Shown: piece after piece, positions 1 through 64,000 of the stretch
How positions within the stretch are numbered: the stretch's first letter is position 1
How the letters are laid out: every line of letters begins with the position of its first letter
DNA from: an uncultured virus (IMG/VR IMGVR_UViG_3300042483_000521)
Lineage: Duplodnaviria; Heunggongvirae; Uroviricota; Caudoviricetes
IMG/VR virus record: IMGVR_UViG_3300042483_000521
Length of the DNA: 64,000 bases
Direction: 5' to 3' (one strand)
Made by a program: the position numbers and the translations under genes
The notes under the pieces: model-generated
Told to the model about the DNA's origin: nothing
Databases searched by the model: none
What the model saw: the letters and a program-made list of their open reading frames with translations, nothing else

Positions 1-631
1 CACCAAAAACTGCTCTAAAGCTATCTCCAACACTAAAACCATTAGCAGGTACAGTTAGTGTACCAACTCCTGTGCCAATAAGTGTTGATTCAGTTGTTGT
101 ATTGGTAACAATAACACTATTAGCTGTTTGAGAATATAGTCCATATACCACTGGTAATGGAAGTACAGGAGAAGTTCCAGAAGATCCACTAGTTCCAGTT
201 GAACCTGAAGTACCAGATGTGCCACTTGATCCATCTCCACCAGCTGCTCCATCTAAGTTAACAGTCCATGAAGAATATGTTCCACTTCCTGTAACAGTAA
301 CAGGAGGACCTATCACCATTACACCAGTGTTGATGTCATAGCTTACAACAGTACAAGTTTGGTGGTTACCAACATTGTATGTTATAATAATATCTTGAGC
401 AGGCGTATAAGCTAATCCAGGTTCAACAACAATTGTTGTGCTTACACCTAACGTAAACGTTGTGGTGGAGGTAGTTCTAAATCTATCACCATCATACCCA
501 GAGGTGCCAGATGTTCCACTTGTACCAGAGATGGTACATAGTTGACAAGAAGCTTGATCTAACTGCTTGGATATTTGCCAAAGCAGGTTAGATTCTTGAC
601 TCCAACCAATTTGTCTATTAGGTATGCTCAT
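1..631 (-). CDS. Ser/Gly/Thr-repeat structural (fibre-like) protein, 3' end runs off the window
   Basis: Not in the ORF track. My manual translation from ATG 631 is open to the window edge: MSIPNRQIGWSQESNLLWQISKQLDQASCQLCTISGTSGTSGTSGYDGDRFRTTSTTT...GSSGTSGTSGSTGTSGSSGTSPVLP...SFRAVFG. The start overlaps the upstream stop (ATGA). Confidence 0.8.
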   Translation of the reverse strand, partial: MSIPNRQIGWSQESNLLWQISKQLDQASCQLCTISGTSGTSGTSGYDGDRFRTTSTTTFTLGVSTTIVVEPGLAYTPAQDIIITYNVGNHQTCTVVSYDINTGVMVIGPPVTVTGSGTYSSWTVNLDGAAGGDGSSGTSGTSGSTGTSGSSGTSPVLPLPVVYGLYSQTANSVIVTNTTTESTLIGTGVGTLTVPANGFSVGDSFRAVFG

Positions 632-756
632 CGTCCTTGTCCTCTATACTTACTGACCTTCTTACCCTTTGGGGTATTCATGTTTCTAGCTTTACCAAAT
701 CTCCTTTTTCCAAAAGAGATTTTTCTAGATTCAGCTGCAACTTTTGCTTTAGCCAT
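628..756 (-). CDS. 42-aa highly basic protein (possible nucleic-acid-binding or virion core peptide)
   Basis: Manual translation MAKAKVAAESRKISFGKRRFGKARNMNTPKGKKVSKYRGQGR*. It fills the gap between genes and is coupled to the next gene by ATGA. Function is inference. Confidence 0.75.
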   Translation of the reverse strand: MAKAKVAAESRKISFGKRRFGKARNMNTPKGKKVSKYRGQGR

Positions 757-778
757 AACTCATTCATTTTCAATAGTG

Positions 779-808
779 TGAATTTATAAATAATTATTTA
801 TTATTCAA
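779..808 (-). promoter_or_regulatory. Putative Bacteroidota-type promoter
   Basis: Minus strand TTG-N19-TAAATTCA upstream of the 42-aa gene; a variant of the TTTG/TAnnTTTG consensus. Confidence 0.4.
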
Positions 809-1052
809 CACCATCATTATTTTTAGTCTTATTAATCCATTTATCTACAGAAGCAATTCCAAAAGAGCTTATTGTAATGACCATAAATCCATCAAAAATA
901 AACTCATGAATAGGAAGCTCTCTTCCCAATACACCTGATATAACATCTGTAAGTAGAACAACAATCATCATTAGAAAAGCAATGAATCCAACCACAGCCT
1001 TCTCATTGATGCTGTTCTGGTCATTGAATAAATCCTTAATGAACTGTTTCAT
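801..1052 (-). CDS. Putative holin / small two-TM membrane protein
   Basis: 83 aa with two hydrophobic segments and a charged C-terminus. It overlaps the stop of the M15 peptidase gene. Confidence 0.55.
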   Translation of the reverse strand: MKQFIKDLFNDQNSINEKAVVGFIAFLMMIVVLLTDVISGVLGRELPIHEFIFDGFMVITISSFGIASVDKWINKTKNNDGVE

Positions 1053-1513
1053 GTGATTACTTTATAAGATGTTTTACCATTCACTCTAACAGCTTTTAAC
1101 TTTTGCTTTCTGTTAGCTCCTTTAGCGTAGCTGACATGAACCCAATCAGGATTAAAATCTGTTCCAAACTCCCAAATCAATTGATCAAAATCAACTTTCT
1201 CTTTAATGAAATCAAATACCATTCTATTAGTCACGTCTCCATTGCCCCCATCCATGTCGATATCAATTGCTTGACCCTTACAATGTTGGCTTGACGAACT
1301 TCCCTTAATGAAATCATTCAGCTCTTTGCTTCTGTACGCACTCGAGATAAAAATAGGAGTATTGAAATGCTCACGAATTGGTTCAAATACTTTTTCTGCT
1401 AACAGTCTAAAGTTTTCTAAATGTTCTGCTGTGGGTGTATTATCAATACCCTGACGTTTGGCAGTATCGCTTCTAGTTATTTCTGCTAGTCTTAGATGTT
1501 TTGAAATCTGCAT
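1049..1513 (-). CDS. Peptidase M15-family endolysin (Zn peptidase)
   Basis: Motifs ISSAYRS, SQHCKGQAIDID (SxHxxGxAxD) and WVHVSY are typical of M15_3 peptidases. Flanked by membrane-protein genes. Confidence 0.85.
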   Translation of the reverse strand: MQISKHLRLAEITRSDTAKRQGIDNTPTAEHLENFRLLAEKVFEPIREHFNTPIFISSAYRSKELNDFIKGSSSSQHCKGQAIDIDMDGGNGDVTNRMVFDFIKEKVDFDQLIWEFGTDFNPDWVHVSYAKGANRKQKLKAVRVNGKTSYKVIT

Positions 1514-1519
1514 AACCTA

Positions 1520-1840
1520 TTAAGCTAAACTTGTATATATTTTAGTGATGTATTCTAGAAGTAGTAATGCTCCAATGATGATACCGCCTGTCCATGTGAT
1601 TCTTTTTCTGAATTCATCTTGCTTCTCAATCTTCTTCTCCATCAATGTCACTTTCTCTTCTAACATTTCTATCTTGTCCACAAATCCACCAGACTTTGTT
1701 AGAGGATTGCCTAGAATTGCATCCACCACTTGTGTAAGTTTCCCATCAATAGAAGACATCTTCTCCTCTAGGTCATAGAGACGCTGATCCATACTCTTTA
1801 ATTCGTTGTTAATTTGCTGCTGATACAAGTCAGTTGCCAT
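1520..1840 (-). CDS. Coiled-coil protein with C-terminal TM helix (lysis-associated, holin/antiholin-like)
   Basis: Heptad-like N-terminal region followed by hydrophobic WTGGIIIGALLLL. Directly upstream of the endolysin. Confidence 0.5.
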   Translation of the reverse strand: MATDLYQQQINNELKSMDQRLYDLEEKMSSIDGKLTQVVDAILGNPLTKSGGFVDKIEMLEEKVTLMEKKIEKQDEFRKRITWTGGIIIGALLLLEYITKIYTSLA

Positions 1841-1861
1841 GCTAGATTCATTTACAATGGT

Positions 1862-1898
1862 TCAAAACAACAAAGCACACCCCCTAATGAGGTGTGCT
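1862..1898 (-). terminator. Intrinsic terminator/attenuator upstream of lysis genes
   Basis: Stem AGCACACC (1874-1881) / GGTGTGCT (1891-1898), followed on the minus strand by TTGTTGTTTTG. Confidence 0.6.
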
Positions 1899-1944
1899 AT
1901 GGAGTTTTTGTTGGACGTTTTTATTCAATTCTGGCGAATAGTAG

Positions 1945-1976
1945 TAAATTTATAACATGTATTGATAACTACCAAA
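1945..1976 (-). promoter_or_regulatory. Putative Bacteroidota-type promoter, overlapping a divergent plus-strand candidate
   Basis: Minus strand TTTG-N20-TAAATTTA. Plus strand TTG(1962)-N18-TATATTTA(1983-1990) points to the glycosyltransferase gene. Confidence 0.5.
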
Positions 1977-2013
1977 AGTTCATATATTTAATTCGCAAAA
2001 AACCAATATCTAA

Positions 2014-4134
2014 GTGATTAATATAGACAAAAACAAAGAGGATAAATTTAGAATACTGTATCTAGCTCCACATTTATCAACAGGTGGTATGCCATCAGTT
2101 CTTCTAAAGAGAATACAGGCTCTAGAAGGATTTGATATAGAGATTATTGTTGTTGAGTATTCTAACCACAGCAATGAATATGTTGTGCAGAAGAATGAAA
2201 TCAAAAAACTTGTCCACAAGATGTACACACTTGTGGATAACAAGATGGAATTGATGGACATCATCAAGAGACACAATGTAGATCTTGTCCATATAGAAGA
2301 GATGGTGGAGGATAGTGTCAACAACTTTCCTATTGATCTATTGAATGATCTCTATGACAACAACAGGACATGGAGAATTGTAGAGACTTGTCACAATGTT
2401 TATTTCAAACCTGACATAGAGAAGAAGTATCATCCTGATGCTTACGTATTCTGCACACCATATCATCTAGAGACATTTAAGAATATGCCCTCTAGAAAAT
2501 TTGTTCTTGAGTATCCAATAGAGAATAAAATTCCATCAAAAGGAGAAAAGCTTTATGAAAAGGTGAAGCTTGGTATGAATCCATTAAAAACAAATGTTCT
2601 CAATGTAGGACTATGGACACCAGGAAAGAATCAAGCAGAAGGCGTAGAAATAGCTAGACAACTTCCTCAGATGGAGTTTCACTTTGTAGGAAACCAAGCT
2701 ATCAACTTCAAAGACTATTGGGAACCATTAATGCAAGATCTTCCAGACAATGTTCATGTATGGGGAGAGCGTAGTGATGTAGACAAGTTCATGACAGCCT
2801 GTGACATATTCATGTTTAATTCTACATGGGAATGCAATCCATTGGTTGTTCGTCAAGCAGCTAGTCATGGATTGCCCATCCTTGCAAGAAACCTTCCACA
2901 GTATGTAGGAATGTTTGATGGTTACATTACACCTCTGAAAGAAGATGATGTATTGGAGCAGCTTCTATCAATCAACGCACCAAGCAAAAGACCACTCAGT
3001 GAAGCACTATTCAATTTCAAAGTGGCTCAGATGTACATTTACAACACTGTGCTCACTAATGAAATCATGCTTCAGAAGATTGATATTGATATAAACTTTG
3101 TAGGTGGACCATTCTTTGAAATCACTGGCAGATCAAATAAAAACTATCTGGTAAAATTCTACGATGAAGATGATGTATGTGTCTATGAAAACACCATTAG
3201 ATCAAACAATTGGATAAGACTTAACAGAAAATGGTTTACTGCTTGGAGAATAAAAATGTGGGAGAATGATGTATTGATTTATGAATACAATCTAGATTAT
3301 ACTGATCAACGTGTCTACATATCACTAGAGAGCTCTTCATTAGGAGATTCTATAGCTTGGATGCCATACGCACTTGAGTTCAAGAAGAAACACAACTGCC
3401 ATGTTATTGTCAGCACGTTCAAGAACTTTCTTTTCCAGGATGTGTATCCAGAGCTTGAGTTTGTAGAGCCAGGAACAATTGTTAATAACATCAAAGGAAT
3501 GTATAATATTGGATGGTTCTACGACAGCAATAGAGAACCTGTACTTCCTAACACTATTCCTCTACAGAAGACAGCTACAAATATATTAGGACTAGACTAT
3601 GTGGAGATTAAGCCAAGACTAGCCTATACGCCTCGTGATGTATTTGATGGTAACATTGTTACAATAGCTACTAACTCTACAGCTGGTTGTAAGTTCTGGA
3701 CACGAGAAGCTTGGCAGGAGTTGATACATCATCTACACAATGAAGGATGTAGAGTGATTAATATATCTAAAGAAGACAATCCATTTGACAATTGTGAACC
3801 ACTAGAAGATAAGTCATTGCAGAGTGCAATGGATGCTATAAGCTATAGTGAGTTCTTTATAGGACTATCTAGTGGACTAAGCTGGTTAGCTTGGGCTATG
3901 AATAAGCCTGTTGTAATGATTGCAAACTTCACAGAAGAAGGGCATGAGTTTTCATGCATACGTCCCGTTAAGAAGAATGTATGTAATGGTTGTTGGAACA
4001 AGCCTGAATACAAGTTTGATAAAAGCTGGGACTGGTGTCCTGTACATGCTGGAACTGACAGACAATATGAATGTCAGAACAGCATTTTAGCAAATGATGT
4101 AATTAGATTGATTGATGAACACTCACTTATCTAA
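2014..4134 (+). CDS. Bifunctional glycosyltransferase: N-terminal GT4-like domain plus C-terminal AAH/TibC-like (autotransporter O-heptosyltransferase-type) domain
   Basis: N-terminal RILYLAPHLSTGGMP...NVGLWTPGKNQ...CDIFMFNSTWECNPLVVRQAASHGLPI fits GT-B/GT4. C-terminal SSSLGDSIAW, FFIGLSSGLSWLAWA and four Cys (CNGCW...WCP...EC) match the AAH/TibC pattern, including the iron-finger ligands. Confidence 0.8.
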   Translation: MINIDKNKEDKFRILYLAPHLSTGGMPSVLLKRIQALEGFDIEIIVVEYSNHSNEYVVQKNEIKKLVHKMYTLVDNKMELMDIIKRHNVDLVHIEEMVEDSVNNFPIDLLNDLYDNNRTWRIVETCHNVYFKPDIEKKYHPDAYVFCTPYHLETFKNMPSRKFVLEYPIENKIPSKGEKLYEKVKLGMNPLKTNVLNVGLWTPGKNQAEGVEIARQLPQMEFHFVGNQAINFKDYWEPLMQDLPDNVHVWGERSDVDKFMTACDIFMFNSTWECNPLVVRQAASHGLPILARNLPQYVGMFDGYITPLKEDDVLEQLLSINAPSKRPLSEALFNFKVAQMYIYNTVLTNEIMLQKIDIDINFVGGPFFEITGRSNKNYLVKFYDEDDVCVYENTIRSNNWIRLNRKWFTAWRIKMWENDVLIYEYNLDYTDQRVYISLESSSLGDSIAWMPYALEFKKKHNCHVIVSTFKNFLFQDVYPELEFVEPGTIVNNIKGMYNIGWFYDSNREPVLPNTIPLQKTATNILGLDYVEIKPRLAYTPRDVFDGNIVTIATNSTAGCKFWTREAWQELIHHLHNEGCRVINISKEDNPFDNCEPLEDKSLQSAMDAISYSEFFIGLSSGLSWLAWAMNKPVVMIANFTEEGHEFSCIRPVKKNVCNGCWNKPEYKFDKSWDWCPVHAGTDRQYECQNSILANDVIRLIDEHSLI

Positions 4135-4329
4135 ACCATACTTAATCCACTTGTACCAAATTCTCTCGTGAATAAAATACTGTAGAGGTTTCCATAGCAA
4201 TTCTGCTACACTAAATCCTACACCTGCTGATACTGATCCTGTAATAAACCACATTGCAAGAAAACCAATAGCTGTACTGATTATTCTGTAGCTGATAGTT
4301 TTAGCAATGTGTCTTTTATAGCTTACCAT
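4123..4329 (-). CDS. DUF2061-like small membrane protein
   Basis: RHIAKTISYRIIST...YFIHERIW matches the DUF2061 pattern; family often found beside sulfate-activation genes. Confidence 0.7.
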   Translation of the reverse strand: MVSYKRHIAKTISYRIISTAIGFLAMWFITGSVSAGVGFSVAELLWKPLQYFIHERIWYKWIKYGLDK

Positions 4330-4675
4330 CTTTTCGCATTTGTTCTCTGATGCCTGTTGCAGAAATCACTTTAACTTCCTCTGGAGGAAAGTGTTCTATG
4401 ATTTCGTAACCAACACCTCTACCATAGTTTACAGATTCAATATCTGGTATAATTGATATTGTAACTCTACCTTCCTGGATAAGATCTTGGAGTTCATTAG
4501 CTACGTTCAATAGCACTTCATTAGATGTCCAAGGTTGTTTTTCATTTGGTTCTACATCACGAATTGCCACCCACACATTCTTACCAAGATTTAATCGTTG
4601 ATCAATTAACCATCTGTGACCATCATGCCAAGGCTGCCATCTTCCTATGAACATAGAATATTGTTTACTACTCAT
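4316..4675 (-). CDS. HxGH nucleotidyltransferase (cytidylyltransferase-like fold; candidate minimal ATP sulfurylase)
   Basis: MFIGRWQPWHDGH (HxGH) and C-terminal ISATGIR motif. Coupled to the APS kinase gene. The substrate is inference. Confidence 0.7.
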   Translation of the reverse strand: MSSKQYSMFIGRWQPWHDGHRWLIDQRLNLGKNVWVAIRDVEPNEKQPWTSNEVLLNVANELQDLIQEGRVTISIIPDIESVNYGRGVGYEIIEHFPPEEVKVISATGIREQMRKDGKL

Positions 4676-5105
4676 TGGTTTCTAATTTATATATTAATCT
4701 AAATGAAATGGCGTTTATACATTCTTCAATTGAAAGCTTTGATGTGTCTAAGCATAAGACATCTTCTTCGTCAGGAGTATCAAAGTCTTTAACATGAAAG
4801 TTTTCTCTCCCTCTTTCTCCAGAATAGATTAGATACACCCACAGAACATCATTAGTTAAAGAGTTGAGATATTCACGAGCTTCTTTGTATGGATACACTA
4901 ATGATAATACAACAGGCTCCCCTGCACTATTTAGATAATGAGCAATGTCACTTGCTCTATTCAAGTTCTTGATTCTACCCTCTCTGCTGTAATCTTTGTT
5001 GGAAAATAATTCCCTTAGTTTATCTCCATCTATGTTGTGAGCATTAAGCTCAGCTGCTAATGTAGACTTACCACTATGTGGCTGACCAAATAATACTATT
5101 ATCAT
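4668..5105 (-). CDS. cysC: Adenylyl-sulfate (APS) kinase-like protein
   Basis: P-loop GQPHSGKST, IDGDKLR (cf. LDGDNxR), YSREGRIKNLNRA (cf. FSxEDRxEN) and VVLSLVYPY. Shorter than canonical CysC. Confidence 0.75.
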   Translation of the reverse strand: MIIVLFGQPHSGKSTLAAELNAHNIDGDKLRELFSNKDYSREGRIKNLNRASDIAHYLNSAGEPVVLSLVYPYKEAREYLNSLTNDVLWVYLIYSGERGRENFHVKDFDTPDEEDVLCLDTSKLSIEECINAISFRLIYKLETNE

Positions 5106-5923
5106 TTGCTGTATCTGAATTGTTTAAAGAACCACTCATAGTTAGTCCAAATCCAATCTGTAACATCCTTCCCTAGCAATGCCTTAGCTCTTGAAGATAC
5201 AGGCTCTAGTTTTTTACGAATGACATGATCACCAAAAGCACCATAGATTTCATCATCTTCTTTTGTTACCTGCTCTATGTTATCAAAGTCGTGTTGGAAA
5301 TGAGGGATGTCTAAGTATCGATATATCCTCATCATCTCTGTATCAGGATACAAGCAAAGGTCTTCAAACTTAACAAATAAAATCTTCTCTGCAATACCTG
5401 TTCTGAACATCTCACTTAGTCTTTCAATTGCTAATCCAACAGGAGGAGATTGGGCCCAAATATCAATACGTTTTGGGACGGTTGTACCTTGACCTTTAGA
5501 CCAATCCAAAATGTCTGACTGCTTCTCAGGATGCTTTCTGAAGTTATTCTCCATTGAAGCAAAGATATCACGAAGGTCTCTAACCATACAGACTATCTTT
5601 GGCTCACCACCTTGAACAAACTGTAAGAAGTCATAGTGAATGCCCCATCCTCTGCTTTTGTCCACTACATACTTCTTGTCTGTAATAGCATTATAGAATG
5701 CATCTATTCCATTTTTTGCAAATGCTTGCCAACCTTTTTTCATTAGCTCAGCATCCTGTGCTTTAAATTCAGGAGAGTTAGTGTAGTTAGCTCTAGCACC
5801 AAAGACCAGCTCCAACACTCCTGATGTTGGTGTTGCATATATATCAGGGTTTTGAGCTAATATATTTTGCAACAATGTACTTCCGCTTCTAGGTAGGGAA
5901 GATTGATAAAATAATTTTTCCAT
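5102..5923 (-). CDS. PAPS-dependent sulfotransferase
   Basis: 5'-PSB loop SLPRSGSTLL, DKSRGW, 3'-PB motif VRDLRDIFASM and KFEDL. Confidence 0.85.
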   Translation of the reverse strand: MEKLFYQSSLPRSGSTLLQNILAQNPDIYATPTSGVLELVFGARANYTNSPEFKAQDAELMKKGWQAFAKNGIDAFYNAITDKKYVVDKSRGWGIHYDFLQFVQGGEPKIVCMVRDLRDIFASMENNFRKHPEKQSDILDWSKGQGTTVPKRIDIWAQSPPVGLAIERLSEMFRTGIAEKILFVKFEDLCLYPDTEMMRIYRYLDIPHFQHDFDNIEQVTKEDDEIYGAFGDHVIRKKLEPVSSRAKALLGKDVTDWIWTNYEWFFKQFRYSK

Positions 5924-5929
5924 TTGGTT

Positions 5930-6796
5930 TTATTTGAATGATTTAATTATCTGATCTACATCAAATATCTCTAACTCATTATTGTAGGGAAACTCAACAG
6001 GGTCTCCCATCATATTAAATTTTGAGAAGTAGGAATTTCTCAATTCAGGTTTTACTGTATGAGGAAGTGCCTGAATGTTATTGTGAAGTTCATAACCAAA
6101 TACAATAGGACTATGTGCAATCCACAACACTGTAGATGGTAGATGTAAAGCAGCTGCTGCATGCTGAGAGAAACTATCCATAAGTAATCTTTTCTCACTA
6201 AGTAGCATGAGAACAAGAAGATGTCTAAAAGAGTCAAGTACACTGCTTGCTCCTTCATAGGCTATTTGATGTTCTCGTCTCATTTGAACAATGTGATAGT
6301 CATTTGAATATTCAGCTATCACTTTATTAACTACGTTAGCAGGAATGTCTCTAGCCCAAGAGTACTTCTGTTCTTCATTAGCTCCACCATTTGCATGGAT
6401 TAAAAAGATTGGCTTTTCTGAAATATATCCCTTACCTAAAAAATCTTTTTCTCTTTGCGTAAGGAATAGCTCACCATGTTTTTTAACTAATGGTAAGTCA
6501 TACATATTACACCAAGTCTCAATAAGATGCTCTTTTGATTTTATGTGATTTGTTTCTAGGTATGGTTCCTGAGCAAGAATTAGAACTTCTTGGTTCTCAA
6601 TGTATTCCTGATAAAAATAAGCCTGTTGACCAAATGCAAATGCTCTGTCAACATTTTTGTTTCCAAGAAATACTTCAGGGTATCCTGATACAACAATTAG
6701 TTTGTCGTTTGGATACTTCTCCTTTATAGAAGCACAAATAGCGGTACCAGCAATCACCTTGCCAATACCGCCACTTATTTGGAATATGATATTCAT
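5930..6796 (-). CDS. GT9-like glycosyltransferase
   Basis: N-terminal SGGIGKVIAGT and signature DSFSQHAAAALHLPSTVLW. Start moved to ATG 6796 because the track's TTG 6820 lies inside a promoter motif. Confidence 0.75.
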   Translation of the reverse strand: MNIIFQISGGIGKVIAGTAICASIKEKYPNDKLIVVSGYPEVFLGNKNVDRAFAFGQQAYFYQEYIENQEVLILAQEPYLETNHIKSKEHLIETWCNMYDLPLVKKHGELFLTQREKDFLGKGYISEKPIFLIHANGGANEEQKYSWARDIPANVVNKVIAEYSNDYHIVQMRREHQIAYEGASSVLDSFRHLLVLMLLSEKRLLMDSFSQHAAAALHLPSTVLWIAHSPIVFGYELHNNIQALPHTVKPELRNSYFSKFNMMGDPVEFPYNNELEIFDVDQIIKSFK

Positions 6797-6817
6797 TAGA
6801 CTAAATTTTGGTTTTAA

Positions 6818-6849
6818 CAAACCTATAAATAATCTATCAAATAATCAAA
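6818..6849 (-). promoter_or_regulatory. Consensus Bacteroidota sigma70 promoter for the GT9-sulfation operon
   Basis: Minus strand TTTG(6849-6846)-N20-TAGGTTTG(6825-6818), an exact match to the -33/-7 consensus. Confidence 0.7.
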
Positions 6850-6852
6850 TTT

Positions 6853-7200
6853 TTAGAAATTGTTTCCTTCAACGTCAACTGTTTCAACAACAGATGTACC
6901 AAGCTTAGACGCAACTGCTTCTAGTAGCACTGAATCATCTGTTCCCCAAGAAGCTAACTCATCAGCAGTTAGAACTAATTGAGAAGATTGAACACGATTA
7001 AATTTAGCAGGTTGTGGCTGCTCTCCTTCTACAGCAGGAGTGTAAGTTCCAAACTGAATTTCAAAGTTTGTTTGAGAAGCACCTGCTACATAAGGACGTG
7101 CTAAAGCAGTTAAGTAATCTGCTGTAGTAGTTGTTGGTTGAGCAAACGGATTATCTTGAGATACGAAAGTTGCTGCGGGATTAATTTTTGCTAGTAACAT
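6853..7200 (-). CDS. Hypothetical protein, probably fibre-associated
   Basis: 115-aa ORF directly downstream of the large fibre gene; no catalytic motif recognised. Confidence 0.55.
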   Translation of the reverse strand: MLLAKINPAATFVSQDNPFAQPTTTTADYLTALARPYVAGASQTNFEIQFGTYTPAVEGEQPQPAKFNRVQSSQLVLTADELASWGTDDSVLLEAVASKLGTSVVETVDVEGNNF

Positions 7201-7212
7201 GATTTTTATTAT

Positions 7213-10200
7213 TTAAAGTTTTTTAAGAATTTCTACTCCATCGAAGCCATTCTTAGCATCAATATCTTTACGTGTGCCAATGATAAGTACGTTATACTCT
7301 CCATCAGCATTTGATACAAAATTAACAGAATTCTGACAAGAGTCAATAACTCCATACGCACTACCAAAGTGTCCATTTGGAGTGACAAACACTTGGTCAT
7401 CTTCATTGAGGAACTTGTAGTAATCAGGAAGAGCTAATGTAGCATGACAGTTAGATGTTGTAATCTTATATCTATAGATGTTATCACCTCTTGTTGGAGA
7501 TTCTACAAACGAGTGCTGTAAGTAATGCGTTGCTGTCTTTGCAGGGTCAGGGTGGTTAATTCTAAATGTACCTGATGTCTTTGATAAAGCATTTACGTAT
7601 GTTGTACAATTAGCACTAGATGTTAAGTTAGAGCCAATTATAAAAGACTTACAGTGAGTTACTGTATTACTTTGACCACCTAAAATACCTGAAGCATATC
7701 CACTAGCTGAGTTTTGTACACCTCCTCCAACAAATGAGCGATTTCCTCCTGCTGTATTTGATGTACCCCCACCAATCGATGAATAATAATTACTAGCCGT
7801 ATTAAAAGACCCACCTGCTATAAATGAACGAACTCCACTCGCAGCGTTATTATTACCACCCACAACAGCTGAATAACCTCCACTAGCTGTATTAGAACGT
7901 CCACTACCAATAAATGAATAACTTCCACTAGCTGTATTTGAACGACCCCCTGCTATAGATGCAAAATTGGCTGAAGAAATATTGAATAGACCACCTAATA
8001 TAGTTGAATTATATCCACTAGATGTATTACTTCTACCACCACTAATAGTTGAATATGCGTTACTAGTTGTATTACCGCAACCACCTCCAACAGTTGAATA
8101 TCTACAACAAGTTTTATTATTACGACCACCTCCTATAAATGAATAACATGCAATTGAATCTGTTATGTTGCTTTGACCACCACCAACAAGTGATGCATAG
8201 CCACTAGCTGTATTACTTACTCCACCACCAATAAATGACCAAAAATTGCAAGTTATATTACTAGTACCCGTAACAATACCTGAATATGTACCATAAGCTT
8301 GGTTACTCGAGCCTACACCTATGAAAGTATAATCTCCACTAGCAGTATTACTAGCACCACCTGCAATAGTAGCACGATTACCACTAGCTATATTATTTAC
8401 TCCACCCCCAACAAATGTAAAAAAGTTTGTAGCTTGGTTATTTAAGCCTTTACCTATAATTGAACAATAACCTGAGCCTGAAACCATTACAGCACCTCCA
8501 CCACCTGATGAGGCAGTTAGAAGACCGTTAGACCCTATGCAAACTGAGCATCCTGAACATGAGTTAAAGCTACATATAGATAAATCATTGACGAATGTTG
8601 TACAGACTCTATTAGCTGTTATGTTTGAGCCAATTATAAATGAACAATTATAAGGACTATTTATTGTATTTTGTCTACCTCCTAATATACCTGCGTAATA
8701 CGCACTAGCTGAATTAAAAATACCATTGCCAACAAATGAATAAGACTTAGTAGCACAGTTAATTTGTCCTCCAACTACTGCTGAAAGACTACTACAAGTT
8801 ATATTTTGAGAACCACTTCCAATAAAGTTATTGCTTCCACAAGCTCTATTTCCATATCCTCCACTAATAGTGGCGGTAGAACCATAAACTATATTATTTT
8901 GACCCCCACCAATAAATGAACCTGATAAGAAAAGTCCACATATTTTATTAGCACAACCACTTGCTATACCTGAATAAGAAGGACTATAAGAACAACATCC
9001 TCCCTCAACAGTATTACACCAACCACCGCCTATAAATCCATAACTTCCAAATACAGTATTAGTACAACCTCCACCAATAACTGAATAATTTCCTGTACAA
9101 CAAGACAAATTGTTTTGACCACCACCTATAAATGAATAATTAGTACAATTACGATTGCAATATCCTGAAGTAACTCCTGAATAATTTTTGCAAACCGCAT
9201 TGAAATCTCCGCCTCCAATAAATGAACTACACGCACCTGATACAACATTTGTATCAACTGATACATAACTTGGATTAGTGGCGGTTGGACGAAAAAATGT
9301 AAAAATACCATTAAAAGACGGACTAAAAAGTACAGTCGTAGCACAACTCGTACTAGCTGTAAATAATGTTACAGGCTGTCCTTGTGGGAATAATGAAGTG
9401 ACATCACCATAGATTGGACTCAATGCAACATAATTACCATAATGACTAGAACAGGTTATAGCATAACTACACGTAACAGAAGAGTATGGTGCAATTTGAT
9501 TACTTGAGCCTCCTACTATACTTGAAGTAAGTCCTCCATTAGAATTAGCACATCCTCCACCTGTAAATGAAAAACTAGCTGAAGCAGTATTACAAGAACC
9601 ACCACCTATGAATGAAGCTACACCACAGGCTACGTTACCGCAACCAAATCCGCCTCCTCCTCCTACAAATGATAAACAACCTACTGCTCTATTGGTTCTT
9701 CCACCACCTATAGATGAGTAAGCACCACTAGCTGTGACACAATAGCCACCACTAATAGTTGAATTATTCCCACTAGCTGTATTTAATTGACCTCCGCCAA
9801 TAAATGAAGCGAGACCACTAGCTATGTTATATTGACCACCAACAACAGCTGATTTAGTTCCACAAGCTCGATTGTTAAATCCACCACTTATAACTGAAAC
9901 ACCACCACAAGCAATGTTAGTATGACCTCCACCAATAAATGATTCATATCCACTAGCTGTATTATTATAACCACCACTTACTGTTGAAAAACTTGCGGTA
10001 GCACTGTTACCACCAAAAGGCCCTCCGCCTCCGCCAACAAATGAATAACTTGCACTAACAGTGTTACTTTTTCCTCCCACTATTACAGAGTGATTTACAT
10101 AATAACCACTAATGGTATTAGAACTTCCTCCTGCAATTAGTGAATAACAAGTACCGCTTCCGCAAATTGTATTTAAACAACCGCCTCCAATAAAATTACC

Positions 10201-12486
10201 TTGAGCATATCCTGAAACAAATGGAGACTCATTAATAGTATTACATAATCCACCTACAATTGATGAAGAAAATATAGAAACATTATTGCAACAACCTCCA
10301 CCTATAAAGCTACCAACAGCTATATAGGACATTGTTCCATCAGAAATTATATTAGATTGACCTCCTCCTATAAATGAATAACATCCACTTGCAGTATTTT
10401 GATTTCCACTACCAATAAATGAACCACTACCACTTGAACAGTTAAATGAACCGCCTACTACAACTGAATATTGATTGCAAGATGTATTACCATATCCACT
10501 AACTGTTGCTGAATAGGTACCACTAGCCACATTAGGACTAAATCCTGCACCACCTCCACCTACAAATGAACCAAGTCCACTAGCTGTATTACTACTTCCT
10601 CCACCTACAAATGAATTAAAACCACTTGCTGTGTTGGATTGACCCCCACCTGCAAATGAATAGTTTCCTGATGCATTATTACTAACACACTCTCTTACAG
10701 AAGAACATGTTCCTGCACCAAGAATAATTACAGCGCTAGAGCCAACATTTATACCTGAAGTACCAGATGTACCACCAGTTCCTGTTGATCCAATTGCACC
10801 ATTAGTACCAGATGATCCACTAGATCCACTAGTTCCTCCAGTTCCATTTGTTCCAGATGATCCTGAAGAACCTGAAGTTCCAGTAGTTCCACTACTACCT
10901 GATGTACCATCACTACCAGAAGTACCTGATGTTCCTGAAGGAGCGTTGAATGTGGTTTGGGAATAGGAATAATATGTATTGCCCTCTGTATAGAATATAA
11001 TATCATAAGGACTGCCAGTTATATTCTGAGCAATTATCTTACAATAAACTCTATCTGTGTTACTTAAAGATATAGAAGAAAGGAACGTGTCCATGTAGAT
11101 CTGTTGAATCAGACCTAGGTTATATGTTAAGTTTATTATGTTTGTTGTACCTAGCAGAGTACCTGTTGTACCATCCCACTTGTAAACTTCAACATACACT
11201 TCGAAGTCAGCTGCTCCATTATTTAATTGGACGTGTAAAGTCCATGCCCACTGACCAGCAGGAATGAATGTAACACCTGGTACACCACTGTCTGATGCAT
11301 ACGTTTGAAGAGTTTGTGTAGCAGCACCAGCAATGTTTGTTGTAAATGATTGCTGAGCACCACCACTAGGGACTGGACTCCATTGCTTATATGTAGGAGT
11401 GCCAAAGGCAGAACTAGTATTAATTGATTGGTTTAGGTAATAAATTTGACCACCAGAGATACCATCTTGTCCAGAAGAACCAGATGTACCTGATGATCCA
11501 GATGTACCTGTGGTACCAGATGTTCCACTAGTAGCTGACGTACCAGAACTTCCAGAGCTACCAGAAGTACCAGATGTAGTGATTGGAAGAGCAGCTAATG
11601 AACCATCACCTTTTATGTACTGAGAAGATGTACCAGCAGCTGTAATGTTGATTGTTCCAGACGTTGTTACAGGACTGTTAGAAACACTGAATGCTGGAGG
11701 AACTGTAAGTCCTACAGAAGAGACAGTTCCTGGTGTGTAACCAAGAATTGCAGCTATGTCACCAGCTGTAATAGGACTAGCTCCTGTGATGAGTCCTTTA
11801 GCATTAACAGCAACCTTAAGAGCTGTTATTGTAGGATAGACGTTTAAGTTTACATTCTGTAGAAGAAGTGTAATTGGAGTTCCTGTAAAACCAGAACCAA
11901 CCACATCACCAATGAATGTCAATGGTTGTGGAGGAACTACTAAAGCTGTTGTGGTGAGGTTTGTTACTAAACCTTTTGCATTCACTGTTATAACAGGAAT
12001 GCTAGAACCTGCTCCAAAAGTACCAGGAGCACTGTTAACTGTGGCTAATGTAAGAGCTGCTGCACCAGGACCTGATGCTGTTCCATCACCAGTGAGTGAT
12101 GTAATATAGTTACCTGCTGGCTGATAGGATGTTGAATCCAATGTACCATCACCTTTTACAAACTGTGAAGATGTTCCACCAGTAGTAATATGTTTTGCAG
12201 CCTTTAGGTTTCCTGTAAACTCAAGAGTGAAGTTACCACCAATGGTAGTGTTCTGAATCAATGCACCTCCAAGTTGTACAGGAGAACTTAGTGTTGGTTG
12301 TATGATACCATTTGTAAAACCATAGCCTATTCCAGAGTTGGTGAAGGCTTGATTGATCTTCTGTATAACAACTTGAAGGTTGTCGTTTGTATTAACACCA
12401 ATGTACAGTAAGTCCTCTCCTGTGTAAAATACACAAGTGGAAGGAAGTAAAACTGGACAAGGATCAGGTGAACAATATTGATTCAT
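7213..12486 (-). CDS. Large tail fibre/adhesin with SGTSG tracts, Cys-rich GGxxN beta-solenoid repeats and a C-terminal chaperone-like domain
   Basis: N-terminal CxxxxCxxxxxxxCVFYTG module, two SGTSG tracts and dozens of ~15-aa SFIGGGxxNTASG repeats. The C-terminus FRINHPDP..YLQHSFVESP..NIYR resembles phage fibre intramolecular-chaperone tails. Confidence 0.75.
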   Translation of the reverse strand: MNQYCSPDPCPVLLPSTCVFYTGEDLLYIGVNTNDNLQVVIQKINQAFTNSGIGYGFTNGIIQPTLSSPVQLGGALIQNTTIGGNFTLEFTGNLKAAKHITTGGTSSQFVKGDGTLDSTSYQPAGNYITSLTGDGTASGPGAAALTLATVNSAPGTFGAGSSIPVITVNAKGLVTNLTTTALVVPPQPLTFIGDVVGSGFTGTPITLLLQNVNLNVYPTITALKVAVNAKGLITGASPITAGDIAAILGYTPGTVSSVGLTVPPAFSVSNSPVTTSGTINITAAGTSSQYIKGDGSLAALPITTSGTSGSSGSSGTSATSGTSGTTGTSGSSGTSGSSGQDGISGGQIYYLNQSINTSSAFGTPTYKQWSPVPSGGAQQSFTTNIAGAATQTLQTYASDSGVPGVTFIPAGQWAWTLHVQLNNGAADFEVYVEVYKWDGTTGTLLGTTNIINLTYNLGLIQQIYMDTFLSSISLSNTDRVYCKIIAQNITGSPYDIIFYTEGNTYYSYSQTTFNAPSGTSGTSGSDGTSGSSGTTGTSGSSGSSGTNGTGGTSGSSGSSGTNGAIGSTGTGGTSGTSGINVGSSAVIILGAGTCSSVRECVSNNASGNYSFAGGGQSNTASGFNSFVGGGSSNTASGLGSFVGGGGAGFSPNVASGTYSATVSGYGNTSCNQYSVVVGGSFNCSSGSGSFIGSGNQNTASGCYSFIGGGQSNIISDGTMSYIAVGSFIGGGCCNNVSIFSSSIVGGLCNTINESPFVSGYAQGNFIGGGCLNTICGSGTCYSLIAGGSSNTISGYYVNHSVIVGGKSNTVSASYSFVGGGGGPFGGNSATASFSTVSGGYNNTASGYESFIGGGHTNIACGGVSVISGGFNNRACGTKSAVVGGQYNIASGLASFIGGGQLNTASGNNSTISGGYCVTASGAYSSIGGGRTNRAVGCLSFVGGGGGFGCGNVACGVASFIGGGSCNTASASFSFTGGGCANSNGGLTSSIVGGSSNQIAPYSSVTCSYAITCSSHYGNYVALSPIYGDVTSLFPQGQPVTLFTASTSCATTVLFSPSFNGIFTFFRPTATNPSYVSVDTNVVSGACSSFIGGGDFNAVCKNYSGVTSGYCNRNCTNYSFIGGGQNNLSCCTGNYSVIGGGCTNTVFGSYGFIGGGWCNTVEGGCCSYSPSYSGIASGCANKICGLFLSGSFIGGGQNNIVYGSTATISGGYGNRACGSNNFIGSGSQNITCSSLSAVVGGQINCATKSYSFVGNGIFNSASAYYAGILGGRQNTINSPYNCSFIIGSNITANRVCTTFVNDLSICSFNSCSGCSVCIGSNGLLTASSGGGGAVMVSGSGYCSIIGKGLNNQATNFFTFVGGGVNNIASGNRATIAGGASNTASGDYTFIGVGSSNQAYGTYSGIVTGTSNITCNFWSFIGGGVSNTASGYASLVGGGQSNITDSIACYSFIGGGRNNKTCCRYSTVGGGCGNTTSNAYSTISGGRSNTSSGYNSTILGGLFNISSANFASIAGGRSNTASGSYSFIGSGRSNTASGGYSAVVGGNNNAASGVRSFIAGGSFNTASNYYSSIGGGTSNTAGGNRSFVGGGVQNSASGYASGILGGQSNTVTHCKSFIIGSNLTSSANCTTYVNALSKTSGTFRINHPDPAKTATHYLQHSFVESPTRGDNIYRYKITTSNCHATLALPDYYKFLNEDDQVFVTPNGHFGSAYGVIDSCQNSVNFVSNADGEYNVLIIGTRKDIDAKNGFDGVEILKKL
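7640..10720 (-). repeat. Degenerate ~45-nt (15-aa) coding tandem repeats
   Basis: Recurring plus-strand units such as ccaccaataaatgaa...ccactagctgtatt encode S(F/T)(I/V)(G/S)GGxxNxA(S/C)G. Boundaries approximate. Confidence 0.85.
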
Positions 12487-12523
12487 ATCACTGATGAGTT
12501 AATTTCTGATGTTTATTTATAGT

Positions 12524-12560
12524 AAAAGAAAAACCTAGGAATCGAAACTCCTAGGTTTTT
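12524..12560 (-). terminator. Intrinsic terminator with UUCG tetraloop (potentially bidirectional)
   Basis: Minus strand AAAAACCTAGGAGT-TTCG-ATTCCTAGGTTTTTCTTTT. Confidence 0.85.
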
Positions 12561-12586
12561 TGTTGTGCTTGTAGTTGCCTGACATG

Positions 12587-12617
12587 TAAAGCTAACAATT
12601 ACATGTTTATTTTTCAA
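12587..12617 (-). promoter_or_regulatory. Putative Bacteroidota-type promoter
   Basis: Minus strand TTG(12617-12615)-N20-TAGCTTTA(12594-12587). Confidence 0.45.
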
Positions 12618-12636
12618 TAGGTTATGTGTAATTCTA

Positions 12637-15600
12637 TTATCTGATACCGTAATTAGATTGCATTCTAATACCAAGATCTTTTGCAATATCAGGGTAGAAC
12701 ATTGGTAGATATCCAACTATTTGATTTGTAATAGGGAATGTTCTTAAGAAATACTTCAAAGGTTTTGCTTTTTCTATTCTCTCGTCATCTGAAGTTAGCA
12801 CTCCATATAATTCATCTAGCGTCCCTCCTATTGTCTTTACAGCATTATTTATCAAAGAGAATGCTGGGAATGGTCCACTACCAACAAGGTTTAGAATAGA
12901 TGTTGGATTGTAGAAGTACATCAATTCATCAAGTAGTTTATCTCCAATCTTAGAGACAAACTTATGTTGGTTAACTACAGCTTTATCCTCATCATCATCT
13001 GGTGCCATTGCTGGGATGATTTGTGTTGTAAGAACTAGTAGAGTTGTTAAGAATATCATATCAGTAGCCATTGCTTTAACGTTTGACTGGAACAGTTCAA
13101 TGAACATGTCCTCAGTCATCTGAAGATATTCTCCTGTTTCTCTAAAGTGTTCTTGGTTTTTCATTTCGAATGATCTTCTAATAAGATCCATCCCTTTATC
13201 ATTTCCAGATAGAAGTCCCCAAAGACCATCTCTATTAGATGCTATATTCTTGTAGATGATTGACATGATCATTCTCATCCTTCCCCACTCATATGCTTCT
13301 GATGCAGAGTTATATTTAAGTCCTCCTAATCGAACATCTATAGGTCTTGGAATCCAGTTCTTGAACACCATGAATGACTTACCAATGATGTTCAAGTTTA
13401 TAGCTCTTAGATCATCTTCAGAAAGGTTACCTAATGCATCCTTACTAAGTTGTTGTACTTTTCTTCTTACGTCAAGTACACTATTTGAAAGTCTATCTAC
13501 ACCAGGAATAATGAATTCACCGTTCTCAACTTTAGCAAGTTTCATTACACCTTTTTCTTCGATTAACTTCTTTACATCTTGCTCAAACTTTTGATCATAC
13601 TGAGCTCTATCTTCAGTTGTTCCTTTGAATCTACCTTGATATTCAGGTAGGGATCTAAGATATTCTCTAGCATTAACCACTTTACCATCTACTACCACTG
13701 TATTTTTTAGAAATGCATAGAAGTTAGCAGTTTGAACAGCTCTATCAGCACTCTGCATTGCTATCATTATGATGTCTTGCACTCCTTGATCTGTAACAAC
13801 ATTAACAGAAAGTTGCTTAGCTATTTCTCTGTTGTAGTTATCTGTTAAGGGTTGAAAGTATGCTAAAGCTTTTAGGTATTTATTCTTGTCCTCACCATTG
13901 AATTTGTTAGTGAAGATTTGGAATTCAGCTCCAACAATATCAGTCTTATTAAAATATTTACCAGCGTTGATTACAGACTGAGCTGTACCACCAAATAAGT
14001 TAGAGATGGATGAACCAGCGTTAAAGCCTAGAGTGACTAAACTAAATGAGCTATTGAGACTTTCAACAACTTTGTTTAACGTCACTTGTCTTCCTTCTAG
14101 ATTTTCTGGGAAAACTTTTATGCCAATTTTCTCATTGATTGTTTTACCCCACCCACCAATCTTAAATAAAGCAGCATCTAGTTGAGCATTATCAACATAC
14201 TTTTGTCCATAGACAATTGCTTTAATCATACTATCCAAAAGCTCAACGTTTGTAAGAGATCCTGCTGATCCAACCTTATTGTATTGTAGTTGGTTGAATT
14301 CATCAAATTGAGCTCTACCAAGTAGAGATGTTGCTATGGTTTGTTTGTTACGTTCCACCTTAGCAATAGCTCTAACTTGATCTTCCACTTGAACAAGGTA
14401 TTTGTATCTAAACGCAGCTTCGTTATATATAGCCATGTTTCTAAACAAGTCTTCGCTGTAATCACCATCGTTAAACTTTGTGGTGAAATAAATTGGTACA
14501 GTGTTTAATATTTGACCATCTTCATCTCTTTGACCAAATCCAATATCTCCCTCATCAACTGAAATGCTTCTAAAGAATCTATCACCAAGTGATAATTCTT
14601 TTCCTGTAAGGGCTGCTTCAATCATGCTACTTCTAACAAATGGAAGAAACACCCTAGCTTCTTTTTTAGAGATGTACTTTAGGTCTGCAAATTTATCATT
14701 CTGTTCAATGATATAATCGTAGAATTCTTTTGCTGGAGCATTCTCAGGACTATTCAATCGTTTCCACTCTTCAGTTTCCCAAACATCTTTCTTAGGATGC
14801 TTTCTTAAAGAATCTCTTAAATACCATCCTAAAGATGAATCGTTATCAATATTATACTTCCTATCAGCTTGTCTTTGTTCTCTAGCAATATCTACTGCTT
14901 GTTGTTCAATATCACCCTCTCTACCTCCTTTATTTTTAATATACGTGTATTCTTTTTCTTTTTCTTTTTCAAGTTCTTCTCTAACACCTTCTAGATCAAG
15001 GTTCTCTTTCATCCATTCGATGTCAGAACTAGCTATAGCTTTGCTCAACTGTTTGTAGAACTCAGGATCATACTGATCAATAAGTTCGTTCTCATCCTTC
15101 TTCTTAATGTATGAGAATAATTCTTTCTGACTTAAGCCTTTTGAATTAGCCCAACTTAAAAATCTTTCTTTCACCTCAAGGAGCTTTCTATTAGCATCCT
15201 CTGTCATGTAGCTTGCTCTACCAAGAGCTTTATTAGCTTTTCTAAAAAGCAATTGAACAGACTTAATTTGTACAGTGGACGTGGAAGAAAACCATCTATT
15301 AAGCCACGAGATAAGTTTCTCAGGACTTAGGAAGTTCATGAAACCTTCTGGCTTTGCTACAGATTCAGCTACAAATTCTTTATTAATATTCTCAAGTTTT
15401 TCTTCATACGTACTCGCAACATCAGAAATTTTTAGAAGCTCATTGTACAAGTCATTGTCATCCTTGACAACTTCTCTTAAGCTCCTATTGATGTCTATGT
15501 AAGTTTTCATTGCAAACTCTGCATCATCTAGTTCTTTTAGAAATGCACTCTTGATTTCCTCAACTTGTTCATCATTTCCAACTTCTGACCAATCTTTATT

Positions 15601-18462
15601 TTTGTATTCATTCTCGTATCTCTCAACTAACTTTTCAATCTTCTTATTAAGAAGTGTAACTTGAGCGATTAAAGGTTTAACATTTCTTTGTATCTGAAGT
15701 CTTCGTATAGATCCAAATAAAGCATTTAGTGATTCTTTCTTTTCTCTACTATCATTAGGATCAGCTTTTTGCTTCTTCAACATACTGTACATGTCATTTA
15801 ATCTAGATAGGAATTTATCTAGATTTCTACTTCCAGTAAGTTCATCAGGAGTTGCTACAGGTAAGAGATACATTTCATCTTCCTCAACTTTAGTAACATC
15901 TACATCACCTATCTTGATTCCTGTCAATCTAGGTTCTTCAATTATAGCACCTTGCTTGTCCTTCTTACCTTTTGAGTATTTTGCAAGAATGGGAATCATT
16001 CGTGTTTCCTTGAAGTTTGCTGGTTCTACACCATAGTTCTTAGTAAGAATCTTCTTGTACTGATTCATTTGAATGTTCCAAGATTCAATCTTATACCAAG
16101 GCACATCAGTATAGAAGTCTGTGTTCAAGCTCATAAACTTCCAGTCAAGGATGTTCACACTCGCATCAGGTTCAATTGCTAAAAAGTCTATTGTACCACC
16201 AACACTTACACCATCGTAAATAGTAACCTCAGACATGAATCTTGTCTTAGCTGGGTAGGATGCAAGTCTTGCTTCTATGTGGTCTCTAATAGATAGGTAT
16301 ATATCCTGATCTCCTGTAAATGATTGATGGTTATCAGCTAGTTTATTTTCATTTCTAATTGTACTATCTTGAATAAAATATCCGTCCTCATCAGTAAATA
16401 GTTTGAACGCATGTTGAAAGTCAGCATGTCCAGCTGTTCCTTTTTCCTGTCTTAAGTCGTCAAGAAACTGATCGTATTCATCTTTAGGAAGATTGTTTGA
16501 CTTCTTCCATTTTTCATAAGAACCTTTTGCAAAGTCTGATACACGAAACTTAATTTCCTTACCATCTATAAAGTATCTCTGTTCACCTTTATCATTAAGT
16601 TTTGGCTCACCAATTTTATTAGAAATGCTTTTGATAAGGTCATAAACTTTTTCTTGTTGAGACTGCTGTAGAAATGTTGCATCTTCAGACTCTCTAATAT
16701 CAGCTGCTGTTCCAATGTCTTTTCCAGAAATGACATCAATAGCAGCTTGATCAAATCCTGACTTTTGATAGACAAGAGACTTCAACCACTCAAGAATATT
16801 CAACCACCAAGATTGAGCCTTCAATACATCGTCTTTACTTTCTCTAGTATTTTCAACTTTGGAAATGATTGTGTTAACTAAAACTTTTGCAATAGCTTCT
16901 TCCTTGATTTTAACAACATCAGGCTTTCCATCCTTTTGATAAAGTGGACTATTACCATATGTTTTAAAAACTTGGTTGAGCATATCATATCCATTAATCT
17001 CTTTCATAAGCTTTTGATAAAGCTTAGGGTTGGTTTGCTTGATAATGGATACAGCAAAGTGCATGGCTTCTTCTGGAAGAGCCTGTGCTTCTTTTCCTTC
17101 TACAACAGATATAAGTTTTTGCATTAACTGGGCAGCACCATTAGCATCTTGTGTTTGCCCATTAACACTAATTTTCTCCAACAACTTTATGTCAACACCA
17201 ATTTGTTTTATAAAGTCTTTAATTAATGCTAGAGTTTTTGGAGAAGCTGACGATGGTAAAGTTCTATCATCATTGACTTGTAACATTGGTCCAGACTCGT
17301 AGAACTGTCTTTGCATTTCAATTCTACTAAACTCAGTGTCCAAGATTTGTGAAGCAACAGACATTGCCTGATTATATAAACTAGGATTTGAATTCAGTCC
17401 TAGAATATTAATTAGGTAATTCATGATTTCCTCAAATAGGTTTGTGTATTTGATTCCATCAATTGGTGGTACAGATTGTAGAGCTGTGATGAATTTTGCA
17501 TCTGTAAACAATCCTACAATAAATTCATCTATTGTATAGTTTGCGTAATAGCCAGTTTTTGACTGACCATCATATTTACCAAGTGATTCAATTGCTGCAT
17601 CGTAAAGCTTCTCAAAGTCTCTACGAACTGTAGTATCTTCTCTAAGGGCAAAGTATGTGAATGCGTGGAGAATCTCATGTAGAAGTACAGTTTCAGATAA
17701 TCCATTTGCCACGTTTGCATTTTTAGCAATGAATATTTTATTCTTTGCAACGTCAAAATATCCTCTAGATTTTTCAACGCCTGGAGCAATATTTTGAAAG
17801 TGTGTAGTGTCAACTAACTCTACATCAACATTATTTATTTGAACAAAGCCTTTTAGTTTCTGAGCAACTTCTTTGAGTGGGTGTGATGAATTGCTTATTT
17901 TATTCAATATGGTTCCCACTTTGGTAACATTGCCATTTGGGAAATACTTAACACCAATTTTTATGTCAGGTCTTCCTACAGGTAATGCTTCACCTTTGGA
18001 TGCTTTAATCTTTACAATCTTTCTATTAGAAACCTTAGTGTTTACTATTTCAAATATATCTGGATGATTACTAGCAAGACGCTTCATCATCTCATAGTTT
18101 GGAGTGAAGACAGTCTTTAACTGCTCACTTGTAATAGCTAGAGATCCTCTGTTCGTAAATCCAGAGGTGATGAAGTTTGTATCGCCCAATGTGTGTATTA
18201 CACCTTTCAATAACTGTTTGATAGTCTTCTCTGAAAGTCTTGGGTTTTCACTAAGTATATAATTTATCTTTGATTCAATTGTTTTTTTATCAGACATGTA
18301 CCAATCAAGGAATTCCTTTTTTGTAGGGATATAGAATTCCCCATCAGGAAGGAGCTTGACTCTTTTTGAGTATGATCTTACGAACACCTCTGCTAAGCCT
18401 GCTCCATATTCCTTCTCAAGAACCTTGAAGTTCTTATCGTTTTTATTTACACAACTGATCAT
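12637..18462 (-). CDS. Large virion cargo (ejected) protein with zincin-like and PD-(D/E)XK nuclease-like domains
   Basis: LLHEILHA (HExxH) near 17670, degenerate EEAMH near 17070, and KGTAGH...SEVTIYD..GGTIDFL...ILDWK...QMNQY near 16050-16450. Coupled (TAATG) to the RNAP gene, as for crAss-like large cargo genes. Confidence 0.7.
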   Translation of the reverse strand: MISCVNKNDKNFKVLEKEYGAGLAEVFVRSYSKRVKLLPDGEFYIPTKKEFLDWYMSDKKTIESKINYILSENPRLSEKTIKQLLKGVIHTLGDTNFITSGFTNRGSLAITSEQLKTVFTPNYEMMKRLASNHPDIFEIVNTKVSNRKIVKIKASKGEALPVGRPDIKIGVKYFPNGNVTKVGTILNKISNSSHPLKEVAQKLKGFVQINNVDVELVDTTHFQNIAPGVEKSRGYFDVAKNKIFIAKNANVANGLSETVLLHEILHAFTYFALREDTTVRRDFEKLYDAAIESLGKYDGQSKTGYYANYTIDEFIVGLFTDAKFITALQSVPPIDGIKYTNLFEEIMNYLINILGLNSNPSLYNQAMSVASQILDTEFSRIEMQRQFYESGPMLQVNDDRTLPSSASPKTLALIKDFIKQIGVDIKLLEKISVNGQTQDANGAAQLMQKLISVVEGKEAQALPEEAMHFAVSIIKQTNPKLYQKLMKEINGYDMLNQVFKTYGNSPLYQKDGKPDVVKIKEEAIAKVLVNTIISKVENTRESKDDVLKAQSWWLNILEWLKSLVYQKSGFDQAAIDVISGKDIGTAADIRESEDATFLQQSQQEKVYDLIKSISNKIGEPKLNDKGEQRYFIDGKEIKFRVSDFAKGSYEKWKKSNNLPKDEYDQFLDDLRQEKGTAGHADFQHAFKLFTDEDGYFIQDSTIRNENKLADNHQSFTGDQDIYLSIRDHIEARLASYPAKTRFMSEVTIYDGVSVGGTIDFLAIEPDASVNILDWKFMSLNTDFYTDVPWYKIESWNIQMNQYKKILTKNYGVEPANFKETRMIPILAKYSKGKKDKQGAIIEEPRLTGIKIGDVDVTKVEEDEMYLLPVATPDELTGSRNLDKFLSRLNDMYSMLKKQKADPNDSREKKESLNALFGSIRRLQIQRNVKPLIAQVTLLNKKIEKLVERYENEYKNKDWSEVGNDEQVEEIKSAFLKELDDAEFAMKTYIDINRSLREVVKDDNDLYNELLKISDVASTYEEKLENINKEFVAESVAKPEGFMNFLSPEKLISWLNRWFSSTSTVQIKSVQLLFRKANKALGRASYMTEDANRKLLEVKERFLSWANSKGLSQKELFSYIKKKDENELIDQYDPEFYKQLSKAIASSDIEWMKENLDLEGVREELEKEKEKEYTYIKNKGGREGDIEQQAVDIAREQRQADRKYNIDNDSSLGWYLRDSLRKHPKKDVWETEEWKRLNSPENAPAKEFYDYIIEQNDKFADLKYISKKEARVFLPFVRSSMIEAALTGKELSLGDRFFRSISVDEGDIGFGQRDEDGQILNTVPIYFTTKFNDGDYSEDLFRNMAIYNEAAFRYKYLVQVEDQVRAIAKVERNKQTIATSLLGRAQFDEFNQLQYNKVGSAGSLTNVELLDSMIKAIVYGQKYVDNAQLDAALFKIGGWGKTINEKIGIKVFPENLEGRQVTLNKVVESLNSSFSLVTLGFNAGSSISNLFGGTAQSVINAGKYFNKTDIVGAEFQIFTNKFNGEDKNKYLKALAYFQPLTDNYNREIAKQLSVNVVTDQGVQDIIMIAMQSADRAVQTANFYAFLKNTVVVDGKVVNAREYLRSLPEYQGRFKGTTEDRAQYDQKFEQDVKKLIEEKGVMKLAKVENGEFIIPGVDRLSNSVLDVRRKVQQLSKDALGNLSEDDLRAINLNIIGKSFMVFKNWIPRPIDVRLGGLKYNSASEAYEWGRMRMIMSIIYKNIASNRDGLWGLLSGNDKGMDLIRRSFEMKNQEHFRETGEYLQMTEDMFIELFQSNVKAMATDMIFLTTLLVLTTQIIPAMAPDDDEDKAVVNQHKFVSKIGDKLLDELMYFYNPTSILNLVGSGPFPAFSLINNAVKTIGGTLDELYGVLTSDDERIEKAKPLKYFLRTFPITNQIVGYLPMFYPDIAKDLGIRMQSNYGIR

Positions 18463-21400
18463 TATAGTCTACACATTAACATTTCTATAAAGGTTCGCTC
18501 ACTAATTTCTGTTGGTAATTCATTATACTCAGAAATAATGTCTTGCAAAGAACCTAGCTTTAGCTTTTCGTCAGGAGTCAAGGATTCGTAGAAACTTCTA
18601 ACTCCTGATGCTGGTGCGTTAGATTCAGTAGACCAAGGTACGAAGCTTTCTTGACTTTCAGGAATGTAAGATGGTTCAGATTGAATTTCTTGTGAAGAAT
18701 AAAGCTCATCAGTACCAGCCTTTCTAGTAAAGACAAATGCAATCTTTGATGCTCTAGATAATCCAACATATTTCAACTGCTGTCTTTCGATAGCATATTT
18801 AACATCTCCATCAGAAATAACTCTGTTGTTTGCTGGGTTCTCCATGTTCTCATAATCATCAAAGACATACTGGTAAGTTGATCCTTGTCCTTTGTGAGAA
18901 GTTACAGCATAGCCATAGTCAATATTCTTAGCAAGCATTGGTCTTTCTGAAGTTGCAGTTTCTTCAAATAGAGTTTTTCCTGTTTGTCTATTCACTTTAA
19001 ATAACTCTGGATTCTCTTGTTTCAACTTAGGAAGAGTTGTAATTTTTCCTTTATAGCTAATCATGTCAGCAGGTAGCTGATAAGTGTTGAAGAAGCTTTC
19101 AAATTGATTAAGAGGATCTTGTCGAAGTTTCCAAGGAATTGTTTTATCATTCAATACCTTTTTGAATGCCAGCACTCGCTCCATGAATTTAAGGTTTCTA
19201 TCATCATTAGGGTTAATGATGAACACATCAAGTGGTCTAAGAAGAGCTGTCTGACCTGTATCATTTAGTAACTGCTCATCTTCTTTAGAGAACACTCTTC
19301 TCATTTGAACCTTATATCCAGAAACTTTCTCTTCAATGTTGAAGTATTTGTTTCCAACATTTCCATCAAACACTTTTACATCTCTATCAGTGATATACTG
19401 ACTCTCCAAGATTTTGTAATCCTGACCATTGTGAACGTTAGGTGTCTGACCAACTTGCTCATATCCCATCATGATAGATCCTACACCATAAGGTGAAAGT
19501 CCTAATTGAGACTGGATTAAGTTGTTGTAGTTAGCAACAGATGCATTGGTGTAAGTGAGCACCTTAGCGTATGTAGGATCTTCTTTATACTCAGGTGATT
19601 TGAAGTATTGAAGCATCTTGTCATTGAATGACAAGTAATCATTCGTGAACTCTACACCTTCTCCTCTACCATTTACATTAGTGCTGAAGCTAAATCTGTC
19701 AACCACTGTAGTTAGATTCTGACGAATGTTCGTAAGAATATCTAACAAAGGATTGTCTCCTTGCTGACGCATCACTTGAGTGAGTTCTACACCATCCTCA
19801 GAAGATGAGAACTGTAGAGCTTTACTCAATTGACTGCTTCCTACAGGAGGTAGTTGAGCTGGATCACCCATGAATATAACGGTTGTTCCTTTTCTCTTTG
19901 CTAGTCCCATCAATAAGTTATAGTCCTGTGCATCAATCATTGAGCTTTCGTCAACAATTAACACTCCAGAGTATGGCATTTTATCTTTTGGACCAGCAAT
20001 GAAGTCACCATCTTCTCCTTTAATTTTATTCAATAAACTTGCTGTTGTGAAAGGCATTGTGTTAAACACTTTACCACGAAGTAATTGAATTAGCAAATTG
20101 GTATTTGCCTTATGTGTAGGAGATGCATAGCTTACATCTTTGAATGATTTACTATTCTGTAAATATTCTCTTACGAATTTAGAAATAGTTGACTTACCTG
20201 TTCCAGCATACCCTCTAAGAACAAACTTTGTCTGGTTCTTTTTGATTGCATTTACAGCAAGTTGTAAAGCTTCTTTCTGTTGTTCATTAAGAGTGATGTT
20301 TCCTGTATTGATTACAGTGCCATCCTCAAACTTAAACGAGTTTCCACTAACCACTTCAGGTGCTTCCTCTTCTTCAATAAATGCATCTTCTGCAAAGAAT
20401 GGTTTGTTGCTCTGTGGGTCAACATTTGGATTTGCTGTATATGCATCAAGAAGCTTTTGTTTGGCATCTTCCTTTCCTTTGTAACCTTCTACATCAATTG
20501 CTTTACCATCTTGATCAATTACAATGTTGTAAAATCTTCCAAAGTATTTGAATGGCTTTGTTGTAGTGAACTCAACTTCTTCAACTTCTTCAACAGGAGT
20601 TGCAGCTTCTTGAACACCGTTTATGTAGTTTTCAAGTCTCTGAAGTTCTTGTTGTAAAAACTCATATGTTTGAGGAGCTCTTGTAGGAAGCTCTGCTAAG
20701 CCCACTCCTAGTTGAGGAATTATAAGTTTATTATACTTACCAGTGCTCCATGCAGCAATTGCTTTATCAATATCATCTTTGATGATTTTTTTATTTACAT
20801 CAAGTTCTGCATCAGTTTTGTAAGACTGTTCTGAATTAGCTGGTAATTTTTTTGTTGATACGCCAATTGCATTAGGCTCATTTCTCATTTCTTTAGCCTG
20901 ACCAGCAAGACCTTTTCTAGAATCATTGTCTCCAAATAAATACAATGTTTTAGGATTAGCTCTCAATTCTGATCTATTAATCATTCTTGTAGTGCGCTCA
21001 ACCTTACTAGTAATAGGTGTTACAACTTCTGGAACAGGAGCTAGCTCAGCTGCAACATCAATTTTCTCAGCTGTTTCAAGAGGATTGATAACTTCATTAT
21101 TTACAAATGCAATTATGTCACTATTTTGAATCTCCTTATCAACCTTGTAAGTGTTGTTGTTTATTGCAGAAGGCAGTCCATTTGTTTTGTAAATCTTAAC
21201 AAGATCACCATCTCCATACAAGTTCACCATTTTAAAATAGGTGTTACCTTTTTCATCTTCTAATGGTGCTCCAGCCAAATCTTTTACCTTTTGGTATCCA
21301 ACAATTTCTGATTTTGACAACTCACCATTTAGGACAAGCTTTTTGAAATTATCGTATGACATTGGGTTTTTCTCCCCAGTGATATCAATAATATATCCTC

Positions 21401-24400
21401 TAGCATATTGGTATCTAGTTACCTTCAAGAAGTCCATGTTAGAGTGATTAAACTTGTCATACTTCTTAGAAAGTCTTAACACTTTACCATTACCAGGCTT
21501 GGCTCCAATTTCTTTCATTGTAGCAAATCCTGAAGATTTATAATCAATATTTCCTTCAGTCACATTGTATCTTGGACTAAAGAAAGGAACCACCTTATCG
21601 TCAGAGAAATTAGTTCTGAAGAAAGCACCATTCCTAGAGAAGTCCTTGATATTCTCAAATGAATAATTTGAATTAATCACTGGAGCAATAATCTCAGCTC
21701 TATCTTCTAGAGGAATAACTTTATTGATGTTGATTTTTGTTTCATAGGTTCCTTGTAACAAGTTAACCAATAACAAGTTGTTGTAAAACTCAGGCTCATA
21801 AGCCTTAAGTTCTCTCATCAATCCAATATATCTATTTACAGAAGCAGCATCTTTTGGTTTAACCTTCAGTGAAACAGTTACTGCACCACCCTCGTGATTA
21901 GAGAATCTAGGTTCAAGGTTTGATAAGAGTTCACTACTTGGATACTTGTTCTGCAAATTTGCAAGTTGTACTGCAATATTATTCTTACCAATCACTAGGT
22001 CATCTATAATTTCCTTAGAGAATCTAGTAGACTTGTTTTGTGTAAGGTAATCAATGAATGAAGTTTTAACCTTTCTAGCCACTCTATCAAAGTCATCGAT
22101 TGACATGTACTCATCGTTAACAAAAGGTTTCATCACCTCATCTATCACGCTATAGAATACATCTGCATCTAGCTTGAATATTGCACTCAATGCTTTCACT
22201 TCTTCAATGATCAATCTTTTTTGATCACCAATGAATGTTTGTTTGAATACATCATTGATTGAAGAAATAATATTCTTCTCTTCAGCAGTTTCTGTTCTAG
22301 CAACCTTTCTAAGTACACTCTCAGTGGTTCTTACACGAGTGGTGTCATAGTTGTATGCCTGAGTGAATTTAAAGCTATACTGACCCATCTTAGAGAGTCT
22401 GAGGAACTCATTAAGTACAGCTCTCTGCTTAAGATTAAATTCATCATTTCTCTCAGCTGTTATATCAATAGACGATAGTAGGTTTGCTTTTGATTTTTCA
22501 AAATCTACCAATCCTGTATTCTGATCTACAACAAAGTCTTGCTTCAAGTTGTAGCTCTTACCAAATTCTATAGGATACATAGCATCTATCTCTGCGATAT
22601 TATTTTTAGAGAATAGTGATCTACTACCAATTCTATCAAGATACTTCAAGTAGTCGATGATAATAGGTTGATTTAAGAAGTATGGTGTAAGTTCACCAAC
22701 ACCTATGCGTTCCATAAACATTGCTGTACTAACAACCAAGTCGCTTCTCAAGATCTTCATGATGTATGGATCTTTTGCAACGTCTACGAATGCTGTAGCA
22801 TATCCAGATAGTCTGTCTGATATGAACTCGAATACACTCTTACCTTCTTTATCTTTCTTAGAATAAGCAGTGGTTCTACCACCAAGAGCAATCATCTTCT
22901 GACCATCTACCTCTACAGTATTGTGAGGGACAGCAAGAGACATGTCTCCTAAGAAGCTAGCATCGTATGCATCTATATCATTAAGTCTTCTTGGATCTAG
23001 ATAAGCATTGATCTTCTGTGCAATGGAATGTCCTGTAATATTAACAGCAGCAATACCCACCCACTTCTTACCAAGTAAGAATGCATGTCTGAGAGATGTT
23101 AAGAATGTCTTTGATAGAAGTTTATTCTTAAACGTAGCTTCTTCATCTTGTCTAGCTTTATCAAGTTCTTTAGCAACCTCTGGTAAATTAGCATCACCTA
23201 CAGGAGTTAGTAGTCTTTCAAAGTTTTCAGGAAGAGTAACTATTTCTTGAAGTAGTTCAAAGTATCTATTCTCAAGAGACTTCTTATACATCAAGTCTAC
23301 AAAGTCTTTTTTCATAGACTCGCTTAACTGCTTCTCTGTTAGCTTTGTATATTTATCAGCCAGTCTACCTATCTGATCACCAATGTAGTCAGAAGGTTTT
23401 TGCTTTTTAGAAACAGCAACATTGATAATGTTATTAATCGTCTGCTGTTTTTTAGTATAGAATTTGGAAAGTTTATCACCAAGAACAGATTTCAATGCTT
23501 CACCAGTCATTGATGAAGGGTCTTCTATAGATTCAAGAATTTCAAAAACATCAATCAAGTTGTTTCTAAACTCATCTCCAGATTCAATTTTGTCTATTTC
23601 ATTTTTGATCTGCTCATCATAAACTTTTGCATAGAAGTCCATAGTAGCTTTTTTGCTACCCTTGTACTCTATAAGTTTTACGTCTCCATTCTGATCAACA
23701 TAAACTGCTTTCAGATACATGTTGAGCTTATCAATATCAAAGTCAGATCCTGCTTTCTGTACAATCTCAGAAGGAACAACAACTGTAGATCCCATAGATG
23801 GATGTAAGAATCCCTTAACCTTAAATACTTCTGTAGAAGAAGCTGCTTGGTGAGGAATACGAAATCCTATACCAAACAAGATTTTTTGGTTCTCTGGTTT
23901 ATTAAGATATTCTAGAATTTGCTCATCAGACATTCCTTTAAAGTATCTCTTCCAGAAGTTTGGAATCATTACTTCAATGTGTCTTTCTCCTGGCTTATCT
24001 TCATAGAACTTAAGAGTGTCACTGGAAAGTAGGACACTTTTCTTGTTTTCATCAGATAGTTTTTCGTATTCATCTTTACTAATCTCTACGTATCCATCTT
24101 TTGTCTTTCTTAGTATTCTTCTTCCCTTGTCTCTATTCTCCCAAAGTGTAGCTGCAACCTGTACGTGAGGTTTACCCTCCATTGGTGGAGAGATCAATGA
24201 CTTGTTTATTATTGAAAACAATACACTTCTAATGTCTTCGTATGCAGAAGAAGCTTCGAATGGAATTCCAAACTGACCATTCTCATTCAAACGAATTGTA
24301 TCGATTACGTTTTCAGAAGCTTCTCTTCTTAGAAGTTCGTATTCAAGAGTTTGAGAAACTTTCTTAGCATCTTTAATTCTATATAAATCACCCAAGTCTT

Positions 24401-27400
24401 CAATTCCAAGATTCTCTAAGAACTTCTCATACTGGAACTGGTGGAACTCATCGTGAGTTTTTGTAATATCATCATACAATTCTTGTGCGCCATCCATAAC
24501 AGACTTGCCATATTGGAACATATCCAAAGATGCGTTCTTCATTGGTTGGCTACCTCTAGTCTGTTGCTTGCCTTCTTCGTAACTGTTTTCAACTTGAATA
24601 CCATAAGTACTCCATGCAACATTCTCAATAGTGTTACCACCAAAGTTTGAAGAGTTAAATGTACCATTACCATTATACACATTGTGTGTATCTCTCACAC
24701 CCTCTTTTCTACCAGATCTATACACAACATATCCTACACCCTCTTCTAACATTTGAGTGTATAGGTCTTGTAAATGAGTGCCTTCAATTGCTTTAAAGAA
24801 CAATGGCATTTGAGAGAACTTATCAATGGTTCCTTCAATTCTACCAAGTTCTGGTTTTGCTCCAGATACAATTGGCTTCAATACTTCTAGAACATAATAT
24901 GGTTCTGGTTTCTTAATCAGAGCTGCGTCATGATTTTCAAGTGCTGAGTTCTTGCCATAGTTGTATACAAACTTTCCATCAGCTTTCTTGATTTTAGAAA
25001 GCTTCTGTCTAGTGTATGCCATTTGCCATTGATACCAATTCTCAGCTTCTTTTGGCCACTCAGCATTCTTCCATTTAACTTCTCTGAATGTTCCTATTCC
25101 AATAAGAGAGAAACCATCAGATTCTTTATAGTTACCAAATGAATCTAAATATCTAGACTGAGGAGTTGGATCAGTTAATGTTACTGTCTTTACATAAGAG
25201 TTAAAGTTGTGTCTGGTGATATCATTTCCAGATAGGACAATATCATCAGTAACTTTATTGTATTTCTTATTCAAGAAATCATTTGCTGCCTCGCTATCAA
25301 ATGTTTTTCTTCTTGGAGAAAGCCATGATTTAATACGCTTGGTTTCTTCAAGATTACCATTCTTAACTTCGAACTGATAAGGATCACCAAAGATGAACTT
25401 GTGAAGTTCAATGTTGGCAATCATTTGATTCATATTAAGGAATGACAAAAACTTATTGTAATCTTCATTACTGATTTTATTCTTGTCAATCTTATTTTTC
25501 TCAGCAAATTCTGAATCAAGATATGAGAAGTCAACGCTGTTCTCATCAACTTGAGAAACCTCACCAGTAGATGTTAGTGCTTTGTTAAGCTTATCATTTT
25601 GATATGCTATAGTTTCTCTAATAGAAGATTCCACCTCACTCTTATTATCACTAAGAATCTTAGAGATTTCTGCAAGTGCTTTTTCTTTAGAAAGTTTAGT
25701 TTTTGCAATTACACCTTCAATACTTTTTACTAATGATGGGCTTAGAATTTCTTTAAAGAAACGAAGCTCTTTAGCTCTGTCTCCTACAGCTGAAAGTTTG
25801 CTTCTGTTTCTCCAGTCTAGAGCAAGATTAATTTCGTCATCTAGATAGGAGCGCATTATATCAAAGAACTCAGAGTCACCTATCTCAGTGTTTGTATTTT
25901 CAAACTTGATCTGGTTACCAATGTTGTAAGTTCTTTCTGTAGCAGAGTCTGCTGGTACAAGAATGTAATAGTTTCCTTTTACGTTTTGATTTATCTCTAC
26001 GCTGAATCTTTCTCCTTCTGTTAATCCAGAAACAGTTGTTCCACCATCTTCTTCAGAGATGCCATCTACGACACCAATCTTTAGAATCTTACCTTTGATT
26101 TTGTTACCTTCTTTATCAAAGAATAGTCCACCCTTCTTGATGATTAAACTATTCTGTGAGAAAGCGTCTTTTAGTTCAGGACGCTTTTTAAATAACTCAT
26201 CAAGTGTCTGTGCATCATTGAAGTCTTCTTCAAATACAGACACAGCATTGCTATCTGAATAGTTTCCAGTTCGTTTGTTCTCAACATTGAATCTTGTAGT
26301 ATCTTGATCTGGATTTAAAGAATCAACATACATTACAGCAAGCTTAGTGATTGAGCTGTCTGCACCTAAGAATTTTTTAAAGTTTGCTAAGTTCTTACTT
26401 CCGTATTCGTAAATTCTGTTAACCGCATCTACAAATTCATCTTCGTTTGTAATTGCTGCACCAGGAAATGTAATACCTATGTTTGCTAGAAACTCAAGTC
26501 TCTCAGTATTTGTAGAAGGTCTCTTCTTAGGATATTTAGAATGCTCAGTGTCGATAAAGAAGTTTTGATTCTTCTGATCAATGATTGAACCACCTTGTCT
26601 ACCAAGCACCTTAATGTTAGAAAGCCAGTTGTACTTCTGTACATTGATTGCTGATGACTTGTCTGCTGGCTTAGTGATAACACTTACACCCTCAGGACTA
26701 GCTGTTCTTTCCTCAACAGTTGCATCTGGTCTACTCTTATTAAATGCTTGAACAAATTGGATGTATAATCTCCAATCATTGTCTGTGAAGTTTCCAAAAT
26801 CAAATAGTTCTTCAGCATCTTCAGCAGACATGTTACCATTCAATGATCGAGCAACTCTATAGTAGTTACCATCATTCTTGTACAGCTCCATCAACTTTGC
26901 TGGAATCTTTGAAATAGGAGTGTTAGAAAGTTTGGAAAGTAGCGTAGCAAATGTTCTATTGAAATTAGAAAGAACAGGAAGACCCACTGCACCAGTTTTC
27001 AAAGCAGGCAAACCTGTTTCTGGATCTAGCTCACTCTTACTAGCAGAAGGTAATGTAGCTAGTATATACTTGATAGCAAAACTAGCGTTCTTCATCAAGT
27101 CCACTTCAAATGCTTCTGGGGAATACAATCTATTGTTTCCTTGCTCATCATTCACTGATAGTAGAGAATCTGTATCAATGTTAACACCTAATGGTCTTAA
27201 ATTATCAACGCTTCTCAAGAACAGCTCATTGAATAGTTTGTCACCAAGAGCTTGTAAGTTACCAGTCCCTTCGTAAATATTTCTAATAAAATTATAAACC
27301 TCAGTTCCAGTTACACCTTTTATATTAAATACGTTAGCAACAGTATCATCATTTCCTCTGTTCAATAGATATCCAGATGTACTGATAACCATGTCCTGAA

Positions 27401-30400
27401 CAATGTTGTACGCTTCATCTTCTGATAGAATAGCTCCATCAGGAAGTTTCATAACTGGTCTATATTCAGGCTGAGCTGTTTTTACATAATCAGGAAGTAC
27501 TGACTCTTTAAATCTTCCAGCTTCAATCTCATCAAAGAGTTGTTGCTTCAAAGAAGGATTGTTAACAAAGCTCTTGAAGAACTCAATGATAGCATTGAAG
27601 AATCTTTTAATCTTTTCAGACAATGTTCTAGCTGGAAGCTTTCCCAGTCTGTAATCAGCAAAGTCATCAGCAATACGTTCTTTAACTTGTCTGTCTGTGG
27701 CTTCAGAAAAAGCAATCTGTTGACCAGACTCTCTATCTAAGAAGTAGCCAGGTCTATTTTTAAACTCATCAATAAGTGCAGCTCTTTCTGACTCTGAAAG
27801 AAATCCCTTCCATATAGCTTCAAATATTTCATGATACTCTGTACCACGCAAACCACGTTTGAAGAACTTAGCAACTCCTCCTTCAAACACACCCCATGCA
27901 ACAATACCATCAAGTGATTTGTAAATCTGTTCAAGGATTTCATAAGGTATAAATGGTACTTTCTCAGCATGCCATTTTTTAAATGCTTTAATGTCTCTAT
28001 CAGAGATTCTCTCAGCAAATAATTCTCCTTTTGATACAGCTCTTGTATCACTGTATCCAGACTTGAATTTACCTTTGTTAGATTTTGGAGGTGCTTCAGC
28101 AGCTTGTTGTCTTGCAAGATCTACGTTCTTCATTCTTGCCTCACCTTCTAAAGAAGCTAGTTCATCATATTTAGTATTAATTTTAACTTTAACATCTTCA
28201 GGAGTATTGCCTTCTATTTGGTTATTGTTTCCACCAAAATATAATCCAGTGAGTAAATCTTTAGTTATAGGTTTATTTAGCTCTTCTTCTCTTCTTCTTT
28301 CTATATCAGCTTTCTTAGCTTCTATGCCAGAGACGGGTGCAGCAGCTTCAGTAGGTGCAGTACCTACTAAAGTAGACAGCTCGTCTTCTGCCCTTCTAAT
28401 CTCCTCTTTTGCAGATGCAATTATTGATTGTTGTGAATCTTTATTTGGATAATCAGCTGATTCATAAATCTTAAGATCTTCCTTAAGAGCAGGTATTCTT
28501 TCTTTCAAATAATCCGTTCTGTAAAGAGATACGTAATTTAATATTTCACCCTTTTCAAAAACTCGTTGACTTTCTTCAGTTTTTTGTTTTGTAGATTCTT
28601 CAAATAACTGTATTAATTTTTTAGGTAAATATTTATCAACAATTTGTTTTGCTTTATCTTTAGTTATATTCCTATCAAAAACATAACCATCTTTAGCTTT
28701 AGTTAAAACTTCCCACCTACCTTTTTGAAAATAAGCTAAAAATTCTTGTTTTTCACCTTTAACAGTTACATGATAAAATTTTTCAGATTGTGTAGGTTCG
28801 TAAACCTGAATAACATTATCTAATCCAAGTTCTTTTTTCTTAGACTCTATACCAGAAACTGTTGGGGCTGCTGGAGCAACAGGAGCTGGGGCTGGAGCTT
28901 CTTGCTCAGCCTTGAGAGCTTTGTTGATCTTAGCTGTTATTTGATATCTAAAGAATTCAACAATAGTATCTTCTTTGGAAGAACTTTCATTCAGCTGAGG
29001 AATAGCTGCTCTATATGTATTTAATGTTTCTTCTGAAATTACAGCAGCAACATTCTCAAAAGATTTTTGATTTGCTTCTGTTCTAAAATCTAAATCCACT
29101 TTAATCTGTCCCTTCTCATTCACTGTTCCAATGAATTCAATAGGTTGCTTAGACACTTCTACAACATTTGTAGAACCATTGTTAAGCGTGAAATCTCCCA
29201 CCTTCAATGCTGGAAGAGCTTCAGCTACTTCTGAAGGAGAATTACTTTCAGACTTACTTTCTATAGGAGGAGCTACTGGAGCTTTTTCTTCTTGAGCTTC
29301 TGGGGCTGTGAAGTTTGTATTCTTTTCACCTACAGTGAAGTTTGATATATATGCATACTTACCTCTAAAGTTGTAAGGAAGTGCGTCAGATTTCTTTCTA
29401 ACATTAGTTACAAATGGTACCTCATCTACAGATCTATCTGTTCCAGATAGTAAGTAAGATTGATAGTTTGGCCACTTGACAAATTCTAGTTTACCATCCT
29501 TGAAGACAAACTCGTAATGAGCTTCAGCCTTATCTAGTAATCTTTTATTTGCAGAATGATATACGCTAGAGAAAGCTTTGATAACGTCTGCTTCATTCTT
29601 CAAGAAATCACTGAATGAATATGAATTGTTACCAAGCATTACAGACATAGAATCAATATCAATCCATAATTGATTATTCAACATGTCTTTTGTAGGACGT
29701 GCATAAATCATTACAGATCCTAAATACTTAAGTTTTTGTCTATCTAACTGTATAGGTTTATCATTAGTTGCTTGTTGCTGCATGTCATTGATGAGTGACT
29801 TAATCACTTCATACACTGACTTGCCTTTCTTAGCACCTAACAAGTTATTATTAAGAACCTGTAGCATATCTCTATCTTGTAGATACACTATTCCAGGTTT
29901 AGCATTCATGTTCTCACCACTGTGTACAATAGGAGTTCCTGTTGAAATCTTCAACAGTCCTGATTGAGTTTCAATTTGAGACTCTGTAATAAGGGTGTCA
30001 CCTACTTTATTCTTAACATATTTTCCATCTACTTTTTCAGTGATTAATGGAAAACCTTTAGAGATCATGAATGAATTAGTAGGAAGATCTTTTGCAGCCA
30101 TTGGAGCAATTTGTTTAGCAGGATTGCCTAACAAGATTTCTCTCTGCTGCTTCCAAGTTTCCATGTTCTTCATGAACTCTTCTTTCTCACGAGTTCTGAA
30201 TCTATCACCATCAGCACTACTGTACTCTACTGCTGTAGGACGTGTCTCAAATACAACTTTCCCTAGATCAACTTGTTGACCCACTTTTACATCCTTACCA
30301 TCAGCACCTTTTATTCTATTGCCATTCTGGTCAATAAAATATCTGTTCTTGCCATCAACCTCTACATACACTTGTGCTACGAATCCATTAATGAGGTCAT

Positions 30401-33400
30401 TAACAGTTCCTTTTTGAGTTTCCCAATTAGCACCGTAGGATAGTTGTGTAACTCCAGAAAGTCCAAGATCATTCTCTTGGTTGTACGTAAATGTTATAGC
30501 TCTAAACTTATCTCTATTCTTATTGCTCTTAGCATTATTCAAAAATACTCTAGCACGAATAATGTGTGGAGAAGGATTAGGATTGTAATATTTATAATTA
30601 GGATCATCAGATTCATTACTACTTGCGTTGAAGAATCTAGCAGCAGATTTTAAAGGACCAGTTTCTCCTGTATCAATTCGTGTATCGAATGGAATCAGCT
30701 CAACCTTTGGATCAGTTGATGCTTGAGCCTCTTCATCTTGTTGACTATCAATGTCAGAGCTTTGCTCTTTTATTTTTTCATCAATTTCTTTCTGCTTAGC
30801 TTTTGCCTCAAGAATATCTTTAGTAAGTCTTTTGAATCTATTTACAACAGCTTCGCTGAGCTTTTGATTGCCAAGAGAGTTAATGTATGCAAGTTTGTTT
30901 ACCTTTTCTCCTGGCTTCTCAATAACGTCTCTGAAGGCAGGATATTGAAGTACGTCATCAATAGATTGATTCAATGCATTTTCAAATTCCTGGGAAGTGT
31001 TGTCTTCTTCAGATATGTTATATGTTTTAAACTCTAGTGGTGAAAGAAATACTTCTTTACCATTAGGAAGTCTCACCTCAAACTCTCCACCTAATGTTTC
31101 AGAAATTATTGTAAACTTTGGAGCAAGTGTTATTTTACCATTCTCAAGTCTAATAGGCTCAGCCAAAGAATATTCTTGACCTACCTTTAAAGTTTTTACT
31201 ACTGACTTTCCACCTTCTTGTTGAGTGACATCTACAGGTCCTTTCTCACGAAACCTTTCAGCTCTACTAAAAACTTCAAAAACTTCTGGGTCTTTCTTAA
31301 TATCATTATAATCATCAATGAACACTTTTCTTCTAAGTGACATCTCAATCAAGTCTGATAGAGATCTTTTCAAGTTATCCTTAACATCGCTAACAACATC
31401 CATTGCATTGATTTGATCAATGGATTCTTTTACAGCTTCAATGGTAGGCTTATCTGATACTAAAACATCATTCAGAATTGTAGAAATGTTAATACCTGCG
31501 CTAGACAACACTGATGTCAATGCTGGGATTCTTGCTGAATAGTCATCAATCTTACTTGCTGCATAAACAAGTTTATCAATCACTACAGGATTGTATTTTC
31601 TTACAGGTCTTCCTTTTGCATCTTCAATAATATTACCTTCATCATCTGTCTTGAAGACACCTGCATAGGTTTCATTAATATTATCGTAGTGCTTTTCTAC
31701 AGCCTTTGCTGTATTCTCAAGGTTTCCAATTCTTTGTACAAATTGGGCAGGTGATTCTTTTTCAAAAGCAACACCAGCAGTTTGCAATTCCGCAAAGCCT
31801 TGTGGATTTAATGCTTGTTCTTTGTAAGAACTAAGTTCTTCATAAACATTTTCCATCTTACCATACTTTGCACGAGGCATTAAGTATGATAGAGAGTAGT
31901 CAGCTTCGTAATCTTTTTCTGAAAGAATATCATTGTTCTCTATTGCTTGCTGTCGCATTGCTTGAGAACCTATACCAACAGCTAAGAAGTTAGCTTGGTC
32001 TTTTAATGATGCTTCAATGTTTGTCTCATTCAGTTGCTTGAGAGCAATATCAGTGTTTCTTTTTCTTTGTCCACCTTTACCAGTAAGACCTTCTCTATAA
32101 ATAGACATTGGTGCTTGCTGAATACCTCCAGCAAGAGAACCAATCAATATACTTTCAATACCTTCTTTTGTACTTAGAGTTTTATCAATACCTTCTCCAA
32201 ATACATTTCCCATTGCTCCAGAAACAGTTTCTAGGAATGTTCCAAGATCTTCTTTATTGGTATAAGCTCTATTAAAATAATCATCGACACCTGAGGCAAT
32301 TGCAAACTGCATCCCTTCTTCAGCAGCTTCTGTTGGCTGAATAAAGAATCTACCTAAACCTTTTGTTGTATCTACTATTTTTCCAAATCTTGTTTTTGGA
32401 ACCAGTTCAGCAAACTCTTTACCAAGTCCTTTTTGTGTTAAGTCATTGATGAACGCCTTCTCCACTTTTCTAGAAGAACCTAAGATTTTAGGAAGTTGAA
32501 TATAGTTTGATGCAGTTAGAAGAACAGTATTCATACCCCATACATAATTACCTGCCTTTTCAGCAAATGCATTTATGTCATCAAGATCTCTTCCTGTTGG
32601 GTCTATACCATTTTGTCTTCTGAACTCAGCAATAGCATTATCCCTAAACTCATTTGATTTTTGCAAAGATTCAATGGAAGCTTCACCAAACGTACCCATG
32701 ACAGACGTTAATGTACGCTGTCCATTATTTGTAATTTGTGATTTTATACCTTGAGAAAGATTTCCTAACGCACCTTCAATAGCTGATATTTTTTGTGCTC
32801 TAGGAACAACCTGCATAGCCTTCTCAATAGTAGCAGCAGTTTCTGCACCTTTACCAAGTCTAACTAAAGCATTTGCTTTACCAATTAATTTAAATGCTTT
32901 AGTCCAAGCAGCACCACCAGCTATGGAACCAATTCCATAACCAATATTTTTTATAACCTTATCAGCCCAAAAGTTAGGAGTTAGCAAGTTATCTGATTGC
33001 CACCATTCAGCATCTGTCTCAGCTTGTCTATAATAGTTAGGTGCAAAGTCCTCCATACCACTTTGAATTCTATCCATCAACTGTGTTGTAGGATTATCAT
33101 AAAGTTTGGAAAACTTTTGATTAGCAATTGAAGAACCTACACCATTAAGAAATCCAACAGTACCAGATATAAAAGACGTGCCTGCAATACCCACTGCTTT
33201 TCCAAGACCATTTCGATACTGATCAAAAGTAGACTGTTTTTGCGCAGCCATTTCTTCGAAATTAGTAAATGGTCTTGTTTTTTCATATCTACTACCCCCA
33301 GAATAAAAAGAAGAAACAGGAATGTTCTGGGCTCCAGTAAATCTATTTTGCTCAGCTAATTTAGCAAAAGCTTCCCTTGGAGAAGGAAGTTCTCCAGGCA

Positions 33401-33485
33401 CTTGATTTCCAGGGTTGTTAGGAATTAATGGAAACGGAATTTCATTAGAAACTCCTTTAGGATTTACAACATTTTCTTCTTCCAT
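18462..33485 (-). CDS. Giant virion-packaged RNA polymerase (crAss-like) with C-terminal SF1B (Dda/RecD-like) helicase domain
   Basis: 5007 aa. GFRIPHQ...GSDFDIDKL catalytic motif at about 23725-23755. Helicase motifs GYAGTGKST, SPTHKA, IVDESSMI, GDPAQLPPV, LTQVMRQ, YAVTSHKGQGST and YVGLSRA at about 18730-20300. Confidence 0.9.
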   Translation of the reverse strand: MEEENVVNPKGVSNEIPFPLIPNNPGNQVPGELPSPREAFAKLAEQNRFTGAQNIPVSSFYSGGSRYEKTRPFTNFEEMAAQKQSTFDQYRNGLGKAVGIAGTSFISGTVGFLNGVGSSIANQKFSKLYDNPTTQLMDRIQSGMEDFAPNYYRQAETDAEWWQSDNLLTPNFWADKVIKNIGYGIGSIAGGAAWTKAFKLIGKANALVRLGKGAETAATIEKAMQVVPRAQKISAIEGALGNLSQGIKSQITNNGQRTLTSVMGTFGEASIESLQKSNEFRDNAIAEFRRQNGIDPTGRDLDDINAFAEKAGNYVWGMNTVLLTASNYIQLPKILGSSRKVEKAFINDLTQKGLGKEFAELVPKTRFGKIVDTTKGLGRFFIQPTEAAEEGMQFAIASGVDDYFNRAYTNKEDLGTFLETVSGAMGNVFGEGIDKTLSTKEGIESILIGSLAGGIQQAPMSIYREGLTGKGGQRKRNTDIALKQLNETNIEASLKDQANFLAVGIGSQAMRQQAIENNDILSEKDYEADYSLSYLMPRAKYGKMENVYEELSSYKEQALNPQGFAELQTAGVAFEKESPAQFVQRIGNLENTAKAVEKHYDNINETYAGVFKTDDEGNIIEDAKGRPVRKYNPVVIDKLVYAASKIDDYSARIPALTSVLSSAGINISTILNDVLVSDKPTIEAVKESIDQINAMDVVSDVKDNLKRSLSDLIEMSLRRKVFIDDYNDIKKDPEVFEVFSRAERFREKGPVDVTQQEGGKSVVKTLKVGQEYSLAEPIRLENGKITLAPKFTIISETLGGEFEVRLPNGKEVFLSPLEFKTYNISEEDNTSQEFENALNQSIDDVLQYPAFRDVIEKPGEKVNKLAYINSLGNQKLSEAVVNRFKRLTKDILEAKAKQKEIDEKIKEQSSDIDSQQDEEAQASTDPKVELIPFDTRIDTGETGPLKSAARFFNASSNESDDPNYKYYNPNPSPHIIRARVFLNNAKSNKNRDKFRAITFTYNQENDLGLSGVTQLSYGANWETQKGTVNDLINGFVAQVYVEVDGKNRYFIDQNGNRIKGADGKDVKVGQQVDLGKVVFETRPTAVEYSSADGDRFRTREKEEFMKNMETWKQQREILLGNPAKQIAPMAAKDLPTNSFMISKGFPLITEKVDGKYVKNKVGDTLITESQIETQSGLLKISTGTPIVHSGENMNAKPGIVYLQDRDMLQVLNNNLLGAKKGKSVYEVIKSLINDMQQQATNDKPIQLDRQKLKYLGSVMIYARPTKDMLNNQLWIDIDSMSVMLGNNSYSFSDFLKNEADVIKAFSSVYHSANKRLLDKAEAHYEFVFKDGKLEFVKWPNYQSYLLSGTDRSVDEVPFVTNVRKKSDALPYNFRGKYAYISNFTVGEKNTNFTAPEAQEEKAPVAPPIESKSESNSPSEVAEALPALKVGDFTLNNGSTNVVEVSKQPIEFIGTVNEKGQIKVDLDFRTEANQKSFENVAAVISEETLNTYRAAIPQLNESSSKEDTIVEFFRYQITAKINKALKAEQEAPAPAPVAPAAPTVSGIESKKKELGLDNVIQVYEPTQSEKFYHVTVKGEKQEFLAYFQKGRWEVLTKAKDGYVFDRNITKDKAKQIVDKYLPKKLIQLFEESTKQKTEESQRVFEKGEILNYVSLYRTDYLKERIPALKEDLKIYESADYPNKDSQQSIIASAKEEIRRAEDELSTLVGTAPTEAAAPVSGIEAKKADIERRREEELNKPITKDLLTGLYFGGNNNQIEGNTPEDVKVKINTKYDELASLEGEARMKNVDLARQQAAEAPPKSNKGKFKSGYSDTRAVSKGELFAERISDRDIKAFKKWHAEKVPFIPYEILEQIYKSLDGIVAWGVFEGGVAKFFKRGLRGTEYHEIFEAIWKGFLSESERAALIDEFKNRPGYFLDRESGQQIAFSEATDRQVKERIADDFADYRLGKLPARTLSEKIKRFFNAIIEFFKSFVNNPSLKQQLFDEIEAGRFKESVLPDYVKTAQPEYRPVMKLPDGAILSEDEAYNIVQDMVISTSGYLLNRGNDDTVANVFNIKGVTGTEVYNFIRNIYEGTGNLQALGDKLFNELFLRSVDNLRPLGVNIDTDSLLSVNDEQGNNRLYSPEAFEVDLMKNASFAIKYILATLPSASKSELDPETGLPALKTGAVGLPVLSNFNRTFATLLSKLSNTPISKIPAKLMELYKNDGNYYRVARSLNGNMSAEDAEELFDFGNFTDNDWRLYIQFVQAFNKSRPDATVEERTASPEGVSVITKPADKSSAINVQKYNWLSNIKVLGRQGGSIIDQKNQNFFIDTEHSKYPKKRPSTNTERLEFLANIGITFPGAAITNEDEFVDAVNRIYEYGSKNLANFKKFLGADSSITKLAVMYVDSLNPDQDTTRFNVENKRTGNYSDSNAVSVFEEDFNDAQTLDELFKKRPELKDAFSQNSLIIKKGGLFFDKEGNKIKGKILKIGVVDGISEEDGGTTVSGLTEGERFSVEINQNVKGNYYILVPADSATERTYNIGNQIKFENTNTEIGDSEFFDIMRSYLDDEINLALDWRNRSKLSAVGDRAKELRFFKEILSPSLVKSIEGVIAKTKLSKEKALAEISKILSDNKSEVESSIRETIAYQNDKLNKALTSTGEVSQVDENSVDFSYLDSEFAEKNKIDKNKISNEDYNKFLSFLNMNQMIANIELHKFIFGDPYQFEVKNGNLEETKRIKSWLSPRRKTFDSEAANDFLNKKYNKVTDDIVLSGNDITRHNFNSYVKTVTLTDPTPQSRYLDSFGNYKESDGFSLIGIGTFREVKWKNAEWPKEAENWYQWQMAYTRQKLSKIKKADGKFVYNYGKNSALENHDAALIKKPEPYYVLEVLKPIVSGAKPELGRIEGTIDKFSQMPLFFKAIEGTHLQDLYTQMLEEGVGYVVYRSGRKEGVRDTHNVYNGNGTFNSSNFGGNTIENVAWSTYGIQVENSYEEGKQQTRGSQPMKNASLDMFQYGKSVMDGAQELYDDITKTHDEFHQFQYEKFLENLGIEDLGDLYRIKDAKKVSQTLEYELLRREASENVIDTIRLNENGQFGIPFEASSAYEDIRSVLFSIINKSLISPPMEGKPHVQVAATLWENRDKGRRILRKTKDGYVEISKDEYEKLSDENKKSVLLSSDTLKFYEDKPGERHIEVMIPNFWKRYFKGMSDEQILEYLNKPENQKILFGIGFRIPHQAASSTEVFKVKGFLHPSMGSTVVVPSEIVQKAGSDFDIDKLNMYLKAVYVDQNGDVKLIEYKGSKKATMDFYAKVYDEQIKNEIDKIESGDEFRNNLIDVFEILESIEDPSSMTGEALKSVLGDKLSKFYTKKQQTINNIINVAVSKKQKPSDYIGDQIGRLADKYTKLTEKQLSESMKKDFVDLMYKKSLENRYFELLQEIVTLPENFERLLTPVGDANLPEVAKELDKARQDEEATFKNKLLSKTFLTSLRHAFLLGKKWVGIAAVNITGHSIAQKINAYLDPRRLNDIDAYDASFLGDMSLAVPHNTVEVDGQKMIALGGRTTAYSKKDKEGKSVFEFISDRLSGYATAFVDVAKDPYIMKILRSDLVVSTAMFMERIGVGELTPYFLNQPIIIDYLKYLDRIGSRSLFSKNNIAEIDAMYPIEFGKSYNLKQDFVVDQNTGLVDFEKSKANLLSSIDITAERNDEFNLKQRAVLNEFLRLSKMGQYSFKFTQAYNYDTTRVRTTESVLRKVARTETAEEKNIISSINDVFKQTFIGDQKRLIIEEVKALSAIFKLDADVFYSVIDEVMKPFVNDEYMSIDDFDRVARKVKTSFIDYLTQNKSTRFSKEIIDDLVIGKNNIAVQLANLQNKYPSSELLSNLEPRFSNHEGGAVTVSLKVKPKDAASVNRYIGLMRELKAYEPEFYNNLLLVNLLQGTYETKININKVIPLEDRAEIIAPVINSNYSFENIKDFSRNGAFFRTNFSDDKVVPFFSPRYNVTEGNIDYKSSGFATMKEIGAKPGNGKVLRLSKKYDKFNHSNMDFLKVTRYQYARGYIIDITGEKNPMSYDNFKKLVLNGELSKSEIVGYQKVKDLAGAPLEDEKGNTYFKMVNLYGDGDLVKIYKTNGLPSAINNNTYKVDKEIQNSDIIAFVNNEVINPLETAEKIDVAAELAPVPEVVTPITSKVERTTRMINRSELRANPKTLYLFGDNDSRKGLAGQAKEMRNEPNAIGVSTKKLPANSEQSYKTDAELDVNKKIIKDDIDKAIAAWSTGKYNKLIIPQLGVGLAELPTRAPQTYEFLQQELQRLENYINGVQEAATPVEEVEEVEFTTTKPFKYFGRFYNIVIDQDGKAIDVEGYKGKEDAKQKLLDAYTANPNVDPQSNKPFFAEDAFIEEEEAPEVVSGNSFKFEDGTVINTGNITLNEQQKEALQLAVNAIKKNQTKFVLRGYAGTGKSTISKFVREYLQNSKSFKDVSYASPTHKANTNLLIQLLRGKVFNTMPFTTASLLNKIKGEDGDFIAGPKDKMPYSGVLIVDESSMIDAQDYNLLMGLAKRKGTTVIFMGDPAQLPPVGSSQLSKALQFSSSEDGVELTQVMRQQGDNPLLDILTNIRQNLTTVVDRFSFSTNVNGRGEGVEFTNDYLSFNDKMLQYFKSPEYKEDPTYAKVLTYTNASVANYNNLIQSQLGLSPYGVGSIMMGYEQVGQTPNVHNGQDYKILESQYITDRDVKVFDGNVGNKYFNIEEKVSGYKVQMRRVFSKEDEQLLNDTGQTALLRPLDVFIINPNDDRNLKFMERVLAFKKVLNDKTIPWKLRQDPLNQFESFFNTYQLPADMISYKGKITTLPKLKQENPELFKVNRQTGKTLFEETATSERPMLAKNIDYGYAVTSHKGQGSTYQYVFDDYENMENPANNRVISDGDVKYAIERQQLKYVGLSRASKIAFVFTRKAGTDELYSSQEIQSEPSYIPESQESFVPWSTESNAPASGVRSFYESLTPDEKLKLGSLQDIISEYNELPTEISERTFIEMLMCRL

Positions 33486-33487
33486 TA

Positions 33488-36238
33488 TTACTTCTTAGGT
33501 GTATTAATAATTGACTGAATTTCCATAGGTGTAATAGATTTCATGACATTGTAGGTAGTAGCGAAATCATATCCATCAGTTGTAAACATGTAAGGTTTAC
33601 CAGTTGTTGAATCCTGTACAAAAACTTTCCCATAATATCTACCATTCAAATTTACTATATTTCCCATAACATCATAGCCTGAGAGCCCTTGTAATCCTGG
33701 AAAATCTCCTCTTATTTTTTGAAATTCAGCATCTCTATTCAGATATGTTTCTGGATCATCTGGATCACCATAAGATGTTGAATTTAATCCTTTTGCAATC
33801 ATGGCATTCTCAGCCATCAATTGATCTTGAGAAACATAAACATTTGATAAATCTACAAAATTATCTGCCTCATCTGGTTGAAGTGTAAGTCCACCTTTTC
33901 TTGAACCTCCCTCATAAGCAACTAGTTCAACAGATTGTTCTCCTCCTGGAAGGTATTTAATTTCAGCTTCAATAGTTAAATCTTTAGGATCTTCTATTCC
34001 TGAAACATATTCTACAAAAGATTCCCAGTCAGGAGAATAATTTCCAACATCAGTATAATTGGCTGATACTCTTTTTAAATCAGATAGAATTAATTTATTA
34101 GTCTGATCTTTATCTGTAAAGATACCAGTGGACAAATTTGGAGGAGTGTTAAATTTTTTTGCTTTCTCACTCTGCTTTGCTAGACCTTCTGCATATCTTG
34201 AGTTATCAATAGTGTTAACGACTTTATCAATTTGTCCAAAATCAAAATCTCCAGTTTCTCCTGACCAGTAAGAATAAATATCTACTGCTGTTTCAAAAGG
34301 AGAACCTACAGCTCTAGTTATTTGAGTAACTGGATCAGCTTTCAAACCTCGATTTCGTAGAAAATACTCTTTGAAATCTTTTAATCCTTGATTATCAAGT
34401 CTTTCCCCAGCGGATTTTGCAGATTGTCTAATATTATCATCAATAGCAAAACCAAATACATGTTTGTATCCAGTTAAATACACTCCTAAGTCAATAATAT
34501 TTTGTTTGGATAAATTAATGTTATTACCTCTAAACTTTACAGTTTGTGGTTTTATTTCATCACCTTCATACAACTTACCAAGTGTTTCGCTTAGCACTCC
34601 ACTATCTGCTTTATCCATTTCATCTTTTATAATTTTTGCATTCTCAAAAGTTTTCTTGGATTGAGTGTATACAGCCATAGCATCTGATAACTCTTTTGTT
34701 ATCTTATCAGCACCTTTTCGAGTTAGTGTTGCAACAGACTCGTTTATTTTATTTGTTCTAAAAGTACCAATATCAATTCCAGATGCTTTTGCATCTTGAT
34801 CAATCATCGCTGTAATAGCCTCTTCTCTAGTACTACCACGACTAATTAAATCTTGTAGCCTAGCTCTTTGTTGTGGATCAGATGAATAGTATGATCTATA
34901 AATTAACTCATTAGATGCGTCAGAATATTTCTGAGATGCGTTTTCATAATTTTCGTATTGTGTAGCTACAGCATCATAAGTTGCATCAAAATTATCTCTA
35001 TCAAAGTTTTCTCCAAAAGCTCTTCTTCCACCAAGCTCTGCTTCAATTTTTCTTTGTTCAAGAGCTTGTTCAGCTTCCCATTTTTTATCCTCTATCTGTG
35101 CTCTTTCTTTTTTATATGCAAAGTCTGCACCCCACTCCCTTCTTCTCTGAGCTTCATTCTCCATATCGAAATTAGCTTTCCACATAGGATCTTGCACTCT
35201 ATTCTGCTTAGTTTTCATATAACCAAACATGGTTGTATATCTACCTCTGACATCATTCTCATAGAGATAACCTTTTACAGCATCAGGATTAGAATCAGCT
35301 GTTTCAAGAATTTGAGAATAACTATTTCTAATTTGAGGAACTTGATCTTGAAGATTTTTTATCTGTATATCAATTTTAGCTTTCTCTTCTAGGTTTTCAG
35401 TTGAATTCTTTTTCAAATTGAGATTTGAAATCTCATTATTAACTTCAGCTATTTTAACATCTTGTTGACCCACAATCATAGTTTTTAAACGATCAGGATC
35501 ATAGGCTCTATAGTTATACTCACCACTAATTTGAAGTTGTTTTGCAACTCTTGGATCTGAGAATATTTGATCAATGGTTTGTCTTACTGTCTCAGGAAAT
35601 AAGCCTTCTTTCTCCATTTGTAACATTACAGGAGAATAAACAGTTTTACCGTTTACATCTTTTGTAAACACTTCATCCCAAGACAAGTTGCTTGGCTTTA
35701 CTGAATTGAAGGTTTCTCTTGCAAATTTTTCTACATCAAAATATGGATCATACTTAGCGTTGAAAACTATAGGCTTTCCTCTTTCATCAACTAGTCCAGA
35801 GTTTTCGTATGCTGAAAGTTTTTTTCTATAATAGGTTTCATTATCTGGAGTAAGCTCATTCTTCTGTCTAGCTTCCTCCATTAACTTTTCATTATTCTTG
35901 ATATTTTGTGTAGACTGAACAGCAGCAATAATTGATGGGTCTTTCATAACAGTGCCTGCCATTCCTGCTACAGAATTAACTAACTGATAGTTAGAAAAGT
36001 CAGCAGCTGCAACAGTCTTTAGTTTAGAGCCAAGCTCATTAAGTTTAGATTGCAACAGTTGTTTATCTTCTGTTCTATATATATCTAATCCTGCAACTTG
36101 ATCTATCTGAGATTGGATTCTTTGTACCCCTTGGTCGTAACGCTGTTGCTTCTCCATACCAACATTAACCATTGCTTCAACAGGAAGCTGTTGAATGTAT
36201 GGATTAAACTGAGGTATTGCATCTGTGAATGAAGCCAT
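33488..36238 (-). CDS. Putative virion cargo/ejection protein
   Basis: 916-aa, largely helical ORF (MASFTDAIPQFNPYIQQLP...) between the cargo-1-like gene and the RNAP gene; assigned by crAss-like synteny. Confidence 0.6.
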   Translation of the reverse strand: MASFTDAIPQFNPYIQQLPVEAMVNVGMEKQQRYDQGVQRIQSQIDQVAGLDIYRTEDKQLLQSKLNELGSKLKTVAAADFSNYQLVNSVAGMAGTVMKDPSIIAAVQSTQNIKNNEKLMEEARQKNELTPDNETYYRKKLSAYENSGLVDERGKPIVFNAKYDPYFDVEKFARETFNSVKPSNLSWDEVFTKDVNGKTVYSPVMLQMEKEGLFPETVRQTIDQIFSDPRVAKQLQISGEYNYRAYDPDRLKTMIVGQQDVKIAEVNNEISNLNLKKNSTENLEEKAKIDIQIKNLQDQVPQIRNSYSQILETADSNPDAVKGYLYENDVRGRYTTMFGYMKTKQNRVQDPMWKANFDMENEAQRRREWGADFAYKKERAQIEDKKWEAEQALEQRKIEAELGGRRAFGENFDRDNFDATYDAVATQYENYENASQKYSDASNELIYRSYYSSDPQQRARLQDLISRGSTREEAITAMIDQDAKASGIDIGTFRTNKINESVATLTRKGADKITKELSDAMAVYTQSKKTFENAKIIKDEMDKADSGVLSETLGKLYEGDEIKPQTVKFRGNNINLSKQNIIDLGVYLTGYKHVFGFAIDDNIRQSAKSAGERLDNQGLKDFKEYFLRNRGLKADPVTQITRAVGSPFETAVDIYSYWSGETGDFDFGQIDKVVNTIDNSRYAEGLAKQSEKAKKFNTPPNLSTGIFTDKDQTNKLILSDLKRVSANYTDVGNYSPDWESFVEYVSGIEDPKDLTIEAEIKYLPGGEQSVELVAYEGGSRKGGLTLQPDEADNFVDLSNVYVSQDQLMAENAMIAKGLNSTSYGDPDDPETYLNRDAEFQKIRGDFPGLQGLSGYDVMGNIVNLNGRYYGKVFVQDSTTGKPYMFTTDGYDFATTYNVMKSITPMEIQSIINTPKK

Positions 36239-36254
36239 ATTATTATTGTTTTAT

Positions 36255-36262
36255 CAAATTTA
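36255..36262 (-). promoter_or_regulatory. -7 promoter element TAAATTTG
   Basis: Exact TAnnTTTG in the intergenic gap upstream of the cargo/RNAP genes. No -33 element seen at the usual spacing. Confidence 0.45.
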
Positions 36263-36287
36263 GTAGTAATATATTATTCTATGTACA

Positions 36288-38879
36288 TTACATAGATTTG
36301 ATTGCTTTTACAAGAGCTCCGTTTCTTTTACCACTTTCTGATTTCTTAGCTGTTTTTGCTGCTTCTTTTTCTTCAAGTTCTTTCTGAAGAGCCAGAAGTT
36401 TATATTGTTCAGAAGTCATGTTTCCAAATGGTGTACCAGCAGATCCTGATCCTTGAGGAGCAAATTGAGCAAGAGCATTCATATTCATTGCTCTGAAGCG
36501 TGGATCAAATCTGTAATTGTAAAGATTCTCGTAAGTTTGAAGTTCTCTGTTCTCAGCCTGGTTCTGTAAGTATTTAGCAGAAATAGAATTAAGAGCAGCT
36601 TGAGCTGTAGCCTTTGTATTAGAAAGAGCTTCTTGTTGTCTTGCATATTGTTGATCAAGAATTTGTAAGTTCTGAAGATTAGCTTGATTCAAAAGATTTC
36701 TATTTTCAGCATACACTTGATTCTTCATAGCCTGATTCATTTTAAACTGCTCACCAAGTACTTGCTGATTAGCTGCATACTTCTGTGCATTCAAAGCAGC
36801 TAAAGCAGCTGGATTATATCCAATCATTCTTTGAGCAGCTCTATAATCAGCTTGATTTTGATTAATGTTTTCCTGAAGAGAAACATCAAATGGAGTGGTG
36901 AGTTGTGGCTGTATAGTTTGTGCTTGTACAGGCTCTAATTGATTTTGAGCAAGAGCAAGCATCTCTCCAGATAGTTGACGTGGGTCGAGGGCTTCTGCAT
37001 CAGTTGGTCTAACATAAGGAAGTACTTGATTAGCTATAGTCATCCAATCAAATTCTTCTTCGCTAGGTTCAGCAGCACTACTAACTGGTGCTTGTCTAAG
37101 ACCTGCTTCATCAACACTTTCAGGAACTTTAATTGGAGAAAAAAGACCTGTCTTATCTTTAATTTTATTTCTAAGATCTTCTAAAACATTAGCAGGAAGG
37201 TTAATTAACTTCTCTTGTTCTCTTTTAGGTTTTGAATCAACAGAAGTTCCTCTCCTAGCTTGTTTCACTTTACCCTGTGCTAAAGCATCAGCTTCAAAAC
37301 CATACTCCTCAGCAGTGTCATTGATGGCAGATTGTAAATCAGCTAGTTTTATTTTTTCATCAGCAATGTTCTTTAGCTTTTGGTTTGCTCCAAGCATGTT
37401 TGCTTTGTATGATTCAAACTTAAGTAGGTCGTATGGATTATTCACATCTAGGTTATCAAGTTCTGTAACAGCCTTATCAATAAGTTTATTCTGTTTCTGT
37501 TCAGTTTTAGATAGGTCAGCAACATAGTTTTTAAACTTCTTACCTGCTGCTTTAGGGGCACCAATCATCTCAGCACCAAACTTTGGAACCTTTAAGTTAC
37601 CATACACTGTAAGACTATTGTCTCCATCTGAGCCATTGCGAAGTTGTACAGCTGGTTCTCCTCTTTCCACCTCTACAGGACTATCACCATAAGTGATTCC
37701 AATGCCTGTATTACCTTTTCCATCAGACTCATCATGAGACTTACCTCTGAACATTACAGTTTCCCCTCCCTCAGGAAGATAAGGATTGTATGACATAGGT
37801 TCTGCATATCCACCCCAATGAGTTTCAAGATCACCACCCATAGCAAATTGTTCTCTTCCCGTATACATTGCACGTTCACTAGGAGGTGTATAACTTTTCA
37901 AATGCCCACCTGCACGTAATGTATCCATTGTTGGATCTGGAGCAAATAATCTAGTCAATGGTATGCCTTCAAGATGTGTAGCAACTTGTGGATTTGCAAT
38001 ACCACCCTCTCTCATATAAGAGGCATTTTGTTGTTGTAATGCTTGAGTGCCTTGATTAAAAGCCATCTTTTCAACATTGGATTGTGTTTTTTTATTAAAG
38101 GCTTCTGTCTTCTCAGCTTTTTTATCTACGAGATTTCCAAGAGTTTGACCAGCAAACTTTCCAATCATTCCTCCAACTGGACCACCAAGTAATGTACCTG
38201 CTACACTTCCAATACCACCACCCACTTTTCCAGCACCACTAACACCATATCCTTTTGGACTTCCAAATCCAGCAGTAATTTGTGCTAAAGCATCTCCACC
38301 ACCTTCTTCCGCAAATTCATAAATATCAGAAACTTGGTCCTTCTTGGCATCTTTTGCTGTTGCCATTTTCATGAAGTCAGGATTAGTCTTAAATTGTGGA
38401 AGTTTTATTCCATCGAAAGCTTCTTCTAAATCTGTGTAAATAGTATTAGGAGCAAATGTATTTGCTATCTCTCCACCATTCTTTGCAAGAGTGGTTCCTA
38501 CACCATAGATGGGAAAGAACTCTTGTCCTGTATTAATATTGTCTTCTGGACGTACATATTTTTTCTGAACTTGTTCTGGACGTGTCATAGAAGCTTGAAG
38601 AGAAACATCACTTACTCCAGCCATTTGCTTGGACCTTAGCATGTTTTGTTTCTCATCCTTCATTTGCTGAACACCACCAACAACATCACCAAGAGACTGA
38701 ACTCCAGCAGCAAAGGCATTGCTTCCAGCAAGTTTATTCATCATTGCCATTGCTCCTCCTTGTTGAAGTTTCTTTACTTGTTTTCCATACTTAGCCATGA
38801 AAGACTCCTCTGTAGGAAACTTTTTATAAAAATCCTTCTCAGACTTAACACCTGCTATCTTTAAAATTTCAGCCTTCAT
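36288..38879 (-). CDS. Cargo protein 1-like internal virion protein
   Basis: Repeated xxxGG motifs, glycine-zipper hydrophobic segment GGGIGSVAGTLLGGPVGGMIG, FRGKSHDES..GIGI..VEVERGE block and Q/N/A-rich helical C-terminus; position downstream of the muzzle. Confidence 0.6.
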   Translation of the reverse strand: MKAEILKIAGVKSEKDFYKKFPTEESFMAKYGKQVKKLQQGGAMAMMNKLAGSNAFAAGVQSLGDVVGGVQQMKDEKQNMLRSKQMAGVSDVSLQASMTRPEQVQKKYVRPEDNINTGQEFFPIYGVGTTLAKNGGEIANTFAPNTIYTDLEEAFDGIKLPQFKTNPDFMKMATAKDAKKDQVSDIYEFAEEGGGDALAQITAGFGSPKGYGVSGAGKVGGGIGSVAGTLLGGPVGGMIGKFAGQTLGNLVDKKAEKTEAFNKKTQSNVEKMAFNQGTQALQQQNASYMREGGIANPQVATHLEGIPLTRLFAPDPTMDTLRAGGHLKSYTPPSERAMYTGREQFAMGGDLETHWGGYAEPMSYNPYLPEGGETVMFRGKSHDESDGKGNTGIGITYGDSPVEVERGEPAVQLRNGSDGDNSLTVYGNLKVPKFGAEMIGAPKAAGKKFKNYVADLSKTEQKQNKLIDKAVTELDNLDVNNPYDLLKFESYKANMLGANQKLKNIADEKIKLADLQSAINDTAEEYGFEADALAQGKVKQARRGTSVDSKPKREQEKLINLPANVLEDLRNKIKDKTGLFSPIKVPESVDEAGLRQAPVSSAAEPSEEEFDWMTIANQVLPYVRPTDAEALDPRQLSGEMLALAQNQLEPVQAQTIQPQLTTPFDVSLQENINQNQADYRAAQRMIGYNPAALAALNAQKYAANQQVLGEQFKMNQAMKNQVYAENRNLLNQANLQNLQILDQQYARQQEALSNTKATAQAALNSISAKYLQNQAENRELQTYENLYNYRFDPRFRAMNMNALAQFAPQGSGSAGTPFGNMTSEQYKLLALQKELEEKEAAKTAKKSESGKRNGALVKAIKSM

Positions 38880-38880
38880 A

Positions 38881-41800
38881 TCAGTTGTATTTATCCAGCC
38901 AGTTATCCTTGTCTGGGTTATTTGTAAAGTTAAGTAATTGATTTAATTTTTTCATTGGTTGAGCATCTAATTGATTGATTCCCACCATCCCACCATTTCT
39001 TTTTTTCTGCTGAAGAGAGTTTACATAATCAACCATTGATTTGGCTTTTTCTGGAGAAATTTGCTCAAACTTTATCTCTTCATTCTTTTTAGTAGTTGAG
39101 GATTTTTTACCAATTGTTTTTGGTGTAAATGATTTAACCTTATCAATATAGTCAACATCATTATTCTTTAAGTAGTAATTTACAAATCTTGGTTCAAGTG
39201 CTTTACCTGGTGCATTATGCATCAATGTAGTTAAGTCAATAATCTGCTCTTCAGAAAGATCTGGATACTTGGCTTTTAATTTATGGTAGTTATCAACAGC
39301 TAGTGCCAAAGAAGACTTCACCTGACCTTCAAAAGAATCTAAATCATAGTTATAAAAATTACCTCTTTCAGATAAATCTTTTTGTTGAAATTCGCCAATG
39401 CTTCTAGGTGTTCTGTATGGATTATAATCAGAATCTTCAGACTTAAAGCTTTTCACAAAGTCTTCGTAGGAGCTAAATTCTTTTTGAACATTTTCAGCAT
39501 TTTTTTCCCAATAGTCTTTTTTCCAATTGTCGCTAGTTCCAAAATTATAATTATATATTTCTCTTGATCTTCTTGCAATAGGTAGTAAGCTATCTGGAAT
39601 TAAGTCTTTAGAATTATTTGCAAGTTCACCAAACTTTGTTTCTTGGCCAGCAATACCTATTTGATTTAATATCAATTTATTAAATGAATCTACAGGCATA
39701 TTTGAACCTTTCCCAAGATCCTTATATACGGTTGAATAAACATCTGCATACCTCTGTAAGTTTTTATCTATACCTAATTGATCAGTCATTTTAAGATTAT
39801 CAACTTGGTTATTGTAAAAACTTAAGTTTGAAGAATCGTATTTTGAATATTGACCAGCATAAGGATTGCTACCCTTTAATACATTCACCTTTTCCTGGTT
39901 TTCTTTTTTTATAGCTGTTACTTTATCTGGATCATATCTATATGTAATTCCACCATCATAAGTTTTATAACCCTTTTTATATCTATCCATCAATTCAGAT
40001 TCAGATATATCTTCAAGTGTTACTTTGTCATTTCCTGAGTTGTTGGCAATCTTAAAATATTTTTGCCCATCTTTTTCAAACTCATTAACAATTAATACTG
40101 CATGATTTGGATAAAGGTCATTCTCATTTTTAAAATTAACTTCTCCAGGAAATCTAGATCCCATGCTACCCTTCTTTCTAGAGTATTGAAATATATCACC
40201 TGTTCCAAAACCTTCTTTCTCAGGATTAGATCTGTAATATCCTTCATCCATTGCATTGTCTGCAAAAGTTGCATTTCCAGTATATGTATCTTTAGTCTGG
40301 GCTTTGTCAAACTTTACTCCTGAAATATTTGAAATTATACTACAAACTCCGTTTATACAATTCATACCTCCTTCAGAGGTATCGATATTATTGTCTTTGT
40401 AATATGGAGTGGTGTAATTCATTGATTTCAAAACATTATCATAAGTTTTGAATTTTGATAAATATTGTTCTCTAGGTATTTCATTAGCACCTCCTTGTGC
40501 AACAGGAAACTCTGTAACCTTCTTACCCTTGAATTTATAATTCTTTCCTGGCTTCATTAGCTTAGTATCACCAGTGTCAGAAACACCAAGAAGGGGTTCG
40601 TATACACCTTCCATTGTTATGTCATTAGAATCTATTTCTACAGGCTTTCCCCAGTTGTCTGGATTCCAATATCCTTGATTGTCTTTAGTTATACCACCAT
40701 CGCGCATACTCTTTGGTTTCCAATCCAATCCATTCTGATAGAATTTCATTTCTTGACCATTCTGTGCAGAAGGGATGTCGCCACCAAACTCCTTCTCATC
40801 ATAAAGAGATGTTACATCTTTATATTTAGGATTGCTAGAAGCATTCTTGTAATTCTTATTGAATGATGGATCTTCTTGGAGAAGAATTTTATTTACATAG
40901 TCACTAGTTTCTTTTGGAAGGTTGTTTAACCAATCATAAGAACCATAGATGTCTACGCCTTTATTCTTTTGCTCATCAAGATAATTAGATAGATTACCTC
41001 TACCCCAGTTATAGGCAGCTAATGTTTTTGCAATTCTTACACTGTCAGATTGATCAGGCTTATTGATAAAATTAGCATTATACAAATCATCCATTGCAAA
41101 CTTCTGAAGCTCTACAGCATCTTCTGGATTCAATGGATTAAGTTTCTTACCACTTTTCTTATTAGAATAATCTTTTAAAATACTATCTCCAATCTGTGTA
41201 AGCCCCTTATATCCTGCTGGAGAAACAGCAGCAGGGTTGAATGTAGATTCTTTATATGCTTGTCTTTTTAGAAGTTCATTTGTCAGTCCTTTTGTTGGAG
41301 CTTTCTTTTCTATTGCAATAGATTTAGAAGCTTCTTCATCTGGCATTATATATGATAAGATTTTACCCATCATTAATAATGGAGAAGTTATTCCACTTTG
41401 TGCAGAAGGTATTTCTCCACCATATTCTTTTTTAACAGGACCTATAGCACCTGCATCATAAGCTGTTTCTGCACCTAGTGTTCCAAGTAATGCACGATTA
41501 CCTAAAAGTTGCTTTGCAGTCATACGACCATAAAGTTTATCAACAGGAAGGTAAGAAGAACGATTACCAAAAGCATACTTAGCAGAACGATTATAGCCAC
41601 CCAAAATATTTGGATTCTTTATTACAAAAGGTAAACCTGCACTAGCTGCATTAATGAGGGCAGATTGATAATCCTTGTTATAAGCAGCCATAGCTGCTTG
41701 TGTAAGATCTACGATAGATCCAGCTATGTTTCCTACTTTACCAATAGTCTGTGTTTGTGGAAGAGGGATAAAGTTTCCCATTTGCATTACATCAGTGACT

Positions 41801-43008
41801 ACATCAGCATACCCAAGTCCTTGTCGCATCAATTCTTCGCCACGTCCAGGAGCTTGTTTTAGTTGAGGTTGATTCTGTAAGTATTTACGATAATGATATT
41901 CTGGATTTTGTTTAAGTTCTAATCCTGCAATTTTACTAGCAATATTAGTATCTATATTTGTTTCATCTTTCTCAATGTTCTTACCTATCTGTGCAGAAGC
42001 CATTGTCTTCTTTGCATACTTTCCTTTACTAGGAGCAGAACCAGCTGTACGTGCGTATGTGAATCCTACAGAGCCAGGAATAGACATACCACCCATTGCC
42101 ATTGGTAATTGTTCGTCACCATCTGCTTTAGCAATAGTATTCATCAATTTGACAAAGTTCTCCTTGCCCATTCTATCAGTGAATCTTTTGAAAACTCTTT
42201 CTTTCCCAAAACTTTGTTTTGCTTTTTCAAAATCTGATTCTGTAAACTTCTTTCCTTTTGTAATATCATAGATGCCTTTATCATACATCATGAATCGAAG
42301 AGCATCTAAATCAGCTTTTGCTTCCCATGGTTTTCCCAAGTGTTCAAAATCTCCAACAGCTTCTTTACTAGCTTCTCTTTCTTTAGATCCTTGTACACCA
42401 GATACTATAGGTTTTTTTAAAGGAAGCATAGATCCCATAAAAATTCCAAACTCGTCATTAGACATTGTACTTGTAGGAGTGGCAACATGTGCAATTTCAT
42501 GTGCTTCAACAGATTGTTTAGAAAAGGTTTTATAATCTGAAGGATTTACATTTATAGTTGACCCATCGTAATAATCAATTATAGCTTCAGATCTTTTAGA
42601 TGGATCATATTCTAAAGGTTGAATATTTTCTAAAAGTCCTAGTCTTTCTTTTTTGACCTGTTCTATTTGTGAAAGTTCATCAACCCTCTGTTTATTAGGA
42701 ATATCTGAGTATCCTGTAGCTTTTAATCTTCGTTCATATTCAGGATTTTGAATCCAAGACTTATAAAACTCTGCTGGATCTTTTGTTTGTAAATAAGGAA
42801 CAGTGGGAGTTGGCTGAACAACTTGTTCAACTTGTTGCATTGGAGAAACTGGAACAAGATTACCACCTCTTTGAAACTGTCCTCCCCATGCAGGAGAATA
42901 GTTTCTTCCTTTGGTGTTATACCCCATTCCAACAAAACCTTCAGGAAGGCTAACATCTGAATTATTAGCGTTTGCTGCTTTACCAAAGTTGTCTAACCAT
43001 CCTTTCAT
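38881..43008 (-). CDS. Modular virion protein with zincin, lytic transglycosylase (SLT-like), CHAP/NlpC-like and second lysozyme-like domains
   Basis: HEIAH (~42495); KESTFNPAAVSPAGYKGLTQI...LAAYNWGRGN...ETSDYV (~40890-41260); NCINGVC...GDIFQY...NHAVLIV (~40090-40365); GIAGQETKFG...SIGEFQ (~39385-39660). Confidence 0.7.
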   Translation of the reverse strand: MKGWLDNFGKAANANNSDVSLPEGFVGMGYNTKGRNYSPAWGGQFQRGGNLVPVSPMQQVEQVVQPTPTVPYLQTKDPAEFYKSWIQNPEYERRLKATGYSDIPNKQRVDELSQIEQVKKERLGLLENIQPLEYDPSKRSEAIIDYYDGSTINVNPSDYKTFSKQSVEAHEIAHVATPTSTMSNDEFGIFMGSMLPLKKPIVSGVQGSKEREASKEAVGDFEHLGKPWEAKADLDALRFMMYDKGIYDITKGKKFTESDFEKAKQSFGKERVFKRFTDRMGKENFVKLMNTIAKADGDEQLPMAMGGMSIPGSVGFTYARTAGSAPSKGKYAKKTMASAQIGKNIEKDETNIDTNIASKIAGLELKQNPEYHYRKYLQNQPQLKQAPGRGEELMRQGLGYADVVTDVMQMGNFIPLPQTQTIGKVGNIAGSIVDLTQAAMAAYNKDYQSALINAASAGLPFVIKNPNILGGYNRSAKYAFGNRSSYLPVDKLYGRMTAKQLLGNRALLGTLGAETAYDAGAIGPVKKEYGGEIPSAQSGITSPLLMMGKILSYIMPDEEASKSIAIEKKAPTKGLTNELLKRQAYKESTFNPAAVSPAGYKGLTQIGDSILKDYSNKKSGKKLNPLNPEDAVELQKFAMDDLYNANFINKPDQSDSVRIAKTLAAYNWGRGNLSNYLDEQKNKGVDIYGSYDWLNNLPKETSDYVNKILLQEDPSFNKNYKNASSNPKYKDVTSLYDEKEFGGDIPSAQNGQEMKFYQNGLDWKPKSMRDGGITKDNQGYWNPDNWGKPVEIDSNDITMEGVYEPLLGVSDTGDTKLMKPGKNYKFKGKKVTEFPVAQGGANEIPREQYLSKFKTYDNVLKSMNYTTPYYKDNNIDTSEGGMNCINGVCSIISNISGVKFDKAQTKDTYTGNATFADNAMDEGYYRSNPEKEGFGTGDIFQYSRKKGSMGSRFPGEVNFKNENDLYPNHAVLIVNEFEKDGQKYFKIANNSGNDKVTLEDISESELMDRYKKGYKTYDGGITYRYDPDKVTAIKKENQEKVNVLKGSNPYAGQYSKYDSSNLSFYNNQVDNLKMTDQLGIDKNLQRYADVYSTVYKDLGKGSNMPVDSFNKLILNQIGIAGQETKFGELANNSKDLIPDSLLPIARRSREIYNYNFGTSDNWKKDYWEKNAENVQKEFSSYEDFVKSFKSEDSDYNPYRTPRSIGEFQQKDLSERGNFYNYDLDSFEGQVKSSLALAVDNYHKLKAKYPDLSEEQIIDLTTLMHNAPGKALEPRFVNYYLKNNDVDYIDKVKSFTPKTIGKKSSTTKKNEEIKFEQISPEKAKSMVDYVNSLQQKKRNGGMVGINQLDAQPMKKLNQLLNFTNNPDKDNWLDKYN

Positions 43009-43009
43009 A

Positions 43010-43876
43010 TTACTTGTAACTTATTTGTGCTGGAGCTATAATGAATTGTGAAACTAAATGAGCGTCTGATTTATTATCAAGAATATGTCTGATTTTCAAT
43101 TCTTTAGCTCTCAGAGGTTCTTTCTTAAATGATCTTGGTCCATAGTCCATATTGATTTGATTCACTTCTTTATCAAGAGAAAGTGATTGACATGTTCTGA
43201 CAAAGAGTGGTATACTCTTGTCTTTCACTACAGACCAAAATGTATTATACTGATAGAAGTTATCACTCTTGGTAAATGTAATAGTCTTGCTTTCAGAATT
43301 TAATATAGGATATTGTAAGTAGGATTTCAAATTATTGATTGGCTTTGGTACCAATTCTAATACACCTGTGCTCTGTTGTCCATTGTAGAGAACAGCTTTG
43401 TTAAACCATATATTGTCAAGTTCTATTCTTGATACATCATTTGACACACCATAAGGATCACTAAAGTATCTATACACCTTAGTGTAATCCTTTACGTTCT
43501 GAAGAATCTCATCTTGGTATTGATATGCAAAAGGATATTCAATAATGTATGGTTCTATGTTTCCATAGAATGTATTATAGATGGTATGGTTATTAAGATG
43601 TCTCCATACACAAGCTGTTTGAATAGTTTCTAAAGGAGTGTTTTGATATTGATCTTCTGTAATAGTAGTGACAGGGAATGATTTTTGGTAGGCACACTTC
43701 CCTTCAGATGTGATTGTAATCAAATCAACACTATCATCTACAATGAAACTAATGCCTGTAGTCACTTGTGATAGTGTTACACCAGAGGCAATAACATTCC
43801 CATACGCATCTGTGATGGTGAAAGGCCCTGAGTTAGGGCCTGTCTTTGTTAGTTTTATAGTGATAGTCTTTGACAT
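43010..43876 (-). CDS. Probable C-terminal part of the muzzle/tail-stabilisation protein with an added N-terminal beta domain
   Basis: Likely start MSKTITIKLT at 43876. Block VWRH..YNTFYG..PYIIEYP...KAVLYNGQQSTGVLEL...LRAKELKIRHILDN resembles muzzle C-termini as I recall them; not verified by alignment. Confidence 0.55.
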   Translation of the reverse strand: MSKTITIKLTKTGPNSGPFTITDAYGNVIASGVTLSQVTTGISFIVDDSVDLITITSEGKCAYQKSFPVTTITEDQYQNTPLETIQTACVWRHLNNHTIYNTFYGNIEPYIIEYPFAYQYQDEILQNVKDYTKVYRYFSDPYGVSNDVSRIELDNIWFNKAVLYNGQQSTGVLELVPKPINNLKSYLQYPILNSESKTITFTKSDNFYQYNTFWSVVKDKSIPLFVRTCQSLSLDKEVNQINMDYGPRSFKKEPLRAKELKIRHILDNKSDAHLVSQFIIAPAQISYK

Positions 43877-43877
43877 G

Positions 43878-44333
43878 TTATGGGCATCCAATATTTAATG
43901 TTTGTTGAATCGAAGCGTCATACGTACCTGGAGCAATACAACTTGTTATACTAGCTCCTGTGTATGTATAATACTTAACTGGTGAACCAGGAAGAATATA
44001 TTGTTGACCTGCACCAAGAGTTGGCTGAATCAATGTAAATGCGCTATCCGCTGGATCACATCCTGCAAGTTGATAATATGTAGGACATGTAGTTGTTGTC
44101 GTGGTTGTTGGAGGATATGTAAGAGTTATGTCTATATAATTACTACATAAACCAGTTGACTTAACACGTACAATTGTAGTTCCAACAGGAGCAAGACTTG
44201 TTGAATATCCAGACACAAGAGCTGATTTAGAGACACCTGATACAAATGCTACTGTGTAACCATCTACATCAGAGAAGAGGTTAAATGGACCTGTATCTGT
44301 CCCAGCTGTGGTTAATGTTATTGTTATAGTCAT
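43878..44333 (-). CDS. Small structural/decoration protein with poly-Thr linker
   Basis: N-terminal TITLTTAGTDTGPFNLFSDVDGY domain (paralogous to 52279-52929), PPTTTTTTTC linker and Cys-containing C-terminal domain. Confidence 0.65.
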   Translation of the reverse strand: MTITITLTTAGTDTGPFNLFSDVDGYTVAFVSGVSKSALVSGYSTSLAPVGTTIVRVKSTGLCSNYIDITLTYPPTTTTTTTCPTYYQLAGCDPADSAFTLIQPTLGAGQQYILPGSPVKYYTYTGASITSCIAPGTYDASIQQTLNIGCP

Positions 44334-44369
44334 ATTTAAAATTTTAACAATATTCTTATTTATTTTATT

Positions 44370-47300
44370 TTAAGATGGTCCTACACAACACTCACTAATG
44401 CTTCCTGTTACAGGTATTACATCTGCGTAGTCAAATGTTGGACTTGCGACTTCACCACATGCAGGTAGTGGTGCGCACTGGATATCACTTGAAGCAATCA
44501 ATATATTACCAGTAGCTCCTGAAGGTATAAATGTACTTTGTGTTGAACTATCGCTATAATGTGCGGTTACATTTATATCAAATGGAGCTGGTATTTGAGT
44601 TCCACCGCAACCATCAAAGAATTCTATGCCCCAATTTGTTGTACTTTGGAAATAACCAGGACAATCAAAGCATTCACCACCAGGATCTTGTGTACCTGTT
44701 ATTGTATAACAATATGGACTACTCGTTGTCGTAGTTGTAGTTGTGGTTGGGATTTCAGTAGTAGTTGTAGTAGTTGTGGTTGGCTCTAATGTTGTAGTAG
44801 TAGTTGTAGTTGTTGGTTCAATAGTAGTAGTTGTTGTAGTGGTTGTAGGTGGAGGCGGGCTGCAATCACATTGTGGATCAAGACAACCAAAACCTTGAGA
44901 CAAGAACCCACAATCATCACTTATTACTTCACTCACACATGCTGTAAAACATAGTCCCACATCTTCTGATGGAATGTTTAGAGTAATTGTTACACCATTC
45001 TCATCTTTATACACAAACGTACATCCACCAAATGGTGCAGATTCTAATATATTACACTCAGCAGTAAGAGGTGTAGGTGTAGTGGTAGTAGTTGTTGTTG
45101 GAGAGGCAGTTGTAGTTGTAGTGGTAGTAGAACTTGTACTGGTAGTAGTTGTTGTTGTTGGCTCTCCTGTTGTAGTTGTTGTAGTGGTAGTTGGTGTAGC
45201 TGTGGTAGTTGTAGTGGTAGTTGTAGAACTTGTCGTACTAGTAGTTGTACTTGTGGTTGTACTAGTTGTAGACGTGGAGGTTGTAGAAGTTGTTGTTGAT
45301 GTTGTAGGAGGTCCTATATAACCATCACCTGCTAAATTACAATCTAAAGACACAATCACTCCAATACCTGCTAGAGAACAGTCTATCTGTTGAACTGTAG
45401 CTGTTATGTTACACTGCAAAGGAGCAACAGTAGTTGATGTCGTAGTGGTTGTTGATGTTGAAGTTGATGTCGTAGTTGTGGTAGTTGGATTTGGAACCAG
45501 TGTTCCCACTAGAAAATCAAAATCTTCACAGCAATTGTTTTGTCCAGAATAGAAGAAATTGTTCTCTGCAATGTAGAAGTTTGGAAGATAACTGTGGAAG
45601 CTTATCCAACTCTTTGTATTCATGTTGAAAGACAATGTCCACGACACATTACAGAAGTATTGTTCATCACTAACACTAACATTTTGTCTTATGGTTAGAC
45701 CATTGACAATGTTATTAATGTAAAACTCTTGTTCAACTGAATCATACAAAATGTTATTTGACTTTGGTGCATAATCAAGTTTTGTAATAATCACTCTATC
45801 GTATACAGCATCATACACACCATGCAATCCTATTCCCTTGAAGTGATTATCAATATTCACATCTGGGAAACTTCTATAGATTATGAATGGTAGATGCTCA
45901 ACAAAGAATCTGTTCATTCCTGATCCAAATGCAGACAAGTCAGTCACTTGTGTTCCTTGTACCAAGAACACTTGTCCTCTTTTTGCATCCACTGTAATTT
46001 GACCTTGAGGAATCTTCAAAAGCATTTTGTGTTGACTTCCTACATATCCAAGATCAGTTTCAGCAAAGTCAATTGGAGGAGCACCTCTAAATAACAATGG
46101 GTTACCTACATAAGCAGCTTGAGGGTTACTTGTATCAATAGTCAATAGATTATTGTACAACAATGTCTTGTTCTCAAATCTCGCTAGGATAGCTCTATTC
46201 TGTATACCATCTAAGCTTACAAGATTTCCATAGTTCTGTGGAAAATCAAAATAAGAAATAGCTCTATAAATAAGCCAGTTGTTCACTCTATTGTCAGCAT
46301 CAATATTCTGAGCATCAGAATAGATTGTTCTGAATGGATAGTTTGTAAAACAAAGTCTTGATTCCCAATCAGGAGGTAAATGGGTGAATGTATTCTCTTT
46401 GTTTTGCTTAGAGAATGTGGTATTATAGTAATAGGTGTTGTCTTGGGCAATAGGCACAAAACTTTCCTGAACCCAATCATCTGGAATGTCTGTACTAACA
46501 TGTGGCCAGAAGTCTCCTTCTCTATTGTTGAACGCTTGTCTTAAATCAAGATTGTAAGAACTTTCACAATAGAAGTTTGGAATACCATAGGCAAACAAAT
46601 AGAAGTAACCATCATAATATGTAATGGTTGAACTTGGTGTCACTTCCCCAGAACCACCTGGAGGGAAGGTTGTGGTAGTGGTAGTAGATGTAGATACGAT
46701 CACATCTGTTCCCACCTCATTAGGACAATCGAAGTTGTGTGCTTTGTAAGAAATGATATTTGCCATCACTCCTTGGCTAGGAATGCTGTAGTTCTCGAGA
46801 ATTGATCTCGCAGAATGCCAGTATCTAGGATAGGCAACGTTACCTATTTCATCATAGAAGATATCACTATCATCTGGAGCATTCACTCTATTGTCAATAA
46901 AGAATGGAAGCTTCGTCTTGAATGCAAATCTGCTAATGAATGTATCACCACCAAATACAGTGGTAGATGGATTAGGTGAGTTAATTATGTATTGATAACC
47001 TGTATCAATTGTTTCGTATGAATAGATTTGCCCCCACTGATTAATAATTAAGTCTTTCAGTGATGCATAATATGAAACAACTTGTATAGGTTCTTCTTTA
47101 GCTGGTGTTGAGCAGTTTCCTATTTCTGAAATAGTGAATCTTGATCTATCTGAAACAATACTTGTTGTTCCAGAAAGCATGTTTGGACTCTGGTTAGGAT
47201 AGGGGAGAGCTGTAGTGTCTTCGTTTGTTTTTACAAAGACAGAGCTTTCTCTGTTCCAGTTATTGATTGGAAGATCATCACCAAGAGCTTGTACACCTGG

Positions 47301-49967
47301 AATTAAATATCTAGATATGTCAAGTTCTCTTTGTTTGATTCCTTGATTATCAGGAACACCTACACCATAGTTGTAGTCAGCAATAGAGTTAAATGAGTAT
47401 GCGTAGTTTCTTCTAGTGATACCATTGACATAAATAGTCAAATAAGACTGATACGCAGTGAACATAGCTGTTGCACTAAATGGACTAGTGATAGAACCAA
47501 GTCTTGCAGAACTATCAAGAGCAGCCTTCTGTGCAGCTTCAGAGAGTAGTTTGTATTTAGCATTATCTCTAACTTCTACAAAGTGAGCTTTACCTGCACC
47601 AAACATTACACTCTCAAGCTTGAGAATATCTGCTAGGAATGGTTGACCAAATGATGTCTCTGGAGAGTTGAAGATTTGTCTGTATCTGTTCTCATCAGTG
47701 AAACCATTGAGTAGTGTTGTGCCACCACAATCTGTTCCAGATCTCACTTGTCCTATTCTTCTTATTTGAGAAGTTGCACAATCTGCTGTACATATCACTG
47801 CTGTATCAGCAACTACCTCTACAGTAACTTCTGAAGCACCAACACTTCTAACTGTTGGTCCTAAAAATCTATCATCATATGATGCTGTAAATGTAGCAAA
47901 TGCATAATCATCTAATTCATAGATATCATAGTTAGCATATCCCACTTTTCCATCACCAATAATAATTACTGGCTTTCCAACAGAGCAGATTTCATCTTCC
48001 TGTATAGAAGTATAATCTTTGTAAACAATTTTATTGTTCTCACAAGAATAATATTGAATTCTAGCTAATGGAGCACCAGTGACTGGATCAGTTCCTAAGC
48101 TAGTGATGAATACATCAAACGGCTCACACTCACTCTGGTAAGCATTGTTTGTTGTTGTAAGGAATGGATCATCATTAAGATCGTTGTAAGGATAGTTAGG
48201 GAAATAGAAAGATTGGTCTTCTCTTTGATACTCACCAACGTTTCTAAGAATACCTTTAGCTACAATAGACTTGTTAACACTTCTATCACCACGTACAATC
48301 TTAAATCCTACAATATCAGCTTTCTGATCAGATGTAAGATTTGATACTTGGATTAAATTTAATATTTGAGAAGGATCAATCTTTACACCAATAGGAAAGA
48401 CAGCATCATTCCCCATCACCATTGATTGTGATGTAGAGAAGATTTTACTTTCGTAAATAGGTGAGATGTTTACATCTGGGAACTTGTGGTGTCTGATTTT
48501 TTGTCCTGCAAGGTTTCCCCACACGTCTGTGTTGCATGGGTATTCTTCAACAGATTCCCAATAGGCAAATTCGCCAAATTGATATGGTCCTTTGTAATCA
48601 ACATTTGTTGAATATTCTGGAGAGAATCCTGTGACAGAAGCTGTGTTATAAATCTTCCAATATGGTGCATCATTAGTTATTGGATCTGGTTCTCCTATAA
48701 AGTCTGGACTAGTATCAGGAATATTTGGTAATAATTGTTCGTATGATGTAATAGCTTTTCCTGGAATGTGGAAACCATCTGTTTGTTTTCCATTCTTTAA
48801 AAGAAACACTATTTCAAAAGCATACACTTCATCACGAAGATATCCTCTTAAATTCGTTGCGTTTATTTCGTCTGCGTAGTTTTCTGTTGGAGGAATTCTC
48901 CAAGTCTCCCATAGCAAATCAATATTGTTAGCAACTTGTTGATAATTAATTCTATCAATAGATGTAAGCTGATCCCATACAAGAACATCTTGTACAGCTG
49001 TTAAGTCTTGAGCAATCTCATAAAATGGAAACTTCTCAAAGATGTCAGCAATGTCAAGAACAATTGTTGATTGACCTGTATAAGTGATTTGTCTATTGCT
49101 GTTGTTGATAAAGTATGTACCAACAAGATCAACAGATGAAACACCATTAATTGTCTTGATTACGGCAAGATTGAAATATTCAAACTGTCCAGTTGTATCA
49201 AGGTTGTCAATACTAACAACAATAGACTTTCCTACAGGATAGTTAAAGTTAACTGATGTAATAAACTCATCAGCAATGGGTGTAGGATTGGTGATTGAGT
49301 AGTAGGACGTAAATGGATTACCAGCTGGATCAGAATACTGAATAGCAAACTGGTATGTACCAGCAATAAGATTTCCACCACTAACAACGTCAGTAATTAC
49401 TATCTCAGGAATGTTAAAATTAGGCTGTAGCTTGAGTTGATTACAATCAAGATCGTCTGTATAAATTGGACTACAAAGAGGGCTTCCTGATCTTAATATT
49501 TTAGGAATGTCATCAATGTCTAAGTATCTTCTAGGATTATAGCCATCTGTCCAGTAAATCTCTGTATTACAGTTTGTGATTCTATGAACAACCTTATGTA
49601 TTGGATAATTGATATTGAAGTTTAAGCAAGGAGCATTTACTAACACTCTGTAAACACAATCATTATTATCCATGTAGCCAATTTGGCTATCTCCTGTAGT
49701 TGGATTTGTAACAAAGAATATATGTTTATTCTTTTCTACAATAAAGTGTTCACCTATGACAACAGATCCTTCAGGTACACGAATACAAAATTCGTTACCA
49801 GATTCGTTCTGATAGTTTACAGAATTAGAATCAAAGTTTTCAACAGCAGCATTAAGAGCATAAGTTAGCCTGCCTTTTTGAACTTGATTCAGTGACTGAT
49901 CAAGATTCAATCCTGTAGTGGCATTATTATACTCCTGTCTGACGTTACCTTCTTCTTGCTCAGCCAT
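44370..49967 (-). CDS. Muzzle / tail-stabilisation protein (P22 gp10-like position) with mucin-like poly-Thr, Cys-rich C-terminal extension
   Basis: 1865 aa directly after the tail ring gene. GLNLD..YALNA, IYWTDGYNPRRYLDID, GGDTFISRF and WISFHSYLP blocks, then long T/S tracts separated by Cys-rich domains. Confidence 0.7.
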   Translation of the reverse strand: MAEQEEGNVRQEYNNATTGLNLDQSLNQVQKGRLTYALNAAVENFDSNSVNYQNESGNEFCIRVPEGSVVIGEHFIVEKNKHIFFVTNPTTGDSQIGYMDNNDCVYRVLVNAPCLNFNINYPIHKVVHRITNCNTEIYWTDGYNPRRYLDIDDIPKILRSGSPLCSPIYTDDLDCNQLKLQPNFNIPEIVITDVVSGGNLIAGTYQFAIQYSDPAGNPFTSYYSITNPTPIADEFITSVNFNYPVGKSIVVSIDNLDTTGQFEYFNLAVIKTINGVSSVDLVGTYFINNSNRQITYTGQSTIVLDIADIFEKFPFYEIAQDLTAVQDVLVWDQLTSIDRINYQQVANNIDLLWETWRIPPTENYADEINATNLRGYLRDEVYAFEIVFLLKNGKQTDGFHIPGKAITSYEQLLPNIPDTSPDFIGEPDPITNDAPYWKIYNTASVTGFSPEYSTNVDYKGPYQFGEFAYWESVEEYPCNTDVWGNLAGQKIRHHKFPDVNISPIYESKIFSTSQSMVMGNDAVFPIGVKIDPSQILNLIQVSNLTSDQKADIVGFKIVRGDRSVNKSIVAKGILRNVGEYQREDQSFYFPNYPYNDLNDDPFLTTTNNAYQSECEPFDVFITSLGTDPVTGAPLARIQYYSCENNKIVYKDYTSIQEDEICSVGKPVIIIGDGKVGYANYDIYELDDYAFATFTASYDDRFLGPTVRSVGASEVTVEVVADTAVICTADCATSQIRRIGQVRSGTDCGGTTLLNGFTDENRYRQIFNSPETSFGQPFLADILKLESVMFGAGKAHFVEVRDNAKYKLLSEAAQKAALDSSARLGSITSPFSATAMFTAYQSYLTIYVNGITRRNYAYSFNSIADYNYGVGVPDNQGIKQRELDISRYLIPGVQALGDDLPINNWNRESSVFVKTNEDTTALPYPNQSPNMLSGTTSIVSDRSRFTISEIGNCSTPAKEEPIQVVSYYASLKDLIINQWGQIYSYETIDTGYQYIINSPNPSTTVFGGDTFISRFAFKTKLPFFIDNRVNAPDDSDIFYDEIGNVAYPRYWHSARSILENYSIPSQGVMANIISYKAHNFDCPNEVGTDVIVSTSTTTTTTFPPGGSGEVTPSSTITYYDGYFYLFAYGIPNFYCESSYNLDLRQAFNNREGDFWPHVSTDIPDDWVQESFVPIAQDNTYYYNTTFSKQNKENTFTHLPPDWESRLCFTNYPFRTIYSDAQNIDADNRVNNWLIYRAISYFDFPQNYGNLVSLDGIQNRAILARFENKTLLYNNLLTIDTSNPQAAYVGNPLLFRGAPPIDFAETDLGYVGSQHKMLLKIPQGQITVDAKRGQVFLVQGTQVTDLSAFGSGMNRFFVEHLPFIIYRSFPDVNIDNHFKGIGLHGVYDAVYDRVIITKLDYAPKSNNILYDSVEQEFYINNIVNGLTIRQNVSVSDEQYFCNVSWTLSFNMNTKSWISFHSYLPNFYIAENNFFYSGQNNCCEDFDFLVGTLVPNPTTTTTTSTSTSTTTTTSTTVAPLQCNITATVQQIDCSLAGIGVIVSLDCNLAGDGYIGPPTTSTTTSTTSTSTTSTTTSTTTSTTSSTTTTTTTTATPTTTTTTTTGEPTTTTTTSTSSTTTTTTTASPTTTTTTTPTPLTAECNILESAPFGGCTFVYKDENGVTITLNIPSEDVGLCFTACVSEVISDDCGFLSQGFGCLDPQCDCSPPPPTTTTTTTTIEPTTTTTTTTLEPTTTTTTTTEIPTTTTTTTTSSPYCYTITGTQDPGGECFDCPGYFQSTTNWGIEFFDGCGGTQIPAPFDINVTAHYSDSSTQSTFIPSGATGNILIASSDIQCAPLPACGEVASPTFDYADVIPVTGSISECCVGPS

Positions 49968-49973
49968 AACTTA

Positions 49974-50948
49974 TTAGTTGTTACGTCTCCTACCGTATCT
50001 ATTAGTTCTGTTAGGAAGCTCGTACATAGCAAATTTATTCAATTGTTGTCTTATTCTACGCTGCTTGGTCCAAACATCTTGCTTCTTAATTTCAATGTCT
50101 GCCATGATGAATGCTTCGTCAGAAAGACTTTTGTAATATACAAGTTTTTGCTGAAGCTGATTAAATGTTTCATCATTGGTTTGATTCACCAGCATTTCAA
50201 ACACTTTGTATTTAATGAAGTGTTCTAAATATTCTCTAATACGATAATTGTCAGGAATAAGCTGGTTTCCAAGACTGTCGTAATCTTGAGCATAGAAAAT
50301 AAGATGGACAACGCCATTTCTGAAATTCGTAACAAACTTGTTGTCTCTAATATCAAATGAATCATAAGTGGATGAACCTGGTGTAAAGTTACTAAATGGA
50401 ACAGCTGCTTGACCATACATTTCCCAGTTATCTGTATAGTTAACATCACAATGTCCTCTTGCAGAAATGTTTCCTGGCTTTAGAAGATATTGTCTTTGGT
50501 AGGTCATTGCTGTCTCATTATTTGTCTTGTAGACAGTCTGCATAAACTCAGGCATGCAAGAGCCATCACATCCTACATTTCCACAGCAAGGGCTTGGAAT
50601 AGTGCAGTCTGTAGTGATTGGGCTCACTTGTATAGTAGTTTGTGTAGATGCTTGTGAATAGAATGAGTTAGCTGTTTGATATGGAAAACCATTTATAACT
50701 GTACACATCCATGCTTCACGAACAGCATAAAAGTTATCTGGAAGTCTTGCTTCGAAGTTATCAACAACAAGAGCTGTCTCAGCTATCACATATGTGGCTC
50801 TTCCCAACTTTCTGAGACATTTGTCTAGATAGGTGGGGAATAACAAATCATCTACAGCACCTGTGTCAAAGTAGCTTTTTAATTCTTCTTTGACAGTAGA
50901 GTAGATTGGATCTGGACTTACGAAGTTAAATTTATAGTAATAGCTCAT
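49974..50948 (-). CDS. Tail tubular/ring protein (R1-like)
   Basis: Position between the HU-like gene and the muzzle matches crAss-like tail modules; ARLPDNFYAV and LIPDNYRIREYLEHFIKYK blocks. Confidence 0.6.
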   Translation of the reverse strand: MSYYYKFNFVSPDPIYSTVKEELKSYFDTGAVDDLLFPTYLDKCLRKLGRATYVIAETALVVDNFEARLPDNFYAVREAWMCTVINGFPYQTANSFYSQASTQTTIQVSPITTDCTIPSPCCGNVGCDGSCMPEFMQTVYKTNNETAMTYQRQYLLKPGNISARGHCDVNYTDNWEMYGQAAVPFSNFTPGSSTYDSFDIRDNKFVTNFRNGVVHLIFYAQDYDSLGNQLIPDNYRIREYLEHFIKYKVFEMLVNQTNDETFNQLQQKLVYYKSLSDEAFIMADIEIKKQDVWTKQRRIRQQLNKFAMYELPNRTNRYGRRRNN

Positions 50949-50950
50949 CT

Positions 50951-51430
50951 TTAATTACGATTCCATGTTGCATAAATATGTTGATACTTCTCGTCAACTT
51001 TCAAATAGTGGTTAATCAATCTAGAGTTTTGTCTCGTTGGTTTGAATAGCCACAAATCAGAAAACTTAAATCTACAAGATCTTTTAAACCACTTCCATCC
51101 AAAGAAATATCCTTCTGTGTGATAGTTGAAGTTGTAGATTACTTTTCCCTTCTCTTTAGTTTTTTTCCAGTCGATTGGAAGATTTATATACTCTTTACCA
51201 TCAACCAATGTAGCCCTCACTCTTTTCTTTTTGTTGATTGCAAAGTCTCCTATTCCACATGGGAGTTTTACTTTCTCCCCTGTTTCAAGCATGTGTTCAA
51301 CAAACATCTCATTGAAACCATAGACAACTCTCTTCCAGTCATCGAAAGAGAGGTCTATTTCAGGTTTCTCACTCTTGAAATTATTGTAGTTTTCTTTTGA
51401 GGCACTTCGCCAATCTATTGGTACTCTCAT
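50951..51430 (-). CDS. HU/IHF-like DNA-binding protein
   Basis: Basic 159-aa protein with GEKVKLPCGIGDFAINKKK (HU-fold signature), at the conserved crAss-like position. Confidence 0.7.
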   Translation of the reverse strand: MRVPIDWRSASKENYNNFKSEKPEIDLSFDDWKRVVYGFNEMFVEHMLETGEKVKLPCGIGDFAINKKKRVRATLVDGKEYINLPIDWKKTKEKGKVIYNFNYHTEGYFFGWKWFKRSCRFKFSDLWLFKPTRQNSRLINHYLKVDEKYQHIYATWNRN

Positions 51431-52155
51431 CTAAATTGTGGGGAGTTTGGTGATTGACCATCTATTCCATCATCAGTCATGTCAGTCTTCAGATTGAAAT
51501 AGCTCTGTAGAAGCTTCTGTGAGGTTAAGTCTAACACTTGCTTCTCCAAGTATCCTGGAAGAGCAAACTCTTTATCTAGAGGATTCTGACAAAGCTGGTC
51601 AGTTGTATAGCTTGGAGTTCCGCATCCACATTCAGGATACATAATATCGTTAGGTACGTCTTCTTCAAATAAAGCTACGAATCTAACAGCCTGTAATGCT
51701 GGATTGCTGACATAAAGATAACCATTTGAAATCCAGAAATACTGTTCTTTTTTAATAACAGGAAGTTTTAATAGATTTAGATAACGATTAACAGTGATCT
51801 CTTTCATCTTAGTGCCTTGTCCAGATAATGCGTTTATTGAATAAACGCCTTGGATTACATATTGATAATTTCCTTCAGATATTCTAGGAAGTTTATATGT
51901 TGATCTCGCAACAGAACAAGGATCTGCATAATTGCAGCATTCTGAGATAGGCACCTCGCACATTTCCAAACATGGAATTGTTGTAAAAAGTGTATCTGTT
52001 GCCCACAGCTTTCTAAGATTGGTTTCTCTTTTTATCAACAATAATGCATTATTTCGCACCTCAGAGGCGATTGCCCTGTCTGTGATGAGACTATCTGTTG
52101 ATATGATCTTGTGCGTTGCTCGCACATCAGATACTAATTTTCTTAATGTTGACAT
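51427..52155 (-). CDS. Tail ring protein (R2-like)
   Basis: Likely start MSTLRKLVSDV at ATG 52155 (the track's TTG start lies in a promoter motif). YFWISNGYLYV and LFEED blocks; assigned by synteny. Confidence 0.55.
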   Translation of the reverse strand: MSTLRKLVSDVRATHKIISTDSLITDRAIASEVRNNALLLIKRETNLRKLWATDTLFTTIPCLEMCEVPISECCNYADPCSVARSTYKLPRISEGNYQYVIQGVYSINALSGQGTKMKEITVNRYLNLLKLPVIKKEQYFWISNGYLYVSNPALQAVRFVALFEEDVPNDIMYPECGCGTPSYTTDQLCQNPLDKEFALPGYLEKQVLDLTSQKLLQSYFNLKTDMTDDGIDGQSPNSPQFR

Positions 52156-52188
52156 TTTGTGTTCCTGATTTTCAGAGTTATATGTACT

Positions 52189-52196
52189 CAAATTTA
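52189..52196 (-). promoter_or_regulatory. -7 promoter element TAAATTTG
   Basis: Exact TAnnTTTG just downstream of a terminator and upstream of the ring gene. Confidence 0.5.
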
Positions 52197-52211
52197 ATCA
52201 TTTTTCCAAAT

Positions 52212-52241
52212 AAAAACTCCCAGACAATAAATGCCTGGGAG
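52212..52241 (-). terminator. Intrinsic terminator
   Basis: Minus strand CTCCCAGGCA-TTTAT-TGTCTGGGAG-TTTTT. Confidence 0.85.
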
Positions 52242-52271
52242 AAACTCTACAAAACCAATAAAGTAGAGTTT
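52242..52271 (-). other. Perfect 9-bp hairpin with 12-nt loop abutting the terminator
   Basis: Minus strand AAACTCTAC-TTTATTGGTTTT-GTAGAGTTT. Confidence 0.7.
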
Positions 52272-52278
52272 ATTTAGT

Positions 52279-52929
52279 TTATGGTATTGCAGTGGTTGTA
52301 GTTGTTGTTGTAGGACATACATAAGGTATACAAGCTGGTAATGAATTTACATCATAGAATGCAGTTATTATGCCACCAGTAACTGTAACAACATAAATTG
52401 GAGGTGTTGTATAGAATGGATCTGGACTTGATGAAGGGGAATTTGGTGAATAAACATAATTTCCTGAATTAGTCAAAGGCACACCAACAGAATTGTATAA
52501 TTGAGCCCCCAATACAAACCCAACACTTGAATAATAATATAAATATCCTCCACTAACTCCAACAAGAGGATCGAAACCTTTCAACCAATCACACTTTACT
52601 TCACTTGGAGTTTTTGGAACCCAATTTACATACACTCCACAAATATTTGCTCCTATTGAAACTACCGTTGATAAAAGTGTAGGCGGTCCTGACGTAGTTG
52701 TTGTAGTAGTGGTAGCACCTATAACTACATCAATGTAATTTGTACATACTCCTGTACTAATTATTCTCACTGTTGTTGTACCAGCTGGAGCAGTTGTAGC
52801 ATATCCTGCTAACAATGTTGCTTTGCTTACACCTATAGCAAATGCAGACACAAACCCGTCAACATTTGAATAAAGATTGAATGGACCTGAATCTGCTCCA
52901 GCTGATGTAAGAGTTATAAATATGTACAT
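52279..52929 (-). CDS. Structural/decoration protein with two poly-Thr tracts
   Basis: N-terminal IFITLTSAGADSGPFNLYSNVDGF domain, ATTTTTTTS linker and C-terminal PTTTTTTTAIP. Confidence 0.65.
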   Translation of the reverse strand: MYIFITLTSAGADSGPFNLYSNVDGFVSAFAIGVSKATLLAGYATTAPAGTTTVRIISTGVCTNYIDVVIGATTTTTTTSGPPTLLSTVVSIGANICGVYVNWVPKTPSEVKCDWLKGFDPLVGVSGGYLYYYSSVGFVLGAQLYNSVGVPLTNSGNYVYSPNSPSSSPDPFYTTPPIYVVTVTGGIITAFYDVNSLPACIPYVCPTTTTTTTAIP

Positions 52930-52947
52930 GCACTTTTAGTTTAATAG

Positions 52948-53454
52948 TTAGCAAGAAGTTGCTGCACTCAACACTCCCCCACTTGATACTGTCCACTTAG
53001 TACTTAAGTTGGTTACATAAATATATCCACTGTAAGGAGTTGTTAATCCGCTATTAGTGTACAATACTACACCATTAGCTAATACAGGAGCAGACGTGTA
53101 CAATATAGGAAGCAACACAGCTGATGTACATGGACTAGCAAGATTCACCAATCCTCCTAAATACCAAGAATAATACGCAGCTCCTGTAGTTGTAGAAGTT
53201 GTGGTGCTGGTTGTGGACGTACTAGTTGTTGATGTAGTTGGTGGTGTAGGTGTAATTATTTCCTTAATGGCTAAAATTTGTGCATCAATTATTTGAAGAA
53301 TTTCTGTCAAGTCATCACAACTCTGTATTCCTGTTCCTGGAAGATTTGGACCAACATATTTTACTTGTGATGTTGATAGTAAATCATTTCCAGGATCACT
53401 ACAACCACAAGGATCAAGTGCTCCACATCCTAAACATTTATTATTAGTTACCAT
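52948..53454 (-). CDS. Short fibre-like protein with Cys-rich N-terminus and Thr/Ser tract
   Basis: Likely start MVTNNKCLGC at ATG 53454, just after the upstream stop. VKYVGPNLPGTGI module and PPTTSTTSTSTTSTTTSTTT tract. Confidence 0.65.
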   Translation of the reverse strand: MVTNNKCLGCGALDPCGCSDPGNDLLSTSQVKYVGPNLPGTGIQSCDDLTEILQIIDAQILAIKEIITPTPPTTSTTSTSTTSTTTSTTTGAAYYSWYLGGLVNLASPCTSAVLLPILYTSAPVLANGVVLYTNSGLTTPYSGYIYVTNLSTKWTVSSGGVLSAATSC

Positions 53455-53458
53455 AGTC

Positions 53459-54607
53459 TTATGGGATATACATGATATAGTAAGCACCAATTGTAGGCTG
53501 GATGTTGTTATGGGATAGTCCACCACCTGCTACGTCAACAACTACATTAGTTGTAACATTTACTGTTGCATTGTTAGTTGGTCCTCTATCATGAGTTCCT
53601 GATATACTTTTTAATGAATATGAAAATCTATCTGGTGAGCCAATGCTACCAGGCACATCATAGTATGTAACAAGAGGTGAAGTAGCTGTTAGATCTCCAA
53701 TATTTGCAGAACCAGTCTTAGCAATAAGGTGATTATGAGGATCAGCTGTTGATGTAGCTGTAGCTGTGTGCGTGTGAGAAGGGATTTGAGTAGCTGATAA
53801 GGTTACATTGTTCAAACCTGCTACACCAAATAGTGAATAACTTGGATTACCTGCTGTAGATGGATTAACTATAGAACTCATTGGTATACTTCCAGCCATA
53901 CTTCCATCTGTAGTTCCTACAGCAACACGTCCTCTCTTATCTGGTGTACCATTACTACCATTACACAAAAACACATCTATAAATTGTCCAGTACCTGCTC
54001 CTGTAATATCAAAACCTGTAAGAAGACCATAATACTCATAAGCAACATAAGGAACCATCTTGTTCTTGTACAAGTTAGATGGAGCAATGCTGTCTAGATA
54101 TGCTTGAATGAGCGTATTCAAATCAGCCAGTTTAACATAGTTTGTATCAACCTCAGCTTCTAGTGCTGTTAAGCCAGCAGCTGTTGAACACAGCTTGTTA
54201 ATAGCTGCTTGGAGAATGTCATGTGTATCAGACGATGCTGTTACACCTGTAAGACATCCAATTGTGTAATTGGCATTAAGGGTGGCGAGCGTTGCGTCAA
54301 TTGCCGTAACATTGGTTTTTAAAGCACAAATTGACTGCAACAATGCTGATATAACATCATTAAGTGTGATGTCACCAGACACTGGAAGAAATCCACTCAC
54401 CAATGGGCAGAGATCAGCTGGATCAATAACAGGAATGATTCCATTACCTGTAGACAAGTCTATGATAAATGTTGAAATTTGTAATTCAACAAAAGCGAGA
54501 GTATCGCCATTAGAAATACCAAGAGCAGGAATACCATATCCTGTATATCTTACGCACTGATCAGATATGATTTCTGTGCATCCGTTAAAGCAATTAGAGC
54601 AGCTCAT
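53459..54607 (-). CDS. Tail fibre protein with collar-like domain
   Basis: FLCNGSNGTPDKRGRVAVG...VTLSATQIPSHTH...GGGLSHNNIQP is typical of phage tail-collar/fibre-tip domains. Cys-rich N-terminal CVRYTG module. Confidence 0.75.
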   Translation of the reverse strand: MSCSNCFNGCTEIISDQCVRYTGYGIPALGISNGDTLAFVELQISTFIIDLSTGNGIIPVIDPADLCPLVSGFLPVSGDITLNDVISALLQSICALKTNVTAIDATLATLNANYTIGCLTGVTASSDTHDILQAAINKLCSTAAGLTALEAEVDTNYVKLADLNTLIQAYLDSIAPSNLYKNKMVPYVAYEYYGLLTGFDITGAGTGQFIDVFLCNGSNGTPDKRGRVAVGTTDGSMAGSIPMSSIVNPSTAGNPSYSLFGVAGLNNVTLSATQIPSHTHTATATSTADPHNHLIAKTGSANIGDLTATSPLVTYYDVPGSIGSPDRFSYSLKSISGTHDRGPTNNATVNVTTNVVVDVAGGGLSHNNIQPTIGAYYIMYIP

Positions 54608-54874
54608 TTATTTATATTTTAGAAGTTTTACTTTACTAGCTATTTGACATACGCTAAACTCTTTAGCGTAATCTGGGTTACAATACTTATATGTCAGGAT
54701 TCTTCTGTAGTTAAGAAGATCTATCATTGTTGTATATGGAACAGGCATATTCAATGCAAACACAGTGTTGTTGTAAAGATTCTTTGCAACTTCTGTAATC
54801 TTGCATTCAATATCACCTAATAATGTTGGAATATCAACACATTCAGGACAAGATGTTAATCTAGGTTGTAACAT
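54608..54874 (-). CDS. Small Cys-containing tail protein (tail-hub-like)
   Basis: 88-aa ORF in the tail operon; assignment by position only. Confidence 0.45.
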   Translation of the reverse strand: MLQPRLTSCPECVDIPTLLGDIECKITEVAKNLYNNTVFALNMPVPYTTMIDLLNYRRILTYKYCNPDYAKEFSVCQIASKVKLLKYK

Positions 54875-54897
54875 ACTTATTTATTTTTAGAAGATGT

Positions 54898-55050
54898 TTA
54901 TACTAATCTTTCTAGTTCGATTCTATCAGTAGTGGTTGGTTGCACAACTTTGATTTCCTCTTTTTTCTTATTTGCACAGAATGCACACATCCCATTTTTA
55001 AGATTGCATCCACACCCAACACTTGCTCCGCAGCTTAAACACTTTGCCAT
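54898..55050 (-). CDS. 50-aa Cys-rich putative metal-binding protein
   Basis: Not in the track. Manual translation MAKCLSCGASVGCGCNLKNGMCAFCANKKKEEIKVVQPTTTDRIELERLV* (CxxC, CxC, CxxC). It fills the gap exactly. Confidence 0.75.
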   Translation of the reverse strand: MAKCLSCGASVGCGCNLKNGMCAFCANKKKEEIKVVQPTTTDRIELERLV

Positions 55051-55051
55051 A

Positions 55052-55621
55052 TTAATAATACGTTGTTACTGTTGCATAATTATTTCCTGAACATCCACAG
55101 TTATTTCTTAAGAAGTTGTTCAACATTTTGTCAGCTTGAAGATACAATCTATTTGCTTCAACTGTAGCACAATTATTTGCAGCTGCTATAGCCCCATTAA
55201 TAAAAAATGATATAGTTGTAAGCTCTACCTTAGCTTGTGTTTTAATTGCTCTATCGCACTCCATCATGTCAAGTTTCATAAATGCTCCATCAAACTTCTC
55301 CTGAATTCTCTCAGTACGCATGATAGTTCTCTCAACATAGTTTATATATGCTGGAGCCACTGAATACTTCAGATAATAAATGCCATCAGGAAGAGGATCA
55401 TTTGTCCCAACTGGTGTAATTCCTAGATTAGAGGATGATAATACATTTATCTGGTTAACGACAAATGGAACATTTACTATTCCAAAGTTTGGAACATTAA
55501 CTTCCAAGTTTGGAGCAGTTACACTTGGTGGTGTAGTTGGATATGTAGATGCGTCAGCAACAGCCATTGTTAGCGTGTTGTATGTTGGCACTACAAGTAT
55601 GTCTAGTTGCAGAGTTGGCAT
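55052..55621 (-). CDS. Tail hub-like structural protein
   Basis: 189 aa: beta-rich N-terminus with LPDGIYYLKYSVAP and helical C-terminus ending CGC. Follows the auxiliary capsid gene. Confidence 0.55.
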   Translation of the reverse strand: MPTLQLDILVVPTYNTLTMAVADASTYPTTPPSVTAPNLEVNVPNFGIVNVPFVVNQINVLSSSNLGITPVGTNDPLPDGIYYLKYSVAPAYINYVERTIMRTERIQEKFDGAFMKLDMMECDRAIKTQAKVELTTISFFINGAIAAANNCATVEANRLYLQADKMLNNFLRNNCGCSGNNYATVTTYY

Positions 55622-55630
55622 GGGAGTTAT

Positions 55631-55680
55631 AAAGAAAATGCCAGAGGACTTTGAGAACTAATCCTCTCACCCTCTGGCAT
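55631..55680 (-). terminator. Long bulged terminator-like hairpin after the auxiliary capsid gene
   Basis: Minus strand ATGCCAGAGGG-TGAGAG-GATTAG-TTCTCA-AAG-TCCTCTGGCAT-TTTCTTT. Confidence 0.7.
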
Positions 55681-55709
55681 AGGTTGTAGAAATTTTAACT
55701 TACCTACTA

Positions 55710-56888
55710 TTAAGGAATCAAAGTGCTAGTAGTGGTAGTAGTTGTTGGAGGTGTAGAAGTTGTAGTGGTAGTAGTAGTGATACAAACATTGTTGTCAACT
55801 ACAGTACCAAGAGCAGCTTCAAGAACAGCTTCAACAGCAGCAGCGATACCAGCATTACCTAGAGTGGCAGCATTAGGAGCAGCAAGAATAACCATGCTAT
55901 CTTCGTGGATATAATCACCCCACTGATAACCAGAACGATCATACTGATTGAACTTGATGTAATAGGTATCATAAATAGTACCAGTAGTTACATAAGTCTC
56001 AAAGTTCTCGTTGTAGCCATTCATTCTGTACAAGTGCTTCAAGTAACCTGCCTGATAGCTGTAGAAGTTTTTCTCAAGCTGAGCAATTTCTTCAGCAGTA
56101 CCAGTTGGGTAAGAAGCTCTCTGAACAACAACAGGGTCAGCAACAATATCACAGTTGTCAGCAACAATGAAGTCAGCAGTGGTAGCAGGACCTTGGTAAA
56201 CAAAGGTACGGAAGTACATTCTGTCATATTCCCAAGGGAATGCAGCAATATCGCAAGGCTGGCCATACTTAGTAAGAGGCTTACCAGAAATACGAAGGAT
56301 AGTTCCACCTACGTTCTCAAAAGTATAGAAGTCAGAGAATGTGATGTTGTCAGGGTTGTTACCAGGAGCAGCAAGGTTCAATTGGAAAATGAATTGATTA
56401 ATCAATGCATTTGTATCAACATCAGTGCAAGGATCAGCACCACAATCGCAACAAGGAGCTTGCACAGTTACTGAACGGGTGAAACCGTTGAAGTACAAGG
56501 TGTCAAGATAACTAGAATGAGCTCTTAGAGTAAGAGTCACAACTTCTCCACACTGTACGCTCCAATTAGTCACATCAGTGATTTGGACAGCAGGAGTACC
56601 GCAACCTGATACTTTGTACCATTCAGTTACGTTAGAAGAGCAACCTGAACCAGAAGGACAACCCTTGATTTTATCAGAACGCTTAGAGCCCTGTAGGTAG
56701 GTGTTTTGTCTACCTTGTGCTACATAGAAGTATGGTGCAGCAGCAATGTTTGCAGCCGTAGCAATACTATAGTCGTTCTTGAAGAAACCAACTTGACCAG
56801 CAGTTAGATCCTGAGTAGAACCAGAGCTAGGAAGCGAAGTTTGCCCTACTGGAACTACAAAAAGGGTGGTTAACGAGAAATCAGCCAT
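55710..56888 (-). CDS. Auxiliary capsid (decoration) protein with C-terminal poly-Thr tail
   Basis: 392 aa at the crAss-like auxiliary-capsid position, followed by a terminator. Ends CITTTTTTTSTPPTTTTTTSTLIP. Confidence 0.65.
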   Translation of the reverse strand: MADFSLTTLFVVPVGQTSLPSSGSTQDLTAGQVGFFKNDYSIATAANIAAAPYFYVAQGRQNTYLQGSKRSDKIKGCPSGSGCSSNVTEWYKVSGCGTPAVQITDVTNWSVQCGEVVTLTLRAHSSYLDTLYFNGFTRSVTVQAPCCDCGADPCTDVDTNALINQFIFQLNLAAPGNNPDNITFSDFYTFENVGGTILRISGKPLTKYGQPCDIAAFPWEYDRMYFRTFVYQGPATTADFIVADNCDIVADPVVVQRASYPTGTAEEIAQLEKNFYSYQAGYLKHLYRMNGYNENFETYVTTGTIYDTYYIKFNQYDRSGYQWGDYIHEDSMVILAAPNAATLGNAGIAAAVEAVLEAALGTVVDNNVCITTTTTTTSTPPTTTTTTSTLIP

Positions 56889-56913
56889 TTTTTTGTTTGT
56901 TTGTTAAGTTTAT

Positions 56914-57645
56914 TTATTCATTTGTTTGTATTCTGAACTGGGCACTTTGTACCGCAGATGCATTCTCTGTATACATTGCTAAGTTCTGGACAGTTAAATC
57001 TACTAACTCGTCTTCCAGATAAGCTTCAAGTTCACAATCAACGTCTGTTGAGGGTTGACCATCAAACCTGATGTAGCCTGTCTTATCAATGTAGATTGGG
57101 TATCTCATGTACGAAATGTATATCGCAGTTGGAGTGAACGTTCCGTCAGTGAATATACTAATTTCATCTGAAGAGATAAAATTAAATGTTTCTTGATATT
57201 CAAAGGATGGCTTGTAGTGAACGTTGTTCAATAAGAACTGCAAATCACCATGTTTTGCCAAATCTTTATTTATCCAGATTTGTCGATCCTTACATACACC
57301 CTTGTCAGCTAAAACATAACTGTCAATGTAGAACATATATTTTGGATCAAGTAAATCAATATCAGCTGCCCACTGATTTAGTGTTTGGTTTTTGAGATGA
57401 AGATTTAACACGCCAGCATTGTAATTAATTACAAGCTTCTGTAAGTCTTCATAACGCTTTTTGAAAGCGTCTAGTCCCATTCCACTAACAACACTAAATC
57501 CATCAACCTTCTGTTTGATAAGCTTAATCTGCGCTTCGTTAAGTGCAAGTATTTTATCTTCTAGTTGAATCTGCTGATGCTCATTAGTTGATAGTTTATT
57601 TAGTTTTTGATCAATCTTATATAATAAACTATCTACAGGTATCAT
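56914..57645 (-). CDS. Tail ring protein (R3/R4-like)
   Basis: LNEAQ, KKRYEDLQKL, YMRYP and DCELEAYLEDELVDLTV blocks; conserved position two genes after the MCP. Confidence 0.6.
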   Translation of the reverse strand: MIPVDSLLYKIDQKLNKLSTNEHQQIQLEDKILALNEAQIKLIKQKVDGFSVVSGMGLDAFKKRYEDLQKLVINYNAGVLNLHLKNQTLNQWAADIDLLDPKYMFYIDSYVLADKGVCKDRQIWINKDLAKHGDLQFLLNNVHYKPSFEYQETFNFISSDEISIFTDGTFTPTAIYISYMRYPIYIDKTGYIRFDGQPSTDVDCELEAYLEDELVDLTVQNLAMYTENASAVQSAQFRIQTNE

Positions 57646-58610
57646 ACAGAAGCGAGTTTCTTAGATTTCAACTTTTGTTCTAGAGTAATTAGTTCGTCTT
57701 GATTATCATCGTTAGCCAAGAATTTCACCAATTCATCTTCGTCTTTTGCCACTTCATATTCACCTTCAAAGACACGTCCACTGGACTTAACTCTGTAAAC
57801 TGAATGTGCAATAGCTTGCTTAACCAAATCTTTGATATGGAGTAAATTTTCCTTCATGTCTGCAAATCTGTTAAACACTTCGATTGTTGACAATCCTTGG
57901 TATTTACCAGCTTTGAATTCAGTCTGCTTGAGAATATTATCCACTTGATTATATACAAAATCTTCTTTGGAATCTTCTGTAACTGGAAGTCCTAGAAGTC
58001 TTGCCACCTTTCTTTTCTTCTCAGGAGTCATTGAATCAAACTTGGAGATTGCCTTGTTGATCAATTGTTTCTTCTTGAAGATTACAGCATTTTCGATATC
58101 ATCATCTACAACGTAGAATTGTGTATCTGCTGGATAGTCACCTCTTTCCCATGCTTGATAAGAACTAGCAATAGTTGGATGAACTCTCAACCAAGAAAAA
58201 GCAAGTTCTTGAAAAGGTATTACTAAATCGAAGTAGTTGTCACCATCAAGAAGTTTTACAGGTTGGACATGACTATTATCATCTGTTGATCTTGATAATC
58301 CATAGTTCCAGAAAGTAGCTCTTGGTCCAAGATCTATTCCACCTAAAGCATTTTCAAGTTTCTGTCTTAACGCTGTTACACGTTCAGTTTCTAGTTCACG
58401 TTCTGTAGGATCAGCAATTCTTTTGATGTAAGCAGCATCAGGATCTAAACCTGTTCTGTATCTTCCATCAAGTTCCTTGTAAGGATATTTAAAAACTCCA
58501 GTTCCTGGAATTCTTGATAGTCCTCTTTGTGATAATCCTCCTTGCATAGTTTGCAAGCCAGCACTGTTATACTCCTTCTTAATAGTGGAGATTTTCCCTA
58601 ATTTACCCAT
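57642..58610 (-). CDS. Conserved crAss-like protein downstream of the MCP
   Basis: 322-aa ORF immediately after the major capsid gene; function not determinable from the sequence. Confidence 0.6.
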   Translation of the reverse strand: MGKLGKISTIKKEYNSAGLQTMQGGLSQRGLSRIPGTGVFKYPYKELDGRYRTGLDPDAAYIKRIADPTERELETERVTALRQKLENALGGIDLGPRATFWNYGLSRSTDDNSHVQPVKLLDGDNYFDLVIPFQELAFSWLRVHPTIASSYQAWERGDYPADTQFYVVDDDIENAVIFKKKQLINKAISKFDSMTPEKKRKVARLLGLPVTEDSKEDFVYNQVDNILKQTEFKAGKYQGLSTIEVFNRFADMKENLLHIKDLVKQAIAHSVYRVKSSGRVFEGEYEVAKDEDELVKFLANDDNQDELITLEQKLKSKKLASV

Positions 58611-58639
58611 TACGTAGTTATTTGATTATTATTGGTTTG

Positions 58640-58735
58640 TTTTGCAGAGTGCACCAATCAAATGGCTAGGCTCACTGACCCACACTCTGTTTTGAAACGT
58701 TTTCACGTCAGTCTGAAAGAGCTACTTTCAGAGAG
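58640..58735 (-). ncRNA. Candidate structured RNA / cis-regulatory leader
   Basis: Consecutive helices on the minus strand: TCTGAAAG/CTTTCAGA, ACGT-GAAA-ACGT (GNRA loop), and CAGAGTG/CACTCTG enclosing two short hairpins. Confidence 0.45.
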
Positions 58736-58737
58736 GT

Positions 58738-58766
58738 AAAAAGTGCCCCTCGCTTTGAGGGGCTCT
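58738..58766 (-). terminator. Intrinsic terminator after the MCP gene
   Basis: Minus strand GCCCCTC-AAAGC-GAGGGGC-ACTTTTT. Confidence 0.8.
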
Positions 58767-58772
58767 TTTATA

Positions 58773-60326
58773 TTAGAACTGTGGAATTTCTTCGATAAGA
58801 ACAGTTCGTGACAAATCTTCGATGAATACATCGCAACGATCTTGCATCCAGATTTCATAGCCTGGGAATTTGTTGGCAGAAGACATACCCTGAGACTTAG
58901 CAAAGCCTAAGTGGTGTCTACGTCCATCAATATAACCCCAAGTCATAGAAGGAGCACCCTTCATACGTACTTCACGAATGTTGTTGACCATAGAGCCATC
59001 AGACATTGGAGATACGTCAAATACCATGAACACAGGAGTGGACTTCTTGTTCTGACCAAATTCCAAGTTGGACTGAGGAAGATCAAGTTCTTTCAAGTGG
59101 ATAAGTTCAACACGACCAGTCTCACGAGTTACCATTGCATCGAATGCAAAGTTGTAAGTGATGTGCTGTCCTTCTCCTTGCATGTAACGGTTACCGCTAT
59201 CTGCCATGAAAGTAAGACCAGAATTCAAAGCATCTGCTTTAAGAGCCTGCTGGAACACATCGAAGCCAGCTTCGTTAGTGTACATTTTAACTCTTCTATC
59301 CTTAACATCCACACGTCTGTAGAACAAGTCTCCAAATACGGAACGGATAAGGTTTGCGGAGAATTCTCCACGATTGTATTGTACCAAGTTACCATTGTTA
59401 CGCATTCTGTGGTAAACACCAGCAGACACACGCTTCAATTCTTGCTTAGATCCATTAGTTTTTACAGTGCCTGGCTTAGACCAGATCATTCGCTTCACCT
59501 TAAGTTCAAGCATTGCTTTTCTCAACATGAATTCTACGAATGGCTCCCACTTAACATCGTTACGGGTTAGAGGAAGTTGGTTTCTACGCTGAGGAGCATA
59601 TACCAAGATGTCAAGAGCTTTTCCAGAAGCATCCACCATCATTTTGTCATCAGCCCATGCAGTAACTTGGTGCTCAAAACCATATCCAGAACCAAGAGAT
59701 TCGAACATAGTGATTTTCTCACCAAGTCTTGGCAAACCAAGAAGATCCTGATCAAATTCACCAATTGCAGCATCAACCAATTCTAGTTCGATACCAATTT
59801 GCAAGAAAGTAGAGCTTACAAAGTCCACGATTGGGTTATCAGAAACCAATGTGAAAGTGTAAAGGAAACCTGCATTCCAAGGAACTGGATCTTTTACAGC
59901 ATACCATCTTGGACCATACTGACGAGAACCTACAGAAACGATAGCGTTCTTAGAGAATTCGTTAGTGTCCAATACCACCTGAAATTCCTGACCATCAATA
60001 CCTGGCTTGCTCAACTCAGCAGTAGAGCTAGGGATGTCAATGATTTTAGGGAATTTGTAAGGAACTTGAACTTCCCACTTCCAAGAATCGCTGTTGTTGT
60101 CGATGTAATAAGGAGTGGACTTGTTGATCATATCAAGGAAGTCATTGCTATACAATGAGCTCTGAGTGTACAAGGAGATAATCTTCTTGTCATAGTCAGC
60201 TGGCTCAGTAGAGTGGAATGACTCCAAGTGATTTGAATCAGTTAGCTTTCCTACGGCACGTTTGTCCATTGACGCAACACGGGCATAGGTAAAGCCAGTT
60301 AAACCTGGGATTGTTTGAATTGCCAT
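58773..60326 (-). CDS. Major capsid protein (crAss-like)
   Basis: 517 aa after the portal and acidic scaffold-like genes, followed by a terminator. Blocks such as RRVKMYTNEAGFDVFQQAL and TRETGRVELIHLKELD resemble crAss-like MCPs. Confidence 0.8.
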   Translation of the reverse strand: MAIQTIPGLTGFTYARVASMDKRAVGKLTDSNHLESFHSTEPADYDKKIISLYTQSSLYSNDFLDMINKSTPYYIDNNSDSWKWEVQVPYKFPKIIDIPSSTAELSKPGIDGQEFQVVLDTNEFSKNAIVSVGSRQYGPRWYAVKDPVPWNAGFLYTFTLVSDNPIVDFVSSTFLQIGIELELVDAAIGEFDQDLLGLPRLGEKITMFESLGSGYGFEHQVTAWADDKMMVDASGKALDILVYAPQRRNQLPLTRNDVKWEPFVEFMLRKAMLELKVKRMIWSKPGTVKTNGSKQELKRVSAGVYHRMRNNGNLVQYNRGEFSANLIRSVFGDLFYRRVDVKDRRVKMYTNEAGFDVFQQALKADALNSGLTFMADSGNRYMQGEGQHITYNFAFDAMVTRETGRVELIHLKELDLPQSNLEFGQNKKSTPVFMVFDVSPMSDGSMVNNIREVRMKGAPSMTWGYIDGRRHHLGFAKSQGMSSANKFPGYEIWMQDRCDVFIEDLSRTVLIEEIPQF

Positions 60327-60351
60327 TGTTTTTTACTTTGTTTAATTTAAT

Positions 60352-61596
60352 TTATAAGAACCATGAGTTCGCTTTTCCAGGATTGCCACCAGAACCAGGT
60401 TTTTTACTGGTCTGTCTTGCGACTTCCTCAAATAACTGGGTTGACTTCTTAGTCACTCCTGTTCTTTGTATGGTAGATAACGTAGGATCTTTTTCTAAAA
60501 TCTTAAGAAGAAGTCCCAGCTTAACTTTCATAGCATGGTTCTCAGGTCTCTTAAGTTCCAGGATAGTCTTGTCAAAATCTGTTAGGGTTTCGCCTGAAGA
60601 AGTTTTGTACTTGTCTACCAAAAGGAAGTCTTGTAGTTCTGATGCCAATTTGGGGTTTAATGGAATTCCATCAAACTCCTTTGTTTTCAATTTGTCTTGA
60701 AGGACAGACTGAACGTTTTGTATATACTGATTTCGAACCATTGCTTTCTGCTGAAGTTGTTGTTCAGCTTGTTGCTCCATCTGTTGCAACTTTACTGCTT
60801 CCTTCTTAACAAGCACTTTGTGATGCTTGCTAGCAACTGTTTCTAAATCACCGTAGTTTCTAAGTCTTTCAACTTCTGTAGTGACATCTTCTTCATCGAA
60901 TCCTTGATCTGTCAGAGCTTGTTTGATAACTCTCACTTGATTGTCTTCATTAGAAAGATCCAACTCAGCAAAACTCACCACATTGTTGTATACACCAAAA
61001 TAATCTTTAGGGTTTATACCCTTTACAAATATGGCATCAAACGCTTTTTGGTAATCTTCTCCAAATTGACCTATGAAGTTGTCAACAATTTCAATTGCAC
61101 CTTTTTTCTTTTCTGAATTGAACTTTTCCAAGAATTGCTCTGGAGTTTCAATTGCAGCATCTTCTTCCTCATCATCTTTTGTAAAAACACCAAGTTTGAA
61201 AAGGTCTTTCGATAAAGAAACAAATGGTGATTCTGCAACATCATCATCTTCTTCCTCAGCTTCTGCTTCTGCTTTAGCTTTGGTTGGTGTTGCTACAACA
61301 TCTTCTTCTGTTTCTTCTTCATCATCATCTCCAAGAAAGTTTTTCAAAACATCTTGTTGAGTGGTTTCTTCACCATCTAGCTTTTGGACAACTTCTTTAC
61401 CTTTTAATACTTCTGGTTTTTTAGGAGCTTTTGGTTCATCTGCTGTCTTTACAATCGTCTCTAACTTATCAGGATCTTCTGTAGAAGTTTCTGGAGAGAA
61501 CAAATCGTCCAACAACTGTGTGTTACCTATCCCCATTTCCATAGTATCTTCAATACCAAAGTTACCAAATGACGGAGTGTCTAGGTTGTCTGCCAT
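60352..61596 (-). CDS. Acidic scaffold-like capsid assembly protein
   Basis: Very D/E-rich N-terminal half and coiled-coil C-terminal half; lies between portal and MCP. Confidence 0.65.
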   Translation of the reverse strand: MADNLDTPSFGNFGIEDTMEMGIGNTQLLDDLFSPETSTEDPDKLETIVKTADEPKAPKKPEVLKGKEVVQKLDGEETTQQDVLKNFLGDDDEEETEEDVVATPTKAKAEAEAEEEDDDVAESPFVSLSKDLFKLGVFTKDDEEEDAAIETPEQFLEKFNSEKKKGAIEIVDNFIGQFGEDYQKAFDAIFVKGINPKDYFGVYNNVVSFAELDLSNEDNQVRVIKQALTDQGFDEEDVTTEVERLRNYGDLETVASKHHKVLVKKEAVKLQQMEQQAEQQLQQKAMVRNQYIQNVQSVLQDKLKTKEFDGIPLNPKLASELQDFLLVDKYKTSSGETLTDFDKTILELKRPENHAMKVKLGLLLKILEKDPTLSTIQRTGVTKKSTQLFEEVARQTSKKPGSGGNPGKANSWFL

Positions 61597-61631
61597 ATAT
61601 GTAGTTAATTAATTGATTGGTTTGTATGATA

Positions 61632-61662
61632 TAAATGTACTTTCGTTTATAAAATAATCAAA
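61632..61662 (-). promoter_or_regulatory. Putative Bacteroidota-type promoter for the scaffold-MCP operon
   Basis: Minus strand TTTG(61662-61659)-N19-TACATTTA(61639-61632). Confidence 0.55.
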
Positions 61663-61729
61663 TAAGGAATAATCAAAATTGTTGTTTTTTTGACACGTAT
61701 AGCATTAATATTAATTTTTCCATATTTTA

Positions 61730-64000
61730 TTATTTCTTATTGCTTTTAGATGCTCTATTTGTAGCATTTATCTTAGCCACTTCAACATCATTCTTCATAT
61801 TCTCTCTAGCAACATTTAGTTTCTCTTTTTCAAGCTGTAGCTTCTGCATAGCTTGATTGTTTTTAGATTGAATATCCTGCATCTTCAATTGATAATCTTG
61901 AGCTGCTTTAGACTGTTGCATAGATAGATTTGATATCTCTAGTATATCAGCAGTGCCTGACTGATCAACATCTTGTGTTGCTGCCTCTCCTCTTGCAGCT
62001 GCATTAATAAGAGCTATTTCCTTCTTATTGATTCTATCAAGTTCTTGCTGATAGTTTTGGTTAGCCAACATTTCTTGCTGTTGTTGTTGCTGAGCTTGCA
62101 TCTGAGCAGCTGCAATTTGTTGTTGTTGCTCAATCTGTTGTTGCTGTTGTTGCATCTGTTGGTCTTGAATCATTTGCTGACGATCCTTGAGATTTTTGAA
62201 TGTCTTCTTCATCTCTCTCATAGACTTAGTAGAATACAATTCTATTACATCATATAGTGTGCCACCATTCTGAATGACAGCCTGAGATAGCTGACGAAGC
62301 TCATTAAACATTTGTGTATCTTCTGGTCTGTTAGTTACAAACACTTTAAGATCACGAAGCTTCAAATCATTACCATTAACTTGTATAAATGCAGATTCTC
62401 CCTCTGATGTAATATATGACAATGTAGACATAGGCTTAGCACTTTCTATATATTGTGCAGCATCTACAATAGCTTGATATAACTGACCTAATACATACTC
62501 GTGTGCGATGAATAGAGGCTCTGTCTGGGCATATGACTGACTGACAGCTGTGTTGACACCTGTGGCAGATTCGCTCGCTTGTACGCTTCCTAAACGCTGT
62601 CTAGAGATGCCTATAAGTTCCCAACATTCGTTCTTCAGTTGGAGAGCAAGATTATATCTAGACTGGATTTCACCAGTTCTTGTCAAGTCTATATTTCTCG
62701 CAATGGTAGTGTTGGAGACAGCAGCCTTTGTGTTCTCTGGACTGTCGTCATCGAATATGATACCACGCTCTCTTGCTTCCATTTCCCATACATCTAGAGC
62801 ATCTTGATCATCTCCATCTTTTAGTCTAGGAACACGTCTAATATTTACAGAAGCTACGTTACCAATTTCTTTTTCTAGCAGTTTGTAGAGCTGATTCATG
62901 CAAATGTTGTACAACACCTGGAATGGCTTCATTAAATCCACTAATGATTTGGCTTCTGTGTTCTTCACCTCATACGTAGTGCCTATGATAGGGCAATAGT
63001 TGAGGATTTTAAGAGGTTTGATGTGATAGATGTCTGGACCAATCTTTGTTCCTTGATACCACTGATTAATCCAACCCCACTCAAGAGAGATTTCTGTAGG
63101 AATAGTTTTTGCTTTGTAGTTTTCGTCAACAAGAACGGTTTGTTCATTACCCATCTCATCAAGATAGGAAAGTTTACCAATCTTTCTCTTACTGATCCAA
63201 TATGATCTAACAACAACATATTTGTATCCAAATGTAGACACGTTTGTTGTTAAGCCTAAGAAGTCTTTTAGTCCATCATTGTTTTCTTTCATCTCACTTT
63301 CAATCATCATTCTTGTCTGAAGAACAAGAGGATCGAATGTGTCGTATTGAATAGAGTCAATACCATCAGCAGCATTAGGATTACCAAGATTGGATTCACG
63401 AACGTTGATGAGTCCGTAGTCTTGTAATGAGCTTCTTAGGTGATCAATCTCTTCTTTAGTGAGGTCAGGAATGCTTTCAATAATTTCAGAAAGTTCCATA
63501 ACTTGCACAGTACCAGCAGCATACGCTCCTTGATTTCTTCCTGTTGGATCAGAAATCCACTTTCTATCTGGCGTTGTTAGGAACCATGTATTCTTTGGGT
63601 TGGCTACTTCTATGTTAAATCCAAGTTTGGAGTTATCTTCATAGATGTGATAGAATTCTCTAGCAGAAATAAGAAGATCTCTAAATGCATCTTCACTCTT
63701 TTCTTTGAGATTGAATTCTGCTTTCTGACATGTAAGAATGTGGTTGGCCCATTTTTCTGCTACAGAAGTGTAAGAATCTAGTTGATCCTTCACTTGCTCC
63801 ATTGTCATCTGCTCTAGCTGCTCTTCGTCAATTTCTTGACCCTGCATAGCTATCTTCTGCATTATTTTTTGTCTTGCCTGAGAAAGAATAAACTCTTGTA
63901 GAACATCTGTTTTGAATTGTAGTTCTTCAGCTTGACTATCATCATCAAATGCCTTTACACGAAATGTATCTGGACGCTTAGATATTTCACCTACAAGGTT
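61730..64000 (-). CDS. Portal protein (5' end outside the window)
   Basis: The frame stays open to 64000 (NLVGEISKRPDTF...). WINQWYQGTKIG, SLVDLMKPFQVLYN, GISRQRLG, Q-rich coiled-coil C-terminus. Confidence 0.85.
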   Translation of the reverse strand, partial: NLVGEISKRPDTFRVKAFDDDSQAEELQFKTDVLQEFILSQARQKIMQKIAMQGQEIDEEQLEQMTMEQVKDQLDSYTSVAEKWANHILTCQKAEFNLKEKSEDAFRDLLISAREFYHIYEDNSKLGFNIEVANPKNTWFLTTPDRKWISDPTGRNQGAYAAGTVQVMELSEIIESIPDLTKEEIDHLRSSLQDYGLINVRESNLGNPNAADGIDSIQYDTFDPLVLQTRMMIESEMKENNDGLKDFLGLTTNVSTFGYKYVVVRSYWISKRKIGKLSYLDEMGNEQTVLVDENYKAKTIPTEISLEWGWINQWYQGTKIGPDIYHIKPLKILNYCPIIGTTYEVKNTEAKSLVDLMKPFQVLYNICMNQLYKLLEKEIGNVASVNIRRVPRLKDGDDQDALDVWEMEARERGIIFDDDSPENTKAAVSNTTIARNIDLTRTGEIQSRYNLALQLKNECWELIGISRQRLGSVQASESATGVNTAVSQSYAQTEPLFIAHEYVLGQLYQAIVDAAQYIESAKPMSTLSYITSEGESAFIQVNGNDLKLRDLKVFVTNRPEDTQMFNELRQLSQAVIQNGGTLYDVIELYSTKSMREMKKTFKNLKDRQQMIQDQQMQQQQQQIEQQQQIAAAQMQAQQQQQQEMLANQNYQQELDRINKKEIALINAAARGEAATQDVDQSGTADILEISNLSMQQSKAAQDYQLKMQDIQSKNNQAMQKLQLEKEKLNVARENMKNDVEVAKINATNRASKSNKK

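Follow-up and report, generated by a model that had tools for sequence, protein, structure and literature searches.

Glycosylation of virions has been proven for few phages. The described cases include mycobacteriophages, in which the C-termini of capsid and tail-tube proteins carry sugars (Freeman et al. 2023, as cited in PMC12619734). Outside phages, the closest described enzymes are the bacterial autotransporter heptosyltransferases (BAHT), and the residues shown to be essential in TibC include D110, T226, K230 and W305 (PMC4358343). Sugars on threonine are also reported to stabilise a worm collagen, that of the Riftia cuticle (PMC11766948). PAPS-dependent sulfotransferases are recognised by a Lys or Arg in the PSB loop and a Ser in the PB-helix (PMC11625862). 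Here we analyse a 64-kb stretch of DNA from an uncultured virus (the window), in which genes resembling several of these enzymes lie beside a repeat-rich fibre gene. The reading we favour, at a probability of roughly one half, is that two independent modules of the phage act in the host cytoplasm to decorate its tail fibre. A literature search found no description of such a system; supplementary annotation tables may list these genes.

A cassette between fibre and lysis genes

The source virus is a crAss-like lake phage, with capsid, muzzle and ring proteins matched by PF23898, PF25731, PF24228 and PF25702. A sequence-only reading of the window had described six adjacent genes between the fibre and lysis genes, five of them tightly coupled behind one consensus promoter. 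Six ORFs were indeed found at 2014-6796, between the fibre side (the 1757-aa fibre gene and a 115-aa ORF) and the lysis genes (Table 1), and HMM and structure searches recovered the family calls (GT4 plus TibC-like, DUF2061, HxGH, APS-kinase-like, sulfotransferase and GT9-like fold). The five minus-strand genes are spaced by +6, -4, -8 and -14 nt; the convergent GT4-TibC gene overlaps them by 12 nt. Contigs of one sequencing run, possibly the source run, are identical to the window over 1715-4366, 4353-7112 and 7166-10878; their joints fall in repeats and were excluded from use.

Table 1. Features of the locus and candidate target proteins, in window coordinates
Feature	Position	Strand	Basis or remark
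ORF with short SGTSG collagen-like stretches, cut by window edge; possible second module-1 target	2..631	-	
Lysis genes: holin-like ORF (no family match), M15 peptidase endolysin, XhlA-like ORF	801..1840	-	flanking
GT4 + TibC/Aah-like fusion, 706 aa, module 1	2014..4134	+	Pfam, NCBIfam, structure match
DUF2061, small membrane protein encoded last in module 2	4123..4329	-	PF09834, 51.7 bits
HxGH nucleotidyltransferase, 119 aa, probable miniature ATP sulfurylase	4316..4675	-	CTP_transf_like and context
APS-kinase-like protein, short lid, 145 aa	4668..5105	-	PF01583, 42.3 bits, above cut-off
PAPS-dependent sulfotransferase, 273 aa	5102..5923	-	PF13469, PF00685 (Sulfotransfer_3 and _1) above cut-off
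GT9-fold protein, 288 aa, encoded first in module 2	5930..6796	-	predicted model and fold match
Bacteroidota-type promoter motif ahead of module 2	6818..6849	-	motif and conservation upstream in relatives
ORF between fibre gene and module 2, 115 aa	6853..7200	-	no family match
Fibre protein, 1757 aa, likely target of both modules	7213..12486	-	Pfam Collagen; UspA1 head match
28 UspA1/YadA-like beta-roll repeats, fibre aa 618-1597	7696..10635	-	15-residue period, Ser/Cys-rich; tracks module 2
Proline-free Gly-X-Y collagen-like stretch, fibre aa 518-580	10747..10935	-	tracks module 1
Second Gly-Ser/Thr-Ser/Thr stretch, fibre aa 304-339	11470..11577	-	
Poly-Thr tail of crAss muzzle protein	44724..45485	-	tracks third gene outside window, not cassette

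The GT9-like, sulfotransferase, APS-kinase-like, HxGH and DUF2061 genes are one optional operon, here called module 2. A TTTG-N20-TAnnTTTG motif, which we take to be the Bacteroidota promoter consensus, was located at 6849-6818, 21 nt upstream of the ATG of the GT9-like gene, and is retained at most 120 nt upstream of that gene in 16/71 relatives (the -7 box in 27/71), but taken alone it occurs about as often as chance predicts (2 seen versus 2.1 expected per window). A sigma-70 promoter scan was uninformative (19 found versus 27.3 expected). In keeping with the earlier remark that sugar-donor genes are absent, profiles for the heptose, FkbM and related genes that relatives carry matched nothing within the window. 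Among near relatives, used as stand-ins, HldE-like genes occur in only 2 of 4 distinct ones, and gmhA was found in none of 5.

The GT4-TibC fusion, here called module 1, matches PF00534 and PF13692 above cut-off, and also PF01075. TIGR04414 (Aah/TibC) scores 252.5 bits against a curated cut-off of 200, and the TibC structure 4rap is matched at E 3.5e-44, the aligned part beginning at TibC residue 60. Further traits of BAHT enzymes are an N-terminal beta-barrel and transfer from ADP-heptose to protein Ser. The catalytic base Asp110, Thr226, Lys230 and Trp305 of TibC correspond to D445, T556, K560 and W624; among phage TibC-like domains the first three are present in 64/64 and the Trp in 63/64. 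The iron-finger cysteines are retained (C657, C660, C675 and C687, each in 61/64 phage homologs). Arg286, the adenine-selection residue of TibC, is replaced by A605 (Thr in 57/64 homologs, Arg in 0/64), the beta-hairpin thumb region is about ten residues shorter, and the dodecamer pair Phe265/Val266 is missing. The GT4 motif reads E273-X7-Q281, with Gln at the second Glu; the first Glu is present in 48/52 homologs. On these residues the enzyme would work like a BAHT, as a divergent phage branch set apart from BAHT membership, and it is likely that module 1 glycosylates a Ser/Thr protein of the phage itself.

The fibre in the window carries both a collagen-like stretch and beta-roll repeats. 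It resembles a putative tail fiber of cyanophage Cy-LDV1, and its repeats match the UspA1 head (3pr7) at E 5e-18, a low-complexity match.

Candidate enzymes of sulfate activation

By fold and sequence the HxGH protein is closest to NMNAT/NadM. Its CTP_transf_like match is barely above cut-off (21.9 versus 21), and it misses the NCBIfam cut-off for NadM (29.7 versus 127 bits). Fold scores are tied and all below 8 (NadM Z 7.1, NMNAT 6.5, ATP sulfurylase 1v47 Z 6.2 with rmsd 3.2 over 86 aligned residues), and Foldseek with the model returned nothing at E 0.001. Sat-type ATP sulfurylases are marked by a Gln-x-Arg-Asn motif; the HxGH protein reads GRWQPxHxGH, unlike that motif, and has no match to PF01747 (Sat-type). 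The sequence-only reading had left the role of this protein open; gene context suggests an ATP sulfurylase.

In sat-aprMBA loci, sat stands before aprBA. The HxGH gene precedes aprB-aprA, where sat belongs, in 35/80 bacterial loci (Pelagibacteraceae), and an APS-kinase-like gene accompanies it in 40 of the other 44. Of the 120 best longer homologs, 87 fuse HxGH to PF01583, and in homolog P0200 the partner is a full canonical APS kinase (PF01583 E 1e-69). Fifty HxGH-carrying genomes encode Sat once, CysD twice and NadD above cut-off in 38 cases. In bacteria the HxGH-kinase pair is found within polysaccharide loci, and a Sulfotransfer_5 family adjoins it in 18 bacterial loci. The module-2 sulfotransferase is absent from 72/80 HxGH-selected loci, and phages Sano and DLP_6 carry the pair with no annotated glycan genes nearby. 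The best solved matches of the 145-aa kinase are APS kinases, and its P-loop and DGD are invariant. Against the NCBIfam apsK cut-off of 138.7 bits it reaches only 35.8, its best NCBIfam model being the divergent PRK05541 subfamily, and what we take to be the canonical APS kinase lid motif occurs in 0/142 phage homologs.

The kinship of the HxGH protein with NMNAT/NadM, the divergent subfamily and missing lid of the kinase, and several loci with GT9-fold and sulfotransferase genes and no HxGH-kinase pair would all suit a different role, in which the two enzymes activate NMN, phosphoramidate or a similar compound in place of sulfate and PAPS comes from the host. We consider this unlikely in view of the position before aprB-aprA, the P0200 fusion, the possession of NadD by genomes that mostly lack Sat and CysD, and the neighbouring Sulfotransfer_5 family. 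If the HxGH protein is read as an ATP sulfurylase, the PAPS pathway would close. Gene context makes it probably a miniature ATP sulfurylase, and there is a good chance that it and the kinase together make PAPS.

Enzymes, fibre repeats and alternative targets

The cassette had been expected to co-occur with poly-Thr and SGTSG structural genes. The TibC-like gene tracks the collagen-like sequences. In loci that are redundant, collagen-like ORFs were found in 60/80 TibC-selected versus 7/80 HxGH-selected cases. In the reverse test TIGR04414 was matched in 16/39 records with the proline-free Gly-Thr-Ser pattern versus 0/43 with a Gly-Pro-Gln pattern, a control set from other habitats and lineages. 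Of the 32 sulfotransferase loci with complete flanks, those with the TibC-like gene have collagen in 14/17 cases and those without it in 0/15; 55 of 64 collagen-picked contigs had no TibC-like gene within the DNA examined. The poly-Thr tracts are better tracked by a third gene, located outside the window, than by the TibC-like gene, and poly-Thr was rejected as the TibC-like enzyme's target.

Beta-roll repeats follow module 2 in these loci. They occur in 57/80 sulfotransferase loci, and in 11/20 TibC loci with a sulfotransferase versus 0/60 without. Whole records held both sulfotransferase and repeats in 12 cases, the sulfotransferase only in 4 (G005, G146, G149 and G164), repeats only in 1 (a fragment) and neither in 33; the 16 records at least 90% complete divide into 6 with both and 10 with neither. 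Conversely, the sulfotransferase was found in 24/64 beta-roll-picked versus 1/64 collagen-picked contigs, and of the 42 beta-roll loci that leave room for them, 17 carry neither the GT9-fold nor the sulfotransferase gene. The pair of sulfotransferase and repeats is scattered over the capsid tree with 8 changes. A tree-corrected test was non-significant (4-5 independent pairs, 3.6-3.7 in the same direction, never opposite, p 0.125). Linkage alone need not mean enzyme and target, because adjacent genes recombine as blocks.

The same non-significant test is compatible with enzymes that act on host LPS, capsule, small molecules or host sulfur metabolism and hitch-hike with the fibre in a variable island. 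GT9 enzymes do act on LPS, the HxGH-kinase pair sits in bacterial polysaccharide loci, and phage cysC has been treated as an assimilatory auxiliary gene in one study (10.1101/2020.08.24.253096). Hitch-hiking, however, does not predict module-specific repeat types across crAss-like and sheath-bearing phages; moreover, TibC-type enzymes have been shown to act on proteins and a PAPS consumer, the sulfotransferase, lies in the same operon, so that we hold a host target to be distinctly unlikely.

The sequence-only reading had joined the genes in one linear pathway, which starts when the TibC-like domain adds a first sugar to all Ser/Thr-rich virion proteins; GT4 and the GT9-fold protein then lengthen the glycan, and the sulfotransferase caps it. 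The genes are adjacent here and in 27/80 sulfotransferase loci, with the TibC-like gene inside the operon in relatives such as L620 and L624, and G164 pairs the sulfotransferase with a collagen-only fibre. The modules nevertheless separate: the TibC-like gene is missing beside the five-gene operon in 53/80 sulfotransferase-selected loci (16/34 of those of at least 18 kb), the sulfotransferase is missing from 60/80 TibC-selected loci, and G163 (86% complete) has sulfotransferase and repeats with no TIGR04414 match. Each module tracks its own fibre domain, and poly-Thr another gene. A single chain is thus quite improbable; what survives of the earlier proposal is virion decoration as such, to which residue conservation and co-occurrence with fibre repeats point.

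Within module 2, the DUF2061 gene is present in 63/80 sulfotransferase-selected loci. The GT9-fold protein has no Pfam or NCBIfam match (PF01075 is absent even at E 0.1), and solved structures searched by sequence with its alignment gave zero matches; PF01075 is carried by 45% of one Atlas look-alike cluster. Its predicted model (pLDDT 87) matches WaaF at E 4.5e-11, with fold scores of Z 19.3 to GT9 (rmsd 3.7, 262 aligned) and Z 15.1 to TibC. Lys13 stands at the GT9 catalytic-Asp position and aligns with D445 of the TibC-like domain; Lys fills this column in 129 of 137 filled rows. The family retains donor-site residues, and among 12 long homologs scanned, 3 are fused to GT25 and 3 to FkbM. 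A protein O-fucosyltransferase-like fold, prompted by the GGxGK start, was absent among the fold matches listed.

Sulfotransferase residues R12, G14, T16, R115, D116 and S123 are invariant across 19 rows, R12 and S123 providing the PSB-loop and PB-helix hallmarks. The nearest solved structures are TPST1/2 (E 3.5e-11), which act on protein tyrosine, followed by CurM-type enzymes. Thr33 occupies what we take to be the column of the TPST catalytic Glu. A predicted complex with the GT9-fold protein scored 0.39 (best control 0.00) and weakly supports an interaction; the mark was reached by 116/157 solved and 2/215 mismatched pairs, at scores of 0.60 or less by 18/157 solved pairs and both mismatches. 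The runs share at least 45% of contacts, with partner pLDDT of at least 88.

An amino acid of the beta-roll (Tyr, Ser, Thr or Cys) might also receive the sulfate directly, with the GT9-fold protein as an inactive adaptor or working separately. The TPST kinship, the missing catalytic Asp, a complex equally compatible with an adaptor and the Cys-richer repeats beside module 2 (p about 0.001) would fit. Tyrosylprotein sulfotransferases prefer acidic surroundings of Tyr, and 0/49 beta-roll Tyr have three acidic neighbours; Tyr content is no different beside the module (p 0.44). Together with Thr33, the retained donor site and the GT25 and FkbM fusions, this makes direct sulfation quite improbable. 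We give almost no weight to a DNA hypermodification cassette: phage glycosyltransferases do modify DNA (10.1101/2023.12.21.572611) and a DNA methylase adjoins the HxGH-kinase pair in 33/80 HxGH-selected loci of other phages, but the cassette here is flanked by fibre and lysis genes and varies together with fibre repeats, and that source, in the passages considered, mentions no sulfotransferase.

A proposed two-module fibre decoration and known systems

Under the favoured two-module reading, all of the chemistry is what we infer from the observed genes, folds, residues and co-occurrence. Module 1, core in the phage group, would use its TibC-like domain to put a sugar on Ser/Thr of Gly-X-Y stretches that lack proline, and a second sugar may come from the fused GT4 domain; glycosylation probably helps the Gly-X-Y triple helix to fold or remain soluble. 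Module 2 would be optional and exchanged together with the outer fibre. Its HxGH protein would turn ATP and sulfate into APS and its kinase APS into PAPS, the GT9-fold protein would glycosylate the beta-roll repeats, and the sugar so placed would then be sulfated by the sulfotransferase. The sugars would be drawn from the host pool. The outcome would be an anionic fibre surface, which may alter host range or adsorption. That sulfate ends on the beta-roll fibre is fairly probable. Its attachment to a sugar is what we infer, the nearest solved sulfotransferases being tyrosine enzymes; given sulfate on that fibre, we lean slightly towards a sugar placed by the GT9-fold protein.

More tentatively, aquatic phages could possibly share a mix-and-match code of fibre decoration, in which every repeat type has its own enzymes: a TibC-like one for Gly-Ser/Thr collagen, Lys-GT9 with a sulfotransferase for the adhesin-like beta-roll, and a third one for poly-Thr. 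This would include the first sulfated glycoprotein virions among phages, and sulfate activation by a 120-aa family of ATP sulfurylases, so far undescribed, which in SAR11 is also the partner of APS reductase. If true, an abundant lake-phage group would have sugar-coated, sulfated fibres, and swappable enzyme-plus-target blocks could govern host range as well as survival in water. Phage cysC genes now assigned to auxiliary sulfur metabolism would in many cases serve to decorate virions, and the 119-aa protein, as an ATP sulfurylase, would add a third family to the enzymes that activate sulfate, taking the place of sat in the aprBA loci of SAR11. Protein O-glycosylation and sulfation in bacteria might draw on the TibC-like and Lys-GT9 enzymes as candidate tools.

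Module 1 shares with the BAHT systems (TibC-TibA, Aah-AIDA-I; TIGR04414; PDB 4RAP/4RB4; PMC4358343) the catalytic Asp, the Thr/Lys phosphate site, the Trp, the iron-finger Cys and a gene adjoining a Ser/Thr-rich repeat protein. It differs in being encoded by a phage, in its GT4 fusion, in lacking Arg286 and the beta-hairpin thumb, in tracking collagen-like rather than autotransporter beta-helix sequence, and in a window free of heptose genes. As in the mycobacteriophage system as cited, phage-encoded glycosyltransferases would decorate virion proteins, but the targets here would be fibre repeats in place of capsid and tail-tube C-termini, the enzyme families are others and sulfation is predicted. 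The Riftia cuticle collagen, as described in PMC11766948, likewise has Gly-X-Y rich in hydroxy amino acids and a stability tied to sugar, but is an animal protein, and its link to a phage fibre is putative. Like Sat/CysDN with CysC and the bifunctional PAPS synthases (PDB 1x6v, 2gks), the HxGH protein is paired or fused with an APS kinase; unlike them it has only 119 aa, lacks PF01747, is nearer NMNAT and has a short-lid kinase as partner. The sulfotransferase has the Arg-type PAPS loop and 3'-phosphate Ser of TPST1/2 and Sulfotransfer_3 (NodH, NoeE, CurM), but the TPST Glu is not retained and the phage protein falls in a viral clade. Finally, the GT9-fold protein has the two-lobe GT-B fold of WaaC/WaaF (Z 17-19), but carries Lys at the catalytic Asp, lies below Pfam detection and is coupled to a sulfotransferase.

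Setting and layout of the genes

Crass capsid, muzzle and two ring proteins, all above Pfam cut-offs, identify the window as part of a crAss-like phage genome, of which it covers the structural half. A run search placed the best runs holding the stretch among lake-water metagenomes, and contigs of one run, perhaps the origin of the window, match 1715-4366, 4353-7112 and 7166-10878 with zero differences. The sequence-only reading described six genes between the fibre and lysis genes, five of them tightly coupled behind one promoter, and both statements stand: an ORF check recovered all six, and the five minus-strand genes are spaced by +6, -4, -8 and -14 nt behind a motif which we take to match the Bacteroidota-type promoter consensus. 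This motif occurs in the window about as often as chance predicts, and lies within 120 nt of the GT9-fold gene in 16 of 71 relatives. The sixth gene, the GT4-TibC fusion, is encoded on the opposite (plus) strand and is convergent to the operon. A terminator-like hairpin could block read-through from the sulfation operon into the lysis genes. Elsewhere, a 5007-aa ORF sits among very large genes that are probably cargo.

The muzzle and at least four further ORFs carry poly-Thr tracts, written in mixed codons. A 338-aa gene without a Pfam match co-occurs with such tracts in the TibC-selected set (29/31 versus 10/49). It is absent from the window and present in 5/5 relatives; in those mapped it lies just past the window's left edge, which is probably where this phage has its copy.

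Coordinates of features in the window and, with L numbers, in loci around homologs
Feature	Coordinates	Strand	Remark
Terminator-like hairpin	1874-1898	-	between GT4-TibC start and lysis genes
GT4-TibC fusion gene	2014-4134	+	
DUF2061 gene	4123-4329	-	
HxGH gene	4316-4675	-	119 aa
Kinase gene	4668-5105	-	
Sulfotransferase gene	5102-5923	-	
GT9-fold gene	5930-6796	-	
Bacteroidota-type promoter motif (presumed)	6849-6818	-	ahead of five-gene operon
Fibre gene	7213-12486	-	1757 aa
Beta-roll region of fibre	7696-10635	-	48 Cys
5007-aa ORF	18462-33485	-	Dda/RecD-like helicase; DUF7831 near C-terminus
Poly-Thr ORFs	43878-56888		muzzle and several small structural ORFs
338-aa gene	L083:5558-6574		
Genes inserted in sulfation operon	L083:11522-14153		
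DUF6165 gene	L146:11050-11418		antisense at TibC-like gene end
Kinase-HxGH fusions	L321:7584-8321, L322:7611-8342		phages Sano, DLP_6
TibC-like domain gene	L323:4750-8430		Microcystis phage Mel-JY01

Two modules, two fibre repeat types

The proposal of one self-contained pathway is unlikely to hold, as the genes fall into two separate modules, the GT4-TibC gene (module 1) and the five-gene operon (module 2), each associated with its own fibre repeat type. The TibC-like gene occurs in just 27 of 80 sulfotransferase-selected loci, which hold the GT9-fold gene in 74, the kinase in 71, and HxGH and DUF2061 genes in 63 each. Two near-relative records proved identical (G001 and G003); the GT4-TibC gene is present in all four distinct near relatives (∼90% DNA identity in head genes), and the sulfotransferase only in G004 and G006, whose operons also contain inserted HldE-like kinase and nucleotidyltransferase genes and an epimerase. 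No gmhA was detected in the five relatives' records examined. In some relatives (loci L083, L106, L112) the genes inserted in the sulfation operon encode HAD and cupin proteins as well as the epimerase and the HldE-like kinase and nucleotidyltransferase. Among records at least 90% complete, TIGR04414 is found in 16/16 (13 picked by that gene) and the sulfotransferase in 6/16. The entire operon also occurs on three viral-looking contigs binned with bacterial MAGs (L162, L201, L202), two of them with upstream beta-roll ORFs.

The window's fibre combines proline-free Gly-Ser/Thr-Ser/Thr stretches, here called collagen-like, with a beta-roll unit of 15-residue period repeated 28 times, whose match to the UspA1 head (E 5e-18) is of low complexity. 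Collagen-like ORFs accompany the TibC-like gene, being present in 60/80 TibC-selected versus 7/80 HxGH-selected loci and, among fully flanked sulfotransferase loci, in 14/17 with that gene versus 0/15 without. In the reverse direction, 43 of 64 collagen contigs (those of at least 20 kb) yielded 39 searched records, 16 with TIGR04414, versus 0 of 43 searched from 45 Gly-Pro-Gln records; within fetched flanks, just 9/64 collagen contigs carry the TibC-like gene.

Beta-roll repeats accompany the sulfotransferase: they occur in 57/80 sulfotransferase loci, and in 11/20 TibC loci with that gene versus 0/60 without. Fifty whole records (40 chosen by TibC-like gene, 10 by capsid) comprise 12 with sulfotransferase and repeats, 4 with sulfotransferase only, 1 with repeats only and 33 with neither; the 16 near-complete ones divide into 6 with both and 10 with neither, without exception. 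Conversely, the sulfotransferase is found in 24/64 beta-roll contigs (drawn from the first 80 of 142 stretches) versus 1/64 collagen contigs, and 25 of 42 beta-roll contigs with room downstream carry it or the GT9-fold gene. G003 fibres are collagen-like only, and those of G004 combine collagen with 19 repeats. Raw p-values overstate the associations because every set contains near-copies and adjacent genes are exchanged jointly. A capsid DNA tree (26 rows; G149 and G154, with no full gene, omitted) shows no clustering of the joint sulfotransferase/repeat label, which takes 8 changes; an independent-pairs test has just 4-5 pairs (p 0.125). Repeats adjacent to module 2 are richer in Cys than others (p ∼0.001).

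Predicted enzymes of the two modules

The TibC/Aah-like domain of the fusion protein scores 252.5 bits against TIGR04414 (cut-off 200). TibC reference residues were taken from passages of PMC4358343, which assign Arg286 to adenine selection and the thumb to dodecamer assembly. Among 64 distinct phage domains, Asp110, Thr226 and Lys230 are conserved in all, Trp305 in 63 and each iron-finger Cys in 61; at Pro300 the phage domains have Ser, as in Aah, Arg286 is found in none, and the thumb is shortened. From these residues the domain is predicted to work like a bacterial autotransporter heptosyltransferase (BAHT), possibly with a donor other than ADP-heptose. The GT4 motif is E273-X7-Q281, with Glu in 48/52 homologs. 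GenBank phages matching the TibC-like domain were three uncultured records and one cultured isolate, Mel-JY01, where it ends a gene annotated "FkbM methyltransferase". A DUF6165 gene adjoins the TibC-like gene in 31/80 loci and is lacking in the window.

A profile search of Pfam/NCBIfam type gave the GT9-fold protein no family match; its predicted model (pLDDT 87) matches GT9 enzymes and TibC. The catalytic Asp column aligns with Lys13, and is Lys in 129/137 filled rows (best 150 of 1757 representatives), which could reflect anionic-sugar binding or be the sign of an adaptor. A scan of 12 longer family members showed GT25 or FkbM fusions in six. The sulfotransferase conserves both PAPS motifs and has TPST1/2 as closest solved enzymes; Thr33 occupies what we take to be the TPST catalytic Glu column. 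The kinase keeps its P-loop and has a short lid. GenBank phage matches were three records for the GT9-fold protein, and three named cyanophages plus four marine virus records for the sulfotransferase; passages of PMC11625862 record sulfotransferase genes in giant viruses.

Module 1 would O-glycosylate the fibre's Gly-X-Y stretches, and the review PMC11766948 offers a precedent in a worm collagen that depends on glycosylated Thr for its stability. Module 2 would make PAPS and use it for sulfation on the beta-roll. The acceptor there would most likely be a sugar that the GT9-fold protein has attached, because members of its family retain donor-site residues, occur as fusions with glycan enzymes and are almost never separated from the sulfotransferase, and because the repeats have no acidic Tyr sites. 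A predicted sulfotransferase/GT9-fold complex is weakly supported (0.39 versus 0.00 for the best control; contact agreement between runs of 45% or more, partner pLDDT of 88 or more) and leaves competing readings of module 2 unseparated. The score mark was reached by 116/157 solved and 2/215 mismatched pairs, with scores of 0.60 or less in 18/157 solved and both mismatched pairs.

The HxGH protein and related systems

We consider the HxGH protein to be a miniature ATP sulfurylase, with a probability of roughly 0.75. Its closest relatives by sequence and fold are the NMN adenylyltransferases NMNAT/NadM, in a tie with ATP sulfurylases at Z 6-7. Its genomic context points to sulfur. Of 479 confirmed bacterial loci the best 80 were taken; 36 of these contain aprB and aprA, as assigned by NCBIfam, with the HxGH gene less than 1.3 kb upstream in 35 (L204-L240, match near 6001-6350; all Pelagibacteraceae, approximately one event), separated by one membrane-protein gene, presumably aprM from its position. 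An APS-kinase-like gene is present in 40 of the other 44; 18 bacterial loci hold a cluster with a Sulfotransfer_5 representative, and a few others look viral. Fifty of these genomes, all incomplete, gave Sat in 1, CysD in 2 and NadD over the cut-off in 38. Among longer homologs, PF01583 occurs in 87 of the 120 best. Against an ATP sulfurylase count the absence of the Sat motif from the protein and the kinase-HxGH fusions of the cultured phages Sano and DLP_6, which lie among non-glycan genes with no annotated glycan neighbours. An N6/N4 DNA methylase gene adjoins the kinase-HxGH pair in 33/80 HxGH-selected viral loci (L030-L067 and others), and in four ∼320-aa homologs (P0137, P0140, P0161, P0185) the HxGH domain is preceded by another domain that by eye resembles an endonuclease.

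The gene sets are real and widespread in aquatic phages; their chemistry is what we infer from sequence. In the literature covered, with most subscription papers and all supplements outside its scope, we found no paper describing sulfated virions of phages, their TibC-like enzymes or this nucleotidyltransferase; passages of 10.1101/2020.08.24.253096 class phage cysC as an auxiliary metabolic gene. The whole is probably a form of virion glycosylation with a new ATP sulfurylase family inside. The closest known systems are BAHT-autotransporter pairs, PAPS synthases and the virion glycosylation of mycobacteriophages, as cited in passages of PMC12619734 and listed as a reference in PMC12801897.

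Follow-up and report, generated by a model that had tools for sequence, protein, structure and literature searches.

An optional Dda-like helicase cassette in the C-terminal bay of a giant crassvirus virion RNA polymerase polyprotein

As judged from its sequence, the virion RNA polymerase polyprotein encoded in the window (the whole stretch of 64,000 nucleotides analysed here, from virus record IMGVR_UViG_3300042483_000521) has a C-terminal cargo bay in which a Dda-like SF1B helicase forms an optional cassette that is in frame, complete, conserved and swappable. The helicase probably helps during the first minutes of an infection, as an accessory to the polymerase rather than one of its core parts. 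The role that we predict for it, with a probability of about 0.5, is to enter the cell together with the polymerase and, in those phages that have it, to make early transcription easier by translocating 5'-3'.

The polyprotein and its variable bays

The window belongs to the genome of a crassvirus, its capsid, portal, two ring proteins and muzzle matching crAss/phage families and its Pfam families including Crass capsid, ring 1, ring 2 and muzzle. A complete near relative of 108,291 bases with terminal repeats (G002) was used as a genome-wide stand-in for it. The gene under study, P0001, is a stop-free open reading frame (ORF) of 5,007 codons on the minus strand (18462-33485) within which lie both the polymerase motif DFDID and all of the SF1B helicase motifs. 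The initial annotation had described one uninterrupted 5007-aa frame holding these motifs in a given order, and all eight were located as described. The features of the locus are as follows.

18462..33485, minus strand: virion RNA polymerase polyprotein gene P0001, 5,007 aa, made up of a gp67-like cargo region, a degenerate zincin, a gp66-like polymerase and cargo domains
29286..33485, minus strand: aa 1-1400, homologous to crAss001 gp47 and phi14:2 gp67 (family profile A1)
28086..28988, minus strand: first variable bay, aa ~1500-1800, where coverage by relatives collapses; no Pfam match under E 0.01
27456..28058, minus strand: zincin-like domain with altered metal motif HEIFE at 27819-27833 (sequence comparison with relatives)
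21036..27338, minus strand: gp66-like RNA polymerase, catalytic DFDID at 23730-23744 (motif, tblastn, family profile)
20649..20990, minus strand: DUF7831 domain, an optional cassette (Pfam PF25176, E 2e-33)
20391..20588, minus strand: small domain, also in distant helicase-bearing polyproteins (BLASTP, 27-98% identity; no Pfam family)
18714..20306, minus strand: Dda-like SF1B helicase, aa 4394-4924, all motifs (PHROG, T4 Dda match, fold)
20187-20213, minus strand: helicase motif GYAGTGKST (aa 4425)
20106-20123, minus strand: helicase motif SPTHKA
19938-19952, minus strand: helicase motif DESSM
19842-19868, minus strand: helicase motif GDPAQLPPV
19764-19784, minus strand: helicase motif LTQVMRQ
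18876-18902, minus strand: helicase motif TSHKGQGST
18750-18770, minus strand: helicase motif YVGLSRA
18465..18713, minus strand: C-terminal tail with the sole cysteine of P0001, Cys5005, at 18471-18473 (sequence)
12637..18462, minus strand: next gene, for a gp65/gp49-like cargo protein of 1,941 aa (crAss001 gp49 E 1.9e-6; phi14:2 gp65 only E 0.029)

P0001 can be assigned to the crAss-type virion RNA polymerases and is encoded within a crassvirus gp67-gp66-gp65 block. The DFDID motif is at aa 3248, the polymerase core matches phi14:2 gp66 (tblastn, E 8e-14) and, with a profile of 12 relatives, the region around DFDID maps to phi14:2 gp66 and crAss001 gp50. A phmmer search of the PDB with aa ~1500-4350 gave nothing at E 1, so that the link to gp66 rests on tblastn and the family profile. 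The identity as a crAss-like virion RNA polymerase, already proposed in the initial annotation, is upheld by the DFDxD centre and this homology. Profile A1, from the N-terminal region, matches crAss001 gp47 over aa 48-885 (E 2.4e-49) and, weakly, phi14:2 gp67 over aa 33-165 (E 1.6e-7). By this mapping, two cargo genes that are separate in the cultured phages, out of a block of three, form one chain here and, since the N-terminal half corresponds to a cargo protein of gp67/gp47 type whose zincin is degenerate, P0001 is a polyprotein. It shares with phi14:2 and crAss001 the DFDxD core, the three-part cargo block and a pattern of terminal cysteines, but, unlike them, it joins gp67-like and gp66-like parts in a single chain and adds DUF7831 and the helicase; phi14:2 gp66 (2,180 aa) and crAss001 gp50 (2,412 aa) are both shorter than its 5,007 aa. 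The zincin-like domain has HEIFE instead of HExxH, which makes self-cleavage by this domain doubtful. Among the best 120 of 720 matches to the polymerase core the motif takes the form HExxE in 115 and HExxH in four, with no match in one; more distant relatives have HExxH.

P0001 is well covered by 113 relatives over aa 1-1450 and aa 1800-4100. Coverage drops sharply at aa 1500-1800 (to three of 113 at aa 1601-1700) and beyond aa 4150. The protein has two variable bays, the second made up of DUF7831, the small domain, the helicase and the C-terminal tail. The first is mostly deleted in frame in other strains, 28326-28883 being replaced by 24 letters in contigs from three of the four sequencing runs compared. 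The earlier description of a C-terminal fusion to the polymerase stands as regards the single frame, but the fusion is not direct, as the helicase does not adjoin the polymerase: DUF7831 and the small domain lie between the two and 83 residues follow the helicase.

Other cargo has been found in related polyproteins. Precomputed Pfam assignments give DUF7831 in 11, AlkB in seven, NADAR in two and ART in one of the best 120 of 720 polymerase-core matches, and in two related polyproteins that were scanned AlkB and DUF7831 occupy the same C-terminal bay. The presence of these four domains suggests that the region is a general delivery bay. DUF7831 itself is possibly macrodomain-like, as a lead only. 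It has a motif that we take to resemble that of a macrodomain, and the atlas gave two leads, both below 0.9 (the A1S_2505 family at 0.87 and a cluster with 11% Macro at 0.81). Pfam gave no Macro match even at E 10, a PDB sequence search gave one chance-level match and the fold predicted from the single sequence was of low confidence (pLDDT 55.6), with no match at a Z of at least 5 in a fold search, a result that speaks neither for nor against any fold.

In combining several unrelated enzymatic domains in a variable architecture, P0001 seems to work like a polyvalent protein. The polyvalent proteins described in the available text of Iyer et al. 2017 (PMC5512222) include N4-like virion polymerases with zincin, ART, lysozyme and PBECR domains, and P0001 would resemble these as a giant late-gene RNA polymerase with a zincin-like domain and swappable enzymes for delivery on invasion. 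Polyvalent proteins commonly, although not universally, carry an HExxH zincin, whereas that of P0001 is altered. The same text covers SWI2/SNF2 or UvrD helicases and leaves RecD, SF1, NADAR and Cellulophaga unmentioned.

The helicase domain and the integrity of the fusion

The putative helicase has the Q motif and motifs I, Ia, II, III, IV, V and VI in order, with the catalytic residues present. It matches PHROG 325 ('Dda-like helicase') at E 2.7e-70 and T4 Dda, by sequence, at E 3.4e-18, scores that far exceed chance. An AlphaFold model from 67 sequences (pLDDT 93.6) predicts an SF1B fold with two RecA-like domains, a pin hairpin and a 2B domain and with Dda as its nearest neighbour, Foldseek ranking Dda (E 3.2e-24) above RecD2 (5e-16) and Pif1 (5e-15). 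RecD and RecD2 are marked by an N-terminal RecD or RecD2 domain or by RecBC partners. No Pfam family of RecD/RecD2 type was detected in the P0001 ORF, nor any such family among 36 G002 proteins scanned against PHROGs. The initial annotation had called the domain a complete SF1B helicase of Dda/RecD type; its completeness is supported by the motifs, the PHROG match and the predicted fold, and of the two types Dda is the closer.

T4 Dda (PDB 3UPU) is the best match by both sequence and fold (TM 0.72 on the target) and shares motif order and pin hairpin with the P0001 helicase, which at 531 residues against 439 is about 90 residues longer and is 19% identical to it in the structural alignment. 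T4 Dda is a free monomer that works with gp32, whereas the P0001 helicase is part of a 5,007-aa virion protein. In the available text of PMC11551737, Dda is described as a monomeric 5'-3' helicase that also strips proteins off DNA.

The domain looks complete and active. Walker A, DE, the GD..Q of motif III and the R of motif IV are invariant in all 69 fused copies and the QG of motif V and R of motif VI are kept in 68. Part of this invariance follows from the sampling, since motif patterns seeded 59 of the 69 copies and decayed ones could have escaped them. The pin column is aromatic in 38 of the 69. Between the window and G002 there are 11 synonymous and no non-synonymous codon changes in the helicase, against 77 and 29 in the polymerase; these numbers are small, but they fit an active enzyme under purifying selection. 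GC and GC3 of the helicase (0.363 and 0.297) match those of the polymerase (0.352 and 0.291), so that composition gives no sign of a recent foreign origin. No convincing DNA repeat flanks the cassette, the best pairs reaching ~70% over 24-43 nt.

Further evidence that the fusion is genuine came from other assemblies. The stretch was found in 20 of 22 listed runs (17 studies; lake water, freshwater or unspecified metagenomes), one of which is possibly the source of the window, and contigs of four other runs (X4, X7, X9 and X10) were compared with it. In X7, from another study, a single contig spans 17500-28100 with 200 differing letters and no gap and bridges polymerase and helicase; X4, X9 and X10 cover the stretch in pieces only. 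Seven further assembled full-length fusions (P0002-P0008) have helicases that are 92-100% identical, and G002 has a matching fusion in a 5,054-aa ORF. Neither the misassembly nor the stop between the domains that the initial annotation had considered was found, and misassembly is rejected on the strength of the bridging contig from a separate study and the repeated full-length fusions. It is true that the window is a metagenomic assembly and was compared with contigs rather than raw reads. Against an artefact stand the gap-free contig, the seven further fusions and a RefSeq genome of like design, and against a dead domain the intact motifs and the purely synonymous change in the helicase; we regard either explanation as extremely improbable.

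Distribution and descent of the cassette

The helicase cassette is widespread but optional and has been gained, lost and swapped repeatedly. Among the best 120 of the 720 matches to the polymerase core 31 have a helicase and 89 have none; no other recognised cargo comes near it in frequency. With the helicase as query, 50 matches were obtained (proteins of 2,753-8,763 aa), 47 of which have the DxDxD polymerase motif; in these the helicase lies downstream of the polymerase in 45 and upstream in two. The fusion recurs, and the notion of a rare or integral design is not supported for a cassette that is optional, that comes and goes and that shares its slot. Scans of viral contigs with single proteins yielded only one and two loci and an alignment query was needed.

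Among the best 150 representatives of the helicase search (50% clustering), a local search found a crAss-type core in 50 and an N4-type core in three, while of the rest 66 are shorter than 700 aa and 31 are longer proteins of other kinds or fragments. Pfam domains of the N4 virion polymerase were found in P0037 and in four of 12 further long proteins, three strongly. Both of these unrelated polymerase classes, crAss-type and N4-type, carry a Dda-like helicase. A comparable gene is present in cr118_1 (gp14, YP_010110531.1; Besingivirus coli, Suoliviridae), where 4,946 aa include a DxDxD polymerase, a C-terminal Dda-like helicase and a terminal cysteine. It is labelled 'exonuclease V' or 'DNA helicase', and the fusion is on record but unremarked. 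The cr118_1 helicase is 27% identical to that of the window and belongs to a different clade; the cr118_1 zincin motif is intact.

The polymerase cores were placed on a tree of 121 leaves (119 of the best 120 and two others; P0130, whose motif is off pattern, was left out). To account for helicase presence on this tree takes 17 changes, whereas 200 shuffles needed 29.3 on average and never fewer than 23; the helicase is thus inherited but frequently gained or lost. Even identical polymerase cores differ in this respect, P0057 and P0059 having the helicase and P0058 lacking it. Three helicase families share the slot: that of the window, whose members show 64-96% identity in pairwise comparisons of some of them, and two others with only 22-27% identity to it. 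The P0005 protein is 62% identical to that of the window in the core and 96% in the helicase, which points to a recent exchange of the helicase. As the slot is filled by divergent families and the helicase is sometimes upstream of the polymerase, no fitted interface between the two is apparent.

In 49 related virus records there are six full-length Dda-like matches, all within the polymerase gene (one split across record ends), and no free-standing full-length Dda-like gene. The other ten Dda-like matches in these records cover at most ~105 profile positions, with E 2.8e-7 or weaker, in ORFs of 217-453 aa. A mutual exclusion between the fused helicase and a free-standing Dda gene was considered and is unsupported, as none of the 49 has a free copy. 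Among related genomes at least 90% complete three of 14 have a full-length Dda-like gene and 11 do not, and the helicase is absent from the polymerase genes of phi14:2 and crAss001. G002 has the fused Dda-like copy only, together with separate DnaB-like and other replication helicases, a primase and a polymerase; the presence of these separate helicases suggests that it is the slot that matters. Free-standing Dda-like relatives do exist, for example in Carjivirus communis.

On a tree of 168 helicases there are 12 changes between the free and fused states, compared with a shuffled mean of 39.3 and minimum of 30. AU tests on a selected subset of 44 sequences rejected both a single clade of all fused copies (p-AU 0.0005) and the separate monophyly of crAss-fused and N4-fused copies (p-AU 0.0001). 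The N4-fused copies form one clade among the crAss-fused ones, the direction of transfer depending on the root. A common origin of the three helicase families of the close relatives was disfavoured by the AU test (0.005), though not by the SH test (0.109), in a constrained search that was incomplete.

The fusion is probably new to print. It is undescribed in the literature searched, although Figure 3 of Yutin 2021 (a domain-coloured gene block) or the supplement could already show it; the available text of that paper lists an SF1 helicase as a conserved gene. The available texts of Drobysheva et al., Bayfield 2023, Iyer 2017 and PMC11502894 contain no account of this fusion, that of Zheng 2023 never mentions a helicase, and none is mentioned as fused for phi14:2 in the portions seen of bioRxiv 10.1101/2020.03.07.982082 or for crAss001 in those of PMC10172136. 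The initial annotation had called the fusion uncharacterised, which agrees with the lack of a description but needs qualification in that RefSeq records the cr118_1 fusion, as 'exonuclease V'.

Delivery and predicted role

The single cysteine of P0001 is at position 5005 of 5007. All of the best 120 of 720 polymerase-core matches have a cysteine within the last six residues and together they have 38 internal cysteines in 526,866 residues, while the product of the next gene starts with a cysteine in all 46 loci where that gene was found. In the window the next product carries an intact HExxH at aa 262, and the one cysteine in it is residue 4; the corresponding cysteines of phi14:2 are Cys1797 of gp67, Cys3 and Cys2179 of gp66 and Cys3 of gp65. 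A similar geometry of C-terminal and N-terminal cysteines has been reported for the pre-ejectosome of cyanopodophage A4, in which Cys1715 of gp27 forms a disulfide with Cys5 of gp26 (PMC12002296, in the part available, which makes no mention of crAss); Cys5005 and Cys4 would be the counterparts here. The literature searched held nothing relevant on the cysteine pattern, the main texts of two crAss structure papers being silent on it. That the helicase is inserted upstream of the conserved terminal cysteine argues for its packaging. The gp66, gp67 and gp65 proteins of phi14:2 (record notes) and gp47, gp49 and gp50 of crAss001 (PMC10172136, in part; record notes) are virion proteins, and packaging is also favoured by these homologues and by the consistent absence of the helicase from the replication module throughout this clade. 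Co-injection of the helicase with the polymerase, as the initial annotation proposed, is likely on the basis of gene position and by analogy with the cultured phages.

On the reading that we prefer, the helicase would be made late along with the structural genes and packed into the particle, then ejected partly unfolded with the polymerase and refolded in the cell while tethered to it. There it would translocate 5'-3' along a single strand of the incoming DNA at the expense of ATP. As the polymerase moves 3'-5' on its template, which is 5'-3' relative to the other strand, an SF1B motor on the displaced non-template strand would travel the same way. It may widen the bubble or keep it open and shove bound proteins from the path of a polymerase that copes poorly with duplex, and early transcription would be improved in certain hosts or circumstances. 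Since an SF1B enzyme has to load on single-stranded DNA, the helicase alone cannot explain the first opening of a promoter. As the initial annotation stated, phi14:2 gp66 prefers single-stranded templates and barely transcribes duplex DNA in vitro (bioRxiv 10.1101/2020.03.07.982082, available text); the N4 vRNAP likewise prefers single-stranded DNA. The strongest counterpoint to the template-opening idea is that most relatives transcribe their early genes without any Dda-like gene. The helicase is therefore not required, and because it is optional, swapped and often absent, template opening cannot be the general way of these polymerases.

The helicase could instead be the active cargo and the polymerase a mere carrier, with the helicase stripping host defence or nucleoid proteins or R-loops from the DNA as it enters, or aiding the other cargo enzymes in the repair of modified DNA, and having no direct part in transcription. 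AlkB, DUF7831, NADAR and ART, the other cargo of related polyproteins, are of repair or counter-defence type, and a turnover as rapid as 17 changes on 121 leaves is typical of conflict modules. The polyvalent-protein model has been proposed for N4-like polymerases (PMC5512222, in part) and Dda removes proteins from DNA (PMC11551737, in part). Set against this, the helicase is far commoner than any other cargo (31 of the best 120), it was taken up on many occasions by two polymerase classes, each with a preference for single strands, and no defence system has been identified as its target. The carrier idea, which overlaps with that of eased early transcription, is the foremost alternative and a possible explanation that we hold tentatively. 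We think it unlikely that the helicase acts late and free of the polymerase, in replication or recombination, after proteolysis or from an internal start, with the fusion serving as gene storage. The free-standing relatives (Carjivirus communis) are compatible with such a role, and there is an in-frame GTG at 20354, 16 codons ahead of the helicase domain, but it is preceded by a purine-rich poly-Glu stretch whereas the seven real starts inspected have AT-rich leaders. Cleavage has been suggested for such polyproteins (bioRxiv 10.1101/2020.03.07.982082, in part) and the next gene has an intact HExxH, yet the zincin motif of the same chain is altered to HEIFE, the 49 related records contain no free copy and the helicase is encoded within the structural operon, apart from the replication genes.

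We consider it very unlikely that the helicase, held fast by the ejected protein chain, acts as a motor hauling the genome into the cell. Dda, an enzyme of low processivity, tracks single strands, whereas the DNA that enters is duplex; conservation would also be expected of a motor for genome entry, yet most relatives lack the helicase. What speaks for it is that the helicase is tied to ejection cargo, that pulling by transcription has been proposed for the N4 vRNAP and that the terminal cysteine could anchor the chain, for which there is a precedent (PMC12002296, in part). A wider proposal, which we regard as rather doubtful, is that two unrelated classes of injected polymerase, both poor on duplex, repeatedly took up one kind of 5'-3' helicase, which runs on the non-template strand in the direction of the polymerase. 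This would give a self-contained machine that unwinds and transcribes without host gyrase or SSB, that may reel in the genome and that is delivered as a link in an ejection thread chained by disulfides. For its template N4 depends on host gyrase.

Returning to the helicase as an aid to early transcription, the importance of the finding is limited by the optional nature of the cassette. The largest crassvirus protein would be a modular delivery platform that has been missed by annotations such as 'exonuclease V'. Chains of polymerase and helicase bear on how crAss-like and N4-like virion polymerases obtain a single-stranded template, and near-identical relatives with and without the helicase form a natural matched pair on the supply of template by a tethered helicase.

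Terminal cysteines of neighbouring cargo proteins

The virion RNA polymerase polyprotein and the product of the next gene, a gp65/gp49-like cargo protein, are adjoining giant proteins whose sole cysteines, Cys5005 and Cys4 respectively, lie opposite each other at the gene junction:

18451-18473, facing cysteines Cys5005 and Cys4, at the end of gene 18462-33485 (-) and the start of gene 12637-18462 (-)

This terminal-cysteine rule is kept in all 120 relatives (the best 120 of 720 polymerase-core matches) and also in the cultured crAss-like phages phi14:2 and crAss001, and the gp67-gp66 cysteine pair is absent where gp67 and gp66 form one fused chain. It is possible, judging from sequence, that the ejected cargo proteins form a head-to-tail disulfide chain via these facing cysteines. 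Across the polymerase gene ends compared (L011-L064), each tail type of the polymerase gene product goes with a particular head type of the next protein: ..ILKSIC is matched by MATCP.., ..KINEC by MAHCV.. and ..KLKECY by MACIN.., to name three such pairs. Such pairs would resemble docking modules, although the adjacency of the genes alone could explain the fixed pairing. At one locus the polymerase gene and its customary neighbour are separated by the gene for an additional protein with a cysteine at each end, as if a further link had been inserted into the putative cysteine chain:

L043:23211-24815, additional protein of approximately 534 aa

Conserved and exchangeable domains of the polyprotein

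The zincin domain of the polyprotein is strongly conserved, with 14 synonymous and no non-synonymous changes between the window and G002, a complete near-relative genome with the same fusion. Its metal motif has an altered form:

27819-27836, zincin metal motif, HExxE form

Of the 120 nearest relatives (again the best 120 of 720), 115 have HExxE as their zincin metal motif; in a domain so conserved, this would suggest either an altered ligand set or a structural role. DUF7831 (20649-20990), an optional domain upstream of the helicase, contains the motifs FGDN..G.AGQA and IPQLGVG, which we take to be reminiscent of macrodomain signatures; computational searches for a macrodomain relationship yielded weak leads only. 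Contig comparison showed that the 558 bases of 28326-28883 are replaced by 24 in three runs, and that the 434 letters of 20588-21021, which hold DUF7831, are replaced by 485 other letters in one contig of metagenome run X9. The frame is kept in both cases and these are cassette changes between strains.

Other genes of the window and of G002

38881-43008, protein of the cargo block, containing a lytic transglycosylase (SLT) domain
2014-5923, gene cluster: two-domain glycosyltransferase, cytidylyltransferase-like protein, adenylylsulfate kinase and sulfotransferase
L004:12688-16547 (G002), rIIA and rIIB homologues and a UvsX-like recombinase of a crAss-like genome

The SLT protein comprises 1,375 aa in the window versus approximately 990 aa in G002 and is therefore also variable. 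The cluster perhaps serves to modify either the particle or the host surface with sulfated glycans; G002 carries further glycosyl- and methyltransferase-like genes.

Helicases in other polymerase polyproteins

The same kind of helicase is found N-terminal of the polymerase in the N4-type virion polymerases P0037, P0249, P0254 and P0275, and P0215, P0272, P0267 and P0284 were assigned to this helicase-bearing group by tree position. In the first four, cysteines are not at the protein ends or are absent from the protein altogether. In RefSeq, the cr118_1 virion polymerase polyprotein (4,946 aa; L009:11382-26222, NC_055872.1) is annotated as 'exonuclease V', and similar labels occur on JGI records. 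P0019 is a 3,581-aa fusion, encoded on a contig of 574 kb, that its source assigns to Spirosoma terrae; it probably belongs to a prophage and gives a hint of a culturable Bacteroidota host.
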